Assembly (NCBI GenBank): GCA_963666565.1
Contig: OY762911.1
Coordinates: 4,352,001-4,416,000, forward strand
Direction: 5' to 3'
DNA: 64,000 nt
Source: Thermoanaerobaculia bacterium
GTDB lineage: Bacteria > Acidobacteriota > Thermoanaerobaculia > Multivoradales > Multivoraceae
Shown in pieces: positions 1-64,000 of the stretch. The notes beneath the pieces are model-generated. The model made no database searches, was not told the origin of the DNA, and saw only the letters and a program-made list of their open reading frames with translations. The translations under genes and the position numbers were made by a program. Within the stretch, counting starts at the first letter, position 1. The number at the start of each line of letters is the position of its first letter.

Positions 1-2217
1 GCCGGCGGCCAGGACGACCTGTTCTTTGCCCAGGGCTGGAACGCGGCCCGCGACCGGCTGTGGCAGATCGACCTCTGGCGCCGGCGCGGCGAGGGGACGC
101 TCTCGGAGGTCTTCGGGCCCCGCTTCGTCGAGCAGGACCGGGCCGCCCGGCTGCTGCTCTACCGCGGCGACATGCACGCGGAGTGGCTCGCCTACGCCTC
201 GGACACGAAGCGGATCGTCACCGCCTGGACCCGCGGCGTCAATGCCTACGTTGACCTTGTGCTGAAGCGCCCCGACCTGATGCCGCCGGAGTTCGAGGCG
301 CTGGGCTACGAGCCGTCGCATTGGACGCCGGAGGCGGTGACCCGGATCCGCAGTCACGGTCTGCTGCGGAACGCAACGAGCGAGTTCTCCCGGGCGAGGT
401 TCCTGGCGGAGCACGGCGCCGCGGCGCTGGCGCTCCGCGACCGGTACCAACCGGACCATCGGCTCGAGGTACCGGAAGGTCTCGATCTCGCTGCTCTCAG
501 CACGGCGCCCAGGGCGCTGGACCTCTACCGGCTGGGCACCCGGGGCGTCCGCTTCAGCGACCTCGAGCCGGGCTTTCAGAACGAGGTCGACCCGGCATCC
601 CAGGGCAGCAACAACTGGGCGATCTCGCCGCGCCGCACCGCCACCGGCCGGCCACTGCTCGCGAACGACCCGCACCGCACACAGGCCGTGCCCTCGCTCC
701 GCTACATCGTCCACCTCAGTTCGCCGGACCTCGACCTGATCGGCGCCGGCGAGCCCGCGCTGCCCGGCATCTCGATCGGACACAACGGCACGATCGCCTT
801 CGGGCTGACCATCTTCAGCATCGACCAGGAAGACCTCTACGTCTACAGGACGAAGCCCGGCGAGCCCGACTTCTACGAGCACCGGGGCAACTGGCTGCCG
901 ATGGAGACGATCGAGGAGACGATCCCGGTTCGCGGCGGCCACGCCCGCACCATGGAGCTCCGCTTCACCCACCACGGCCCCGTGCTCTACCGGGACGCCG
1001 ACCGCGACCTGGCGATCGGTCTGCGCGCGGCCTGGCTGGAGCCCGGCATGGCGCCCTATCTCGGATCGATCGAGTACATCCGGGCGCGCAACTGGGACCA
1101 GTTCCTGGCCGCGATGAACCGCTGGGGAACGCCGTCCGAGAACCAGGTCTACGCCGACACGAACGGCAACATCGGCTGGAAGCCGGGCGGCCTGGCGCCG
1201 GTCCGGCCCAACTGGGACGGTCTGCTGCCGGTGCCGGGCGATGGCCGCTACGAGTGGAGCGGCTACCGGGACATGGACGAACTGCCGGTCGAGTTCAATC
1301 CGGAGCGCGGCTGGGTGGCGACCGCCAACGAGATGAACCTGCCCGCCGGCTACGACGTGCCGCTGGGCTGGGAGTGGGCCGGACCCTACCGGCAACAGCG
1401 AATCGCCGAGGTCCTGGACGCCAAGGACGCGATGACGGTCGAGGGCGCCGTCCGGCTCCAGACCGACTACGTCTCGATACCCGCGCGCCGTCTTCACGCG
1501 CTGCTGGGACGAGCGAGTCCGACACCGGAGGCCGGGCCGGCGCTCGAGCTGCTGGGCGGCTGGAACGCGGAGCTCGCCGCGGACAGCGCCGCGGCCGCCC
1601 TCTTCGAAGTCTGGTGGCGACGGCACCTCGAAGCCGAGGTCGGCCGGCGGATGGCGGCGGCCCTCGGGGCGGGCGAGGACCCGCTCCCGGTCCAGGACGA
1701 GCACCTGCTCCGGGTGCTCGAAGAGATGGATCCGAGGCTCGGCGACCGGCCGCGGCGGGCGCGCGACGAGGCGCTCCTCGACAGCCTGCGGGCCGCGTAC
1801 GTCGACGTCAGCGAGCGCCTGGGCCCTGACCCCGCCGCCTGGCGCTGGGGCGACCTGCACCGGATCGAACTGCGGCATCCGCTGTCGGCGCACCTGCCGG
1901 ACGACATCCGCCGGCTCGCCGACGTCGGCCCCGCGGAGCGCGGCGGCTCCGGCGACACGGTCGGCAACACGAGCTACGGCGACGACGTCAACCAGCGCTC
2001 CGGCGCCTCCTTCCGCATGGTCATCGACGTCGGCGACTGGGACGCCTCCGTGGCGATGAACAACCCCGGCCAGTCGGGCGATCCGCGCAGTCCGCACTAC
2101 AAGGACCTGTTCGAGCCGTGGGCGAACGACGAGGCGTTTCCCCTGCTCTACACCCGCCCCGCGATTCTGGAAGCGGCGGAGGCACGGATCGAACTGCTTC
2201 CCGCTCCCGGGGAGTAG
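1..2217 (+). CDS. Penicillin acylase family Ntn-hydrolase, 5'-truncated by the window edge
   Basis: Frame is open from base 1 ([28 protein letters not shown]). Beta-subunit start GSNNW, LLANDPH, and C-terminal [12 protein letters not shown] are present. Confidence 0.93.
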
Positions 2218-2280
2218 CCAAACAGGCCCGGCAAACCGGGTTCGATCACCCGGGAGGCAAAGGAGCCGGCCTCCGGCCGG

Positions 2281-2332
2281 CGCGTCTTCCTGGCCGACTC
2301 CGGCGGGAGCGGGTCGGAAGACCCGCGCACCC
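2281..2332. repeat. REP-like palindromic element, extended form
   Basis: GCGGGTCGGAAGACCCGCGCACCC at 2309-2332 with a flanking CCGNCTCCGGCGG hairpin; the same element recurs across the window. Confidence 0.85.
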
Positions 2333-2397
2333 GGCGGAAGGCTGGCGCCGCTCCGCGACGACACCGGTAGAGGCGGTAGACTGCACGGCAATCCCGA

Positions 2398-2883
2398 ATG
2401 ACCGTCGTCACCAGAGCGCTCCGGGCCGCGGCCTTCACGTCGCTCGGCCTGACCGCGGCCGCGGCCGGCCAGTCCGAGGCCGCCCCAGGCACCGGCCCGG
2501 CAGACGATCAGGCGGTGGCCGCCGTCAATCCGACGCCCTACACGCAGGCCGCCGCGAAGAGGGGCCGCACCCACTACCTGCGCCACTGCCAGATCTGCCA
2601 CGGCTTCGACGGCCGCGCGCTCGAGAACATCGACTTCGAGGCCACCGACCTGACCGACCCCGATCGCTGGCGGTTCGGAACCACCGACGGCGACCTCTTC
2701 CGCAGCACGAAGTTCGGCGCCGGCCTCGACATGCCGCCCTTCGAGGCGGAACTCGACGACGAGGAGATCTGGGACCTCGTTCACTACCTCCGCAGCCTCG
2801 GCCCCGAGGAGTACCGCGCGGCGGCCGAACCGGAACCGGCCCCGCCCTCCGCCTCCGAAGACAGCGAGGAGAATCGACCATGA
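2398..2883 (+). CDS. Secreted monoheme c-type cytochrome
   Basis: Signal-like N-terminus, CQICH heme motif and distal MPPF methionine. Stop overlaps the next ATG (ATGA). Confidence 0.88.
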
Positions 2884-4910
2884 GCAGACCCCAACGACCG
2901 TCGCGCACGCCCAATCCCGCACCATCCGCCGCGGACGCTGCCGGCGCCGAGACGGCGCAACCGGTCGACGAAACCACCCGCGCCGACTCCGGCCTCTCGC
3001 GCCGCCGCTTCGTCGCCTCCGGCGCCGCCAGTGCCGCCGGCGTCGGCGCCGCGGCCCTGTTCGCGCAGCAGGCCCGGGCCGCCGCCGCGGACCGCGAGGA
3101 TCGGCCGATCGGCATTCCCGACGAGATCCCGCGCACCCGGAACGAAGCGCCGGACCCGGCCGAGTTCCCGATGAACGGCGCCCAGGTCTTCGCCCGGGCC
3201 TGCGCCGACGAGGGCCTCGAGGCGCTGTTCTGCGCGCCCGGCAACTACCAGGTCATCAACGCGATCGCCGCCGAGGGCATCCCCACCTACGGCGGCCGCA
3301 CCGAGGGCAGCATGTGCGCCGCCGCCGACGGCTTCATCCGGGTCACCGGCGAGGTCGCCGCCTGCTCGGGCACCGAGGGGCCGGGCTTCACGAACATGAT
3401 CATGAACATCGGCGCCGCCAACGCGGCCCGCACGCCGCTGCTGGTGCTGGCGAGCAACATGACGGTCGGCGGCGACGACACGGAACGCGGCATCCAGCGC
3501 GGCTACCAGCAGCCGACGACGGTCGGCATGAAGAAGTACGGCAAGCGGCTGATCACCCCGAACCGGATCCACGAGTACGCTGCCTACGCCTTCCGCCACC
3601 TTCGCACCGGCGTGCCGCGGCCGGTCCACCTCGACTTCACGGGCGAGGTGGCGCGCGCCCGGTTCGACTCCCCCGACGACCTGCTGTACTACCACGACAG
3701 GGGCACGTACCGCACCGATTCCCTGCCCCATCCCTCGAAGGTCGACACGGAGAAGGCGGTCGAGATGATCCGCAAGGCCGAGCGGCCGATCGTCGTCGCC
3801 TCGACCGGCGTCTTCTACGACCGGGCCTGGGACGTGCTGCGCACCGTCGCCGAACGGGCCGACATCGCGGTCGTCGAGTCCGGGCCGATGCGTGGGCACT
3901 TCCCGGACAGCCACCCCTTGTCGGTCAGCACCGGTCCCGACGCGCTCCTCTCGGCCGACCTCGTCATCTTCGTGGGCCAGTACTCGATGCCCAACGTCGG
4001 CGAGGTCGCCTTCGACCCGGACGCGAAGGTGATCCGCATCGACCCGGACGCGGCGGACATCGGCCGCAACCTGCCGGTGGATCTCGGCCTCGTCGCCAGC
4101 GCGCGCGGCGGCCTGGAGGCGCTCGCGGAAGCGCTGCCGCCTGCCTCGCGCCCGGCCTGGCGCGCCGAACTCGCCGCCGCCCGCGACGCGTTCGAGAAGC
4201 AGAACGCCGAGTGGTACGAGCTCGGGCTGAAGCACAGCGCCGCCACGGACACGATCCATCCGGCGGTCATCGCGCAGGAACTCTCATCATTCCTCTACTC
4301 CGGCGACCTGCCGAAGGAGCAGACGACGGTCGTCTCGGGCGGCTACGGCATCGCCCGCTACACCCGGCGCTGGCTGCGCGCCCACCGCCCGGGTCAGATC
4401 CTGAACGGCGCCTACCAGTACGGCGCGATCGGACCCGACGTCGGCTACACGGTCGGCGCCGGCGCCGCGGTGATGAACGGCGTCGGCCCGCAGGAACCGT
4501 ACCGCGGCGCGCCCGTGTTCGGGATCACCGGCGACGCCGGCATGGGCTACTCCGGAATGGAGTTCGAGACCCTGGCGAAGTACAGGATCCCGGCGGTGAT
4601 GATCGTCTACAACAACAACGCCTGGGGCGTCTACGGATCGGCCCGCCGCGCCACGCGGTCGATGCACATGTACCTCTTCCAGGAGAACTTGCGCTACGAC
4701 AAGATCGCCGAGGGCCTGGGCGCCCGCGGCGAGTACGTCACCTCCCCCGAACAACTCCGCGAAGCCCTGCCCCGCAGCTACGAGATGGCCGCCAACGACG
4801 GCGTCTCCACCCTCATCAACTGCCAGGCCATCAAGGAGTTCTGGACCAACGAGTACCCGCCCGGCCTGCCCCGCAAGGTCGAACCCGGCTGCATGGCGTA
4901 CTACCACTGA
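2880..4910 (+). CDS. Thiamine diphosphate-dependent enzyme (acetolactate synthase / 2-hydroxyacyl-CoA lyase-like) with twin-arginine signal
   Basis: RTEG catalytic Glu, GPGFTN, GDAG...NNN ThDP/Mg motif, and LSRRRFV...AQQARA Tat-type leader. ATG at 2880 is coupled to the cytochrome gene. Confidence 0.88.
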
Positions 4911-4914
4911 ACCC

Positions 4915-5087
4915 GCACGGGCGGGCTCTGGGGGAGGGTCCCAGGGGACGCTCGCCCTCACGGAGAAGGGGGGACGCATGGGCTCGCTGTTGTCGACTGC
5001 GCTCCAAGGCGGCGTCGGTTCCTGTGAGGACGTTGGAAGTCGCTTGTCTCCGACCCCCTGGGACCCTCCCCCAGAGCCCGCCCGTGC
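4915..5087. mobile_element. MITE-like element with 33-bp perfect terminal inverted repeats
   Basis: GCACGGGCGGGCTCTGGGGGAGGGTCCCAGGGG at 4915-4947 is the exact reverse complement of 5055-5087; the interior is non-coding. Confidence 0.6.
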
Positions 5088-5132
5088 TGGTCGGCGGCGG
5101 ACTACGGATGGTTAGCCGGTGGGGAAGAGGCT

Positions 5133-5197
5133 GGGTGCGCGGGTCTTCTGACCCGCTGCCGCCGGAGGCGGCCAGAAAATCGCGCCGCGAAGCGGCG
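5133..5197. repeat. REP-like element, extended three-hairpin form
   Basis: GGGTGCGCGGGTCTTCTGACCCGC followed by CCGCCGGAGGCGG and CGCCGCGAAGCGGCG; near-identical to the copy starting at about 25991. Confidence 0.85.
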
Positions 5198-5243
5198 ACC
5201 GCATTGCGCACGACCGAATCGTCACGAGAACTGGTGGATTGAC

Positions 5244-5717
5244 ATGACCCCGCCGCGAGAAACCGTGCTGAGCTCTTTGCGGGAGTACGCGGATCGGGGT
5301 GTGTTCCGCGGATTCGGAGCCAGTGAGGGTCGACGAGGCAATCTGGAGTGCCGGTTCCTGTGGCATGCGCCCGATCCGCATCGGTTGCGGTTCGAGCCGC
5401 GACGTAGTGCGCTCGTCTTCGTCGATCTGTTGCCGGGAGTACCCTATCCGTCGGACATGGATCGCGAACTCCGCAGGTTCGTTGCCGGACGATCGAATGC
5501 CGACCTGCCTGCCCACCGCCGGATCGACCCGGCGAAGGCGAGCTGCCGTTGCCGGAACCGGGCCGGGAAGGTGTCGATCGAGGTCCGTTGCTTGGACGGG
5601 GACTACGAGTACGTAGCCGGCAAAGCCGTCAAGCTGGTCAACGAGATCTTCCTGAACTTCCTTGCCGGCCCGTACGACGGCTACATGATCGAGCGCTTCG
5701 GCGCTCCGGAGGAGTGA
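5244..5717 (+). CDS. Hypothetical protein
   Basis: 157-aa ORF with normal composition filling the gap; no motif recognised. Confidence 0.7.
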   Translation: MTPPRETVLSSLREYADRGVFRGFGASEGRRGNLECRFLWHAPDPHRLRFEPRRSALVFVDLLPGVPYPSDMDRELRRFVAGRSNADLPAHRRIDPAKASCRCRNRAGKVSIEVRCLDGDYEYVAGKAVKLVNEIFLNFLAGPYDGYMIERFGAPEE

Positions 5718-5792
5718 CCTCCTCCCGGCATTTCCGCCCGAGCCAGGCGCTACACTGGCAGGCACCGCCAACAGCAGGAGAGGAGTCCCGAA

Positions 5793-6200
5793 ATGCACCT
5801 GGCCGATCTGAACTGGCTCGCCGTCGTCGTGTCCGCCGTCGCTTTCTACGCTCTGGGCGCGCTCTGGTACACCGCCATCTTCGGCAAGGCGTGGGCCGCC
5901 GAGATGGGCATCGACATGGAGAACCCGCCCGAGACCAACATGGTCAAGACGATGGGCGGCACGTTCGTCCTGGAATTGATCGCCGCGATCGTGATGGGCA
6001 TGCTCCTGGCCGAACTCGGCGCCGACAACTACATGGCCGGGCTTCACACCGGCCTCCTCGTCGGGCTCGGGATCACGTCCGTGCTGCTCGGGGTCAACTA
6101 CCTGCACGAACAGCGCTCGATGAAGTTCTGGCTGATCAACGCCGGCCACATCACGGTCGGCCTCGGGATCGTCGGCGCGATCCAGGGGGCCTGGCAGTAG
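5793..6200 (+). CDS. DUF1761-like four-TM membrane protein
   Basis: RBS AGGAG; NWLAVVV...GALWY...FGKAW and INAGH patterns with four hydrophobic segments. Confidence 0.85.
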   Translation: MHLADLNWLAVVVSAVAFYALGALWYTAIFGKAWAAEMGIDMENPPETNMVKTMGGTFVLELIAAIVMGMLLAELGADNYMAGLHTGLLVGLGITSVLLGVNYLHEQRSMKFWLINAGHITVGLGIVGAIQGAWQ

Positions 6201-6340
6201 GCGCGGGCGCCCACACGCAGCCCGGCGGCCGAGCGGCCGGTGGGCACCGATCAGGACGTGGATCGCGCAGCGGCAAGCCGGGCCCGGATCGCCGGACCCC
6301 GGCCGCGGAACCGGCGCAGGCACTGAGACAGAATCGGGCG

Positions 6341-8206
6341 ATGTCGCCATCGGGTCAGGGTCCTCGCGCTCGACGGAGCTGGCTGCGGCTCGGGCTTCTC
6401 GGCGTCCTGGCGACCGGTTGCTCGGTGCCGCCCGACGCCGGGCCGGGAACGGCGGAACCGCGCGACGGCAGCCTGGCGGCCCCGCCCGCCGTCCGGTTCG
6501 TCGACGTGACGGCCGAGAGCGGCATCGACTACACCCTGCCGAGCGGCACGGACTCCACCTACCCGATGCCCGCGGTGATGGGCGGCGGTCTCGCCGTGTT
6601 CGACGCGGACGGCGACGGCGACCTCGATCTGTACTTCATCGCCCCGGCCGCTCCCGAGATCCCGGCTGGCGTGTCCGCGCGAGACGCGCGAACCGGTTCG
6701 GCGGACCCCGTCGCGGCAGCCGGCGGCAACCGCTTCTACCTGCAGCAGGAAGACGGCCGGTTCAGCGACGCCACGGCGGCCGCCGGACTGGAAGGCAACG
6801 GCATGGGTTGCGCCGTCGGCGACCTGGACAACGACGGCGACCTCGATCTCTACGTGACCCGCGTCGGGCCGGATCGGCTGCTGATCAACGACGGCGACGG
6901 CGCCTTCGCCGACCGCACCGAGGCCTGGAACGCGGCCGTTCCCGGCTGGTCCTCCTCCGCCGCGCTGCTCGACTACGACCGGGACGGCTACCTCGACATC
7001 TACGTCGCCCGCTACGTCGCGTTCGACCCGGCCCGCGTCTGCTCACAGCACGGCGGACGGCGGGACTTCTGCGGCCCCACCGAGTTCGCGGGCCTGAGCG
7101 ACGTGCTGCTCCGCAACCTGGGCGGCAGCGGGTTCGAGGATGTGAGCGCCGCCGCCGGCTTCGCGGCCGTCGAGGATGCCGGCCTGGGCGTCCTCGCCGC
7201 CGACTTCGACCACGACGGCGAGGTGGACATCTACGTCGCCAACGACGCCGATCCGAACAACCTCTGGATCCACCAGGGCGGCGGGCGCTTCCTGGACGAC
7301 GGCGTCCTTCAGGGCGCAGCGTTCAACCGCTGGGGCAACAGCGAGGCAGGAATGGGCATCGCGGCCGGCGACGCGGACCTCGACCTGGACGTCGACCTGT
7401 TCGTGACCCACCTGATCACGGAGACGAACACCTACTACCGCAACCTCATGCTGCCCGGCTTCGAGGACGCGACGATCGACACGGAACTCGGCGCCGCGAG
7501 CCTCGATCTGACCGGCTTCGGCGCCGCCTTCTTCGACGCCGAAAACGACGGCGACCTCGATCTGGCGGTGGCGAACGGGGCCGTGAAGCGGCGGCCGTCC
7601 GCGCTGGCCACGCCCGGCGGCGCGACCGCCCCATTCCCCTTCTGGTCCGACTACGTGGAGCCGAACCTGCTCCTGCTCAACGACAGCGGCCGCTTCGTCG
7701 ACGCCTCCTCCGAGCCGCCGTGGCCAGAACTCGGCCTCAGCCGGGCACTCGTACCCGCCGATCTCGACGGTGACGGCGACCTCGATCTCGTCGTCGCGAA
7801 CCTGGACGGACCGCCCCAGGTGCTGCGCAACCTGACGATCGACGATGGCGCCGCGGCCGAGTCGGCAGGCGCCGTTCCTTCCTCGATCGGCGCCTCCACG
7901 GACGCCGACGCGAAAGCGGACAACTCGAACTGGCTGCGGGTCCGCGCGTTCGATCCCAGGCTGCGCCGCGAGGCGATCGGCGCCCGGATCACGGTCCAGA
8001 CGCCGGATGGCGCGCGGCTCGTTCACGCACTGTCGCCCGGCAGCTACCTCTCCGCCGGGCCCGCCACGGCGCACCTCGGCCTCGGCGCTGCCGACGCCGT
8101 CCAGGGCTTCGAGGTCGTCTGGCCCGACGGCCTCGTCGAGCGCTTCCCCGGCGTAGCCGCCAACCAGGTCGTCGAGCTCATCCGCGGCGATGGGCGGGGC
8201 AGATGA
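6341..8206 (+). CDS. CRTAC1 / ASPIC-UnbV family FG-GAP repeat lipoprotein
   Basis: Lipobox-like LATGC, repeated DxDxDGDxD motifs, and C-terminal AIGARI...SYLS...HLGLG...VVWPDG UnbV domain. Confidence 0.9.
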   Translation: MSPSGQGPRARRSWLRLGLLGVLATGCSVPPDAGPGTAEPRDGSLAAPPAVRFVDVTAESGIDYTLPSGTDSTYPMPAVMGGGLAVFDADGDGDLDLYFIAPAAPEIPAGVSARDARTGSADPVAAAGGNRFYLQQEDGRFSDATAAAGLEGNGMGCAVGDLDNDGDLDLYVTRVGPDRLLINDGDGAFADRTEAWNAAVPGWSSSAALLDYDRDGYLDIYVARYVAFDPARVCSQHGGRRDFCGPTEFAGLSDVLLRNLGGSGFEDVSAAAGFAAVEDAGLGVLAADFDHDGEVDIYVANDADPNNLWIHQGGGRFLDDGVLQGAAFNRWGNSEAGMGIAAGDADLDLDVDLFVTHLITETNTYYRNLMLPGFEDATIDTELGAASLDLTGFGAAFFDAENDGDLDLAVANGAVKRRPSALATPGGATAPFPFWSDYVEPNLLLLNDSGRFVDASSEPPWPELGLSRALVPADLDGDGDLDLVVANLDGPPQVLRNLTIDDGAAAESAGAVPSSIGASTDADAKADNSNWLRVRAFDPRLRREAIGARITVQTPDGARLVHALSPGSYLSAGPATAHLGLGAADAVQGFEVVWPDGLVERFPGVAANQVVELIRGDGRGR

Positions 8207-9486
8207 CCCCAGCGCTCACCTTCATCCTCGCCGGTGCCGTTCTCGTCGCCCAGGAGATCCCCACGCCCCGGCTCGACGGCGCCGAACCCGCCGTCCGCCA
8301 GCGACTCGCCTCTCTCCAGGCAGACCTCCGCGCGAACTCCGGGAACGGGGACGCCTGGGGCCGGTACGGCATGACCCTCGAAGCCCACACCTTCACCGAC
8401 GAAGCGATCGCCGCCTACCGGCAGGCCCACGAACTCTCGCCGCGGACGTTCCACTGGCCCTACCTGCTCGCCGCCCTGGTCGACGAGCGCTCGGCCGCGG
8501 ACAGCCTTCCGCTCTACGAGGCGGCCCTCGACCTCGACTCCGACTACGCACCCGCCCACGTCCGCTACGCCGAGGCCCTGGAACGCACGGGCCAGTTCGA
8601 CACCGCCAACCAGGAGTACGCGCAAGCGGTCCGACTCGACCCGGCCAACGCCCACGCCCACGCCGGCCTCGGCCGCCTCGCGCTCGCCGCCGGCGATCCC
8701 GCCGCGGCCGCCCGGCACCTGACCCGGGCCCACGAACTCGCGCCCGAGAACCGCTCGTTCGCCGTCACCCTGGCCCAAGCGCATGCACGCGCCGGAGACC
8801 GCGAGCGTGGGCAGCAGATCGCCGCCGCCGCGCGCTCGCTGGGACGAATCAACTACCGCAACGATCCAGTCCGTTCGAGCGTCCACGACCTGGCGCTCGA
8901 CGCCCGAAGCTACCTGCGGCGCGCCAACGCCCACCGCGTCCACGGCGAACTCGACCTCGCACGGCGCGAACTCCGGACGGGCATCGATGTCGACGCGTCA
9001 AGGCCCGAACTCCACTTCGCTCTGGCCGAGGTGCTCGCAGCCTCGGGCGATCCGGCGGGCTCGCTCGCGGCCGCGCGCCGCGCGTACGAACTGCACCCGG
9101 AACTCGAAGGCGTCGCGCCGTTCCTGGCGCGAGCGCTCTTTCAGACCGGCGACCTGAGCGGAGCGCTGGCCATGGCCGAAGAGGCCCTGCGACTCGACGC
9201 CGGCGACGTCAGCATGATGCTGCTCATAGCCCTCATCAGCGCCGAGCGTGGCGACGTCGTCCGCACCGTCGAGGTTCTCGACCGCGCCTACCAGGCGCGG
9301 CCTCAGGATTCGCCCACCCGCGAAGGCCTGATCCAGTTGCTCTCGAACGTCGGCGAAGCGATGGTCGGCAGCGGCCTGCCGGACGCCGCCGCCGAGCAGT
9401 TCGAGAAAGCGCTCGACCTGGCCGAGGAAGCGGCCAGCCCCGAGGCGGCCGGACTTCGCCGGCAACTCGCTCAGGTCCGCCGCTAG
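8203..9486 (+). CDS. Tetratricopeptide repeat protein, secreted
   Basis: Multiple TPR-like helical pairs (A..LDP...AH..LG); ATGA overlap with the upstream gene. Confidence 0.88.
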   Translation: MTPALTFILAGAVLVAQEIPTPRLDGAEPAVRQRLASLQADLRANSGNGDAWGRYGMTLEAHTFTDEAIAAYRQAHELSPRTFHWPYLLAALVDERSAADSLPLYEAALDLDSDYAPAHVRYAEALERTGQFDTANQEYAQAVRLDPANAHAHAGLGRLALAAGDPAAAARHLTRAHELAPENRSFAVTLAQAHARAGDRERGQQIAAAARSLGRINYRNDPVRSSVHDLALDARSYLRRANAHRVHGELDLARRELRTGIDVDASRPELHFALAEVLAASGDPAGSLAAARRAYELHPELEGVAPFLARALFQTGDLSGALAMAEEALRLDAGDVSMMLLIALISAERGDVVRTVEVLDRAYQARPQDSPTREGLIQLLSNVGEAMVGSGLPDAAAEQFEKALDLAEEAASPEAAGLRRQLAQVRR

Positions 9487-9558
9487 GCGCGAGAATCCTG
9501 GCATGCGTGTTGCTCTCCAGTACCCTGTGCTGACCAGCAAGAGAACAGGGATGTCTCG

Positions 9559-11229
9559 ATGAGGCTCGGTTCCGCAGCCGCTGTCACCTTCTGCATCGCA
9601 GCCGTCCCCGTTTGGGGACAGGAGACCCCGCTGCCGGAGCTCTTCTCCGACACGATCGACGTCCGCGTGGTCAACGTCGAGGTGGTCGTCACGGACGGGA
9701 GCGGCAACCGGGTACAAGGCCTGGACGCGACAGATTTCGAGCTTCGGGTGGACGGCGAGAGCGTACCGGTCGAGTACTTCACGGAGGTCGACGGGGGAAT
9801 CGCCCGGGCGAGCGGACAGGGGGACGCGGCGGGGACGGTGTCTTCCCTCGTAGCCGGCGAGCCGGTGCGCACGAACTACCTCGTCTTCATCGACGAGTAC
9901 TTCGCGGTCAGACGGGACCGTGACCGGGTACTGGCGCGGCTGGAGCAGGACCTGATGAAACTCGGTGCGAACGATCGCGTGGCCCTGGTCGCGTTCGACG
10001 GCCAGAACGTCACTGAGCTGACGGACTGGACCGACTCGCGGGACGTACTCCGCGACGCTCTCGGCGTGGCGCGCAAGCGCGACGCCCTGGGCATCATGCG
10101 AATCGTGGACATCGAACCGGCCGTTGTCGAACCGACACTGGCGGACCGGACATCGCAGGCTCTCGTCCGCTCCCGCGAAGGTATCCGGCGGGCAATGTCG
10201 ACGCTGCATCTGAACAAGCGGGAGCGTGAGATTCAACAGTCCGTCCTCGCCGCCACGGCCACCCTCCGGAGCTACGCCGATCCGCCGGGGCGCAAGGTGA
10301 TGCTCGTACTGACGGACGGCTGGGGCGTACCCGAGTGGAACAGGGACAACTTCGATCAGGTCGACTGGCGGCCTCCGAGCATCGAGAGCATCTACGGCCC
10401 CCTCGTCCACGCCGCCAACCTGGTCGGCTACACGCTCTACCCCGTCGACCTTCCAGGGCTCGATCCGGCCTTCACGAACGCCCCCGCCGGAACCAGCGAC
10501 CCTTCCGCGACGTACACACCAAGTCCGAGCCTGGGGCTGGAACCGAACCTCTCCGCCCTGCCGACCGATCTGTACAGCGAATGGTCCCAGGAAGCCTCTC
10601 TGGGCTATCTCGCCCGCGAGACCGGCGGCCTGCCGATGATCAACGCCTTTCGCGACGTCGCCCTGGCCGAGGCCGCGGCCGACACCCGGTCCTACTACTG
10701 GCTCGGATTCGAACCGCCTCGCAACGAGGACGACACGCTCCACGACATCGAAGTGCAACTGGTTGGCCGTTCCGATCTTCGTGTCAGATCGAGGCGGAGC
10801 TATCTCGATCTGTCGAAGAGCACTGAAGTGACGATGATGGTCGAGGGATCGCTGCTGTTCGGCGGCGTAGCGGGAAAGGAAACGCTGACGGTCGAGTTCG
10901 GCGCCCCGCAACCCGCCCGGGGCCGGAAGATCCTGGTGCCGATGAAGGTGTTCATTCCGCTCGACGACATCACCCTCCTCCCGATGGGCGACCTGTGGAT
11001 GAACGAGGTCGAGTTGCGCGTCAGCGTGATCAACGAGTCCGGCGACCGCTCCGAGACGCCGGTCGAGACGGTCCGCATCTCAGGCCCGACGGAACCGGAG
11101 CCCGGCCAGCACTGGTGGTACACGACGGAACTGGTGCTCCGAAAGCGGGAACACCGCATTGTCGTGGCCGTCCACGACCCGGTGAGCGGCACGATCCTGT
11201 CTGCCAGCGAAACGATCGGGCCGAGGTAG
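9559..11229 (+). CDS. VWA-domain protein (acidobacterial VWFA-related type)
   Basis: Signal peptide; VRVVNVEVVVTD, GRKVMLVLTDG, LARETGG, SYYWLGF motifs. Confidence 0.88.
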   Translation: MRLGSAAAVTFCIAAVPVWGQETPLPELFSDTIDVRVVNVEVVVTDGSGNRVQGLDATDFELRVDGESVPVEYFTEVDGGIARASGQGDAAGTVSSLVAGEPVRTNYLVFIDEYFAVRRDRDRVLARLEQDLMKLGANDRVALVAFDGQNVTELTDWTDSRDVLRDALGVARKRDALGIMRIVDIEPAVVEPTLADRTSQALVRSREGIRRAMSTLHLNKREREIQQSVLAATATLRSYADPPGRKVMLVLTDGWGVPEWNRDNFDQVDWRPPSIESIYGPLVHAANLVGYTLYPVDLPGLDPAFTNAPAGTSDPSATYTPSPSLGLEPNLSALPTDLYSEWSQEASLGYLARETGGLPMINAFRDVALAEAAADTRSYYWLGFEPPRNEDDTLHDIEVQLVGRSDLRVRSRRSYLDLSKSTEVTMMVEGSLLFGGVAGKETLTVEFGAPQPARGRKILVPMKVFIPLDDITLLPMGDLWMNEVELRVSVINESGDRSETPVETVRISGPTEPEPGQHWWYTTELVLRKREHRIVVAVHDPVSGTILSASETIGPR

Positions 11230-11291
11230 ACATGAGAAAGCCCGGTCTGTTCGCGAAGAGCGCGAGCACCGAGAAAACGAGAGGTAACCTG

Positions 11292-12890
11292 ATGAGCATG
11301 AACCCGAACCTGCCAGGACTCCGCGCCGCGGCTACCGTCACATGCCTGCTGGCCGCGCTACCGGCGGCCGCGCAGGACAGTCCGCTGCCGGACCTCTTCT
11401 CCGACGTGATCGACGTCCGCGTGGTCAACGTCGAAGTCGTCGTCACGGACAGGAGCGGGAACCGCGTCCGGGGCCTCCGGCCGGGAGACTTCGAACTCCA
11501 CGTGGACGGTGAACCGGTACCGATCGACTACTTCACGGAAGTCGACGAGGGCCGCGCGCTGGAAGCGCCCGACGAAGGCGTCGGCAACGTTCCCGCCCTG
11601 ACCCCGGACGAGCCGGTCGGCACGAGCTACCTCGTCTTCATCGACGACCTCTTCGCGATCAAGCAGCGCAGGGACCGGGTGCTGAAGCGCCTGGAAGAGG
11701 ATCTGGTCCGGCTCGGGCCGGCCGATCGCGTAGCGGTCGTGGCCCACGACGGCCGAGAGCTCACCCTGCTCACGGACTGGACCGGCGACCGCGCCGGCAT
11801 CGAGACCGCTCTGCTGGAGGCGCGGGAACGCAAGCCGTACGGTCTGCTGTACCGGTACGGCATGGGCTCGGAACAGGGCGACAAGACCCGGCGATCTGTG
11901 ATGGCCGCCGCCGGCGCCGTGCGCAGTTTCGCCGACGCGCCGGGCCGCAAGGTCATGCTCCTGCTGATCGAAGGCTGGGCCACCGTGTCCGACACCTGGA
12001 ACTTCAGGTCGGCCTACTACGCAGCGTCCGCCGGCGCAACGCTCGACCGGCTCTACGGGCCTCTGGTCAACGCCGCGAACCTGGTCGGCTACAGCCTCTA
12101 CCCGATCGACCTTCCCGGGTTGCAGGGCGCGCCAGGCTCTCCGATCGCCGGCTTCGGCACGGCAGGCGTGGTGCCAGTTTTCACCGGCGCCATCGGAGGG
12201 TACGAGATGCGGAGGCACGAGACGTGGGAAGGCATACCCGAGCGGCGATTCCACAATGTCCTCCAGTTTCTGGCCGAGGAAACCGGCGGCCTGCCGATGA
12301 TCAACTCCTTCAGCAAGAGAGCCCTCGCGGAGACGGCGGCGGACACCCGTTCCTACTACTGGCTCGGCTTCGACCCTCCCCGCAACGAGGACGATCGCCT
12401 TCACGACATCGCGGTGCGGCTGCCCGGACATCGCGGCTTCCGAGTCCGAACACGGGAGCATTACCTGGACATGTCCAAGGGGACGGAGGTCGGGATGCTG
12501 GTCGAGGGCGCCCTTCTGCTCGGCGGTTCACCCGGTGCCGAATCGCTCGAGGTGAGTTTCGGTGAGCCGAAGAAGGCGGGTTTCCGGCGCCTTGACGTGC
12601 CGATGACGATTGCGTTTCCCCTGGAAGACGTGGAGCTGCTGCCCGTGAACGGCCAGTGGATGAACGAACTGGAGTTCACGATCCGCCTGATGAACAAGTG
12701 GGGCGACCAGGCGACGCCGCCGGCCGTGAAGATCCCGGTGGTCATCCCGAACGAACCGACCCGCGGCGACTTCTTCGTCTTCGAGACGGACCTCAAGATC
12801 CGCAAGCGCGAGCACCGCTTCGTCGCGGCGGTCTACGACCCGCTCACCGACGAGCTGCTGTCGACGAGAGGCACCGTCGGACCGAGGTAG
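11292..12890 (+). CDS. VWA-domain protein, paralog of the upstream gene
   Basis: Same motifs as 9559-11229. Start at 11292 follows GAGG; 11232 is an alternative start. Confidence 0.85.
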   Translation: MSMNPNLPGLRAAATVTCLLAALPAAAQDSPLPDLFSDVIDVRVVNVEVVVTDRSGNRVRGLRPGDFELHVDGEPVPIDYFTEVDEGRALEAPDEGVGNVPALTPDEPVGTSYLVFIDDLFAIKQRRDRVLKRLEEDLVRLGPADRVAVVAHDGRELTLLTDWTGDRAGIETALLEARERKPYGLLYRYGMGSEQGDKTRRSVMAAAGAVRSFADAPGRKVMLLLIEGWATVSDTWNFRSAYYAASAGATLDRLYGPLVNAANLVGYSLYPIDLPGLQGAPGSPIAGFGTAGVVPVFTGAIGGYEMRRHETWEGIPERRFHNVLQFLAEETGGLPMINSFSKRALAETAADTRSYYWLGFDPPRNEDDRLHDIAVRLPGHRGFRVRTREHYLDMSKGTEVGMLVEGALLLGGSPGAESLEVSFGEPKKAGFRRLDVPMTIAFPLEDVELLPVNGQWMNELEFTIRLMNKWGDQATPPAVKIPVVIPNEPTRGDFFVFETDLKIRKREHRFVAAVYDPLTDELLSTRGTVGPR

Positions 12891-13072
12891 CGCCTAATGT
12901 CAGCCTTTCGCTGCGGCCAGCGCCTTCCCTCAACCGTCAACGCTCGCCGAACCGCCTAGACCTCGCCTACGGACATTGGTTGGCACAGTTTGCGCGCCTC
13001 GCCTGAGCCTCTTGCAAAGCTCTCACCCGCCCGCGAGCTCGGTCCGGTGGCAAGACGCGCTCCCGGTCCGCG

Positions 13073-16000
13073 TCAGAAACTGAACGTCGCTGACATCGAG
13101 ACCCGTCGCGGCCGCTGATAGCAGATGTACCGCGACGTGCAGAATTCGCCCTCGTCGGTTACTCGCTGACCCTCCTGGTTGTTCGTCACGTTACTCACGT
13201 TGAGCACGAGACTGCCTTGCAGGTCCCCGCGAATGCGGAAGCCCCACGAGGCTCGCAGGTCCACGTTCCAGATCGGATTATGAGGCTCCCGACTCCCACG
13301 CGGCTCGAGGTAGATCGCGGTACCACGCCCCATGATCGCCTGCGTCGGATCGCAACCTTCGAACGTGCTGTTGCAGCCGCCCAGGAAACCGCCCGTCTGC
13401 GGCTGCCAGGGCTTCCCGGAACGCCATGAGAACGAACCGCCGAGCGTCAGATGGTGGCCCGTACTGGCGAGGTGCCAAGTCTTCCAGCCGAAGCTGTTCC
13501 ACACGAACTCGTTGTTCTCTCCCACCGTGCCGTACCGGTTGATCGTCGACACCGGCTGACCGAGAAACGGCGAAAGCAGCGCCTCGCAGTCCACCGGATA
13601 GGGCCTCACAAGCTGGGTACCGTCGGCATTGAACACGGGTTGGTCGTCGCCGTCCCTCACCAACTGGTCGGCAGCGCACGAGTCGATGTGGAACTGCTGC
13701 AGGACGACATCGAGATTCCGGCCGTAGTCCGAGTTCGTGTTGTCGAACAGTCCGCCCCAGAAGTGGCCTTTCGCATCCGCGTAGGTCAGGTTGTTGTAAA
13801 GGGCCCAGTTGTCGCGGAAGTTCCGGTTCAACTGGAGTTGCAGGGACTTGTACGTGCGCTTGCCCTCGTCGAAGTTGGCCATCACCTCCGGATCGACTAC
13901 GCCCACGGCGCCCAGAACCTCCTCGTAGTCCTTGTAGTTCTCCGTGAAGCGGAAGTAGTCGCCGTCGGGAACGCGCTGCAGAGTCGTGCCGATAGAGTTC
14001 TTGAAAGTCCAATAGATGGCGCTTCCCTGGAAGTACCACCGGGGATTGAACGCCCAGCGCAGGCTGAGATCGAGCTCGTCCTTGTAGTACGGATCGATAT
14101 CGACCTGGGGAATCACGCCAGCGTCGATCTGCTGCCACATCACGCCAGGACGCAGCTTTCCGATCAGCCCCGTGTAGCCCACGCCCCGGCAGACGTGCCG
14201 CAGGAAGTACGCGGCATAGTCGTCGCAGTAGATGAAGCGATCCCAGGCGTTCGTGCCGTTCCATCCCTCGAGGAGATAGTTGTTCGAGAGATCCTGCGGC
14301 AAGTGCTGAAAGGCGCGGCCCAGGCTCAAGCTCAGCAGCACCCGGCCGTCGCCACGGAAGTCGTAGGCGCCGAAGAGCCTTGGGGAAAGGTCCGTCGAGT
14401 CGATCACGGTGCGGCCCACGTCATTCTCGTGAACCTGGTCCTCGTAGCGGAGACCGACGTTGAAGGTCCAGTGATTCCCCACTGAGAAGCGATCCTGAGC
14501 GAAGAAAGCCGTGTTGGACGAGGTCGTTCCGTGCCGAATCGGTTCGCCTTCGAGGTCCGTCGGCGTGTAGTCCTCCAGATAGCAGAGCCGGTAGCCCAGG
14601 CGAATGATGCTGCAACTGTCGAAACCGGACGGACTCGACACGTCGAACACGTTGCCTACGTACAGGTCGTTCTTCTGAAGATCCTGTTCCCAGGCAACAC
14701 TCTGCCAGTCGAAGCCGAAGAGAGCTTCGTGGTTCTCGTTGGCGAACCAGGTCACGCGTGCGTTCGACTGATCCCGTGGATAGTCGTTGCGCCCGAAGCC
14801 GTTGTCCAGAAGCCAGCCGTTCCACCAGTGCTGTTGCCCGCCCCTGTAACCGATGTAGGCGTTGAAGTTGTTGCCCGGACTATGGGGGCCGTTGTTGTTC
14901 GGCGGATAGCGCGGATCTTGCTGCTTCTCTGCCAGGGCGGACGCGAGATCGTAGCCGTCGCCGGCGGCCAGCGGTTTGTGCTCGCTCGAATCGTGAGCGG
15001 CAAGCTTGAACTCCAGAAAGACGTCCTGGCTGGCTGCCCAGTTCCAACTACCCGTCACGAGTTCGCCGCCGAAGATGTGCGGGGTAGCCGTGTACCGGTC
15101 CGCGGGCAGGTCGCCCAGTATGAAGGTGACGTCGAGAGGCGACGAATTGTAGTTGGCGATGAGCGAGTGGGAAGGACTTGGCTGGAAGTTCAGCTTGGCG
15201 TTCCGGCTCCCCACGTAGGCCGAGTTGTCGATGATGTCGCCACTGAAGGTCTCCTGGCTGCTGAAGGTGTTCGTGTCAGCCGCGGCCACGAAGAACCAAG
15301 CCTTGTTGCGGACGATGGGACCGCCGAGAGACCCCTGCAGCGTGAGGTCGGAGTAGTCCTTCTCGCGCTCGTTCCGCTTGAAGAAGTCCGGCTCGCACGA
15401 AGGCCGGAGGTAGTTGTTCTGGGGCTGGACGATCTTCTGCCGCTGACACCACCACCGCTCCGCGAGCTCGGGATGAGACTTGTACTCGGAAACCCAGTCG
15501 CCCTGCTGGCGGTGGACGAAGTAGTCGCCGTGGAATCGATTCGTCCCCGACTTGGTGACGACGTTCGTGACGCCGCCGACCGCCCGGCCGTACTCCGCGC
15601 CGCCGGTAGTCGACTGCAGCGTCGTGGAGGCAACGGTGATGTGCGGCAAGTACATGCGCGAACCGCCGCGACGGGTGTAGGTGGTATCCACGCCGTCCAC
15701 GAACACCGCGCCCTCCATCCATCTCGAGCCGTTCGAGCCCGGGTACTCGTCGGCCAGATCGCCATCCGAGGTCACGCCCGGGAGCAGCGCCAGGCCGCTG
15801 TAGTAGTTGGTGTTCACCGACAACACGTTGCTCGCGACGTCCGATGTGATCGTGCCGGCGGACGTCGATTCGAAGCGGTTGATGACGGGCGCTTCCGCGG
15901 TGACGGTGATCTCGCCCTCCGCCTCGAGCGCCATCGTCAACTCGATCTCCGACCGGCCGCCCGGAGTGACGTTGACCGTCGCCTCGGCCGTCCGGTAGCT

Positions 16001-16249
16001 GTCGAGCGTGCCCCGGACCGCGTACGCGCCCGGAATCAGCAGAGCGAACCGGTAGCCGCCTTCCGTCCCGGTGATCGCGACCCTCTCACCGCGGTCGCCG
16101 GCGATCGTGACCGTGACTCCCGGCATGGGGTCTCCGTTCGAGTCGACAGCCCGTCCGAGGACGACCCCCGTCTCGGGACTGTCCGCAACGGCGGGCGGCG
16201 CCAGACCGAAGAGAACGAGGGTTCCGAGCAGTGCCAAGGTACGTCTCAT
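13073..16249 (-). CDS. TonB-dependent receptor-like outer-membrane protein with N-terminal carboxypeptidase-regulatory-like domain
   Basis: Signal peptide, PGVTVT, VDGVD, AEYG...NVVTKSGTN plug motifs, C-terminal Phe; RBS GGAGG. Confidence 0.9.
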   Translation of the reverse strand: MRRTLALLGTLVLFGLAPPAVADSPETGVVLGRAVDSNGDPMPGVTVTIAGDRGERVAITGTEGGYRFALLIPGAYAVRGTLDSYRTAEATVNVTPGGRSEIELTMALEAEGEITVTAEAPVINRFESTSAGTITSDVASNVLSVNTNYYSGLALLPGVTSDGDLADEYPGSNGSRWMEGAVFVDGVDTTYTRRGGSRMYLPHITVASTTLQSTTGGAEYGRAVGGVTNVVTKSGTNRFHGDYFVHRQQGDWVSEYKSHPELAERWWCQRQKIVQPQNNYLRPSCEPDFFKRNEREKDYSDLTLQGSLGGPIVRNKAWFFVAAADTNTFSSQETFSGDIIDNSAYVGSRNAKLNFQPSPSHSLIANYNSSPLDVTFILGDLPADRYTATPHIFGGELVTGSWNWAASQDVFLEFKLAAHDSSEHKPLAAGDGYDLASALAEKQQDPRYPPNNNGPHSPGNNFNAYIGYRGGQQHWWNGWLLDNGFGRNDYPRDQSNARVTWFANENHEALFGFDWQSVAWEQDLQKNDLYVGNVFDVSSPSGFDSCSIIRLGYRLCYLEDYTPTDLEGEPIRHGTTSSNTAFFAQDRFSVGNHWTFNVGLRYEDQVHENDVGRTVIDSTDLSPRLFGAYDFRGDGRVLLSLSLGRAFQHLPQDLSNNYLLEGWNGTNAWDRFIYCDDYAAYFLRHVCRGVGYTGLIGKLRPGVMWQQIDAGVIPQVDIDPYYKDELDLSLRWAFNPRWYFQGSAIYWTFKNSIGTTLQRVPDGDYFRFTENYKDYEEVLGAVGVVDPEVMANFDEGKRTYKSLQLQLNRNFRDNWALYNNLTYADAKGHFWGGLFDNTNSDYGRNLDVVLQQFHIDSCAADQLVRDGDDQPVFNADGTQLVRPYPVDCEALLSPFLGQPVSTINRYGTVGENNEFVWNSFGWKTWHLASTGHHLTLGGSFSWRSGKPWQPQTGGFLGGCNSTFEGCDPTQAIMGRGTAIYLEPRGSREPHNPIWNVDLRASWGFRIRGDLQGSLVLNVSNVTNNQEGQRVTDEGEFCTSRYICYQRPRRVSMSATFSF

Positions 16250-16570
16250 GAGCCGATCCTCCTTTCCTTACTGGCTGGCCAGCCAGCAAGAATGAGAGTT
16301 CATCCGAATCTCCGGGGCGGCCCAGCCGGAGAATCGGTATGAACAAAGAGCATCGGATGTCTGGGGACCTCCGACCCCCGGCTGCCCCGACCGGAGATAG
16401 CTGCCTGTCGCTATGTGAGCGGCACTATAGCAGCGTCGCGGAGGGCACGGACACCTGCCGGCCAGCACCCGCGCGGCGCGACCCCGCGCCACCGGCGTTC
16501 CAGTCCGTACGCCCGTCATCGAGCGCGTGGATGGCAGGCCGGCGCACCGACAACGCCGACACGGGCGGCG

Positions 16571-19500
16571 CTACGCGCCGGCGGAACCCACGGGCGCCCT
16601 CTTGCGCGGCGCCAGCGCGCCCGCCAGCGTCCGCCCCACCCAGGCCCGGCCGTCCTCGATCAACGTGTAGAACACCGGCACGGCCAGCAGGGTCAGCAAG
16701 GTTGCCGCCGCCATGCCGCCGATCAGGGTCAACGCGAAGCTCTTGTAGCTCAGGCCCATCTGCGTCGGTTGGCCGAACAGCAGCGGGACCATGCCGCCGA
16801 TCGTGGTGAGCGCCGTCATCATGATCGGCCGGAAGCGCCGGCCCGCGGCCTCGAGCAGCGCCTCGGCCCGTTCCATGCCCGCGGCGCGCAGCCGGTTGAC
16901 CGAGTCCAGCAGCACGATCCCGTTGTTCACGACAACCCCGATCAGGATGATCAGCCCGACCAGCCCGAGGAAGTCGAGGTCGCGCCCGGCGAACAGGTGG
17001 ATCCAGGTCACCCCCATGCTGGCGAGCGGAATCGTGACCAGGATGGCGACCGGCAGCAGGAAGCTCTCGAACAGGAAGCCCATCAGGAGGTAGACGAAGG
17101 CGATCGACATGAGCGCCGCGATCATCAGGTTCCGGGTCTCCTCGGCGGCGACGTTGCGCACCAGCCGCGCCCAGGCCACGCCTTCGGGCAGGTCGGTCCG
17201 CGCGGCGACGGCGCGCACGGCCCGCCGCGCCTCGCTCTCCCGGCCCTCTTCGAGCTCGACCGTGATCCGGCGCGCGGTCTGCTTGTCGCGGCGGGAGATC
17301 CGGGTCGCCGACGGCTGCTGGCGCACGTCGACGAGGGTGCCGATGGCGAGCGCCTCGCCGCTGCCGGCCGGCACCGAGAAGTCGCGGAGCTCGGCGAGGC
17401 TCTGGCGGTCCTCCTCCTCGAAGCGGATGCGCACCGGAATGTCCTGGCCGCCGTAGTAGATGCGCGGCAGAGCCTGGCCGCGCAGCGCGTAGCCGACCAT
17501 CGTCGCCAGGGTTCGCGGGTTGACCTGCTGACGCATCGCGAGGTCCCGGTCCAGCACGAGGGCGAGTTCGTTCGGCGCCTCGTCGGCCGCCTTCTTCACC
17601 GCGAGCACCCCCGGAACGCGCGCCAGCCGGTCCTCGATGCCGCTCGCCACCTCTTCCAGAACCTCGGCGTCCTCGCCGAACAGGGTCAGGGTCTCGAGCG
17701 CCTTGTCCGTCGTTTCCTGCTCCGACGCCATCCCCGTGTGGAAGCGGGTTCCGGGCATCTCGGGCATCAGGTCGATCACCCGCTCGGTGATCTCGCGGGT
17801 CTGGAGACCGAGATCGGAGTCCACCGCCACGATCCCCTGCACCTGGCCCCAGGTGCGCTCGTGAAACAGGACGAGGTACTCCAGCCCGAGCTCTTCCCGG
17901 ACGCCCGCCAGCCTGTCCTCGGCGCGCGCGAAGTACTCGATCGTCTCGTCGAAGGAGATGTTCCGGGGCAGCCGGACCTCGATGTTGAAGAAGGCCTGGT
18001 CGTCCTCCGACATCGGCACGACCTCCAGCCGGCCCCGGGCCGCGAACTGGGTCAGCCCCAGCGCCGCCACGAGCAGCAGCACCACGTCGAGCCGCCGCCT
18101 CAGGCCGAAGGCGAGCATGCCGCCGTAGGCGCGGTTCAGCAGCCCGAAGGTGGCCTCGTAGGCGCGGCGCAGGGCGACGTTCGAGGCGTCCCGGACCCGC
18201 CGCAGCGCTCCCTGCTCCTCGGCCCGCCTCGAAGGCAGCGTCACGTAGACGGCGAGCGGCACCACCACCAGCGCCACGACCAGCGACGCGAGCAGGGAGA
18301 CGGTGATCGGAATGACCAGCCGGAGCAGCATGAACTGCCCCTGTCCGTCGACCAGCGACACCGGCAGGAAGACGATCACCGTCGTCAGGGTGGCGGTGGT
18401 GATCGCCAGCGCGATCTCGCCCGCTCCCTGGAGCGCGGCCTGGCGGCGCCCCACGCCGCTCTGGTGCAGCCGGTGGATGTTCTCGGCCACGACCACCGAG
18501 TTGTCGACCAGCAATCCGACCGAGATCATCAGCCCGAGCAGCGAGATCACGTTGAAGGTCTCGCCGAAGAAGTACATCGCGACCACCGCCGCGACCATCG
18601 AGAGCGGAATCGAGAAGGCGATGACGAGCGACATCCGCAACCGGCGGAGGAAGAAGAAGAGGACGATCATCGCGAAGATCGCTCCGATCCGGCCGCTCGA
18701 CAGGAGCACGCCCATCGAGTCGCGGATGATCTCGCCCGAGCTCATGATCGCGTCGACCTCAAGGGCGGCCAGCCGGGGATTCCCGGCCAGTTCCCCGATC
18801 AGCGCCTCGACCTCGCCGGCCACTTCCAGCGCGTTCGCCTCGCCCTCCTTCTGCACCTGGATCGCATAGGCCGGCAGGCCGTTGACCCGCACCCGGAACT
18901 CGTCGTCGGGCACGTCGTAGCGAATCGAGGCGATGTCGCCGAGGCGCACCGTGTCGGTGACCCACATGTCGCGGACGTTCTGGGGTGCGGGGTACCCCGC
19001 CACGGACCGCAGCAGGAGCTTCCGGTCGCCGGCGCGGACGTTGCCGGACGCCAGCGTGAAGTAGTCGCTCGCCAGGTCCTGGGCAATCTCGAAGATGTTG
19101 AGACCGGCGGCCTCGACCCGCTGCCTGTCGAGCTCGATCAGCACCTCCCGTTCGAGCAGGCCCTGGGCGTCGACCGCGGCCACGCCGGGCAAGCGCTCCA
19201 GCTTCAGGACGACCTCGTTCTGGATCAGGTTGTAGACGTCCGCCGTCTCCTCCTCGACGATCAGGCCGACCATGGCCACGGGCATCAGGGTGTCGTCGTC
19301 CTTGCGGATGAAGACCTGCTCGACGTCGTCGGGCATCCGCGCGCGGGCGCGCTCGATCCGGTCGCGGACTTCCCGGTAGGCGACGTCCATGTCCGTCCCG
19401 TGCGCGAAACTCAGGAAGACCTGGCCGAAGCCGACGCTGCAGTACGAGTACTGGTTCTCCAGTCCGCGGACGGTGGCCAGTTCCTCCTCCAGCGGGATCG

Positions 19501-19725
19501 TGACCTTGTCCAGCACCTCCTGGGGCGGCGCGTCCCGCCACGGCACGGTCACGCGCAGGAAGGGCGAACTGTAGCCGGACGGGATCAGCTCGATCGGCAG
19601 CGACAGGGCCGCGACCAGGCCCATGACCAGCACCGCGCCGACGACGACGAGCACGCCGACGCGGCGCTCCAGCGACAGCCGGGGCAGGGAGTTGCCCAAT
19701 CCACCGGGGTTCGTTCCGCCGGGGA

Positions 19726-19729
<4 letters not shown>
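16571..19729 (-). CDS. RND efflux permease (AcrB/AcrD/AcrF family), subunit 2
   Basis: GLLVDNSVVVAENI, GVVVNNGIVLLD and RFRPIMMT motifs. ATG at 19729 overlaps the upstream stop. Confidence 0.92.
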
Positions 19730-23268
<3,539 letters not shown>

Positions 23269-23297
23269 GCGGCGCTCCTCTCTCTGTCGGTTGGCGG

Positions 23298-24488
23298 TCA
23301 GCTCGCGGGCTGGTACGTCGGGCCGGAGGACGCGCCGACTTCGGCCGCCGAGCCGAGCGCTTCGGCCGGGTCGAGCAGGCGGATCCGGGCGCCGTCCTTC
23401 AGGCCGGCCTGCCCCGCCACGATCAGGCGTTCGCCGTCGGCCAGGTCGCTCTCCAGGTGGACCACGTCCTCGCTCTCGACGAGGACGCGGACGAGCAGCC
23501 GCTCGGCCCGGGGACCGGCGTCGTCCTGGGTCACCCGGAAGACGAAGACCTGCTCCTTGTCGTAGACCAGAGCCCGCTTGGGTGCGAGCAGCGCATCCTC
23601 CAGGGCGGCGGCCACCAGGTCGACCTCGACGTACATGCCGGGCAGCAGGCCCTGGTTGCCCGGAATGCCGAGCGTCACCTTGACCGTGCCGCTCTGCGGA
23701 TCGACGACGGGCGAGATGCGCTCGATCGCGGCCTCGCGGGAACCGGCGAGCGACTGCGCCAGGATGCGGGCCGGCTGGCCGACGAACAGGCCGCTCAACC
23801 GGCGCTCCGGCACGAACACCCGCGCCACGATCGAGTCGAAGTCGACGATCTCGAACAGCTTGGCGTGGGTCTCGACGTGGTCGCCGACGTTGACCAGCCG
23901 CTCGGTGACGACGCCGGTTATCGGCGCCAGCACCGTCGCGTAGCCCAGCTCCCGCTCCGCGTCCTCCAGCGCGAGCTCGAGCTGCTCGGTGTCGTAGCGC
24001 GCCTGGTTGTACGCCTGCTCGCTGATCAGGTCCTGCTCGAAGAGGCGCGCCTGCCGCTCGTACTCCAGGCGGGAGCGCTCGAGCTGGCTCTCGACCCGCT
24101 TGAGCGCCGTGCGCTGCGCCTCGTCCTCGAGCCGCAGCAGCGTCTGGCCGGCGCGCACCGCGTCGCCCTCCTCGACGAGGAGGTCGGTCACGTGGCGCTC
24201 GGCCTCGGAGAGCACGTCGACGCGGCTCTCCGCCTCCAGGTTGGTCGAGAACCTGAGGACGGACTCGATCCGGCCGCGGAACATGGGCAGCGCGGCGACC
24301 GGGATCGCATCGCCGGCGGCCGCCGCGGCGGCTTCGGAAGTCGGCGGTTCGCCGGCCATGCCGCTGTCGAACGCACAGGCGGTCGCAAACAGCGCGACCA
24401 GGAGCATGAGAAAGAGAAGGGAAAGAGCCGGGGGCGTCAGGCGGATGCCCCGCCGTCCGGCCACTCGGTGCTTGTGTGTATGGGGCAT
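23298..24488 (-). CDS. RND periplasmic adaptor (membrane fusion protein)
   Basis: VEEGDAVRAGQ lipoyl half, APITGVV, ISPVVDPQSGT, LLPGMYV. Start is uncertain (24488 vs 24590). Confidence 0.88.
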   Translation of the reverse strand: MPHTHKHRVAGRRGIRLTPPALSLLFLMLLVALFATACAFDSGMAGEPPTSEAAAAAAGDAIPVAALPMFRGRIESVLRFSTNLEAESRVDVLSEAERHVTDLLVEEGDAVRAGQTLLRLEDEAQRTALKRVESQLERSRLEYERQARLFEQDLISEQAYNQARYDTEQLELALEDAERELGYATVLAPITGVVTERLVNVGDHVETHAKLFEIVDFDSIVARVFVPERRLSGLFVGQPARILAQSLAGSREAAIERISPVVDPQSGTVKVTLGIPGNQGLLPGMYVEVDLVAAALEDALLAPKRALVYDKEQVFVFRVTQDDAGPRAERLLVRVLVESEDVVHLESDLADGERLIVAGQAGLKDGARIRLLDPAEALGSAAEVGASSGPTYQPAS

Positions 24489-24636
24489 CGCTCGCTCGTC
24501 TTGTCGGCGTTGGGAGAGGTGAACGGGCCGCGAGGACCTTCGCCGCAGCCGGTTCTCCCGGCTGCCGGGCCTGGCAACTGCCCGCGTCACAGAGGAATAC
24601 GCCGCGAGCCGCGCGTTTGTTTCCGTCGGATCGGGC

Positions 24637-25797
24637 TCAGGTCGAGAGTTGGCTCTCAGCCAACCGCGCCCAGTACTTGGCGCCGATGGTCAGCAGGTCG
24701 TCGTTGAAGTCGTACCGGGGCGTGTGCAGCATGTCGCTGTCGCCGTTGCCGATCATCATGAACGAGCCGGGCCGCTCCTCGGCCAGGAACGCGAAGTCGT
24801 CGGAGCCCATCAGCGGCTCCATCTCGTCGTCGACGGACCAGCCCATGCTGCGGGCGGCGGTCGTCATCTCCTCCGTCTCGCGCGGCGCGTTGACCGTCGC
24901 CGGGTAGTAGCGCTCGTAGTCGACCTTGGCCGACGCGCCGTGGGCCGCGCAGACGCCGTGGACGACGCGTTCCAGCCCCTGTTCGAGGAGGTCCTGCACT
25001 TCGCGCAGGAAGGAACGGACGCCGCCGGCGAGGTACGCGGTCTCCGGGATCACGTTGAAGGCCTCGCCGGCATGGCTCATCGTCACGGACACGACCGCCC
25101 GGCGCCGCGGATCGACGTTGCGGGACACCAGGGTCTGGAGGCCCAGCACGACCTGGGACGCGGCGACGATCGGGTCGATGCCGCTGTGCGGCCAGGCGCC
25201 GTGCGTTCCGCGGCCGCGGACCTCGATCTCGAAGTGGTCGATCGCGGCCATGAAGGGGCCGCTGTTCGTGGCGAAGGCGCCCGCCGGCACGCCGGGAAAG
25301 TTGTGCAGGCCGAAGACCTTGTCGGCCGGGAAGCGCTCGAACAGCCCCTCCCGCACCATGACTCCGGCGCCGCCGTCCTTCTCCTCGGCGGGCTGGAAGA
25401 TGAGCTGAACCGTGCCGTCGAAGTTGCGGGTCTCGGCAAGGTAGCGGGCCGCGCCCAGCAGCATCGCGGTGTGGCCGTCGTGCCCGCAGGCGTGCATCTT
25501 CCCGGCCGCCGTCGAACAGTGCCCGAACTGGTTCTGCTCGTGGATCGGCAGCGCGTCCATGTCGGCCCGCAGCGCCACCGCGCGATCCGAACTGCCGGCC
25601 CGGATCGTCCCGACGACTCCCGTCTTCGCGATGCCGTGATGCACCTCCTCGATGCCGAACGACCGCAGCCGCTCCGTCACGATCTGCGAAGTCCGCTCCT
25701 CCTCGAAGGCGAGCTCCGGGTGGCGGTGGAAATCGCGCCGCCATTCCGTCAGCTCGTCGCGCCAGCCGTCGATGCGGCCGTAGTCGTCGGAGGCCAT
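24637..25797 (-). CDS. M20D amidohydrolase (hippurate hydrolase-like)
   Basis: HRHPELAFEE, LRADMDAL, MHACGHDGH and FQPAEE motifs. Confidence 0.95.
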   Translation of the reverse strand: MASDDYGRIDGWRDELTEWRRDFHRHPELAFEEERTSQIVTERLRSFGIEEVHHGIAKTGVVGTIRAGSSDRAVALRADMDALPIHEQNQFGHCSTAAGKMHACGHDGHTAMLLGAARYLAETRNFDGTVQLIFQPAEEKDGGAGVMVREGLFERFPADKVFGLHNFPGVPAGAFATNSGPFMAAIDHFEIEVRGRGTHGAWPHSGIDPIVAASQVVLGLQTLVSRNVDPRRRAVVSVTMSHAGEAFNVIPETAYLAGGVRSFLREVQDLLEQGLERVVHGVCAAHGASAKVDYERYYPATVNAPRETEEMTTAARSMGWSVDDEMEPLMGSDDFAFLAEERPGSFMMIGNGDSDMLHTPRYDFNDDLLTIGAKYWARLAESQLST

Positions 25798-25884
25798 GGG
25801 CGATGCAGTCTAGCTCCAACGAGGCCTCGCCTCGGACCGACGAAAGGCGAAACCGAGGAGGCCCCACACCGGGTGCGCCAGGGC

Positions 25885-26053
25885 GCCATCCGCTGGATGG
25901 GCGAGCCTGCCATCCGCTGGGTGCGCGGGTCTGCCATCCGCTGGGTGCGCGGGTCTGCCATCCGCTGGGTGCGCGGGTCTGCCATCCGCTGGGTGCGCGG
26001 GTCTTCTGACCCGCATCCGCCGCAGGCGGCCAGGAACGCGCCGCGAAGCGGCG
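25885..26053. repeat. 24-bp tandem repeat (about 5 units) running into a full REP-like element
   Basis: GCCATCCGCTGGGTGCGCGGGTCT x4 plus one diverged unit at 25885-26004, ending in TCTGACCCGC and the extra hairpins. Confidence 0.9.
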
Positions 26054-26103
26054 GCGACTGCAGAACACCGTCGGCGGATCCCGGTGTAGTTTCGCGCCCA
26101 GCG

Positions 26104-27141
26104 ATGAGGTTCGAAGCCACGCCCCTCGCCGAAGCCCTCGGCGCCGTCCTGGGCCACAACGTCTACAACGACGAAGGCCGCCGCGTGCTACGCAAGGGCC
26201 GGGCGCTCGGCGAGAAGGAACTGGTGCTCCTGGCCGATCTCGGCCGCGACCGGGTCTTCGCGGCACGGCTCGAACCGGGAGACGTCGACGAGGACGAAGC
26301 CGCCCGCCGAGTCAGCGAGGCCGTGGCAGGGCCGGGTCTAGACCTGCGGGGTCCGACGACCGGGCGCGTCAACCTGCACGCGCAGACGCTTGGCGTACTG
26401 CGTGTCGACGCCGAAGCCTTGGACCGCATCAACGAGTGCGACGGCGTCACCCTGGCCACCCTGCCGAACCACAGCGTGGCCGGCACCGGCAAGATGGTCG
26501 GGACGACGAAGATCCTTCCCTACGCCTTGCCCGAAGAGACGGTCGCCGCAGCGGAGAGCGTGGCCGAAGGCCCGCTGATCCGGCTCGACCCGCTGCCGCC
26601 GAGCACTGCGGGTCTGATCGTCTCCGGCACCGTCGCTCCGGGCCAGTCGGCCGGCCGCGAGCGGTTGGTCGAGGGCTTCGAGAGCGCGTTCCAGATGCGG
26701 CTCGGCGCGCTCGGCGCCGACCTCGCCACCATCCGCTTCGTCCCTCTGCACGGCGAGCAGGGGACCTCCGGCCTCACCGCGGCCGCGGCCGAACTCGCCC
26801 CGGACGTCGATCTCCTGGTCCTGGCCGGCGAAACCGCCATTCAGGACCGCCACGACCTCGCGCCCAGCGCCATCGAAGCGGCCGGCGGCACCGTCATCTG
26901 CTACGGCGCGCCGGTGGACCCCGGCAACCTGCTGCTGCTCGCCGAACTCAACGGCACACCGGTCCTCGGCGCCCCCGGCTGCGCCCGAAGCCCGAAGCGG
27001 AACATCGTCGACCTGGTGCTCCCCCGCCTGCTCGTCGGCGACCGGCTGACGCGCCGCGACATCACGTCGCTGGGCCACGGCGGACTGCTCGAGGACGTCC
27101 CGGAGCGGCCATTGCCGCGGCGGCGGATCGAGACGCGCTAG
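26104..27141 (+). CDS. Molybdopterin-binding (MoCF_biosynth / MoeA-like) protein
   Basis: LRKGR, TGRVNL, GAPVDPGNLLLL, GAPGCARSPK and GHGGLL motifs; ATG at 26104. Confidence 0.88.
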   Translation: MRFEATPLAEALGAVLGHNVYNDEGRRVLRKGRALGEKELVLLADLGRDRVFAARLEPGDVDEDEAARRVSEAVAGPGLDLRGPTTGRVNLHAQTLGVLRVDAEALDRINECDGVTLATLPNHSVAGTGKMVGTTKILPYALPEETVAAAESVAEGPLIRLDPLPPSTAGLIVSGTVAPGQSAGRERLVEGFESAFQMRLGALGADLATIRFVPLHGEQGTSGLTAAAAELAPDVDLLVLAGETAIQDRHDLAPSAIEAAGGTVICYGAPVDPGNLLLLAELNGTPVLGAPGCARSPKRNIVDLVLPRLLVGDRLTRRDITSLGHGGLLEDVPERPLPRRRIETR

Positions 27142-27176
27142 CGCTAGCGAAGTCAGCGCGCTTCGCTTGTCGCACT

Positions 27177-27428
27177 TCAGCGAAGCTGGCTCAGCTGTTG
27201 GCGGGCACAGTCGACAATGCCGAGGTGACGGCACATCGCCTTGACGAAGTGAACGTTGACCTCTCCTCGCCCCGACTGTTGTTTGCGCCCGTGTTGGCCT
27301 GTCGGCAAGTGACGGTACGTTCTCCCGCCGTGCAGCACCCGCCACTTGTGCTTGCCACGAATCAGGTCGTGGCCGGGGGCGCAGACGTCCAGCATTCTGA
27401 ACACCTCTCGAAGCTGGATCTGGGCCAC
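27177..27428 (-). CDS. Putative HicA-like toxin
   Basis: 83-aa basic protein with a GKH motif and C-terminal ...VKAMCRHLGI, directly downstream of a HicB-like gene. Confidence 0.5.
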   Translation of the reverse strand: MAQIQLREVFRMLDVCAPGHDLIRGKHKWRVLHGGRTYRHLPTGQHGRKQQSGRGEVNVHFVKAMCRHLGIVDCARQQLSQLR

Positions 27429-27440
27429 GCTTGGAGAGGG

Positions 27441-27935
27441 TCAGGCGGCCAGGAGCATCGTGGGCGGATTGGGGTTGTTGGTCGACAACGGCTGAGCGAA
27501 CTCAGTGACGCTGTGTCGCAGAGCCGGGTTCTTCTTGGTCGGCAGATCGCTTGGGACGTTGCCGGCGGCAACCTCCCTTCGCGCCGCCTCGAACGCGTCC
27601 CTTGCCCAGTCGTCAGCGTCGTGAAAGAACTCGGCCACGTCGCCCCTGAACGCAGAAAGGTCCGAAGCTGTCTCGGCGATGTCGTAGAGGGCGAACTCGA
27701 TCTTCTCCCTGAGGTCGAGGTATGCCTCCAGCAGAGTGTCACCGAGCCCGGCGACGCCCCCCGGCTTGAGGCCGTGGGCGAGAAAGACGGTGCCGTCGTC
27801 GTCCTGTTCGACCGTCACGACAGCGCCACCACGAAACTCGACCCCGGCGCTGTAGCTGCAGCCCTGTACGGGGATCTGGATGGTGAAAACGAGCGGGTAG
27901 ACGGTACCGACGCCCGGTACCCCAGCATCAGCCAC
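27441..27935 (-). CDS. Putative HicB-like antitoxin
   Basis: RBS AGGAGG then GTG at 27935. GVAGLGDTLLEAYLDLREKIEF resembles the HicB G.T.EEA signature; acidic protein. Confidence 0.5.
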   Translation of the reverse strand: MADAGVPGVGTVYPLVFTIQIPVQGCSYSAGVEFRGGAVVTVEQDDDGTVFLAHGLKPGGVAGLGDTLLEAYLDLREKIEFALYDIAETASDLSAFRGDVAEFFHDADDWARDAFEAARREVAAGNVPSDLPTKKNPALRHSVTEFAQPLSTNNPNPPTMLLAA

Positions 27936-28049
27936 GGCAGCCTCCTCCTTGTTCGCTTGGCGGTGTCCAAGGGGCAGGGGCGACAATCGACGCCCATCCC
28001 TGCGGACTCTAGGCGTCCCCACCCGCCGGGTCAAGCACTAGCAGCGAGT

Positions 28050-28197
28050 GATCCACGCGCCCCCGGCTGCGCCCGCCATATCTCGACCTCGAGGGAGTGT
28101 AGGTGGGAGCGATCCACACGCCCCCGGCTGCGCCCGCCATATCTCGACCTCGAGGGAGTGTAGGTGGGAGCGATCCACACGCCCCCGGCTGCGCCCG
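28050..28197. repeat. 61-bp tandem repeat (about 2.4 units)
   Basis: Units start at 28050, 28111 and 28172 (GATCCAC.CGCCCCCGGCTGCGCCCG...GTGGGAGC). Confidence 0.9.
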
Positions 28198-28351
28198 CAG
28201 CCCGAAGCGGAACATCGTCGACCTGGTGCTCCCCCGCCTGCTCGTCGGCGACCGGCTGACCCGGCGCGACATCACCTCGCCGGGCCACGGCGGTCTGCTG
28301 GAAGACGTCCCGGAGCGTCCGCTGCCAAGGAGGCGAATCGGGACCGCGTGA
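28181..28351 (+). pseudogene. Duplicated 3' end of the molybdopterin-binding gene (direct repeat of 26971-27141)
   Basis: Encodes APGCARSPKRNIVDLVLPRLLVGDRLTRRDITSPGHGGLLEDVPERPLPRRRI, with mostly synonymous differences from the intact gene. Confidence 0.9.
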
Positions 28352-28446
28352 AGCGATTCCGAACCGCCTCGATACCGCGCCCCGGTGTAGACTCACTCGC
28401 GGTCAGCTTGGCGGCTGCCAGCGCTGTCCGCCGCAGAGAAAGGGCC

Positions 28447-28758
28447 ATGAACGAGACGCTGTCGGGACAACTGCCGGAGATCACCGCGAAGATCCAGGAG
28501 ATGACGCGCGCCACCTTCCCGGACATTCGCTTCACGAACATCTGGGTGCAGCCGGGCACATCATGGTTCGGAGACGCGGTCGTCGATATCTGGGCGATCT
28601 ACGACGGAGAGGTCGACGATCTCCAGAAGGTCCCCGGCAAACTCTCGTTCGGTACCCGAGTCCAGGACATGCTCTGGGATCGCGGCCTGGACGTCCTGCC
28701 GAAGACCCACTTCGTCACGAAGGCCGACGCGGGAGACTGGCGCCCTGAAGGCCTCTGA
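28447..28758 (+). CDS. Small hypothetical protein (possible nucleotidyltransferase-like fold)
   Basis: 103-aa ORF after AGGG and a TAGACT -10-like hexamer. The fold assignment is weak. Confidence 0.6.
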   Translation: MNETLSGQLPEITAKIQEMTRATFPDIRFTNIWVQPGTSWFGDAVVDIWAIYDGEVDDLQKVPGKLSFGTRVQDMLWDRGLDVLPKTHFVTKADAGDWRPEGL

Positions 28759-28788
28759 CTTCCTGACGACGGCTCGGAGACAGGCGAG

Positions 28789-31700
28789 TTGAGCCACTCG
28801 TTGCCGTCCCGCGATCAACCGAATCGCCACCGCCCGGAGCAAGTGACGACGCCGCAAGAGCTCCCGGTGCAGACGGCCATCGATCTGGGCGCACCACCGC
28901 CGGATCAGGATCTCGACTGGGGCGATCTCACAGCCGGCGAGCTGCTCCGACGGATCCGCAGCACCAGCCGGACGGAAGCCGAGAAGGGCCAGTGGTTCGA
29001 GAACCTCTTCGCACAACTGGCGCGGAACGAGCCCGAGTTCGAACTCGAAGGCGTCTGGCGCTGGGCGCAGTGGCCGGAGCGCAAGCGCCTGACGGGCCTG
29101 TCGGGCCAGGACATCGGGGTGGACCTGGTGGCTCTGCACCGCGACGGAACATGGATCGCCATCCAGTGCAAGTGCTACGCGTCCCACCACCGCGTGACGA
29201 AGGCGGACGTGCAGAGTTTCCTGGCCGGATCGCAGCAGAAGATCTTCGGCCTGCGGTGGATCGTCACAACCTCCCGTTGGGGTCGGACGGCCGAGAATCT
29301 CATCCAGGAGACGAACATCCGCCGGATCGACTTTCGCAACTACCGGGACCGGCGGATCACCGCCACGGAGGTCGAGCGTCCGGTCCGGGAACCCTGGCGG
29401 CTGCAACGGGAGGCGATCGAGGACGCGCTGCAGGGCCTCGAACATCACGACCGCGGCCGGCTCATCATGGCGTGCGGCACCGGCAAGACCTTCACGGCGC
29501 TGCGCATCGCGGAGCGGTTCGTGCCGGACGGCGAAGCCATCCTGTTCCTCGCTCCGACCATCGCGCTCGTCTCCCAGGCGCGCCGCGAGTGGCTTACCCA
29601 CACGACCCGGCCCCTGAGCTCGCTGGTCGTCTGTTCCGATCCGTACGCGGGCGGCAGGAACGAGCAGGAGGACATCCGCATCTCGGAACTCGAGTGCCCG
29701 GTGATCTCGAACCCGGAGGAGATCGCGGCCAAGCTGAAGAGCGCCACTCACACGAAGGTCGTGTTCTGTACCTACCAGTCGCTCATGCGAGTCACGGAGG
29801 CACAGCGGGAGCACGGCGCCGCGCCCTTCGCCTTGACCATCGCCGACGAAGCGCACCGGACGACCGGCGTGCTGAACCGTCCGCGCGAGAAGGTCGACTT
29901 CCAGCTCGTCCACGATGAGGAACGGTTGCTAACGCGCAAGCGCTTGTACATGACGGCCACGCCACGCATCTACACCCGGAAGTCGAAGAGGCGGCTGGCG
30001 AAGCGAGAGATCGAAGTCGTCGACATGAGCGACGAAGCGACCTACGGACCCCAGTTCCATCGCTTGCGCTTCAAGACCGCCGTGGACGACGGGAAGCTCT
30101 CGGACTACCGGGTCGTCGTGCTCGGCGTGGACCGGTCCCGCGTCACGCCGGGTCTTCGTTCCCGGCTGGAGGGTCTCGCCGAAGGCGACAGGAAGAGCCA
30201 GCCGACGCTGAACGACATCACCCGCGTGCTCGGCGTCTCTCTGGCGATCAACGGGCTGAGCGAGGGAAAGGGGATCGAGCGCCCGGATCGACTGCCCCGC
30301 ACCATGGCCTACGCGAACAGCATCAAGCGATCGAAGTGGTTCGCCGCGGCCCTGATGGACCCCCAGGTCAAGGCGGCGACAACCAGACGGCTCCACGGCG
30401 AGGAGCGCGCCTGGTCCGTGGAAGCGGAGCACCTCGACGCCTCGGCCAGCGCGCTGGACCGAAGCCAGGCGCTGCGACGACTCAGTTCGGCGGGCGGGGA
30501 CGGCACGCTCCGGATCGTCTGCAACGTGAAGCTCTTCACCGAGGGCGTGGACGTGCCGAGCCTCAACGCCGTGGCCTTCCTCGATCCGCGCGACAGCCAG
30601 GTGGACGTCGTCCAGGCCGTGGGCCGCGTGATGAGACGGGCCGAGGACAAGAAGTTCGGCTACATCGTCGTGCCGGTCGTCGTTCAGCCCGGCATGGACG
30701 TCGCCGACGCCTTGCGGAACAGCCCCGAGGGCTACCACACCCTGGGCAAGGTGCTGCGAGCCCTGCAGGCGCACGACGAGAGGCTGCACGAGGACATCGC
30801 GCGCTTCGTTCAGGTCTACGAACCGAAGCCGGAGCCCAACGCACCGGGTGACCCGAGGGACGACCCGGCCGGCCTGTTCGACGACCTGGAACTCGAGCCG
30901 GCCGACGAGGGGATCTTCGCGCATGTCGCCGCGGCGTCGGGTCTGGGCCAACCCGGCAAACTCATCGCCGACGAGATCGCGTGGGCCGTGCAGCGGGCGG
31001 CGGAAATCTTCCAGAACGAAGAAGTCGAAGGGCCGCTCGCCGACGCCTTGGACCTGCCGGCGGACAACGAACAGGCCCGAAAGGCAGCCCGGACGATCGC
31101 CGCGCTGCTCCTCTGCAATGCCTGCCTGATGCACCGCCGCCTGCGCGACGTGCCCGAGATGAAGATGCTGCCCGGTCTCGGCCGCGTCGGCGCAACAGAC
31201 GATCCGTCCAGCGTGCTCAAGGCGTCGTGGAGCACGATCCTGGATCTGGACTACAAGCCAATCTTCGAGCCGGCGCTCGCGGCGCTGAACGCTCTTCCCG
31301 CGAACGAGGGAATCCGAAGCGCGCTGCGCGGCCTGTCGGAGTGCGCGGACAACCTGGCGGACAGCCTGAACGACCTCGGCTACGACCACGCCGGGCCGCT
31401 CTACCACCGAATCCTCGGCTCGGCCAAGAGCGACGGCGCGTTCTACACGAACAACATCTCGGCCCTGCTGCTGGCGCGGCTCGCGCTCGACGAAACGTTC
31501 GTCGACTGGACCGACCCGGAGGCCGTGGCGAAACTGCGGATCATCGACCCGGCGTGCGGCACCGGCACGCTCCTCATGGCGGCACTTCGCACAATCAAGG
31601 CGCGCATGCGCGAAGGGGCCTCGCTGGGCGAAGGAAGCGACGAACCGCTCCACCGAACCCTGGTCGAGGATGTCCTGTGCGGACTCGACATCAACCGTCA

Positions 31701-33264
31701 TGGCATTCAGCTTGCCGCCTGCAACCTGACACTCGGCGCGCCGTCGGTGGACTATGCACGGATGAACCTGCACACGATGCAGCACGGGCCTCAGGACGAC
31801 GGGACCGTGCGGGCAGGGTCGCTGGAGATCTTGAGGCAGCGCGGAGACGGCCTCCAGCCGACCCTCTTCCAGATGGCGTCGAAGCTCCAGGGAACGGACG
31901 CACTAGGCGCAAGGTGGGAGGCGGACGAGACCGGCAACGACTTCCCTCTCAACGACGTCGACCTGGTGATCATGAACCCGCCGTTCACCGCGAACGACAA
32001 GCGCGGCCAGAAGTTCACGGGCGACGCCAAGAAGCGGATGCAGGAACGCGAGCTGCAGATCCGCGACGGGCTGTCGAACCGCGACGAGGGAGCCGGCGCC
32101 GTCATCAACACGAACAGCATCCGCACGTTCTTCACGCCGCTCGCGGATCAGTTGCTGCGAGAGGAGCGCAGCGTAATCGCCAAGGTGCTCCCGGCGACCG
32201 CCTGCATTGGCGCCTCCGGGGAATCGGAGCGGCGCTTCCTTGCCGAGCGCTTCCACATCGAGCGCATCATCACCTCGCACGACCCGAAGCGCATCAACTT
32301 CTCCGAGAACACGGGCATCCACGAGTCCTTGCTCATCTGTCGACGGCGGAACGGCAGCACGGACGCCGCGCCGACCGAGTTCGTGTCGCTCCGTCGTATG
32401 CCGGCTTCGGCCAAGGAAGCGATCAAAGCGGCGGACGCCATCGCGGCCGGCAGCGAGGCCTGGGGCAGCCGGACCTTCTGGCCCGCAGAACGAATCCAAG
32501 CCGGCGACTGGACGCCGGTCCAATGGTACGACGGCTCCTTGGCCGAAGCGGTCAGGCAGATCGAGGACTCGCCCCAACTCGAACCGCTGTCGGCGCGCCA
32601 CGACGTAGGGCCGGCAGCTCAGCGGATCCGCGACGCCTTTCGGCAGTGCGACCCCAGCGCCGCTGGCGCTGTACCCGGTTTCCACTCCGTGAGCAGTCAA
32701 GTGCACCGGACAATTCGAGGTAAGCACGATGTCTGGTACGAACCGAAGCCCGGCAAGGCCAGTCTGGCCGCCAAGTACCTGGCGCGTCGGAATCGCCTGC
32801 TTCTCCCCATGCGATTCCGAACCACCAACGGCCGGCTCACGGCACTCTGGACCCCAACACCCTCATTCGGGACCTGGGTTCCCGCCGCGACCGAGAACGA
32901 ACGCATCGCCAAGGCGCTTGCCGTCTGGTGTAACTCCACACCGGTGCGCCTGATGCTCCTGAATCGACGTTCCCGCACCCTCACATACCCAGCGTGGTCG
33001 CTGGAACATCTGCGCGAGATCGGCATACCCAAACCCGACAGCTTCGCCTGGAACGCCCTCGCCGCCGCCTACGCCAAGGCTTCCGACGAAGAACTTCTGC
33101 CAATGAGCCAAGCGGACGTATGCCCGGCGCGTAGAATCCTCGACCGCGCCGCCGCTCTCGCGCTCGAAGTCGACGAAGCGGAAATCGCCGACTGGCGACG
33201 AAGACTCGCTAGAGAGCCAACCGTCAGCAACGAGCCGGCAGACAGATCGGGAGGCGATGGGTGA
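28789..33264 (+). CDS. Type ISP-like restriction-modification enzyme (Mrr-type nuclease, SF2 helicase, N6-adenine MTase, target recognition region)
   Basis: DIGVDLVA...IQCK nuclease; ACGTGKT, DEAH, MTATPR, QAVGRVMR helicase; DPACGTG and NPPF methyltransferase motifs. Confidence 0.9.
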   Translation: MSHSLPSRDQPNRHRPEQVTTPQELPVQTAIDLGAPPPDQDLDWGDLTAGELLRRIRSTSRTEAEKGQWFENLFAQLARNEPEFELEGVWRWAQWPERKRLTGLSGQDIGVDLVALHRDGTWIAIQCKCYASHHRVTKADVQSFLAGSQQKIFGLRWIVTTSRWGRTAENLIQETNIRRIDFRNYRDRRITATEVERPVREPWRLQREAIEDALQGLEHHDRGRLIMACGTGKTFTALRIAERFVPDGEAILFLAPTIALVSQARREWLTHTTRPLSSLVVCSDPYAGGRNEQEDIRISELECPVISNPEEIAAKLKSATHTKVVFCTYQSLMRVTEAQREHGAAPFALTIADEAHRTTGVLNRPREKVDFQLVHDEERLLTRKRLYMTATPRIYTRKSKRRLAKREIEVVDMSDEATYGPQFHRLRFKTAVDDGKLSDYRVVVLGVDRSRVTPGLRSRLEGLAEGDRKSQPTLNDITRVLGVSLAINGLSEGKGIERPDRLPRTMAYANSIKRSKWFAAALMDPQVKAATTRRLHGEERAWSVEAEHLDASASALDRSQALRRLSSAGGDGTLRIVCNVKLFTEGVDVPSLNAVAFLDPRDSQVDVVQAVGRVMRRAEDKKFGYIVVPVVVQPGMDVADALRNSPEGYHTLGKVLRALQAHDERLHEDIARFVQVYEPKPEPNAPGDPRDDPAGLFDDLELEPADEGIFAHVAAASGLGQPGKLIADEIAWAVQRAAEIFQNEEVEGPLADALDLPADNEQARKAARTIAALLLCNACLMHRRLRDVPEMKMLPGLGRVGATDDPSSVLKASWSTILDLDYKPIFEPALAALNALPANEGIRSALRGLSECADNLADSLNDLGYDHAGPLYHRILGSAKSDGAFYTNNISALLLARLALDETFVDWTDPEAVAKLRIIDPACGTGTLLMAALRTIKARMREGASLGEGSDEPLHRTLVEDVLCGLDINRHGIQLAACNLTLGAPSVDYARMNLHTMQHGPQDDGTVRAGSLEILRQRGDGLQPTLFQMASKLQGTDALGARWEADETGNDFPLNDVDLVIMNPPFTANDKRGQKFTGDAKKRMQERELQIRDGLSNRDEGAGAVINTNSIRTFFTPLADQLLREERSVIAKVLPATACIGASGESERRFLAERFHIERIITSHDPKRINFSENTGIHESLLICRRRNGSTDAAPTEFVSLRRMPASAKEAIKAADAIAAGSEAWGSRTFWPAERIQAGDWTPVQWYDGSLAEAVRQIEDSPQLEPLSARHDVGPAAQRIRDAFRQCDPSAAGAVPGFHSVSSQVHRTIRGKHDVWYEPKPGKASLAAKYLARRNRLLLPMRFRTTNGRLTALWTPTPSFGTWVPAATENERIAKALAVWCNSTPVRLMLLNRRSRTLTYPAWSLEHLREIGIPKPDSFAWNALAAAYAKASDEELLPMSQADVCPARRILDRAAALALEVDEAEIADWRRRLAREPTVSNEPADRSGGDG

Positions 33265-33560
33265 CCGAGATCGTCTTCGCGGGTCACAGAAGACGGGGTG
33301 GACGGTGGGTACCCAGCCAGTGCGCTCAGGCACGGCATCCACAACGAAGGCGACTCCGTCGAAGATCTCCGCAGGAACGTCAAGGAGGCCGTCGATTGCT
33401 CCTTCGATGACATCATGCCGCAGCCCAAGCTGATCCGTTTGCACTCCGTTTGGGCCGAGGTGCTCATGGCGCGAAAGCTGCCCCGCGCCTTTGGCGGCGC
33501 AGCGCTGCAAGCGGCGTTCCGGCGGCTGGACTGCGCATTCGCGGTAGCTGGGACGACCCT
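33261..33560 (+). pseudogene. Degenerate hicB-hicA toxin-antitoxin pair
   Basis: MTEIVF, frameshift, then ...DGGYPASALRHGIHNEGDSVEDLRRNVKEAVDC (HicB-like) fused without a stop to KLPRAFGGAALQAAFRRL (HicA N-terminus remnant). Confidence 0.65.
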
Positions 33561-33616
33561 GCCGACAGGCACCAAGGCGCACTCACCGTTCCGGCCCGCG
33601 GGACACAGTACCGACC

Positions 33617-35330
33617 ATGACCAACCTGCTAACAGTCCCTGACAAGGCCGGACGCGCCATCGTCGAAGACGGGGCCATGCTCGCCTGTCCACTGCTGGCC
33701 ACCGACAGCTTCATACGGTCCTGCGCCCATCGGGGCCTGGCGATTGACCGCCACCGCCTCCTTCGTCTGGAACGGCTAGGTTTCTTCGCTCCCGTGTTCC
33801 GAGTGAGGACCCCTCGGAAGGACGCCGCCCTCTTCGATATCCCACCAAGGAAGGGCAACAACTGGTTCACCAAGAGATGGGCGTACGATACGACTGCGGT
33901 ACCTCGGCGCCATGACGTGCCGTCAGACACCGATCGGACCTGCGAAGGCTACTACTCCGTCTTTCACGTCGACTACCTCCACCTCGTGTTGGCCGAACTA
34001 AGCCCGCAGATCCAGCTCGACGCGCACCTTGACCGGAAACCAGGCGAGCCGACCGACTGGCAGAAGGCGGGCGACCGCTGGATGCAACACGCCGAAAACA
34101 GCGCCGCAAGCCTGCGCGATCATCAGTACCGCCGTGCAGTCGCCCTGCTCTGCCAGCACGTATCGAACCGGTACTTCCCTCAAACTCAGACCGACATGCG
34201 CACTCTGCAGATTCGCCGAGTCTGTTGCTCCGACGCTTGGATCGCGGTCGATGGCCGTGACTGGGACTGGCATCGGGAAGTGCGGAGTTGGGATCCGAAG
34301 AGGATCCAGAACCTCTACGGCCTTACTCCGCAGAAGCTGCGCCACGCATACAGGGGTCCAGTTGCGATCCAATAGAGCATTGGTATCAACTCATTCAGTT
34401 CATCTCCGTCCATGAGCGCGGGAAGCTCAAGGGTGCCGCTCGCCGCGCGGCTACCGTCCGCGAAGGCGCCCAAATGCTGCGCCTCCTGTACACCGATCTA
34501 TACGGGAAGGACCTCCCGCACCCCAACGAGGTTTCCAGGACCATCATCACTCCCTTACCCGAGGTAGAAGTCCGGAAGGACACGCGCCGGCATCTGGAAT
34601 TCGTCGCCAACCGTTTTGGAGTGAATCCCCAACCTCGACTCTGCCTCCTCGTCGAAGGTGCGAGCGAGCAAGCTGCCGTGACACGCATATTCGAGGCGTG
34701 CTACGGCGCACATCCCGGCCGATACGGCATCGAGATCATCCCGTTGGGCGGCGTGAGCGTCGCCACCGGAAACAGGAAGGACGACCGCTTCAGCGCCGTC
34801 ATCCGTCTAGTCGACTATCTGCACCATCACCAGACCTTTGCGCTCCTCATTCTTGACAACGAGGGCTATGCCATGCGAGGAAACTGGAGAAGGCGCTGCG
34901 GGATAGAAGGTCGATTCACGGCGACCGGCGATACGTGACCCGGCGCGACTACATCCGACTCTGGAAAGAGTCCTTCGAGTTCGACAACTTCTCCTGCACG
35001 GAGATCGCCGCCGCGCTCACGAAGCTGGCGTCGGGCACTGCGACGTTCGACGTAAGGGACGTTGCCGGTGCGCGGAGAGCGAGCCATCCTGGATCGGCGC
35101 TCAAGGCCTTGTACCTGAGGAAGGCCAACGACGAACTGGACAAGGTCCGCTTGGCCGAGGCGCTCGTCGACATCATGATGTCACCGCGATCCCGTCGAAA
35201 AACCGAGAACCGCCCCATCGTCAAGGTCCTGGATCGAGTCCAACGCCTCGCGGCCCGAAACCACCTGCCGACGACGCAGCGCGACCGGGACGCCAACCAG
35301 GTGTCCGCGTTTCTCGACAGCACGCGCTGA
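33617..35330 (+). pseudogene. TOPRIM-domain (OLD-family-like) protein broken by two frameshifts
   Basis: Three overlapping ORFs read as one protein with LLVEGASE...IPLGG...LILDNEG TOPRIM motifs. The second shift coincides with an apparent 5-nt insertion (TATGCCATGCG) near 34867-34877. Confidence 0.65.
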
Positions 35331-35615
35331 CCGCAATCCGCTACCGTGCGGGTCTCGCCCGACGGCCTTCGCTCCCTGTCTCGGCAGCAGACCGCCGCGA
35401 TGTCCGTCGTGCTGATCTCGTTAGCTCGCACCGTGGTTCACGCGTGGCGCAGATCCCGCCAGTCGCGTTCCCGCCATGAAACTGCCGCGGGCCGCAAGGG
35501 GAGGTGCGCCGCCGGCGACACGATCAACCGGCAACACAGCGACTCCGGTCTGACTGGCGGGCAGCGGAGCCAACGGCATACCTGACGGAGATGAGCGGGA
35601 TGGTCTTGACGCGGG

Positions 35616-35931
35616 TCATTCGAACAAGTCCGCGTGAGTGCCGGCCCCGGGCGAAGTAGACCGAACCGCTAGGGCCGTCCGTGTCGTCGATACGGTAGAT
35701 CAGCAGGAAGTCGCCACCGATGTGGCACTCCCGGTAGCGTGCCAACGAGCCCTTGAGCGCGTGGTCCCTGCGTTCGGGAGGGAGCGGAGCGTCACGGGCG
35801 ATCAGTAGGAGCATCACCCCTTTCAGCCGCCGCATATCGTAGCGGCCGGAGCGGGAGAGCCGCCGCCAGTCCCTCAGGAACTGTCGCGCGAAGTCGACGC
35901 GGCGCGGCAGTCTGGCCCGCTTACTGGCCGT
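35616..35931 (-). pseudogene. yafQ: YafQ-family mRNA interferase, apparently inactivated
   Basis: DHALKG...RECHIGGDFLLIY is present. The start codon reads ACG, and a +1 shift separates FAR from AGTHADLFE*. Confidence 0.8.
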
Positions 35932-36202
35932 TGGCTTCTTCAAGCTCCGCAAACGCCTCGTCGGCGCTGGCGAACCGCGCGCTGCGGCTCTGCACCATCT
36001 CGTCCACATTTGCCATGGCGCGGCGAGTCTCCGCGTTCGGCACCTTGAGCTCGAGCGGGAAGGCCTGATCGACGGCGATGCGGTGAAACAGCAACCTCAC
36101 GGCCTCCGAAGCCGTCAGCCCCATTGCCGTGAGCGCCGCCGTCGCCTTCTGCTTCATCTCGGTGTCCATGCGGACGTGCAGCATCGAACTCTGTGTCGTC
36201 AT
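35921..36202 (-). CDS. dinJ: RelB/DinJ family antitoxin
   Basis: LHVRMD..MKQKA...L..MGLTASEAVRLL...PLELKVPNAETRRAM; RBS GGAGG. Confidence 0.9.
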   Translation of the reverse strand: MTTQSSMLHVRMDTEMKQKATAALTAMGLTASEAVRLLFHRIAVDQAFPLELKVPNAETRRAMANVDEMVQSRSARFASADEAFAELEEANGQ

Positions 36203-36333
36203 GCGAGCCTCCCGTCTCTCATTTGCGAGACTACTTTCGCACGCTGTCATGCCGCAGTCAAGCCGATGCCCAGTGCAGAAGAATCGGGGATCATCGCCGG
36301 GAATGCGCCTCGCGGGTCAATTGCGGCAACTCC

Positions 36334-36341
36334 GCTACACT
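36334..36341 (+). promoter_or_regulatory. Putative -10 element (GCTACACT) shared by paralogs 1 and 4
   Basis: CGCTACACTCC...CATCCCA context is repeated at 46671-46691, at a similar distance from the ATG. Confidence 0.45.
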
Positions 36342-36375
36342 CCGCCCATCCCACCGTCATCCCGGAGGCCCCAGC

Positions 36376-37452
36376 ATGAGACGCCGAGTCCCCGCAGCCC
36401 TGACTGCCGTCCTCGCCCTGTTGCTCGCCGCGACGGCCCTGACCGCCCAAGGCGAGATCAAGCGCGCCGCCAACGGCAAGCCGGACCTGACCGGCACCTA
36501 CGACGCCGGCACCCTGACGCCGCTCCAGCGGCCCGAGAAGTACGGCGACAACCTTTTCCTGAGCCCCGAGGACGCGGCGAAGATCGAGGCGGACGCGGCC
36601 CAGTACGCGGCCGACCGACATCGGGTTTCCGATCCGAACCGCAAGCCGCCGCCGGTGGGCGGCGACGGGACGACGGGCGGCGCCGGCAACGTCGGCGGCT
36701 ACAACCGGTTTTGGGTCGAAACCGGCACCGAGGCCTTCGCGGTCGACGGCAAGTTCCGCACGTCTATCCTCTTCGACCCTCCGAACGGCCGCATGCCGGA
36801 GATGACCGAGGCCGGCAAGGCACGATCCGCCGAGCGCCGCCGGCTGCGCCGGCCGAACGACGGTTCCGCCTGGTGGCTCGACATCGAGGGCCACGGCCCG
36901 TACGACGGCCCCGAGACGCTGCCGGTGACCGAGCGCTGCATCGTCGGCTTCACCGGCGCCACGCCGACGTTCCCGAGTCTCTACAACAACTTCAAGCGCG
37001 TGGTCCAGACCGAGGATCACGTCATGATCCTGATCGAGATGGTCCACGACGCCCGGATCGTGCGCCTGAACGCCGAGCATCCGAGTCCCGAGGAACGGAA
37101 GTGGCTCGGCCACTCCATCGGCTGGTGGGAAGGCGACTCCCTCGTCATCGACTCGCGGAACTTCCACCCGAAGGCCGTCCTGCGCGGCGCCACCCAGGAA
37201 TCGCACGTGACGGAGCGCCTCACGCTGCAGCCGAACGGCGACATCCTCTACCGGTTCACGATCGAGGATCCGGCGACCTGGGACGTCCCCTGGTCCGGCG
37301 AGTACATCTGGAAGCGGAGCGACGTGGACGTCTACGAGTACGCCTGCCACGAGGGTAACTACTCGATGGGCGGCACCCTGCGCGGCGCGCGGGTGCTCGA
37401 AGCCGACGCGATGGCCGCCAAGGCCGCGAGCACCGGCGCCGGAAGCGACTAG
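36376..37452 (+). CDS. Secreted hypothetical protein, YEYACHEGN family, paralog 1
   Basis: Signal peptide; GKPDLTG, ERC, EMVHDARIV, GWWEGD and YEYACHEGN; RBS GGAGG. Confidence 0.9.
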   Translation: MRRRVPAALTAVLALLLAATALTAQGEIKRAANGKPDLTGTYDAGTLTPLQRPEKYGDNLFLSPEDAAKIEADAAQYAADRHRVSDPNRKPPPVGGDGTTGGAGNVGGYNRFWVETGTEAFAVDGKFRTSILFDPPNGRMPEMTEAGKARSAERRRLRRPNDGSAWWLDIEGHGPYDGPETLPVTERCIVGFTGATPTFPSLYNNFKRVVQTEDHVMILIEMVHDARIVRLNAEHPSPEERKWLGHSIGWWEGDSLVIDSRNFHPKAVLRGATQESHVTERLTLQPNGDILYRFTIEDPATWDVPWSGEYIWKRSDVDVYEYACHEGNYSMGGTLRGARVLEADAMAAKAASTGAGSD

Positions 37453-38125
37453 GGCGGCGGCTCCAGCGGCAGGCGCGGATTCGCCCGGCCTCTGCGCTTC
37501 ATGTGCCGACGACGACCTTCTCCAAGGGTGCAGCCCTCACCAGCCGTCGCGAGCGACGCCCGCCCACCGAACTCCAGCGCATCGCCATCAATAGCGGTCA
37601 AGGTCTCCAGCAACTCGTTGCGGCTCCCTTCCTGGCAGTTCACCCACCCGGCACTTCTTGAATCCAGCCGATCCACGAGTCACCGGCCCGTCTGATGATC
37701 GCGGTGTCCTCCTGCAGCCTCTCCTGCTCGTCTCTCGACGATGTCTGTGATCCGCGGCCGCCCGAAACAACCTGTGCCCGGTAACTCTACTGCCACAGGA
37801 GGCCTCAACCGCCCCCGCCTGTCGCACGCCCACACACCTCCTCTAACGCCCCACGATGGACGCCCGGCCACCCCGGGAGACGCCCTAGTCTGCCGAGCAC
37901 TTCCAGAGCAACCACCCGGAACCTCGCTTCTCGCACCGCGAAGCGCCACAGCGGGCGCAACACTGGCCACCTGTCCAGCCCCACCGCTCGTCTGGACCGG
38001 CCCTCCTTAGCCCGCGCTAGCGAGCCCTCCTAGTCCGTCGCAAAGCTGCAGCGGGGCACTAGAAGAGGTGCCCCGAGTACCTGCTCCGCCTACTCGCCCG
38101 TCCGTCCCCGACCCTCGTCGCCGCA

Positions 38126-38164
38126 AAGCGTGCATGACCGTGTATAGTCGCGTACAAGCGTGCA
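38126..38164 (+). promoter_or_regulatory. Putative promoter/operator of the RHH-MTase operon
   Basis: AAGCGTGCA direct repeats at 38126 and 38156 flank TG-TATAGT (-10-like, 38143-38148). Confidence 0.4.
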
Positions 38165-38198
38165 GCTCGACCGACCTAGGACTACTTGGAGGCGCGAA

Positions 38199-38387
38199 GT
38201 GTCGACCGGCCAACGACTCAATACGACGATCGATCCCCAACTCGCGGAGCGCCTCGACCGTGAGACAAGGGGAAGAAATCCGAGACTGCCGAAGCGCTAC
38301 GTCGTAGAGCTCGCCCTGAAGAGGCTCTTCGACGACTTGGACAGAGGTCAGCTCCGACTGGACCTAACCGGGGGCGTCCATGGCTGA
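38199..38387 (+). CDS. Small ribbon-helix-helix-like regulator
   Basis: RBS GGAGG then GTG. RLNTTIDPQLAERLD...KRYVVELALKRLF shows the alternating beta strand plus two helices pattern; overlaps the MTase start. Confidence 0.65.
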   Translation: MSTGQRLNTTIDPQLAERLDRETRGRNPRLPKRYVVELALKRLFDDLDRGQLRLDLTGGVHG

Positions 38388-39882
38388 GATGCAGAGCCAG
38401 AAGAGACCAGTCATCTCGTTGTTCAGTGGCGCGATGGGGCTGGACCTGGGTCTCGAATCGGCCGGTCTTGACATCGCTGTCGCATTGGAGAGTAGCTCCT
38501 TCCCTGTCGCCACGATCAAACGGAACAGGCCTTTGCTACCCTTGATCGCCAGCCGCATCGAGACCGTTTCGAGCGAAGAGATCCTGACCGCAGCAGGGTT
38601 GGCACCAGGGGAAGCCTTCGCTGTCGTCGGTGGCCCGTCGTGCCAAGTGTTCAGCACCGCCGGCCGTAGACGGTCTTTCGCTGATCCGCGCAGCACGATG
38701 TTCGAGCACTTCGTCCGCGTGGTGCGTGACGCTCGCCCCGAGTTCCTGGTCATGGAAAACGTGCGCGGTTTGCTTTCTGCTGCAGTCCGCCATCGACCTC
38801 TGAAGCAACGGGGTCCCGGCTATCCCCGGCTGACCGAGGACGAGCTCTTGGGCTCCGCGTTCCGCGTGGTCGCAAGGACGCTTCGCGCTCTTGGCTACTA
38901 CTGCGTCTTCGACGTACTCAACGCTGCTGACTACGGTGTGCCTCAGACTCGTCTGCGACTCGTGATCATTGGCAGCCGCGACGGAAGGAGCCTGCGAATG
39001 CCGAAACCGACGCACAGCGTAGAGGGAACACAAGGCTTGGCGACGTGGAGGACGCTTGGTGAAGCTCTGGAGAACCTGAACGAGGACGATCCAGACTACT
39101 ATCCATTCTGCCCTTCCAAGGAACGCTACATGAGGCTCATTCCTGAGGGTGGCAACTGGCGTCAGCTACCAGAAGAACTGAAGCGAGAAGCCCTAGGAAG
39201 CGCCTTCTCCTCATGGGGAGGGCGCTCTGGCTTCTTTCGCCGCCTGTCCCGCGAACGCCCATGCCCAGCACTCACAACGCGGCCCGACAGTAAGGCGACC
39301 GTCTTATGCCACCCAACCGAACTGCGACCGCTCACCGTAGGCGAGTATGCACGGGTACAACAGTTTCCGGAAGACTGGATCTTCGAAGGGTCTGTCCGGA
39401 AGAAGTACGAGCAGCTCGGCAACGCAGTACCTGTCGGCTTAGGCGCAGCGATCGGAGCGGCATTGGTGGACGCCTCTCGTAGCCAGGTCCGCGAAAGCCG
39501 ACTCGGTCGTTTCGAGTCGTTCAACTTGGACCTCCTTGGCAAGCTCTCCAGGCGGCCCAAAACCATCCTGAACCCGCCTCGGATGCGGTCGGACGAGGAC
39601 CAGAGCGCAATCGCGGACTGGCACGGAGATAGCCAGAGGACACGAGAAGACGCCCACGACTACGTCCCGCCTGAACTCGCCAAGCAATTCGACACTCTCA
39701 CCACTCAGAAGCCGCGGCGCTCCAGACGAAGTGCTCGCGTCGCTCCCCACTCTTCGCGCCGAACGGAGGCGGGCAGAGCGCAGCGCCGATCTCCTGAAGG
39801 AACGCTAGGGATCTCCGTCGCCGAACAACGGGGACAATCCACTCAACGAGCTGATCATCATCCTCTCGCAGATGACGACTAG
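38380..39882 (+). CDS. dcm: DNA (cytosine-5)-methyltransferase
   Basis: Motifs I SLFSGAMG, IV GGPSCQ, VI ENV, VIII QTRLR, IX/X RVQQFP...QLGNAVP; C-terminal tail of unclear status. Confidence 0.93.
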   Translation: MAEMQSQKRPVISLFSGAMGLDLGLESAGLDIAVALESSSFPVATIKRNRPLLPLIASRIETVSSEEILTAAGLAPGEAFAVVGGPSCQVFSTAGRRRSFADPRSTMFEHFVRVVRDARPEFLVMENVRGLLSAAVRHRPLKQRGPGYPRLTEDELLGSAFRVVARTLRALGYYCVFDVLNAADYGVPQTRLRLVIIGSRDGRSLRMPKPTHSVEGTQGLATWRTLGEALENLNEDDPDYYPFCPSKERYMRLIPEGGNWRQLPEELKREALGSAFSSWGGRSGFFRRLSRERPCPALTTRPDSKATVLCHPTELRPLTVGEYARVQQFPEDWIFEGSVRKKYEQLGNAVPVGLGAAIGAALVDASRSQVRESRLGRFESFNLDLLGKLSRRPKTILNPPRMRSDEDQSAIADWHGDSQRTREDAHDYVPPELAKQFDTLTTQKPRRSRRSARVAPHSSRRTEAGRAQRRSPEGTLGISVAEQRGQSTQRADHHPLADDD

Positions 39883-40120
39883 CCCGAGTTACCTGCGCGT
39901 CTATACTCGCCTCGAGGCCACGATTCCGCACTGACAGGGCCTCGCGGGCACCTCGGTCACGAACCTCCGGTCGTCCATGGCTGACGCCGGCCTGGCCGCG
40001 CTCAATGCCCTTCGACAAAAGCAAATCGCCGAGCCGCTAGTCGATGACTTGGGCCGAGTGTCTCTAGCCAACCCTCGCCCATTGGGACGATGACACCACG
40101 CTGCGCTACCTAACTGATTG
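39785..40120 (+). pseudogene. Endonuclease III-like (HhH-GPD) domain remnant, probably once fused to the MTase
   Basis: One frame reads ADLLKER*GSPSPNNGDNPLNELIIILSQMTT...RVYTRL...PH*QGLA...MADAGLA...GRVSLA, with two in-frame stops where Tyr and Trp are expected. Confidence 0.65.
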
Positions 40121-40126
40121 AGACCC

Positions 40127-41902
40127 TCATCCAGTCTGTGCCGTTCCCAAGAGGGTAGCCGCTTGGCGTACATCCGCGAGGAACGACTCTCGTGTGATCG
40201 GCACCTCGACCTGATCCCCAAGCAAGCTCTGTGCGGCCTGTTCCTTCCGGGTCAACAGTTCGTACTCGGCAACCTCAAGCGTCCCGTCGCACAGTATTAC
40301 CAAGTACTCTACCTCCCGTTCCTGCCCCCGGCGGTGGATCCGGTCGAGACTCTGGAGATAATGCGCCGCTTGGTTTGAGAGAGACTCATAGATGGCAACG
40401 CGGGCCCGATGCAGCGTCAGGCCAGCGCCGGCGGCGGCTGGGTTACCGACGAAGATCATCGTGTCGTCGTCCTCCTGAAAGCGCCGCACCGCGTCTCGCC
40501 GTGCCTCGATGCCCGTTACCGAACCGTCGTACCTAACGGCGCCATAGCGCGCGAAGCGTCGGCACATCGCGGCGACAGACGCCCGATAGAACGACCATAT
40601 CACTACCTTCTCACGTTCGCGGCCGACGAGCTGTCCGAGGAGTTCGTCCAACACCGACAGCTTCGCGGGCGTCTCACAGTAGGTGTCCACCACGCTTCGT
40701 GGATTCGAGCAGATTTGAAGGAGGCTCGCGCGACGCGCCAAGAAACTCGCTCGTCCCGTGACGAAACCCGTGTCGTCTACCGCCTGAACGTCCGCAATCA
40801 AGTCATTCAGTGTCCTGCGATACAGATGAGCCTGTTCCGTCGCCATCGGCACGAGGATGCGTTGGAACCGCTTGATCGGCAGGTCAGGGAGCACGTCTGA
40901 CTTCAGGTGTCGGAGAAAGAGCCCACGCTCCTTGATCGCGGATCGCACAACAGGGGCCGCCTGCGCTCGGTCCGCAGGCACGTCAACGCCCTCGAAGCAA
41001 AAGCCGAAGTCGACGAAGCTAAACTGTTGGACGAGGTCGGACGGAGAGTTCGGCGCCGGAGTACCACAGAGCACGTAGGCACGGCCGGCCCATTCCCGCA
41101 GGCGCCGGAGAGTCCGTGTGCGCTTGGCGTCGAGCGACTTGATGAAGAACGACTCGTCGATTGCGAGCACGATCCGCCCAGGTCGTGTGCGCAAGAAGGA
41201 CCGGAGCTCCGCTTCCATACTCACCGCCGCCTCGAAGTTGGTCACGAAGATGTCGGAGCCCTCCGCTAGCAACCGACGCCTCTCCCGCTCCGAGCCGGTC
41301 AATACTGACGTACGATAGAGGCCCCTTCGGAATCGGGTCAGGTCTCTGGGCCATTCGCCAATCATGCTCTTCGGCGCAACAATGATCGCCGCGTCGGCTT
41401 GGTCCCGCTCCACGAGCAGGTCGAAGGCAAAGATGAACGTCACCGTCTTGCCGGCTCCCTGCTCGTCAAAGACGCAAAGGCCGGGACTCTGCGGTATAGC
41501 CATCGCGGCAACGTTCACAATCTGGTGGTCGTCCAAGACTCCATGACCGTCACTGTCCGGGATCATCCGCGCGGCCAGAGCGGCCCCGCCCCGCCGGATC
41601 CGATGCAATGCCTTGAACACGTCAGCATGGACAGACGCGACATGCCGGCGATTCTCGACGAAGCGCCGGGACTCGGAACTCCAGCACAACTCAATCTCCG
41701 ATCCTAACTCGGCGAGGCGCCCAACGAGTGGTGCGGGAACGCTGACACCTTCGGCGGAACGCCTGATGCCGACTCCGTCAGTGCCAAGTCCCACCCTAAG
41801 CGCCCTCAAGAGAGCATTCCCCTCACCACGTCCCGGCACCAGGAAGAGGGCATCGAGAGTCTCCGCGCTCCTGACATCGACTCGCAGACGGCTGGGCCGC
41901 AT
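40127..41902 (-). CDS. SNF2-family helicase/ATPase
   Basis: DEQGAGKT, APKS, DES, CGTPAPN, GAGLTL and QSLDRIHRRGQ. ATG at 41902 overlaps the upstream stop (TGATG). Confidence 0.88.
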   Translation of the reverse strand: MRPSRLRVDVRSAETLDALFLVPGRGEGNALLRALRVGLGTDGVGIRRSAEGVSVPAPLVGRLAELGSEIELCWSSESRRFVENRRHVASVHADVFKALHRIRRGGAALAARMIPDSDGHGVLDDHQIVNVAAMAIPQSPGLCVFDEQGAGKTVTFIFAFDLLVERDQADAAIIVAPKSMIGEWPRDLTRFRRGLYRTSVLTGSERERRRLLAEGSDIFVTNFEAAVSMEAELRSFLRTRPGRIVLAIDESFFIKSLDAKRTRTLRRLREWAGRAYVLCGTPAPNSPSDLVQQFSFVDFGFCFEGVDVPADRAQAAPVVRSAIKERGLFLRHLKSDVLPDLPIKRFQRILVPMATEQAHLYRRTLNDLIADVQAVDDTGFVTGRASFLARRASLLQICSNPRSVVDTYCETPAKLSVLDELLGQLVGREREKVVIWSFYRASVAAMCRRFARYGAVRYDGSVTGIEARRDAVRRFQEDDDTMIFVGNPAAAGAGLTLHRARVAIYESLSNQAAHYLQSLDRIHRRGQEREVEYLVILCDGTLEVAEYELLTRKEQAAQSLLGDQVEVPITRESFLADVRQAATLLGTAQTG

Positions 41903-43482
41903 CAACGCGTCTCTGGGGTATCCGCCGTGCTCAGATAGGTCTCGACATGCCTCAAGACTCTCCTTAGCCGTGTCAGGTTCTCTTCGGTGACCGAACCAGA
42001 CTCGCGCCCGTCGAACGCCTTGACCGGCAGGCCGAGGAACCACTCAGTGAAGACGCGGATCCTCGTGTTCGCACCAGTCTGCCGCCGCTCCGCGCGAGCT
42101 GCTCGCGCCAAGCTGATCGCGTTGTCGACTTCTTCCTGGCCCGCGTCCACGTCTGACTCGTCACGGGCCTTGCGGAGGAGTCCGACAGCGTCCTCGTTCT
42201 CGTATACATACTTGAGATCCCGAATCCTCTGCCAACTCTGGAACTTGCCGTCATAGAGCAGATCGAAGACAAGATGCTTGAAGCTGTCTTCTTGGTTCAG
42301 CGACCAGTTCACTCCACCTGCACTCTTGCCCTTGTTCAACTCGTCGAAGTACTGAAACTTGTCGGACGCCCGGTGCTTCACGGCGAACTTGTCTTTCGCG
42401 CAGTCGATGACCTGATAGTCTTCGAACTCTCGCGCGAGTCCTACCATGTTGATGTACCGAGACACCTCATTGGTCGACAGTGCGAACTTCCTTGCGATGT
42501 CACGCCTAATCTCCCTCTGGCGTACGACCGTCGGGTTCGCCCTAGGCTCGAGCGCCAGCAAGGCCTCCCACTGCTCATGGACCTTCTGGGCCTTTACGTA
42601 CTCAGGCCAGTCCTGCTTGTAGTCGGGTTCGAAGTTCAGCGACACGATCACTGCCTCGCGATCCCGTGCGGTCGCGTGTTCCGTAAGTTGCCAGACCTTC
42701 AACCACTCCGCCCGTCGCTTCTCCTCGACGGTGAACTCACCTTTGCCGTCCTCCAGAATATGGTAACAGGCCGTAACCCTACGGTTCCCGTCCAGGAGCG
42801 TACCGTCCAAGTCGATGATTGGGGCTTTGCGAACACCGTTGACCGCTATACTCTTCGCCAGAGAACGGATGGCGAACTGATCTGCTTCGTCGATCCCTGG
42901 CAAGGGCATTGTTCCCTGCATGATCGCGACCAGCTCCTCGGCGTCCGGTCCGCGCCCGTACTTCTGGTGGAACTGATTCAGATGAATGTGGAGCCGCTCG
43001 TTCTCGTCCCAGAGTTGGATGTCCCGTGCGCGAACGAACCCTTCCTGCACAGCGACAGGACGTTCGTGGAACACGGGTTTGGGTCGCACCGGAGCAGGGT
43101 CGATCCCATCGAATGACCGCAAGTGCAGGCGCTTCGTGCCTCTTGACCCAGATCCAGGCGATGCCTTCGGTGTGGCGGGCCGGGTGAGCGCGCTAGTCGG
43201 TCGCCCGGCCCCTGTCAACCGCGCTCGCGCCTGCTCGACCTTCGCGACGAAGGCTGCAACGTCGCCATCAAGCAGCCTTGCCGTCTCGGCGTCGCCTCGT
43301 CTCACGGCGCCCTCGCGAACGACCTCCACCACCTTGGTGAGGAGGGCGCGCGCCTCATCGACCGAGAGCGGGTTCGCCAACCCCTCAAGCAGAGTGTCCT
43401 TGATCGACGGGCCAACGTCGGCGGACATGGAGTCTGCCGCATGTAGTAGCTCCGTGAGTGCCTTCTTGACTTCCTCGTTCAT
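41902..43482 (-). CDS. ParB/Srx N-terminal domain protein with HTH
   Basis: LAKSIAVNGVRKAPII...LLDGNRR (GxxR motif), KQDW..Y.KA, and HTH-like IARKFALSTNEVSRYI; RBS GGAGG. Confidence 0.8.
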   Translation of the reverse strand: MNEEVKKALTELLHAADSMSADVGPSIKDTLLEGLANPLSVDEARALLTKVVEVVREGAVRRGDAETARLLDGDVAAFVAKVEQARARLTGAGRPTSALTRPATPKASPGSGSRGTKRLHLRSFDGIDPAPVRPKPVFHERPVAVQEGFVRARDIQLWDENERLHIHLNQFHQKYGRGPDAEELVAIMQGTMPLPGIDEADQFAIRSLAKSIAVNGVRKAPIIDLDGTLLDGNRRVTACYHILEDGKGEFTVEEKRRAEWLKVWQLTEHATARDREAVIVSLNFEPDYKQDWPEYVKAQKVHEQWEALLALEPRANPTVVRQREIRRDIARKFALSTNEVSRYINMVGLAREFEDYQVIDCAKDKFAVKHRASDKFQYFDELNKGKSAGGVNWSLNQEDSFKHLVFDLLYDGKFQSWQRIRDLKYVYENEDAVGLLRKARDESDVDAGQEEVDNAISLARAARAERRQTGANTRIRVFTEWFLGLPVKAFDGRESGSVTEENLTRLRRVLRHVETYLSTADTPETR

Positions 43483-43493
43483 CGTTCCACCTC

Positions 43494-44174
43494 CTAGTTC
43501 GGGTCTGTGTCTGTGTCAGACAGCTCCACTAACGCCGCGACACCTTCCTGGTCTGCCAATCGGCGGAGTCGCTTCAAGCCCCGTGAGACTAGAGTCCGAG
43601 CAGCGGCAGCCGAGATGTCGAGCTGTTCAGCGATATCCGCCGCAGGTAAGTCGGGAAGCTCGTTCTCTACTGCATCGATCAGAATCTCCATCACATCGAC
43701 CACCTGCCCATAGCCAATCCTGGGAAGAAGCTCCCGGGCCATCCGTATCGCCTCCTTTCGGCGCTCCTCCCTCTTGCGACGGCGCTCTTCCGCCTCGCGT
43801 CGTGTTTCCGCTGAGTCCGGCGCTCCCGGAAGAGTCACAACATCGGCATCCTGTCGCCGAGAGTAGTCAGACCGCCACCTGTCGTCTGCGTGGTTCCTAG
43901 CCACCTTCCACAGCCATGCACCGAGGCTACGAATCTGCCGACCCTCGAACGCTGCGGCGCAAGCAGCATCCACAGCTTGTGCTATACACTCATCTACCTC
44001 GTGTGCTGGAAGGGTATCGCCCCACTGCTTCTGCAGCCTTCGTGTCAGACCGTCGAGGTAGCGACTCACGGCCAGAGCTTCGAGCATCGTAACCGGATCG
44101 CCCCGATTGACCGCCTCTTCCGCTTGCTCCAGCAGCAGCGCCGCGTCGTCGACTCTGGCCTTACTTGCACTCAC
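43494..44174 (-). CDS. ECF-type sigma-70 family factor
   Basis: Region 2-like GAWLWKVARNHADDRWR and region 4.2-like AADIAEQLDISAAAARTLVSRGLKRLR. Confidence 0.8.
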   Translation of the reverse strand: MSASKARVDDAALLLEQAEEAVNRGDPVTMLEALAVSRYLDGLTRRLQKQWGDTLPAHEVDECIAQAVDAACAAAFEGRQIRSLGAWLWKVARNHADDRWRSDYSRRQDADVVTLPGAPDSAETRREAEERRRKREERRKEAIRMARELLPRIGYGQVVDVMEILIDAVENELPDLPAADIAEQLDISAAAARTLVSRGLKRLRRLADQEGVAALVELSDTDTDPN

Positions 44175-44340
44175 GCTGCACCCATCGGCACCCGAACATG
44201 CCCTGCTCGTAGTATCGCCATGTCCAATAGTCCCAGTGCGAAACAGGTCTCCTCGGCTGTCCTACCCACCATAGCCAGAGACTCCAGATCCGCAGGGCTT
44301 GGCGGGTCTTCCCGGCACACCGTAAGGCGACGGAGGGAAG
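44171..44340 (-). pseudogene. 3' remnant of an unknown gene upstream of the sigma factor, truncated at the island edge
   Basis: Open frame ...LESLAMVGRTAEETCFALGLLDMAILRAGHVRVPMGAA*, whose stop overlaps the sigma GTG (GTGA). Confidence 0.45.
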
Positions 44341-44341
44341 A

Positions 44342-45424
44342 GTGATGGGAATGCGAGTCCCCGCAGCCTTGACCGCCATCCTCGCCCTGCTGCTCGCCGC
44401 GCCGGCCCTGACCGCCGAAGGCGAGATCAAGCGCGCCGCCAACGGCAAGCCGGACCTGACCGGCACCTACGACGCCGGCACCCTGACGCCGCTCCAGCGG
44501 CCCGAGAAGTACGGCGAGAACCTCTTCCTGAGCCCGGAGGACGCGGCGAAGATCGAGGCGGACGCGGCCAAGTACGCCGCCGACCGGCACCAAGTCTCCG
44601 ATCCGAACCGCAAACCGCCGCCGGTCGGCGGCGACGGGACGACGGGCGGCGCCGGCAACGTCGGCGGCTACAACCGGTTCTGGGTCGAGACCGGGACCGA
44701 GGCGTTCGCGGTCGACGGCAAGTTCCGCACCTCGATCCTCTTCGATCCTCCGAACGGACGCATCCCGGAGATGACGGAGGCCGGCCAAGCCCGGGCCGCC
44801 GAGCGCCGCCGGCTGCGGCGGCCGAACGACGGCTCCGCCTGGTGGCTCGACATCGAGGGCCACGGCCCGTACGACGGCCCGGAGACGCTGCCGGTGACGG
44901 AGCGCTGCATCGTCGGCTTCACCGGCGCCACGCCGACCTTCCCGAGCCTCTACAACAACTTCAAGCGCGTAGTGCAGACCGAAGACCACGTCATGATCCT
45001 GATCGAGATGGTCCACGACGCCCGCATCGTGCGCCTGAACGCGGAGCATCCGAGCCCCGAGGAGCGCAAGTGGCTGGGCCACTCGATCGGCTGGTGGGAA
45101 GGCGACACCCTCGTCATCGACTCGCGGAACTTCCACCCGAAGGCCGTCCTGCGCGGCGCCACGCAGGAGTCCCACGTCACGGAGCGCCTCACGCTACAGC
45201 CGGACGGGAACATCCTCTACCGGTTCACGATCGAGGATCCGGCGACCTGGGACGTCCCCTGGTCCGGCGAGTACATCTGGAAGCGGAGCGCCGTGGACGT
45301 CTACGAGTACGCCTGCCACGAGGGCAACTACTCGATGGGCGGCACGCTCCGCGGCGCGCGTGTGCTCGAAGCCGACGCCATGGCCGCCGAGGCGGCGAGC
45401 ACCGGCGCCGGCAGCGGCGACTGA
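44342..45424 (+). CDS. Secreted hypothetical protein, paralog 2 (near-identical to paralog 1)
   Basis: Differs from 36376-37452 by only a few residues. The exact start (44342, 44345 or 44351) is uncertain. Confidence 0.9.
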   Translation: MMGMRVPAALTAILALLLAAPALTAEGEIKRAANGKPDLTGTYDAGTLTPLQRPEKYGENLFLSPEDAAKIEADAAKYAADRHQVSDPNRKPPPVGGDGTTGGAGNVGGYNRFWVETGTEAFAVDGKFRTSILFDPPNGRIPEMTEAGQARAAERRRLRRPNDGSAWWLDIEGHGPYDGPETLPVTERCIVGFTGATPTFPSLYNNFKRVVQTEDHVMILIEMVHDARIVRLNAEHPSPEERKWLGHSIGWWEGDTLVIDSRNFHPKAVLRGATQESHVTERLTLQPDGNILYRFTIEDPATWDVPWSGEYIWKRSAVDVYEYACHEGNYSMGGTLRGARVLEADAMAAEAASTGAGSGD

Positions 45425-45447
45425 TCGAAACCACGGAGGACAGAGAA

Positions 45448-46512
45448 TTGAGAATCCCCGCGGCCCTGATCGCCATCGTCCCGCTTCTGCTCGCGGCGCC
45501 CGGGGCCGGCGCCCAGGACGACATCAAGCGCATGCCCGACGGCCGGCCCGACCTGCACGGCAACTACGACGCGGCCACGCTGACGCCGCTCCAGCGGCCC
45601 GAGGAGTACGGCGAGAACCTGTTTCTCACCCCGGACGAGGCCGAGAAGATCAAGGTCGACGCGGCCAAGAGCCGGGCCGACCGCCACCAGATCAGCGACC
45701 CCGACCGCGAGCCCCCGCCGGTCGGCGGCGACGGGTCGGGCGGCGGCGCCGGCAACGTCGGCGGCTACAACTACTTCTGGCTCGACTTCGGCACCGAGGC
45801 ATTCTCGGTGGACGGCAAGTTCCGCACCTCGATCATCGTCGACCCGCCGAACGGCCGCATGCCGGAGATGACCGAGCCGGCGAAGGCGAGAAGGGCGGCG
45901 CGCGACAAGCTGCGGCGGCCGAACGACGGCTCAGCCTGGTGGCTCGACATCGACGGCCCCGGCCCCTACGACGGCCCCGAGTCGCTGCCGATCACGGAAC
46001 GCTGCATCGTCGGCTTCACCGGCGCCACGCCCACGCTCCCGAGCGCCTACAACAACTACAAGCGCGTGGTCCAGACCGAAGACCACGTGATGATCCTGAT
46101 CGAGATGAACCACGACGCCCGCATCGTCCGCCTGAACGACGAGCACCCGAGCCCCGAAGAGCGCAAGTGGCTCGGCGACTCGGTCGGCTGGTGGGAGGGC
46201 GACACGCTCGTCATCGACTCCGTCAACTTCCACCCGAAGGCGTTCCTGCGCGGATCGACCCAGGAGCTGCACGTCACGGAGCGCCTGACCCTCCAGCCGA
46301 CCGGCGACATCCTCTACCGGTTCACGATGGACGACCCGGCCACATGGGAAACGCCCTGGTCCGGCGAGTACATCTGGCGGAACCGCCCGGAACTCGTGTA
46401 CGAGTACGCCTGCCACGAGGGGAACTACGCGATGGGCAACACCCTGCGCGGCGCGCGGATTCTGGAGGCCGACGCCGCGGCGGAGGCGGCCAGCACCGGC
46501 GGCGGCCACTAG
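45448..46512 (+). CDS. Secreted hypothetical protein, paralog 3
   Basis: RBS GGAGG then TTG at 45448; same family motifs. Confidence 0.88.
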   Translation: MRIPAALIAIVPLLLAAPGAGAQDDIKRMPDGRPDLHGNYDAATLTPLQRPEEYGENLFLTPDEAEKIKVDAAKSRADRHQISDPDREPPPVGGDGSGGGAGNVGGYNYFWLDFGTEAFSVDGKFRTSIIVDPPNGRMPEMTEPAKARRAARDKLRRPNDGSAWWLDIDGPGPYDGPESLPITERCIVGFTGATPTLPSAYNNYKRVVQTEDHVMILIEMNHDARIVRLNDEHPSPEERKWLGDSVGWWEGDTLVIDSVNFHPKAFLRGSTQELHVTERLTLQPTGDILYRFTMDDPATWETPWSGEYIWRNRPELVYEYACHEGNYAMGNTLRGARILEADAAAEAASTGGGH

Positions 46513-46627
46513 CGGCCCCGTCGCGGCCCGCGCGACCGTTGGCCGCACTGCCCTTTCGTTCGCTTGCATCGTCTGCCGGGCGAAGGTAGCTTCCGCGCAG
46601 ATACCCGCCGGCAGCGTGCTGTCGGCT

Positions 46628-46661
46628 CAAGGGCTGCTCTTCGGGGCAGCCCTTGCTGTTT
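46628..46661 (+). terminator. Putative intrinsic terminator hairpin
   Basis: CAAGGGCTGC-TCTTCGGG-GCAGCCCTTG stem with a TTCG loop, followed by a weak T tract. Confidence 0.45.
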
Positions 46662-46711
46662 GGGGACTCACGCTACACTCCCGGCATCCCAGTCGAACAG
46701 GAGGACGCAGA

Positions 46712-47782
46712 ATGAGACTCCCAGTCCCCGCCGCCTTGGCCACCATGCTCGCCCTGCTGCTCGCGGCGCCCGCGCTCGCGGCCGAAGGCGAGATCAAGCG
46801 GGCCGCCAACGGCAAGCCCGACCTGACCGGCACCTACGACGCCGCCACGCTGACGCCGCTGCAGCGGCCGGAGGAGTACGGCGAGAACCTCTACCTGACG
46901 CCGGAGGAGGCCGAGAAGATCGCGACCGACGCGGCGAAGGCCCGCGCCGACCGGCACCAGGTCTCCGACCCGAACCGCGAGGCGCCGCCGGAGGGCGGCG
47001 ACGGCTCGCCAGGCGCGGCGGGCAACGTCGGCGGCTACAACAGCTTCTGGCTCGACCGCGGCACGGACACGTTCGCGGTGGACGGCAAATTCCGCACCTC
47101 GATCATCGTCGACCCGCCGAACGGCCGCATGCCGGAGACCACCGAGGCCGCCAAGGCGCGGTTCGCCGAGCGCGCCAAGCTGCGCCGCCCGAACGAGGGC
47201 GTCGCGTGGTGGCTCGAACTCGACGGCCCGGGCCCTTACGACGGCCCCGAGTCGCTGCCGATCAGCGAGCGTTGCATCCTCGGCTTCACCGGCGCCACGC
47301 CGACCTTCCCGAGCGGCTACAACAACTACAAGCGGGTCGTGCAGACCGAGGACCACATCATGATCCTGATCGAGATGGTCCACGACGCCCGGATCGTCCG
47401 CCTGAACGACGAGCACCCGAGCCCGGAGGAGCGGCGCTGGCTGGGCGACTCGATCGGCTGGTGGGAAGGCGACACCCTCGTCATCGACTCGGTCCACTTC
47501 CGGCCCGACGGGTTCCTGCGCGGCGCGACGAAGGACCTCCACGTCACGGAGCGGCTGACGCTCCAGCCCGACGGCAACATCCTCTACCGGTTCACGATGA
47601 ACGACCCGGCCACATGGGAAGCCCCGTGGTCCGGCGAGTACATCTGGAAGCGCGACCAGGAACGCGTCTACGAGTACGCCTGCCACGAGGGCAACTACTC
47701 GATGGGCGGCACGCTCCGGGGCGCCCGGATCCTCGAAGACGACTGGCGCGCCGGAAAGGCGGCCAGCACCGGCGGCGAGTAA
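46712..47782 (+). CDS. Secreted hypothetical protein, paralog 4
   Basis: RBS AGGAGG then ATG at 46712; same family motifs. Confidence 0.9.
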   Translation: MRLPVPAALATMLALLLAAPALAAEGEIKRAANGKPDLTGTYDAATLTPLQRPEEYGENLYLTPEEAEKIATDAAKARADRHQVSDPNREAPPEGGDGSPGAAGNVGGYNSFWLDRGTDTFAVDGKFRTSIIVDPPNGRMPETTEAAKARFAERAKLRRPNEGVAWWLELDGPGPYDGPESLPISERCILGFTGATPTFPSGYNNYKRVVQTEDHIMILIEMVHDARIVRLNDEHPSPEERRWLGDSIGWWEGDTLVIDSVHFRPDGFLRGATKDLHVTERLTLQPDGNILYRFTMNDPATWEAPWSGEYIWKRDQERVYEYACHEGNYSMGGTLRGARILEDDWRAGKAASTGGE

Positions 47783-47838
47783 CGACCGGTAGTTGCCGCC
47801 GGACGCGCGGGTTCGCATCGCGGCGGCAGCCGCGAGGG

Positions 47839-48240
47839 CTACGCCAGCAGCCGCTCCAGCGCTGTCGCGGCGGCCAACAAGGCACCCACCACGAGCAGCA
47901 TGCGCCAGGTCAGGTCGGCGCGCAGCTTCTCCATGTCGGCGCGAATCTCGCCGCGGAACCGGCCCATCTCGCCGCGCAGTTCAGCACGCAGTTCGCCCAT
48001 CTCACCGCGCAACTCGCCCATCTCGGCGCGCAGTTCGCCCATCTCGCCACGCATCTCGGCGCGCAGTTCGCTCATCTCACCGCGCAACTCGGCACGCAGC
48101 TCGGCCATCTCGCCGCGCAGTTCGGCGTGGTCCCGCGCACGCTCGGCGCGCGTCTCGCGGCGCATCGCCTCAAGCCGCACTGCCACGTCCGATTCGGTCA
48201 TGAAGGAGGTACTCACAGTCTCCGGTTCCGTTGCTGTCAT
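47839..48240 (-). CDS. DUF1640/CCDC90-like coiled-coil protein with C-terminal membrane anchor
   Basis: ELRAE(L/M)RGEM repeats followed by ADLTWRMLLVVGALL; RBS GGAG. Confidence 0.75.
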   Translation of the reverse strand: MTATEPETVSTSFMTESDVAVRLEAMRRETRAERARDHAELRGEMAELRAELRGEMSELRAEMRGEMGELRAEMGELRGEMGELRAELRGEMGRFRGEIRADMEKLRADLTWRMLLVVGALLAAATALERLLA

Positions 48241-48422
48241 CGCGTTTCTCCAGTCGGTGATCGCCCCGCACAGGGAAACCGCAGCAACGGGACGATGGTA
48301 CATGAGACGCCGGCCGCACGGTGTCGCGCGGACCGTCGCGAGCCGCACATCTCGGCTCTCTAGACCAAGACGGATTCCGGCCGCGTCTCCCGGCGCCGAA
48401 GCGCCGGCGCCTTCGGCCGCGC

Positions 48423-49283
48423 TTACTCCAGACGGCGGTTGGGGCCGACCGCGATCTCGGTGATGTGGAGGCTCAGGCCCTCGCCGGCGCTCAGGCCGAC
48501 GACGCCGTCGAGATGCAGGTCTTCCGACGGGAACTCGGCGACAGACTCTCCGCCGACGTAGAAGATCGTCCGTTCGCCCCGGACGTCGACCTCCAGCACG
48601 TTCTCGGCGGGCGACGTGGCCGGCTCGTCGAGCACGGCGACGGCGTCGTGAACGGTCCACGGCGCGAGTTCCCGCACTTCCCCGCCGACATGACGGGCCA
48701 GGCGGAAGCGGCCGGCGTTGTCCATCACGAACGAGACGTACTCGGGCGTCGGCCCCTCCAGGTCGCGGCCGCCGAGGAACAGGCCGTAGGCAGTGTCGAG
48801 CCGCGTCGAGCCGGATCGTTCCGGGTCGCCCTTCGGGAACAGGTAGATCGTGCTCTTGACGGCGTAGTTGCCCGACGCGAAGCTGCCCGGGTCCCACAGC
48901 AGACCGGCGGCGCCGGCGTAAACGTGCCAGCCGGGCCGCATGACGACGAAGCTCCGCTCGGCCGCTTCGCCGGCGCCGTCGTAGCGGACCTTCCAGTGCT
49001 CCGGACGTTCCAGGTTGTGGCCCGACTGGGCCGACACGGTTGCCGAAACCGCCATCGCGGCAACCATCGCGACGACAGCAGCGCACCATCTCCTTCGCCG
49101 TGCCGGTCTGGCGACCGGCGCGCTTTTCCGGCCGCCTCCGGCGGCAGCGGGTCGGAAGACCCGCGCACCGACAATGCGGCCAGTTTCCAACGCGACAGCG
49201 CAATGGACGCCCGCCGCGTTCTCTCGCATGCCAAGCCTCCCGCGCAAAGAGGCCAGCCGCCGCACGCTCTGAAGTCGAACCAT
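48423..49283 (-). CDS. Secreted beta-rich hypothetical protein with a REP insertion in its leader
   Basis: AGGAG-N5-ATG at 49283; long basic n-region containing [10 protein letters not shown], then h-region AAVVAMVAAMAVSATVSA-Q. Confidence 0.75.
   Translation of the reverse strand: MVRLQSVRRLASLRGRLGMRENAAGVHCAVALETGRIVGARVFRPAAAGGGRKSAPVARPARRRRWCAAVVAMVAAMAVSATVSAQSGHNLERPEHWKVRYDGAGEAAERSFVVMRPGWHVYAGAAGLLWDPGSFASGNYAVKSTIYLFPKGDPERSGSTRLDTAYGLFLGGRDLEGPTPEYVSFVMDNAGRFRLARHVGGEVRELAPWTVHDAVAVLDEPATSPAENVLEVDVRGERTIFYVGGESVAEFPSEDLHLDGVVGLSAGEGLSLHITEIAVGPNRRLE
49118..49169. repeat. REP-like element inside a coding sequence
   Basis: CCGCCTCCGGCGGCAGCGGGTCGGAAGACCCGCGCACC. Confidence 0.85.
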
Positions 49284-49291
49284 GAACACTC

Positions 49292-51535
49292 CTACTCCTC
49301 CGGCCGGTAGACCAGACGCTCTTCCGACACGACGTTCTTGCCGCCGTCGGCGAGCAGTTCGTCGCGGGCGAACCAGCTCGGCTTCATGGCGCCGGCCGAG
49401 AACAGCTTCTCGGCCTGGTCGCGGTAGTGCGGCGAGTCGGGCCGGTCGCTCTGGCCGATCGGGGGCTGGGTGTAGCTGCGGATCGGGTCGCTGAGGATGA
49501 CGACCTCGGTCGAGGTCTGGCCGCGGTTGCCCCAGCGCCGGCCGTCGGGGCGCGGAGGGCTGAACCCGACCGAACGCATGGTCGCCATCCCGGCGTCGTT
49601 GAGTGAGCCGCCGCCGACCGGCCAGGACACTTCGTCATTCGAGTCCTGGCGGCCGACCCGGAACACGTCGCCGAAGGCCGCATCGAAGCCGCCCGGGCCC
49701 GAGCGGAGGGCCTCCGCCGCAGCGTCGATCGCCTCGACCAGGGCCGGCAGCTCGTCGTCGCGGAGACCGGACGGCTTCGGCGCCTCGCGGATCAGTTCCA
49801 GGTAGTCGTTGACCCGCGCCGTCATCTGGTTCATCTCTTCGCGGCCGACCAGCTCCCGGAGCGCCTCGCGCCAGCGGAAGTAGGCGAGCGCGCCCTGTGA
49901 GTCCGGCTCGGCGACGCCGTTCCACTCCTCGATCCGGCGGACGACTTCGGCGTGGCCCGCGGAGCGCTTGCCGGGAACGGCCGCTTCCGCGCGCCGCAAC
50001 TCCTCCACCCAGCGCTCGAACTGGTAGACCGAACGGTCGAGCGCCAGTTCGACGATCTCCTCCTCGCTCCACCCGGCGCCGGCTTCCCGCTTCGCCTCCA
50101 GCAGCGCCACGGCGGCCGCGCCCCGTTGATGGGTGTACAGCTTCGGCTGGTTGTAGAGGTACGCGGGGTAGCGCTCCGGCAAGAGCGGCGACCCGACCAG
50201 CATCGTGTCCGGGCCGATGTTGTTGTTCTGCATGTAGCCGCGCTCGGGATTGAGCAGGGACATCAGGTCGGACGCCGGGTGGATGCCCAGCCATTCGGTC
50301 TCGGAGGTCGATCCGTCGACGGAACGGCGCCAGTCGTAGCCCTCCGGCCGGATCGGCACCCGGCCGGTCCGCTGGTAGTAGATGTTGCCGCCGGTGTCCG
50401 CGATCATCACGTTCTGCGGCATGATCTGGCGCACGTCCAGCGCCGCGGCGGCGCCCCGGTAGTCCTCCGCGACCATGAACCAGTACTTCGACTCCAGGTA
50501 GCCGATCTCCTCCTCGTACGCGAGAGCGGCGGCGTAGGCGCGGTCGCCGCGCCGCGCGACGATCGGGCCGTGGTGCGAGTACCGGAACGTCGCCTCGCGC
50601 GGCGCCGCCTCGCCGGCTACCGCAACCTCGACCGTGCGGCTCTCCATCTGCCGCCACTCGCCGTCGTAGAGATAGCGGCTCGGGTCTTTCGGGTCGAGGG
50701 TCAGTTCGTAGACGTCGGCCGTGTCCGGGCCGCCCGTCGTGTGCGCCCAGGCGACGTGCTCGTTGTGGCCCAGGTTGACGTAGGGGAAGCCCGCGGTGGC
50801 GAAGCCGCTGATGTGGATGTCGCCGGCGTGCAGCCGCAGTTCCCAGTAGCGGTGACGGCCGAGCCAGGAGAGATGCGGATCGATGACGAGCGCCGCCGCG
50901 TCGAAGGTCGTCTGGCCGGGCGCCAGCGCGATCTCGTTGGAGGCCCGCAGGTCGACGTCGAAGCTCGGCTCGATGCCGACCGCCCGCAGGTCGGAGCGCG
51001 CCTGACCGGCAGGCCAGCTCCAGATGAACTGGCGGCTGAAGGCGACCGGCATGTAGACGTCGACCGGGCGGTCGCCCCACCAGTCGGGCACCTCGTCGGG
51101 ATGCGCGTCGAGGTAGTCGTTGATGCCGGCGATGAACGCGGCCAGGTGCCGGCGGAGTTCCGGGTTCAGCTTCGCCTCGTAGTGGCGCTTCGCCGTGCCG
51201 TAGTGGTCCCACATCCGCGACTCGAGATCGGACCGCACCCAGGCGTCGTTGGCGCCGGGGCCGAAGGCGGCGGCGTACTCGCCGAGTCCGAACAGGTAGT
51301 TCTCGAGCAGTTGCGACAGCCGGTCCTCCGCCATGGCCCAGCCGGAGGCGTAGAGACCGGCCTCGGCGGACTCGGCGTAGATGTGGGGGACACCCCAGGC
51401 GTCCCGGTAGACCGTCGCCTCCTCGCCGCCTCCGCCGGGCGGTCCGCACGCCGCGGTCAGCGCGAGCAGTGGCACGACGAGGAGCGGCCGGAACGGAGAC
51501 CTGCTGCCCTGCCTTTCCACGTCGATCCTCCTCAA
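49292..51535 (-). CDS. Penicillin/cephalosporin acylase family Ntn-hydrolase (lipoprotein)
   Basis: LTAAC lipobox, RDAWGVPHIY, ASNE nucleophile Ser, IDPH, and PIGQSDRPDSPHY. Confidence 0.9.
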   Translation of the reverse strand: MRRIDVERQGSRSPFRPLLVVPLLALTAACGPPGGGGEEATVYRDAWGVPHIYAESAEAGLYASGWAMAEDRLSQLLENYLFGLGEYAAAFGPGANDAWVRSDLESRMWDHYGTAKRHYEAKLNPELRRHLAAFIAGINDYLDAHPDEVPDWWGDRPVDVYMPVAFSRQFIWSWPAGQARSDLRAVGIEPSFDVDLRASNEIALAPGQTTFDAAALVIDPHLSWLGRHRYWELRLHAGDIHISGFATAGFPYVNLGHNEHVAWAHTTGGPDTADVYELTLDPKDPSRYLYDGEWRQMESRTVEVAVAGEAAPREATFRYSHHGPIVARRGDRAYAAALAYEEEIGYLESKYWFMVAEDYRGAAAALDVRQIMPQNVMIADTGGNIYYQRTGRVPIRPEGYDWRRSVDGSTSETEWLGIHPASDLMSLLNPERGYMQNNNIGPDTMLVGSPLLPERYPAYLYNQPKLYTHQRGAAAVALLEAKREAGAGWSEEEIVELALDRSVYQFERWVEELRRAEAAVPGKRSAGHAEVVRRIEEWNGVAEPDSQGALAYFRWREALRELVGREEMNQMTARVNDYLELIREAPKPSGLRDDELPALVEAIDAAAEALRSGPGGFDAAFGDVFRVGRQDSNDEVSWPVGGGSLNDAGMATMRSVGFSPPRPDGRRWGNRGQTSTEVVILSDPIRSYTQPPIGQSDRPDSPHYRDQAEKLFSAGAMKPSWFARDELLADGGKNVVSEERLVYRPEE

Positions 51536-52158
51536 CCCGGCCGGCGCGTCCCAGCGCCGGCCGCGTCACAGTCCGAGCGTCCGTCTCCGGGCGGTCGGAT
51601 GTCACCCGGCGGCTTCTTCGCCGACTTCGGCCGGAACGCCTCGATCCGCTCTTCGTTCGTCGTCAGGTACGGCCCGCCGATCAGGTCGACGCAGTACGGG
51701 ATCGCCGGAAACACGGCGTCCAGGCACTCGCCGATCGCCTTCGGCTGTCCCGGCAGGTTGACGATCAGCGCCGAGCCGCGAATCCCAGCCGTCTGCCGCG
51801 ACAGGATCGCCGTCGGCACCGCCTGGAGCGACACCTGCCGCATCAGTTCACCGAAGCCCGGCATCTCCTTCTCGCACACCGCCAGAGTGGCCTCCGGCGT
51901 CACGTCCCGCGCCGCCGGCCCGGTGCCGCCCGTGGTCACGACGAGGCAGCACTCTTCGTCGTCGCATAGCTCGCGTAGCGCCCCCCCGATCAGGTCGACC
52001 TCGTCCTCGACGACGCGCGCACAAGCCTCCCAAGGCGAGGTCAGCACGTCCGCCAGGTAGTCGCGGATCGCGGGACCGCCGCGGTCCTCGTACACGCCGC
52101 GCGACGCCCGGTCCGAGACGGTCACGATGCCGATACGGGCCGGAGCGCGTTCCGACAT
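51532..52158 (-). CDS. mog: Molybdopterin adenylyltransferase
   Basis: IVTVSDRAS, TTGGTGPAARDVTPEAT, LSRQTAG, NLPGQPKAI and IPYCVDLIGG. Confidence 0.95.
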   Translation of the reverse strand: MSERAPARIGIVTVSDRASRGVYEDRGGPAIRDYLADVLTSPWEACARVVEDEVDLIGGALRELCDDEECCLVVTTGGTGPAARDVTPEATLAVCEKEMPGFGELMRQVSLQAVPTAILSRQTAGIRGSALIVNLPGQPKAIGECLDAVFPAIPYCVDLIGGPYLTTNEERIEAFRPKSAKKPPGDIRPPGDGRSDCDAAGAGTRRPG

Positions 52159-52162
52159 CGCG

Positions 52163-52672
52163 CTAGGGAATGAACAGACGAGCGAAGACGGCGACCGTGG
52201 CCGCGACGTTGAACCCCATGAACCACTTCATCGTGCGAAGGTGGGACTGAATTGCCGCGACTTGACCTTCAAGAGCGGTGAATCGACCGTCCACGCCGGC
52301 GAACTGGCCATCCACGGAGGCGAACTGGCCATCCACGGCAGAGAATCGCCCTTCCACCGCGGCGAACCGTTCGTTCACCTCCGCACGGAACGAGGCCATC
52401 TCGCCGCCGAGATCGGTCCGCACCGCTGCGATCTCCAGGCCGATGTTGGTCGCCAGCCTCGTCTCCACGGACTCGATCCTGTTGCTCAGGTCCGTCCTGA
52501 CCGACTCGATCTCGGCTCCGAGTTCGGACCGAACGAGCGCCAGGTCGTCCTTCGTGGCGAGCCGATCGTCGGCCCGGTTGATCGCGTCGACGATGACCTC
52601 CGCATGTGCCGGCTCGATGCCGGCCTCCTTGAAGGTCCTGTGAGTTGCGAGTGTGTCTATTCTGCTGGTCAT
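52163..52672 (-). CDS. DUF1640/CCDC90-like coiled-coil protein
   Basis: IDTL...EAGI...AEVIV...LATKDDL head, heptad repeats, and MKWFMGFNVA anchor. Confidence 0.8.
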   Translation of the reverse strand: MTSRIDTLATHRTFKEAGIEPAHAEVIVDAINRADDRLATKDDLALVRSELGAEIESVRTDLSNRIESVETRLATNIGLEIAAVRTDLGGEMASFRAEVNERFAAVEGRFSAVDGQFASVDGQFAGVDGRFTALEGQVAAIQSHLRTMKWFMGFNVAATVAVFARLFIP

Positions 52673-52801
52673 TCGATTCGCTCCTTGCGTGCATTCCCGC
52701 AAGGAGGCGCCCAAGGTGGCAAGGCAAGGGCCTCCGAGAGTACCACCGGCTCCCTCCGGCAACCGCCGGGCGCCCGACCGTCGTTGATACCCTCTCCGGT
52801 C

Positions 52802-53410
52802 GTGCCGGACACGCAACAGGACGCGCGACTGCACGAGTTGAGAGCGCTGATCCAGGAGCGGAGCATCGCCAAGGGCGACTTCGTCCTGACCTCCGGCGCC
52901 CGCTCGCACTACTACTGCGACACGAAGGCGACGGTGCTGTCGCCGCGGGGCTCGCGGCTGATCGGCGAGGCGCTCTGCGACGTGTTGCGGCCCTTCGGAG
53001 TCGACGCCGTCGGCGGGCCCGAAGTAGGCGGCGCCTACCTGGCGACGGCCGCGTCCGTGGCGAGCGACCTCGGCGGGCCGCCGCTGTTCGGCTTCCTGGT
53101 CCGCAACAAGGCGAAGGGCCACGGCACGAGCGCCCGCATCGACGCCTCGTACCACCCGGACGGCCGCAAGCTGATCGTCGCGGGCCGGCGGGTCGCCGTC
53201 GTCGACGACGTCGTCACCTCGGCCGGCTCGATCCTGCGCGCTATCGAGGCGGTCGAGGCCGAGGGCTGCGAAGTCGCCGCCGTGTCGGCGGTCGTCGACC
53301 GCCAGGAGGGAGGCGGCGACCGCCTGCGCGAACTCGGTTACGACTTCCGGCCGCTGTTCCTCGCCGACGGCGAAGGCGACCTGACGCTCCACGCCGGAGA
53401 CGGACGATGA
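52802..53410 (+). CDS. pyrE: Orotate phosphoribosyltransferase
   Basis: GDFVLTSG..S.YYCD, VRNKAKGHG, and the PRPP motif VVDDVVTSAGS. Confidence 0.93.
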   Translation: MPDTQQDARLHELRALIQERSIAKGDFVLTSGARSHYYCDTKATVLSPRGSRLIGEALCDVLRPFGVDAVGGPEVGGAYLATAASVASDLGGPPLFGFLVRNKAKGHGTSARIDASYHPDGRKLIVAGRRVAVVDDVVTSAGSILRAIEAVEAEGCEVAAVSAVVDRQEGGGDRLRELGYDFRPLFLADGEGDLTLHAGDGR

Positions 53411-55869
53411 GAAACGGGCCGACGGCCAGGTGCGCCGGAAGCGGGTCGGAAGACCCGCGCACCCAGCGACGAGCGACGCTGGCAGGCAGGCGCGCCGGAA
53501 GCGGGTCGGAAGACCCGCGCACCCAGCGACGAGCGACGCTGGCAGGCAGGTGCGCCGGAAGCGGGTCGGAAGACCCGCGCACCCAGCGACGAGCGACGCT
53601 GGCAGCCAAGCGCGCCGGAAGCGGGTCGGAAGACCCGCGCACCCGGCGGCGAGCGACGCAGGCAGGCAGGCACGTGCCCGCCGCGGCGGCCACCGTCGCG
53701 CTCGCCGCCCTGGCGCTGGCCGGCATCGCCACCGGCCCGGCCCAGGCGCACGTGCGGATCACGACCGACATCAACTTCGCCGAGGACGTCCGCCCGATTC
53801 TCCGCCGCTACTGCATGCCCTGCCACAACCCGAAGGGCTCGGCGCCGGACTACATCGACCTGACCACCTACGGCAACGACGCGAAGCCCGGCGCCCGCGC
53901 CTGGGCGGTGGCGATCGAAGAAGAGCTGATGACCGGGCGCATGCCGCCGTGGACCGCCGACGCCCGCTACGACCATTTCCGCAACTCGCGGCGGATGAGC
54001 CAGCAGGAGATCGACATCCTCGTCGCCTGGGTCCAGGGCGGCGGACCCCAGGGGCCGCGCCGCAACCTGCCGCCGCCGCTGGAGTTCACGGAAGAGGAGT
54101 GGGTGCTCGGCTACCCCGACCTGGTGCTCGAACCTGCCGGCGAAACCGTTCTCGACGGCGGGCGCCAGACCGCCTCCCACCGCGAGACGCTCGCCGTCGA
54201 GCTCGAGGAGGACGCCTGGATCACCGGCTACGAGTTCCGGCCGCAGCACCCGGGCGTCGTCTATCGCATGGCGGCCTGGATCCAGGAACCCGAGGACGCC
54301 GAGCCGGAGCAGCTCGAAGTCGAGGTCCAGGTTCCCTACGACCCCTTCCGCGACGAGGACGAACCCGAGCCGACCCGGATGCGCACCGCGACCGCCGGCC
54401 CCCAGTTCCTCGGCCAGTGGCTGCGCGGCGACGACCCGGTACTGCTGCCGGACGGCGCCGGCAAGCGGCTCCGAGCCGGTTCGAAGATCGAGCTCGCCGT
54501 CGAGTACCGGCGGCGCCCCAACGACGACTCGCGGATCGAGATCCGCGATCGTTCGAGCCTCGGCCTGTTCCTGGCCCAGACCGAGGACGAAGTCGAGCTC
54601 TGGGTCGAGAGCCAGCGGGCCGGCGGCGAGGTCGCGCTCAAGGGCCGGCGCGCCGCCCGGCCGCAAACCGCGAGCGTGACGCTCGCCGAGCGCGCACGCC
54701 TGATCGGACTCCACCCTCACGTCGGCGACCGGCTCGCCAGCATGGAGATCCGCGTCCACTTCCCCGACCAGCGGGTCCAGACCGTGCTCTACGTTCCGGA
54801 GTACGACCCCGAGTTCCCCTCCTCCTACCTGTTCGAGGAGGCGATTCACGCCCCGCCCGGCACCCGCGTCGAACTGATCGGCTCGTTCGACACCGGCAGG
54901 GAGGGCAAGGGAAGGGAGACGATCGTCCAGCCCTTCGCGCTCCACGTGGACTACGAACTGGACGACCACCTCGTCCTGCCCGAGATCTTCGTGCCGCGCG
55001 AGCAGCCGCAGACCCGCGGCGGCATGCTGGCGGCGGGCCTCGGCGGCGCCGACCTGCCCGGCGGCGGCGAGGGCGCCGGAGCGCCGGGCTTCGCGCCCAA
55101 CCCCGCCGACCCGAACGCCGCCGCCCACATGGACCACAAACCGCTCCACGGCGGCCAGTTCTTCATGGCGGCGAACAACTACCACCACCTGGAGGGCGCG
55201 CTGCCGAACGCCGGCGAGTTCCGGCTCTACGTCTACGACGACTTCAAGCAGCCGGTCGATCCGCGAAACTTCGGCGGCGACGTCGTCTTCGAGGCGTGGA
55301 ACGAGGAGACCGAGAGCTGGGACGAGACCCGCTATCCGATGGCGCCGGCGATCGGCAGCGACTACCTGCTCTCGGAGATCCCCGGCGAACTCCCCAGCGA
55401 GTTCTTCGCCCACGTCTGGCTGGCCGGCGAACAGCAGCGCTACGACTTCTTCTTCGAGGAGACGACGGTCGAACCCGTCGGCGGCGCCTCCCGCGGCGGC
55501 GGCGCCATTCGCGCCGGGCCGCACAGCCACGAGCGGCCGCCGATGACGATCCCCCAGTACCCGGAGGCGATCGCCGCCCTGATGGCGCTCAAGCGCGACC
55601 GCGTCCGCAGCCAGATCGAGAACGGCGAGTGGCTGACGCTCTACGTGCCCGCCTTCGACGCGCGCGACCTGGCGGAAGCCCTGCTCGACCGGCTGGACGC
55701 CCTGAGCGCCCGGGAGCGCGGCCAGGCGCGGCGGGCGATCGGCCGCGTCATGCAGAGCGCCGCCGAACTCGACCGCAGCGGCGACCTGGCCGACCGGGCG
55801 CGCGCCCAGCGGGCGTTCGAGCGCTTCGACGGCGGCGTCCGCGAGCTGCTCGACCTGATCGAACCGTGA
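53407..55869 (+). CDS. Secreted heme c protein with copper-monooxygenase-like domains and a His-rich C-terminal domain
   Basis: ATGA overlap with pyrE; CMPCH, MPPW, LG.PDLVL, and HMDHKPLHGGQFFM...HHLEG. The usual Cu-ligand motifs look degenerate. Confidence 0.75.
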   Translation: MRNGPTARCAGSGSEDPRTQRRATLAGRRAGSGSEDPRTQRRATLAGRCAGSGSEDPRTQRRATLAAKRAGSGSEDPRTRRRATQAGRHVPAAAATVALAALALAGIATGPAQAHVRITTDINFAEDVRPILRRYCMPCHNPKGSAPDYIDLTTYGNDAKPGARAWAVAIEEELMTGRMPPWTADARYDHFRNSRRMSQQEIDILVAWVQGGGPQGPRRNLPPPLEFTEEEWVLGYPDLVLEPAGETVLDGGRQTASHRETLAVELEEDAWITGYEFRPQHPGVVYRMAAWIQEPEDAEPEQLEVEVQVPYDPFRDEDEPEPTRMRTATAGPQFLGQWLRGDDPVLLPDGAGKRLRAGSKIELAVEYRRRPNDDSRIEIRDRSSLGLFLAQTEDEVELWVESQRAGGEVALKGRRAARPQTASVTLAERARLIGLHPHVGDRLASMEIRVHFPDQRVQTVLYVPEYDPEFPSSYLFEEAIHAPPGTRVELIGSFDTGREGKGRETIVQPFALHVDYELDDHLVLPEIFVPREQPQTRGGMLAAGLGGADLPGGGEGAGAPGFAPNPADPNAAAHMDHKPLHGGQFFMAANNYHHLEGALPNAGEFRLYVYDDFKQPVDPRNFGGDVVFEAWNEETESWDETRYPMAPAIGSDYLLSEIPGELPSEFFAHVWLAGEQQRYDFFFEETTVEPVGGASRGGGAIRAGPHSHERPPMTIPQYPEAIAALMALKRDRVRSQIENGEWLTLYVPAFDARDLAEALLDRLDALSARERGQARRAIGRVMQSAAELDRSGDLADRARAQRAFERFDGGVRELLDLIEP
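53431..53670. repeat. 4 x 60-bp tandem REP-containing repeat, in frame inside a signal peptide
   Basis: GCGCCGGAAGCGGGTCGGAAGACCCGCGCACCC.GCG.CGAGCGACGC.GGCAG x4, encoding [15 protein letters not shown]. Confidence 0.93.
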
Positions 55870-55933
55870 CGGGAGCACGAGCCCGGCCATCGACCACGCC
55901 GCTCAGGATGTTCTGGACCCGAAAGGAGCACGC

Positions 55934-57115
55934 ATGAAGAGGATGCCTTTCGCGCTGGCCCTGGCCGCGCTCGTGGGCATGGCCGGAACCCCGTCCGCGG
56001 CGCAGATCGATCCGGCCTCCCTGCCGGAGCCGCTGACCGTCGAGACGCTGCCCGACAAGCCGGACGGCGCTCGCTGGGTCTGGATCGCGTCCTTCACGAA
56101 CTACGCGCACGCGGACCTCATCGACGCCGACACCGGCAGGCTCCTGGGCACGATCGAACTCGGCTACCAGGGAGTGCTGCCCCAGATCCCCCGCTCGGGC
56201 GACGAGATCTACAACCACGCCGTCTACATGTCGCGCGGCTTCCACGGCGACCTCGTCGAGGTGGTCGAGATCTTCGACGCGAAGACGCTCGAGATCAGGG
56301 GCGAGATCCCGATCGACCCGCCGAAGGCCATGCGCGGGCTGCCGAGCATCAACCTGACGACCCTGACGGACAACGACCGCTTCCTGGTCCAGTCCTTCTT
56401 CACGCCCGCCCTGAGCTTCGGGGTCGTCGACCTGGAACGGCGGACGTTCGTCGGCGAGATCGAGACCGGCGGTTGCGCGCACGCGATGGCGGCCGGCCCC
56501 CGCCGCTTCTTCTCGCTGTGCGGCGACGGAGCCGTGCTGACCGTCGACCTGGACGAGAACGGCGCCGAGAGCGCCAGAGAGAGCCACCCGGGCTTCTTCG
56601 ACGCGGAAGGCGATCCCCTCCATCCGACCGGCGCCAGGTCGGGCGACGCGTGGTACTTCGCCTCGGTGCGCGGCGTCATGCACGCCGTCGACGCGAGCGG
56701 CGGCGGGATCGAGTTCCAGGAACCCTGGACATTCCGCGAGGAGGACGACGCCGGGGTCTGGGTGCCGGCCGCGCCGTTCCAGCACATGGCGATCCACCAC
56801 GCCTCCGGCCGCCTGTTCCTGCTGATGTCCGTCGTGCCCGATCTCGAACGGAAGCCGGGCGGCTACGACTTCCACCGCGGCCCCGGCTTCGAGACCTGGG
56901 TGTTCGACATCGAGAGCCGCGAACGGCTCGCCCGCCACAAGATGGACAAGCCGACGGCCGCTATCGCGGTGAGCCAGGACGACGCGCCGCTCCTCTACGC
57001 CTCGACCTACACCCACGTCGACATCTACGACGCGGGCACGGGCGAGGTCACGCGGACCCTGAACCCCGACGTGGAGGTCCGGGACGTCGTCGTCATGATG
57101 CAACCCTGGGACTGA
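55934..57115 (+). CDS. mauB: TTQ amine dehydrogenase large subunit (MauB/AauB-like)
   Basis: Signal peptide, YMSRGFHGD..EVVEIFD.KTL, FTPA.S..VVD, GC...FFSLCGDG, and VSQDDAPLLY. Confidence 0.9.
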   Translation: MKRMPFALALAALVGMAGTPSAAQIDPASLPEPLTVETLPDKPDGARWVWIASFTNYAHADLIDADTGRLLGTIELGYQGVLPQIPRSGDEIYNHAVYMSRGFHGDLVEVVEIFDAKTLEIRGEIPIDPPKAMRGLPSINLTTLTDNDRFLVQSFFTPALSFGVVDLERRTFVGEIETGGCAHAMAAGPRRFFSLCGDGAVLTVDLDENGAESARESHPGFFDAEGDPLHPTGARSGDAWYFASVRGVMHAVDASGGGIEFQEPWTFREEDDAGVWVPAAPFQHMAIHHASGRLFLLMSVVPDLERKPGGYDFHRGPGFETWVFDIESRERLARHKMDKPTAAIAVSQDDAPLLYASTYTHVDIYDAGTGEVTRTLNPDVEVRDVVVMMQPWD

Positions 57116-57122
57116 GACCGCC

Positions 57123-57683
57123 GTGAACCTCGCCGTCGACCCGGTCGTCCAGATCGCGGCGCGAGTTCTCCTCGCGCTGCTGTTTCTCGGCACCGCCGCG
57201 CACAAGCTGCGCGACCCTCGGACGACCGCGGTGATCGCGTCCCGCTACCTGCGGGGCTTCGGGCTGCCCGGTTCGCCGGCGCCGGCCGCCGTCGTCACGG
57301 CCGGGCTGATCGCGGCGGAGCTTGCCGCCGCCGGGCTCTGCGCCTTCCATCCCTCGGGAGCGGCCGCCGGCGGTCTGGCGGCTGGGCTGCTCGGTCTCTA
57401 CGCGCTCGGCATGGCCGTGAGCGTGGCGCGCGGGATCGCGCCCGAAGACTGCGGCTGCTCCTGGGCCGGAGCCACCGGCCAGCCCGCGGGGTGGGCTCTC
57501 GTGCTGCGCAACCTGGTGCTGATCGCCGTCGCCCTGCTGCCGGCGGCGCCGGCCGCGGCGCGGCCGCTCGGCTTCGCCGACTACGCCGGCGCCTTCTCGC
57601 TCGGCGTCTTCGCCATCGCCATGTACGCTACGGCGGACGTGCTCATCGCGAACCACGGGCTGCTCCGGGAGGGAACGTCGTGA
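57123..57683 (+). CDS. mauE: Methylamine utilization protein MauE
   Basis: LF...AAHKL, DCGC and LVLRN motifs; multi-TM. Confidence 0.9.
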   Translation: MNLAVDPVVQIAARVLLALLFLGTAAHKLRDPRTTAVIASRYLRGFGLPGSPAPAAVVTAGLIAAELAAAGLCAFHPSGAAAGGLAAGLLGLYALGMAVSVARGIAPEDCGCSWAGATGQPAGWALVLRNLVLIAVALLPAAPAAARPLGFADYAGAFSLGVFAIAMYATADVLIANHGLLREGTS

Positions 57684-58318
57684 CGACTTCCGCCGGCATC
57701 CTGTTCGCGATCATGGGATTCGCGATTCTCTGCCTGGCCGTCGCGACCTTCGCGCTCGCCCGCCAGATCGGCGTGATCCACCAGCGGATCGGCCCGGTCG
57801 GCGCCCTGGCGCTGAGCAAAACGGTGCGCGTCGGCGAGAAGTCGCCGGAGTTCCGGCTCGACACCCTGGACGGCGAAGCGGTCGTCCTGGGCGCTCCCGA
57901 TCCGGACGGCAAGAGCACGCTGATCACGTTCCTGACGCCCGACTGTCCCGTGTGCGCCCAGCTCCTTCCGGCGCTCCGGTCCATCGCGCGGGAGGAGTCG
58001 AGCTGGCTCCGGCTCGTCTTCGCCAGCGACGGCGACCCGGCGCGCCACGCCGAGTTCCGGACCGCGCGCCGGCTCGACAACTTCGCCTACGTGCTCGCGC
58101 CGGAACTCGGCATGACCTACGAGATCGGCAAGCTCCCCTACGGCGTGCTGCTCGACGAGAACGGCATCGTGGCGGCGCAGGGGCTCACGAACAGCAGGGA
58201 GCACGTGGAGAGCCTGTTCGAGGCGAAGCGGCTGGGCGTCGGTTCGATTCAGGAGTTTCTCGAACGCAGGGAGCAGGGCCCGGCGCTCGTCGCGGGCGGC
58301 TCGCAACAACCGTCGTGA
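57680..58318 (+). CDS. mauD: Methylamine dehydrogenase accessory protein MauD
   Basis: LARQIGVIHQRIGPVGAL, CPVC, KLPYG and GLTNSREHVESLFEA; GTGA overlap. Confidence 0.93.
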   Translation: MTTSAGILFAIMGFAILCLAVATFALARQIGVIHQRIGPVGALALSKTVRVGEKSPEFRLDTLDGEAVVLGAPDPDGKSTLITFLTPDCPVCAQLLPALRSIAREESSWLRLVFASDGDPARHAEFRTARRLDNFAYVLAPELGMTYEIGKLPYGVLLDENGIVAAQGLTNSREHVESLFEAKRLGVGSIQEFLERREQGPALVAGGSQQPS

Positions 58319-58326
58319 GGACTGTC

Positions 58327-58845
58327 ATGAACTGGTTCGACAAGATTTCGGCTCGTGCCGCCGCCGGCCTGGCGGAGAGAACCTCCCGCCGGTCCGCGCT
58401 GGGTTCCATCGGAAGCGCGATCGCCGGCGGCGTTCTGCTGCCGCTGCTCCCGGTGGACCGGACCTTCGCCCAGGAGGCGGCGGGCGACGCGCCCGAGCCC
58501 CGGCAGGATCCCACGCAGTGCGACTACTGGGCCTACTGCTCGGTCGACGGCTGGCTGTGCAGTTGCTGCGGCGGCTCGACCAGCTCCTGTCCGCCGGGAT
58601 CCAGGGCCGCGCCCATCACCTGGACCGGCACCTGCCGGAATCCGGCCGACGGCAAGAGCTACGTCATCGCCTACCACGACTGCTGCGGCGCCTTCCCCTG
58701 CCAGCGCTGCACCTGCAACACGAACGAGGGCGACACCGCGCGCTACCACCCGCAGCGCTCGAACTCCGTTCTCTGGTGCGGCAACGGCGGCGCTCCGTTC
58801 GGCTACCACTGCACGATGTCCCGGATTCTCTCCGTCGCCGAGTAG
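58327..58845 (+). CDS. mauA: TTQ amine dehydrogenase small subunit (MauA/AauA-like)
   Basis: Tat leader TSRRSAL; CDYWAYCSVDG..CSCCGG...CPPG, ITWTGTC (Trp57 equivalent), YHDCCG, VLWC (Trp108 equivalent), YHCT. Confidence 0.95.
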   Translation: MNWFDKISARAAAGLAERTSRRSALGSIGSAIAGGVLLPLLPVDRTFAQEAAGDAPEPRQDPTQCDYWAYCSVDGWLCSCCGGSTSSCPPGSRAAPITWTGTCRNPADGKSYVIAYHDCCGAFPCQRCTCNTNEGDTARYHPQRSNSVLWCGNGGAPFGYHCTMSRILSVAE

Positions 58846-58852
58846 GGATCCC

Positions 58853-59317
58853 GTGTTCGGACGATCCCGACCCCTGGCCGCGGCGACCCTGGTCGCCCTC
58901 GGCGTGCTGGGGACCGGCCAGGCGGCGGCCGGCGAGGCGGAGACGGGAACCGGGACGGACCGCCTGGCCCGCCTCGACTACATGCTGCACTGCCAGGGCT
59001 GCCACATGGCCGACGGCTCGGGCGTCGCGGGCACGGTCCCCCCGCTGCCCGGCGAGGTCGGGAAGTACATCGCCAGCCCGGAGTGGCGGGACTATCTCGT
59101 CCAGGTGCCCGGCGCCTCGCAGGCCCTCATCGACGACGAGGCGCTTGCCAGACTGATGAACTGGGTCGTCAGGCGCTTCGACCCCGGGAACGCGAAGGAC
59201 CTGAAGCCCTACGAAGCGGCGGAGGTCGCCCGGCTGCGCCGGCAGCCCGTCACCAACCCCACCACGGTGCGGCGCCGGATCGTCGCCGCACTGGAGGGCG
59301 CGTCCGCCGACGGGTAG
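58853..59317 (+). CDS. Class I c-type cytochrome, probable electron acceptor of the amine dehydrogenase
   Basis: Signal peptide; DYMLHCQGCH and YLVQVPG. Confidence 0.85.
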   Translation: MFGRSRPLAAATLVALGVLGTGQAAAGEAETGTGTDRLARLDYMLHCQGCHMADGSGVAGTVPPLPGEVGKYIASPEWRDYLVQVPGASQALIDDEALARLMNWVVRRFDPGNAKDLKPYEAAEVARLRRQPVTNPTTVRRRIVAALEGASADG

Positions 59318-59518
59318 CGGCAGCCGCCGGCGCGGGTGCGCGGGTAGGCGCGCGGGTCTTCCGACCCGCCACGGCCCGGCGAGACGGCCGCGCCCAAACC
59401 TGCTAGGGTACGCGACGCTCGGGCCGAGGCGATCCCTCTGCGCGCCCGGATCGGAACCAGTCGGAACAGCCCAGCCAACCAGCCCAGCCAGTCGGCAACG
59501 CGAGGAAGACGGAAGAGT

Positions 59519-59824
59519 ATGGCCACCAAGGCATCGGTCGCCAAGAACGACCGCCGCAAGAAGATCGTCGAGAGATACAAGGCGCGCCGCGACGAGCTGC
59601 GCGCGCTGGCGAAGGACGAACGGCTTCCCGCCGACCAGCGTTTCGAGGCCCAGCGCCTGCTGAACAAGCTGCCGCGGGACTCCAGCCCGGTCCGCGTCCG
59701 CAACCGCTGCGCCGTCAGCGGCCGGCCCCGCGGCTACTACCGCAAGTTCGGTCTCTCGCGCATCGCCCTGCGCGACCTCGCCCTGCGCGGCGAGCTGCCC
59801 GGCGTCATCAAGGCGAGCTGGTAG
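59519..59824 (+). CDS. rpsN: 30S ribosomal protein S14, long Zn-independent form
   Basis: [32 protein letters not shown]...LPGVIKASW; 101 aa with a single Cys. Confidence 0.97.
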
Positions 59825-59835
59825 CGCCGCCGGCC

Positions 59836-59975
59836 GCGCGGGTCTTCCGACCCGCCCTGCTGGGTGCGCGGGTCCTCCGACCCGCTCTGCTGGGTGCGCG
59901 GGTCCTCCGACCCGCCCTGCTGGGTGCGCGGGTCCTCCGACCCGCCCTGCTGGGTGCGCGGGTCTTCCGACCCGC
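59836..59975. repeat. 30-bp tandem array of REP palindromes (5 hairpins) between convergent genes
   Basis: GCGCGGGTC(T/C)TCCGACCCGC(C/T)CTGCTGGGT units at 59836, 59866, 59896, 59926 and 59956. Confidence 0.93.
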
Positions 59976-59976
59976 T

Positions 59977-60543
59977 TCAGCCTCCGAGCGCCGCGGCGAG
60001 TTCGTCGAGCATCCGCCGCTCCTCGCGGGAGACGCTGCCAAGACCGAGGAAGCCGCCGGCAGCTTCGGCGACCGCCTGCGCCCGCTTCATGATGTCGTCG
60101 CGCAGCGCCGCGGCGTCCGCCTCGTCGAGTTCGGCCACGAGCGCGGAGGCATAGCCCTTCCAGGCCTCGAGCAGGTCGGCGCCCGGCCGCCGATCCAGCC
60201 ACGCCGAAAGCAGCCCGGCGGCGGTCGATCCCCGGGTCACCCCCGCGTCCCTGGCCGCGTGCATGATCGCGTCCCGCTCCGCGGCGTCCATCGCGTGATC
60301 CGCCCACGCCACTTCGATCAGCGGCACCAGACCCACCGCCACCAGCGCCTCGCCGTGCATGCCCGCGTCGAGCAGGGCGACCAGGACCTCGCGGTGCTCG
60401 ATGCCCGAAGCCGCGGCCAGTTCGTCGAGCTGCTCCTCGCGTTCCTTCTGCGCTCGCAGTTCGTCGATCAGCTTCCGGTCCATGTTGCGGAAGAACGCGT
60501 CCTCCAGGGAATCGCCGCGTTCGCGAAGGGCATCGATCGGCAT
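59977..60543 (-). CDS. TerB-like hypothetical protein
   Basis: RBS GGAAG; SLEDAFF, LVPLIEVAWAD...AERDAI, and VAEAAGGFLGLGSVS.EE. Confidence 0.75.
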   Translation of the reverse strand: MPIDALRERGDSLEDAFFRNMDRKLIDELRAQKEREEQLDELAAASGIEHREVLVALLDAGMHGEALVAVGLVPLIEVAWADHAMDAAERDAIMHAARDAGVTRGSTAAGLLSAWLDRRPGADLLEAWKGYASALVAELDEADAAALRDDIMKRAQAVAEAAGGFLGLGSVSREERRMLDELAAALGG

Positions 60544-60775
60544 CTGGGGGCTCGCTTCCTCTTGGGGTGTGTTCGGTGGTGGCGGAATCCCGGGACCGCG
60601 GCGTTCCCGGCGCTCAAGGGGCCGGCATCGTAACACCTGGGTCGGACGCCTGCGCCTGCGTCGGACGCCCGCGCCCGGGTCGGACGCCCGCGCCTGGCTC
60701 GGCCGCCCGCGGCACGCGCTGCTACGCTCCATCGACCGCCATTCGGAACCGTTCATCGCCCAGGGAGACCTGCCC

Positions 60776-61810
60776 ATGCTCCACCGTCCCGCGCGCGGCC
60801 ATCGGCCGCTGCCGCTTCCCGTCCTTCTCCTCCTTCTGTCGTTCGCGGCGTCCGGCGCGGTCGCGCAGACGGTCACCGTGTGCATGCCGTCGTTCTTCGC
60901 CGACTCGCTGGGCGACCTCCAGGAGAAGCACGAGAATCTCCGCCTGGCGATCATCGACGACGACCTGGACCCCAGCGACTGCAACGGCCTGATCGCGGGC
61001 TACCGTGGCGTCGAGAACTACCTGACGGCAGACGGCGACCTCCGCTGGATCCAGAGCAACTCGGCCGGCGTCGAGGGCTTCCTCGAGATCCCGGACCTGC
61101 GCGACAGCGACATCGTGCTGACCAACGCGAAGATCATCCAGGGCCCCGAGATCGCCGACCACGCCTTCGCCCTGCTGCTGAACTTCACCCGCAACATCAA
61201 GGCGTTCAACGCCCGGATGGCGGAGGGCTGGAACACGGACCGCGAGCTGCCGATGATCGAGCTCCGGGGCAAGACGGCGCTGGTCATCGGCCTCGGCGGC
61301 ATCGGCACCCAGATCGCGCAGCGGGGCGCCGCCTTCGGCATGACGGTGCTCGCCGTCGATCCGAAGGACATCCCGATCCACCGCGACGTCGCCTACGTCG
61401 GCAAGCCGGACGAACTCGACGACCTGCTGCCGCGGGCCGACGTTGTCTTCTCGTCCGTGCCGCACACGCCCGCCACGGAGGGGATGATCGGCGCCCGCCA
61501 GTTCGAGCTGATGAAGCAGGACGTGTACTTCATCAACATCTCGCGCGGCAAGATCGTCGACACGGACGCCCTGGTGGCGGCGCTTCAGAGCGGCAAGGTC
61601 CGCGCCGCCGGGCTGGACGTGACGGACCCCGAGCCCCTGCCCACCGGCCACCCGCTGTGGACGATGCCGAACGTCACGATCACGCCGCATCTGGCGACGA
61701 TCTCCGACCGGCTGGAAGAGCGCCGAACGGCGCTGCTGCGCGACAACGTCACGCGCTTCGCCACCGGCAGGCCGCTCCGCAACGTGGTCGACAAGCAGGT
61801 CGGCTACTAG
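60776..61810 (+). CDS. D-2-hydroxyacid dehydrogenase with an apparent Sec signal peptide
   Basis: GLGGIG, INISRG, GLDVTDPEPL and ITPH; N-terminal LPVLLLLLSFAASGAVA-Q; GGGAG RBS. Confidence 0.9.
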   Translation: MLHRPARGHRPLPLPVLLLLLSFAASGAVAQTVTVCMPSFFADSLGDLQEKHENLRLAIIDDDLDPSDCNGLIAGYRGVENYLTADGDLRWIQSNSAGVEGFLEIPDLRDSDIVLTNAKIIQGPEIADHAFALLLNFTRNIKAFNARMAEGWNTDRELPMIELRGKTALVIGLGGIGTQIAQRGAAFGMTVLAVDPKDIPIHRDVAYVGKPDELDDLLPRADVVFSSVPHTPATEGMIGARQFELMKQDVYFINISRGKIVDTDALVAALQSGKVRAAGLDVTDPEPLPTGHPLWTMPNVTITPHLATISDRLEERRTALLRDNVTRFATGRPLRNVVDKQVGY

Positions 61811-61819
61811 GAGGCGCCG

Positions 61820-64000
61820 CTGCGAACCAGCAGCGCCGGCGCGCAGGCAACCCGCAGCACACCGGGTGCGCGGGTCTTCCGACCCGCACGACAGCTGGGT
61901 GCGCGGGTCTTCCGACCCGCACACGGGCGAAGCCGCGGAGCGGCGCAGCCCGCACGACAGCGGCGCCGGCCTTCGGCCGGCACGTTCTTCCGGCCGCCTT
62001 CGGCGGCAGCGGGTCGGAAGACCCGCGCACCCGGCGGCACGTTCCTCGCCCTCCTGCTCTGCGCCGCTGCCGCGGCCGCTCAGCCGGCGGCGGAGGCGCC
62101 GCCGGACCTCCTCGACGCCCTCGCGTTCCGCCACGTCGGGCCCATCGGCAACCGGGTCTCCGCCGTCGCCGGCGTCCCCGGCGATCCGCTGACCTGGTAC
62201 GCCGGCGCCGCCTCCGGCGGGCTGTGGCGCAGCAACGACGGCGGCGTCGGCTGGGACCCCATCTTCGACCGGCAGGAGGCAGCGTCGGTCGGCGCCATCG
62301 CCGTCGCTCCGTCCGACCCGAACGTCGTCTGGGCCGGGACCGGCGAGAGCTTCATCCGCAGCAACATCTCGATCGGCGACGGCGTCTACCGCTCCACCGA
62401 CCGCGGCGACACCTGGGACCACCTCGGCCTCGAAGCCAGCGGCCGGATCGGCCGCATCCTGGTCCGCCCTGACGACCCGGACACGGCCCTGGTCGCCGCC
62501 CTCGGCCACGCCTACGGGCCGCAGCCGCGCGAGGAGGCCGGCCGCGGCGTCTTCCGCACGACGGACGGCGGCGCCACCTGGGAGCACGTCCTCTTCGTCG
62601 ACCCGGACACCGGCATCGTCGACCTCGCCTTCGCACCCGACAACCCGCGCTTCGTCTACGCCGCGGCCTGGCAGATCGAGATCCGCACCTCCGGCCGCAC
62701 CAGCGGCGGCCCGGGCAGCGGCATCTACCGGTCCGGGGACGGCGGCGATTCCTGGACGCTCCTCGACGGCGCGGGGCTGCCGGCGTCGCCGCTGGGCAAG
62801 ATCGGACTCGCCGTCTCGGCCGACGATCCGGACCGGGTCTACGCCCTGATCGAGACGAGCTCGAACCGGGACTTCGCCCCCTCCGATCCCTTCGCCGGCG
62901 TCCTCTGGCGCTCGGACGACCGCGGCGACTCCTGGCGCCTGGTCAGCCGCAACCTCGACCTGATCACCCGGCCGCTCTACTACACGCGGATGGCCGCCGC
63001 GCCCGACCGCGCCGACGAGATCACCTTCGTCGCCACCCGGCAACGGGTGTCGCTCGACGGCGGTCGCACCGTCGCTACCGAGGGCTTCGACCAGCCCGGC
63101 TGGGACCACCACGACATCTGGATCGACCCGCTCGACCCGGACCGCCGGATCGTCGGCCACGACGGCGGCGTCAGCGTCACGCACGACCGCGGGCGATCCT
63201 GGTACAGGCCCCAGTTGCCGATCGCGCAGATGTACCACGTCTCGACCGACGACCGCGTGCCCTACTTCGTCTACGGCAACCGGCAGGACGGCCCGTCGAT
63301 GCGGGGGCCGAGCCGCGTGCTCTACGGCGGCCGCACCGCCGGCATCCCGGTCGGCGAGTGGCACTCGGTCGGCGGCTGCGAGGTCGGCTTCTCCATGGTC
63401 CACCGCGCCGACAACGACCTGGTCTGGACCGGCTGCTACGACGGCCAGCTCGAGCTGTACGACCTGCGCTCCGGCCAGTCCCGCGACGTCAGCGTCTGGC
63501 CGCTGGCGATCGAGGGGTCGCCGGCTTCGGAACTCCAGTACCGCTTCCAGTGGACCGCGCCCTTCGCCACCTCGCCGCACGATCCGGAGACCGTCTACGC
63601 CGGCAGCCAGTACGTCCACCGGAGCCGCGACCGCGGCCAGAGCTGGGAGCGGATCTCGCCCGATCTCACGACGGCCGACCCGGCGCTCATGCAGCGAACC
63701 GGCGGCCTGACCCTCGACGACGCCGGACCGACCATCGCGCCGGTCGTGTTCGCGATCGCGGAGAGCCCGCTTGAGCCCGGCCTGATCTGGGCCGGCACGA
63801 ACGACGGCCAGGTCCAGTTGACCCGCGACGGCGGCGCGACCTGGACCGACGTGACGGCCAACATTCCCGGCCTGCCGCCCCTGGGCACCGTGCGGAACAT
63901 CGATCCGTCCGACGTCGACGCCGGCGCGGCGTACGTGGCGATCGACCGTCACCAGGAAGGCGACACGACGCCCTACGCGTTCCGGACGAACGACTACGGC
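61820..64000 (+). CDS. BNR/sortilin-like (VPS10) glycosyl hydrolase, runs off the window end; probable CTG start
   Basis: Not in the ORF track. Frame reads FRHVGPIGNRVSAVAGVPGD...ASGGLWRSNDGG..W with many SxDxGxTW Asp-boxes. AGGAGG lies 5 nt before a CTG, and there is no in-frame ATG/GTG/TTG before the h-region. Confidence 0.85.
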   Translation, partial: MRTSSAGAQATRSTPGARVFRPARQLGARVFRPAHGRSRGAAQPARQRRRPSAGTFFRPPSAAAGRKTRAPGGTFLALLLCAAAAAAQPAAEAPPDLLDALAFRHVGPIGNRVSAVAGVPGDPLTWYAGAASGGLWRSNDGGVGWDPIFDRQEAASVGAIAVAPSDPNVVWAGTGESFIRSNISIGDGVYRSTDRGDTWDHLGLEASGRIGRILVRPDDPDTALVAALGHAYGPQPREEAGRGVFRTTDGGATWEHVLFVDPDTGIVDLAFAPDNPRFVYAAAWQIEIRTSGRTSGGPGSGIYRSGDGGDSWTLLDGAGLPASPLGKIGLAVSADDPDRVYALIETSSNRDFAPSDPFAGVLWRSDDRGDSWRLVSRNLDLITRPLYYTRMAAAPDRADEITFVATRQRVSLDGGRTVATEGFDQPGWDHHDIWIDPLDPDRRIVGHDGGVSVTHDRGRSWYRPQLPIAQMYHVSTDDRVPYFVYGNRQDGPSMRGPSRVLYGGRTAGIPVGEWHSVGGCEVGFSMVHRADNDLVWTGCYDGQLELYDLRSGQSRDVSVWPLAIEGSPASELQYRFQWTAPFATSPHDPETVYAGSQYVHRSRDRGQSWERISPDLTTADPALMQRTGGLTLDDAGPTIAPVVFAIAESPLEPGLIWAGTNDGQVQLTRDGGATWTDVTANIPGLPPLGTVRNIDPSDVDAGAAYVAIDRHQEGDTTPYAFRTNDYG
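61864..62032. repeat. Three REP-like palindromes (two direct, one inverted) inside a leader-coding region
   Basis: Copies at 61864, 61897 and 62009 (reverse orientation). Confidence 0.9.

Follow-up and report, generated by a model that had tools for sequence, protein, structure and literature searches.

A partly decayed and probably AbiR-type, methylase-linked defence cassette in a Thermoanaerobaculia genome

The stretch of DNA analysed here (the window, 64,000 nucleotides) carries two gene modules that face each other: on the plus strand, a small regulator gene, a C5 methylase gene and the remnant of a glycosylase gene, and on the minus strand an operon encoding a sigma-like protein, a ParB-like protein and an SNF2-family ATPase. 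A sequence-only reading of the stretch had proposed that a minus-strand operon converges here on an RHH regulator and a C5 methyltransferase, and this convergence was confirmed, the facing genes encoding a C5 methylase and a small protein. The lower-GC, CTAG-rich island that it described was likewise borne out by the GC content, which is 0.59-0.63 over 38-44 kb and about 0.68-0.72 in the flanks, and by the density of CTAG, which is 2.32 per kb in the 6.9-kb island (16 sites) and 0.33 per kb in the remaining 57.1 kb (19 sites). Sequence comparison placed the island boundaries at a 1.06-kb direct repeat, a duplicated flanking gene with its left copy at 36385..37447 (plus strand) and its right copy at 44354-45416; these copies are 93.6% identical across 1063 nt, and both map onto one single gene in two congeners. 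The region from 27.1 to 44.35 kb, which stands in place of about 2 kb in a congener, additionally contains a Type ISP-like enzyme, an OLD-TOPRIM fragment and RelB. The genome carries its cassette, partly decayed, within a strain-specific defence island, and the ParB-like gene was not found in any of the 40 related genomes searched, of which 24 share the genus and 16 the order. In two public runs of a single study, which possibly include the source sample itself, the assembled contigs span the whole stretch with zero differences.

The plus-strand module begins with a cluster of four CGTRYA boxes (38129..38164), found as motif matches 35-70 nt upstream of the small regulator gene. Four of the 57 CGTRYA matches in the window, counted on both strands, are packed into these 36 nt, and the cluster is likely the operator or promoter region of the regulator-methylase operon; repeated TGYGCA-like boxes, judged by eye and without a statistic, lie upstream of the same gene in other aligned loci. 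The regulator gene (38199..38387, plus strand, 62 aa) was recognised by tblastn and alignment and overlaps the methylase start by 8 nt. Its start was set at GTG 38199 by alignment to the ATG starts of relatives, replacing a start at 38160. The gene is present in 12 of 15 loci by tblastn, each time immediately upstream of the methylase, and its product has 20 invariant columns among nine sequences. The small gene proposed earlier is real, although its RHH fold is suggested by the sequence pattern and drew no support from Pfam, NCBIfam, PADLOC or PDB; the protein is presumed to be an RHH-like transcriptional regulator.

The next gene (38380..39882, plus strand) encodes a C5 cytosine DNA methyltransferase, as indicated by profile matches to PF00145 (E 8.2e-51) and TIGR00675 (170.6 bits, over its cut-off), by similarity to M.HaeIII (E 9e-27) and by the motifs FSG..G, GPSCQ, ENV, QTRLR and GNAVP in its translation, among them the catalytic Pro-Cys. 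The conserved part of the protein stops near residue 449 (about 39726), and the switch of coding frame from methylase to glycosylase could be read from codon-position variability in seven intact loci; the final ~51 codons of the window gene are read-through into the dead glycosylase gene that follows, the methylase stop codon having been lost. This pseudogene remnant of an HhH-GPD glycosylase (39614..40066, plus strand) was detected by tblastn, with 55% identity to residues 2-153 of the orthologue in locus L001 (E 1e-34). It contains the in-frame stops TAG at 39806-39808 and TGA at 39932-39934, its 3' half is deleted and about its first 150 codons are left. A fusion of methyltransferase and HhH-GPD had been suggested for this place; the latter turned out to be the remnant of a separate dead gene in another frame. 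Against L001, the remnant shows a dN of 0.31 and a dN/dS of 0.43, the values between intact orthologues being 0.02-0.15 and about 0.2. The intact orthologues match PF00730 (E 1e-11 to 9e-13), and their role is presumably T:G mismatch repair, by which deamination of 5-methylcytosine is mended. Of the 15 loci, ten have a T:G-repair gene after the methylase, nine of them HhH-GPD and one Vsr, an arrangement that recalls the Dcm-Vsr pairing; however, the pair is here embedded in a larger defence cassette, and its repair gene is dead in the window.

On the minus strand, the sigma-like gene (43494..44174) and the ParB-like gene (41902..43482) are 11 nt apart, and the stop of the latter overlaps the ATG of the SNF2 gene by one base (TGATG). 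From this overlap, the SNF2 gene was assigned to 40127-41902 (591 aa); a GTG-started ORF of 638 aa was discarded as an over-extension, most relatives aligning only from its residues 47-56. The tightly packed operon of the sequence-only reading stands in these three genes, in the 11-nt gap and in the TGATG overlap, but not in the truncated ORF that was placed before the sigma gene (44171-45175 or 44161-44466, minus strand). That ORF is antisense to a conserved plus-strand flanking gene (44342-45424), whose orthologues in congeners are 93-94% identical, and is therefore probably spurious, which makes the GTGA overlap meaningless. The 167-nt intergenic region between the sigma-like start and this divergent gene (44175..44341) presumably holds, by its position, the promoter of the operon; a consensus scan across 37400-44400 found no sigma-70-type promoter.

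The sigma-like protein (226 aa) has ECF-type region-2-like and region-4-like segments that were recognised through weak profile matches, to PF08281 (E 2.3e-5, 24.4 bits, under the cut-off of 25.7) and TIGR02937 (E 4.2e-7, 29.7 bits, under the cut-off of 42.9); its best NCBIfam E-value was that of NF041236 (1.8e-7, with 31 bits against a family cut-off of 100). Searched against PDB, the family profile reached SigJ, SigH, SigW and SigE at E 0.02-0.3 across both regions. The initial assignment as an ECF-like sigma is weak, since every sigma model scored below its curated cut-off, and for this reason the protein is called sigma-like and not a sigma factor.

The ParB-like protein (526 aa) was characterised by structure modelling and fold search. 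Its domains are an N-terminal four-helix domain (residues 1-91), a ParB N-domain followed by an HTH (about 130-430) and a C-terminal helical part. The top Foldseek matches of the model (pLDDT 74.4) were all ParB, KorB, Noc or pNOB8 ParB (E 2e-3, probability 1.0), and comparison with M. xanthus ParB with CDP (VIA) gave Z 10.4 and an rmsd of 4.0 A, with 188 of 194 residues aligned; structural matches cover residues 132-430. A G-N-R-R motif is conserved without exception in the 23 sequences compared, and the PHROG family 'ParB-like' was matched weakly (E 3.8e-5). Judged by its modelled fold, its arginine-rich G-x-x-R motif and its HTH, the protein belongs to the ParB/Srx superfamily. The ParB/Srx and HTH domains read from the sequence were thus recovered at fold level but not at Pfam level, where no model matched, ParB models included. 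The likeness extends to the CTP-switch clamps ParB/Spo0J, KorB and Noc, the best structural matches in nucleotide-binding domain and HTH (Z 8.3-10.4), whose CDP- or CTP-bound states fit the model best; the protein looks like an NTP-switched DNA clamp, and the earlier idea of a nucleotide-switched clamp plus translocase fits these results. It differs from those clamps in its extra N-terminal domain, its other C-terminus and its missing Pfam match, as well as in its partners: a ParA-like ORF, the partner in ParABS, was found neither within the island nor among the genes that the 15 loci conserve.

A complex of the sigma-like and ParB-like proteins was predicted with an ipSAE of 0.69, the best of three controls reaching 0.00. 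Among solved complexes 116 of 157, and among mismatched pairs 2 of 215, attain this ipSAE mark, counts that are approximate here because our own alignments were used. Three runs shared at least 75% of contacts, with partner pLDDT of at least 70. In the predicted complex, both halves of the sigma-like protein are held by the N-terminal helical domain of its ParB-like partner; similarity to sigma/anti-sigma complexes of solved structure may account for part of the score. This N-terminal domain and a sigma-like neighbour also occur as a pair: both are present in all 15 long-form loci, and no sigma-like gene was found in three independent short-form loci (L014, L020 and L021/L022).

The SNF2-family ATPase matched PF00176 (E 1.4e-20) and PF00271 (E 2.2e-8) over both cut-offs, and its ATPase motifs are invariant in 11 aligned sequences; the N-terminal domain of ~135 aa shows no PD...(D/E)xK pattern in the same alignment. 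In nine of 15 loci, a gene for a putative PD-(D/E)xK-type nuclease of ~145-165 aa lies directly after the SNF2 gene, and in the fuller relatives its start overlaps the SNF2 stop. The P-D and G-(E/D)-A-K motifs of these nucleases are invariant and, in a model with alpha-beta-beta-beta-alpha-beta topology (pLDDT 87), they lie on strands 2 and 3. Weak matches were obtained to SdaI (E 0.19) and to REase_II of PADLOC (E 0.032), and a fold search placed restriction nucleases at Z 5.8-6.4, level with unrelated alpha/beta folds and below a top Z of 7.2. The gene is absent from the window, and the relatives' query found none elsewhere in the 4.79-Mb genome. It had been stated at the outset that no ParA, restriction nuclease, DUF1998, PLD or PglZ gene is visible; for the window copy this is right, no island ORF matching ParA, DUF1998, PLD or PglZ, whereas its nuclease part fails for the family. 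The suspicion that the copy is partial also proved right, the nuclease being missing and the glycosylase dead. Since the nuclease gene is gone, the window copy cannot cut DNA with the family's own nuclease; it presumably retains the ability to methylate DNA, and binding or obstruction of DNA may persist as well. The nuclease is missing from six of the 15 loci, so that the core activity may be something other than cutting, or decay may be frequent.

The loci counted are that of the window, L001-L012, L017 and L019, L018 having been dropped as the same DNA as L010. In all 15, the sigma-like, ParB-like and SNF2 genes occur in constant order with a C5 methylase adjoining, so that the co-occurrence with SNF2 and methylase, which had been put forward as a check, was found in every locus examined. 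The 12 genome loci belong, by their record titles, to Acidobacteriota, Pseudomonadota, Thermodesulfobacteriota and Nitrospirota, and the cassette family occurs in at least four phyla. The cassettes usually adjoin integrases or recombinases and ride on mobile DNA: their flanks contain tyrosine integrases in three loci, large serine recombinases in four and a DDE transposase in one, and a fourth locus with integrase-like ORFs, L002, emerged from clustering. All cassette genes are under purifying selection, with dN/dS values of 0.11-0.29, and of 0.27-0.44 for the nuclease.

No named system had been recognised in this gene set at first sight. The same three-protein architecture, in combination with dependence on a methylase, is, however, characteristic of AbiR, a named system tracked by DefenseFinder (PMC13064643; 10.1101/2024.02.29.582594). 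According to a 2026 review, this system was described in 2000, protects against phages by a mechanism that is still unknown and is made up of three proteins (sigma70-like, ParB-like and nuclease-SNF2); it requires the LlaKR2I methylase, is toxic without it and lowers phage DNA replication (PMC13064643). The proteins AbiRa, AbiRb and AbiRc are encoded with M.LlaKR2I on the Lactococcus lactis plasmid pKR223. AbiRc was classed as SF2_SNF2 (10.1101/2024.02.29.582594). In the review, a complex of the AbiR proteins was also predicted with confidence, and AbiRb was matched to PDB 5K5D (PMC13064643). The window cassette parallels this description in a three-protein design whose sigma70-like member is a candidate and whose SNF2 member has, in relatives, a putative nuclease beside it; in its ParB-like model, which fits 5K5D (Z 8.2) besides ParB with CDP; in its SNF2 profile matches; in its predicted sigma-like/ParB-like complex; and in its tie to a DNA methylase, seen here as linkage alone. 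Some features set it apart from AbiR as so described. The nuclease is a separate gene after SNF2, and not the N-terminal domain of the SNF2 protein; the methylase is dedicated, with a small regulator and a T:G-repair gene, and not borrowed from a neighbouring restriction-modification system; and the hosts are Gram-negative and acidobacterial. M.LlaKR2I is itself a C5 enzyme. In length, the 226 aa of the window sigma-like protein compare with 364 AbiRa residues aligned in the review (PMC13064643). The cassette is likened to AbiR by architecture and published description, not by sequence: PADLOC-DB 2.0.0, a library that may hold no AbiR models, gave no match for the sigma-like or ParB-like protein and no AbiR match for SNF2, and the plasmid collection searched gave no Lactococcus match. 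New here are the wide spread of an AbiR-like variant, with its own methylase, small regulator and repair module, and the predicted placement of the ParB-like N-terminal helical domain on the sigma-like protein.

Altogether, the window stretch is probably a horizontally acquired, AbiR-type, methylase-protected defence cassette that lost the nuclease from this copy. In such a cassette, the small RHH-like regulator would act, probably through the four CGTRYA boxes, on the first module, in which the methylase would mark the host's own DNA and, in fuller relatives, HhH-GPD or Vsr would mend the deamination damage that results from cassette methylation. In the second module, the sigma-like protein, predicted to be gripped by the ParB-like helical domain, would form with it a complex that recognises DNA without the methyl mark; the clamp would close upon nucleotide binding, SNF2 would then translocate and the nuclease would cut. 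In copies that lack the nuclease, the complex may obstruct replication instead. This design of sigma-like, ParB-like and SNF2 proteins under methylase protection is compact, strongly conserved and spread over distant phyla, and its natural nuclease-plus and nuclease-minus versions, invariant and presumably nucleotide-binding ParB motif and predicted sigma-binding domain are genetic handles through which the roles of ParB-type clamps and sigma-like proteins in immunity could be dissected.

The alternative with most in its favour, though we consider it unlikely, is that the window copy is a decaying remnant in which only the methylase, as an orphan, matters and the trio is inert and on its way to pseudogenes. 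The missing nuclease, the dead glycosylase and the lost methylase stop codon all fit it, and in locus L007 the ORF at the nuclease's expected place is what we take to be a transposase fragment, as in a repeated loss of the toxic component. However, the five remaining window ORFs, about 1,850 codons together, contain neither stop nor frameshift, while the adjacent glycosylase gained two stops in about 150 codons at roughly twice the dN of intact copies, and the six nuclease-less loci keep their trio intact. The dN/dS of the window trio against L001 (0.14-0.17) is not above the values between complete loci, which is suggestive only, as a pairwise dN/dS averages the whole history. That the cassette instead serves a mobile element or phage, by protecting or establishing its DNA or as an addiction module stabilising the island, is improbable. 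It travels on integrative elements, a distant version on a phage contig is flanked by the terminase and portal genes (ParB-like 24%, SNF2 41% and methylase 29% identity), and the best PHROG match of the window SNF2 is a large phage 'DNA helicase' family (E 8.7e-75); the methylase-dependent toxicity that the review ascribes to AbiR would also be expected of an addiction module (PMC13064643). Yet mobile elements commonly carry defence systems too, no integrase or phage genes were found in the window island, and the combination of self-marking methylase, dedicated nuclease and T:G repair follows restriction logic, to which the protection against phages described for AbiR may be added (PMC13064643).

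Two other readings were given little weight. A module of epigenetic gene regulation without immune function, in which a true ECF sigma and the methylase reprogram transcription with the ParB-like and SNF2 proteins as chromatin-like cofactors, is very improbable: the region-2-like and region-4-like segments, the transcription-regulating ParB relatives among the structural matches, such as KorB, and a weaker NCBIfam match of SNF2 to 'pilus expression-regulating Snf2 family helicase' (96.8 bits, where the cut-off is 1100) agree with it, but the patchy occurrence across phyla and in none of the 40 relatives, the location in a defence island, the nuclease and T:G repair in most loci and the AbiR precedent do not. 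Still less credence is due to a fragment or variant of DISARM, Dpd, Zorya, Druantia, BREX or a similar helicase-methylase system. PADLOC matched the methylase to DrmMII and DruM and the SNF2 protein to ZorD (7e-30), DpdE (2e-26), DrmD (1e-15) and BrxH models, and DISARM and Dpd also join an SNF2-type ATPase with a DNA-modifying enzyme; these matches are, however, generic and at domain level, and the signature genes of those systems were found neither within the island nor in what the 15 loci conserve. The DISARM proteins DrmA (helicase), DrmB (DUF1998) and DrmC (PLD) were not found among the island ORFs. Dpd needs a transglycosylase, which is absent from the cassette, and its partner proteins differ. 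To our knowledge, the core sets of all five systems are without a sigma-like or ParB-like protein, the ParB-like DpdB excepted, whereas both are conserved partners here.

Within the preferred AbiR-type reading, a bolder version, doubtful at present, takes the cassette as a methylation-gated sigma/anti-sigma immune switch. The four-helix domain of the nucleotide-switched clamp would hold the ECF-like sigma by both halves, in an anti-sigma-like manner, until the clamp and SNF2 engage DNA that lacks the 5-methylcytosine mark of the cassette; the sigma, freed or repositioned, would then redirect RNA polymerase, or RNA polymerase would be recruited to the foreign DNA. The nuclease would be an optional add-on, so that copies without it, such as that of the window, would still work, and the long-unexplained requirement of AbiR for a sigma-like protein would find its explanation. 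A comparable case is the CASP-sigma module associated with Type III-E CRISPR, in which an ECF-like sigma is held by a partner until the Type III-E system fires, and the window protein matches NF041236. The cassette differs in having neither CRISPR nor protease genes, and its holder would be the ParB-like protein.

The gene set at this locus had been read from the sequence as matching no named system. Its design is AbiR-like, AbiR being the phage-defence system of Lactococcus lactis pKR223, and the cassette represents a new and widespread variant of this design. On the whole, the sequence-only reading was largely right, and the minus-strand operon of sigma-like, ParB-like and SNF2 genes facing a plus-strand small gene and a C5 methylase was confirmed. 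The sigma-like gene (43494-44174, minus strand) is followed, after an 11-nt gap, by the ParB-like gene (41902-43482, minus strand), and the SNF2 gene of the same strand was assigned to 40127-41902 (591 aa) because its ATG has one base in common with the ParB-like stop codon. On the plus strand lie a small putative regulator gene of 62 aa, whose GTG start at 38199 was placed by alignment with relatives, and the C5 DNA methylase gene (38380-39882), which matched PF00145 (E 8e-51), TIGR00675 above its cut-off and M.HaeIII (E 9e-27). The RHH-like profile of the small regulator found no match in the PDB. The truncated ORF that had been described upstream of the sigma-like gene was treated as spurious, since a conserved plus-strand gene (44342-45424), with orthologues of 93-94% identity in congeners, runs antisense to it.

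The cassette had also been described as a lower-GC, CTAG-rich island, and this description held: the GC content is 0.59-0.63 at 38-44 kb versus about 70% over the window, and CTAG occurs at 16 sites in the 6.9-kb island versus 19 in the remaining 57.1 kb, a sevenfold higher density. Two public runs of the same study, which may include the source sample, yielded contigs that span the whole stretch with zero differences, and no RNA dataset containing it was listed among the runs. In a run of a second study (X5), labelled as another organism, several low-depth 151-nt contigs were identical to parts of the regulator-methylase region (38160-39700), the rest of the cassette being absent from that run. 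Rfam and tRNA scans gave no match, a consensus promoter scan returned 0 sites, and the same scan found fewer terminator-like sites than in shuffled sequence. A tblastx conservation map was unusable, being too noisy at the GC content of the window.

For the ParB-like protein, more than 580 relatives were found at 45-88% identity, of which none carries a Pfam domain and whose names, where given, are all "hypothetical" except for one "predicted DNA-binding protein"; the names of the short relatives were equally uninformative. A profile search recovered 299 representative proteins at E <= 0.001, and the ESM Atlas returned unnamed clusters only, in one of which ParB_N was found on 21% of members. 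The gene neighborhood was compared in 15 loci, comprising the window, 12 genome loci and two contigs from viral collections; a third viral contig (L018) was left out because it is the same DNA as another (L010). It was observed that the sigma-like, ParB-like and SNF2 genes keep one order in all 15, with the C5 methylase adjoining, so that the co-occurrence expected of homologues was found throughout. The methylase converges on the trio in 12 loci and lies upstream on the same strand in the other three, and the small regulator gene is present in 12. The hosts belong to Acidobacteriota, Pseudomonadota, Thermodesulfobacteriota and Nitrospirota, and the loci are flanked by tyrosine integrases, large serine recombinases or a transposase; a search of the window with the integrases of related loci gave no match. 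The dN/dS values of 0.11-0.29 indicate that all cassette genes are under purifying selection. The ParB-like gene is single-copy in this genome and was found in none of 40 related genomes (24 from its genus, 16 from its order).

More distant arrangements were also observed. A remote form of the cassette was seen on viral contigs (L021, 5838-12028, and L022), where it is flanked in a phage contig by the large terminase gene and the portal gene. It is made up of a methylase of 29% identity, an unrelated protein of 273 aa, a short ParB-like protein (24%), an SNF2 protein (41%) and a 423-aa unknown protein. The 273-aa upstream protein of L021 was considered as a counterpart of the sigma-like protein and rejected, as it presented no similarity to the sigma-like profile. 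A still more distant ParB-like and SNF2 pair, devoid of methylase, was found on a Bradyrhizobium plasmid (NZ_CP064694.1; L014, 3295-8365), adjoining genes whose annotations are radical SAM, DGQHR-domain, ATP-binding and PIN-like; different DNA-modification systems may thus draw on the ParB-like/SNF2 pair as a common module. On another viral contig (L020, 1-4891), a Vsr gene stands on one side of a short ParB-like relative (27% identity) and, on the other, an ATPase with matches to HerA and to mad8 of MADS, followed by an amino-methyltransferase.

According to a 2026 review, AbiR comprises the sigma70-like AbiRa, the ParB-like AbiRb, matched by the authors to 5K5D, and AbiRc, in which an SNF2 ATPase is preceded by an N-terminal domain resembling a restriction nuclease (PMC13064643). 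In the same review, the LlaKR2I methylase is required, toxicity arises without it, phage DNA replication is lowered, and a confident three-protein complex was predicted for a system of unknown mechanism (PMC13064643). A preprint places AbiRc among SNF2 helicases known from other defence systems (10.1101/2024.02.29.582594), and AbiR is included in DefenseFinder. At the level of architecture, the cassette is the same, namely sigma-like, ParB-like and SNF2/nuclease proteins with a methylase. However, the nuclease is a separate gene in the cassette relatives instead of the N-terminal domain of AbiRc, the methylase is dedicated to the cassette and comes with a regulator and a repair gene of its own, the sigma-like protein of the cassette is smaller, and its hosts are different. 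PADLOC gave no AbiR match for the cassette proteins, and the ParB-like protein, one short relative and SNF2, used as tblastn queries on the plasmid collection, returned no Lactococcus record. Two Lactobacillales SNF2 matches were considered as AbiR-like loci and discarded, their neighbors being unrelated; neither plasmid record contained a ParB-like match. A literature search returned no description of this variant, only the AbiR review (PMC13064643), a SAR11 paper mentioning AbiRb/c-like genes and a Hachiman preprint; a BREX paper (PMC12839542) taken up as a possible description of the gene set was set aside, its passages being unrelated to it.

In 9 of the 15 loci, a gene of 145-165 aa begins at the SNF2 stop codon. 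Its family has 122 detectable members, all unnamed. The protein carries an invariant P-D and a G-(E/D)-A-K motif, and in its confidently predicted model (pLDDT 87, pTM 0.78) these motifs fall on strands 2 and 3 of an alpha-beta-beta-beta-alpha-beta arrangement, as in PD-(D/E)xK nucleases. It is called a probable nuclease because the supporting matches are weak (SdaI, E 0.19; PADLOC REase_II, E 0.032) and the fold searches did not set nucleases apart: nothing clear came from Foldseek, and in a wide VIA search restriction nucleases scored no better than unrelated folds. Only one longer protein containing this domain was found, P0408, encoded on a 17,591-nt ENA contig, a length that is also that of the longest contig in one ParB-like cluster; as it has 377 aa and carries Helicase_C beside the nuclease domain, it may be either a natural SNF2-nuclease fusion or a gene-call artefact, such as a miscalled SNF2 C-terminus. 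The nuclease gene is absent from the window, and the same query found none elsewhere in the genome.

The methylase is followed by a repair gene, an HhH-GPD glycosylase in nine of the 15 loci and Vsr in one; a T:G mismatch repair gene is the usual companion of a C5 methylase. The methylase and HhH-GPD had been read as joined in the window, which was not sustained, as the glycosylase remnant, limited to its first ~150 codons, sits in another frame and is interrupted by stops at 39806 and 39932. In seven intact loci, the pattern of variability across codon positions placed the methylase end near residue 449; in the window, this stop is lost, and the methylase consequently reads 51 extra codons into the dead gene. 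Compared with one relative (L001), the remnant showed a dN of 0.31 and a dN/dS of 0.43, versus 0.02-0.15 and about 0.2, respectively, for intact orthologue pairs. The suspicion that this copy is partial was therefore borne out by the missing nuclease and the truncated glycosylase. Nevertheless, the evidence leans, short of proof, towards a function retained without the nuclease, since the five other ORFs are intact, with dN/dS of 0.11-0.17 relative to L001, and the six nuclease-less loci among the 15 still keep the trio.

Regarding the individual proteins, the SNF2 ATPase had been correctly recognized, its identity being clear and its ATPase motifs invariant. The ParB/Srx-domain assignment stood on structure, although not on Pfam, which gave no match, and the profile found no meaningful match among PDB sequences. 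In Foldseek, only ParB-family structures headed the list for the ParB-like model (pLDDT 74; E 2e-3, probability 1.0), while VIA gave a Z of 10.4 to M. xanthus ParB with CDP (rmsd 4.0 A, 188/194 aligned), followed by B. subtilis ParB-CDP (10.2), KorB-CTP-gamma-S (9.1), Noc (8.9) and pNOB8 ParB (5K5D; 8.2). These matches span residues 132-430, and G-N-R-R is invariant in 23/23 ParB-like sequences. For the protein read as an ECF-like sigma, region-4 and ECF models scored just under their cut-offs, but its family profile matched several ECF sigmas of the PDB in both regions (E 0.02-0.3), so that the assignment is weak but consistent.

Co-folding of the ParB-like and sigma-like proteins reached an ipSAE of 0.69, against 0.00 for the best of three controls, with contact agreement of at least 75% across three runs and a partner pLDDT of at least 70. 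The ipSAE mark was reached by 116/157 solved complexes and 2/215 mismatched pairs, counts that hold only roughly here because our own alignments were used. In the predicted interface, the N-terminal helical domain of the ParB-like protein (4-90) lies on the region-2-like (4-90) and region-4-like (138-207) parts of the sigma-like protein. Anti-sigma domains grip both halves of a sigma, and the pass may partly reflect likeness to such complexes, because they have already been solved. The shorter ParB-like relatives (365-435 aa) are devoid of this N-terminal domain, and no sigma-like gene was found in three independent short-form loci, whereas the long forms have one in 15/15. The two proteins may act as a sigma/anti-sigma pair, a reading that is, like the mechanism of the cassette as a whole, an inference.

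Synteny with two congeners extends up to 27.1 kb and resumes from 44.35 kb. Between these points were found a Type ISP-like restriction-modification enzyme (28789-33264, plus strand), a single chain of 1491 aa with Mrr_cat, ResIII/helicase and N6_Mtase domains, an OLD-like TOPRIM fragment (34288-34938, plus strand), a RelB antitoxin (35921-36250, minus strand) and then the cassette. Since defence genes lie there and about 2 kb replaces 27.1-36.3 kb in a congener, the 27-44 kb stretch in its entirety is a defence island specific to this strain. Inside it, the ~670 nt that separate the left repeat from the operator-like boxes (37453-38128) presented no convincing ORF, and neither an integrase remnant, an Rfam match nor a tRNA was found there. 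A 1.06-kb direct repeat (36385-37447 and 44354-45416; 93.6% identity) bounds the cassette and arises from duplication of a flanking gene. In the congeners, both copies correspond to a single gene, and one copy there versus two here fits a circular molecule integrating by a single homologous crossover, of which the repeat would be the trace. The protein encoded by the flanking gene had no Pfam match; its translation showed, by eye, a signal-peptide-like N-terminus. Its family has 25 matches in this genome, and further copies at 45442-46510 and 46667-47781 make up a four-copy tandem array.
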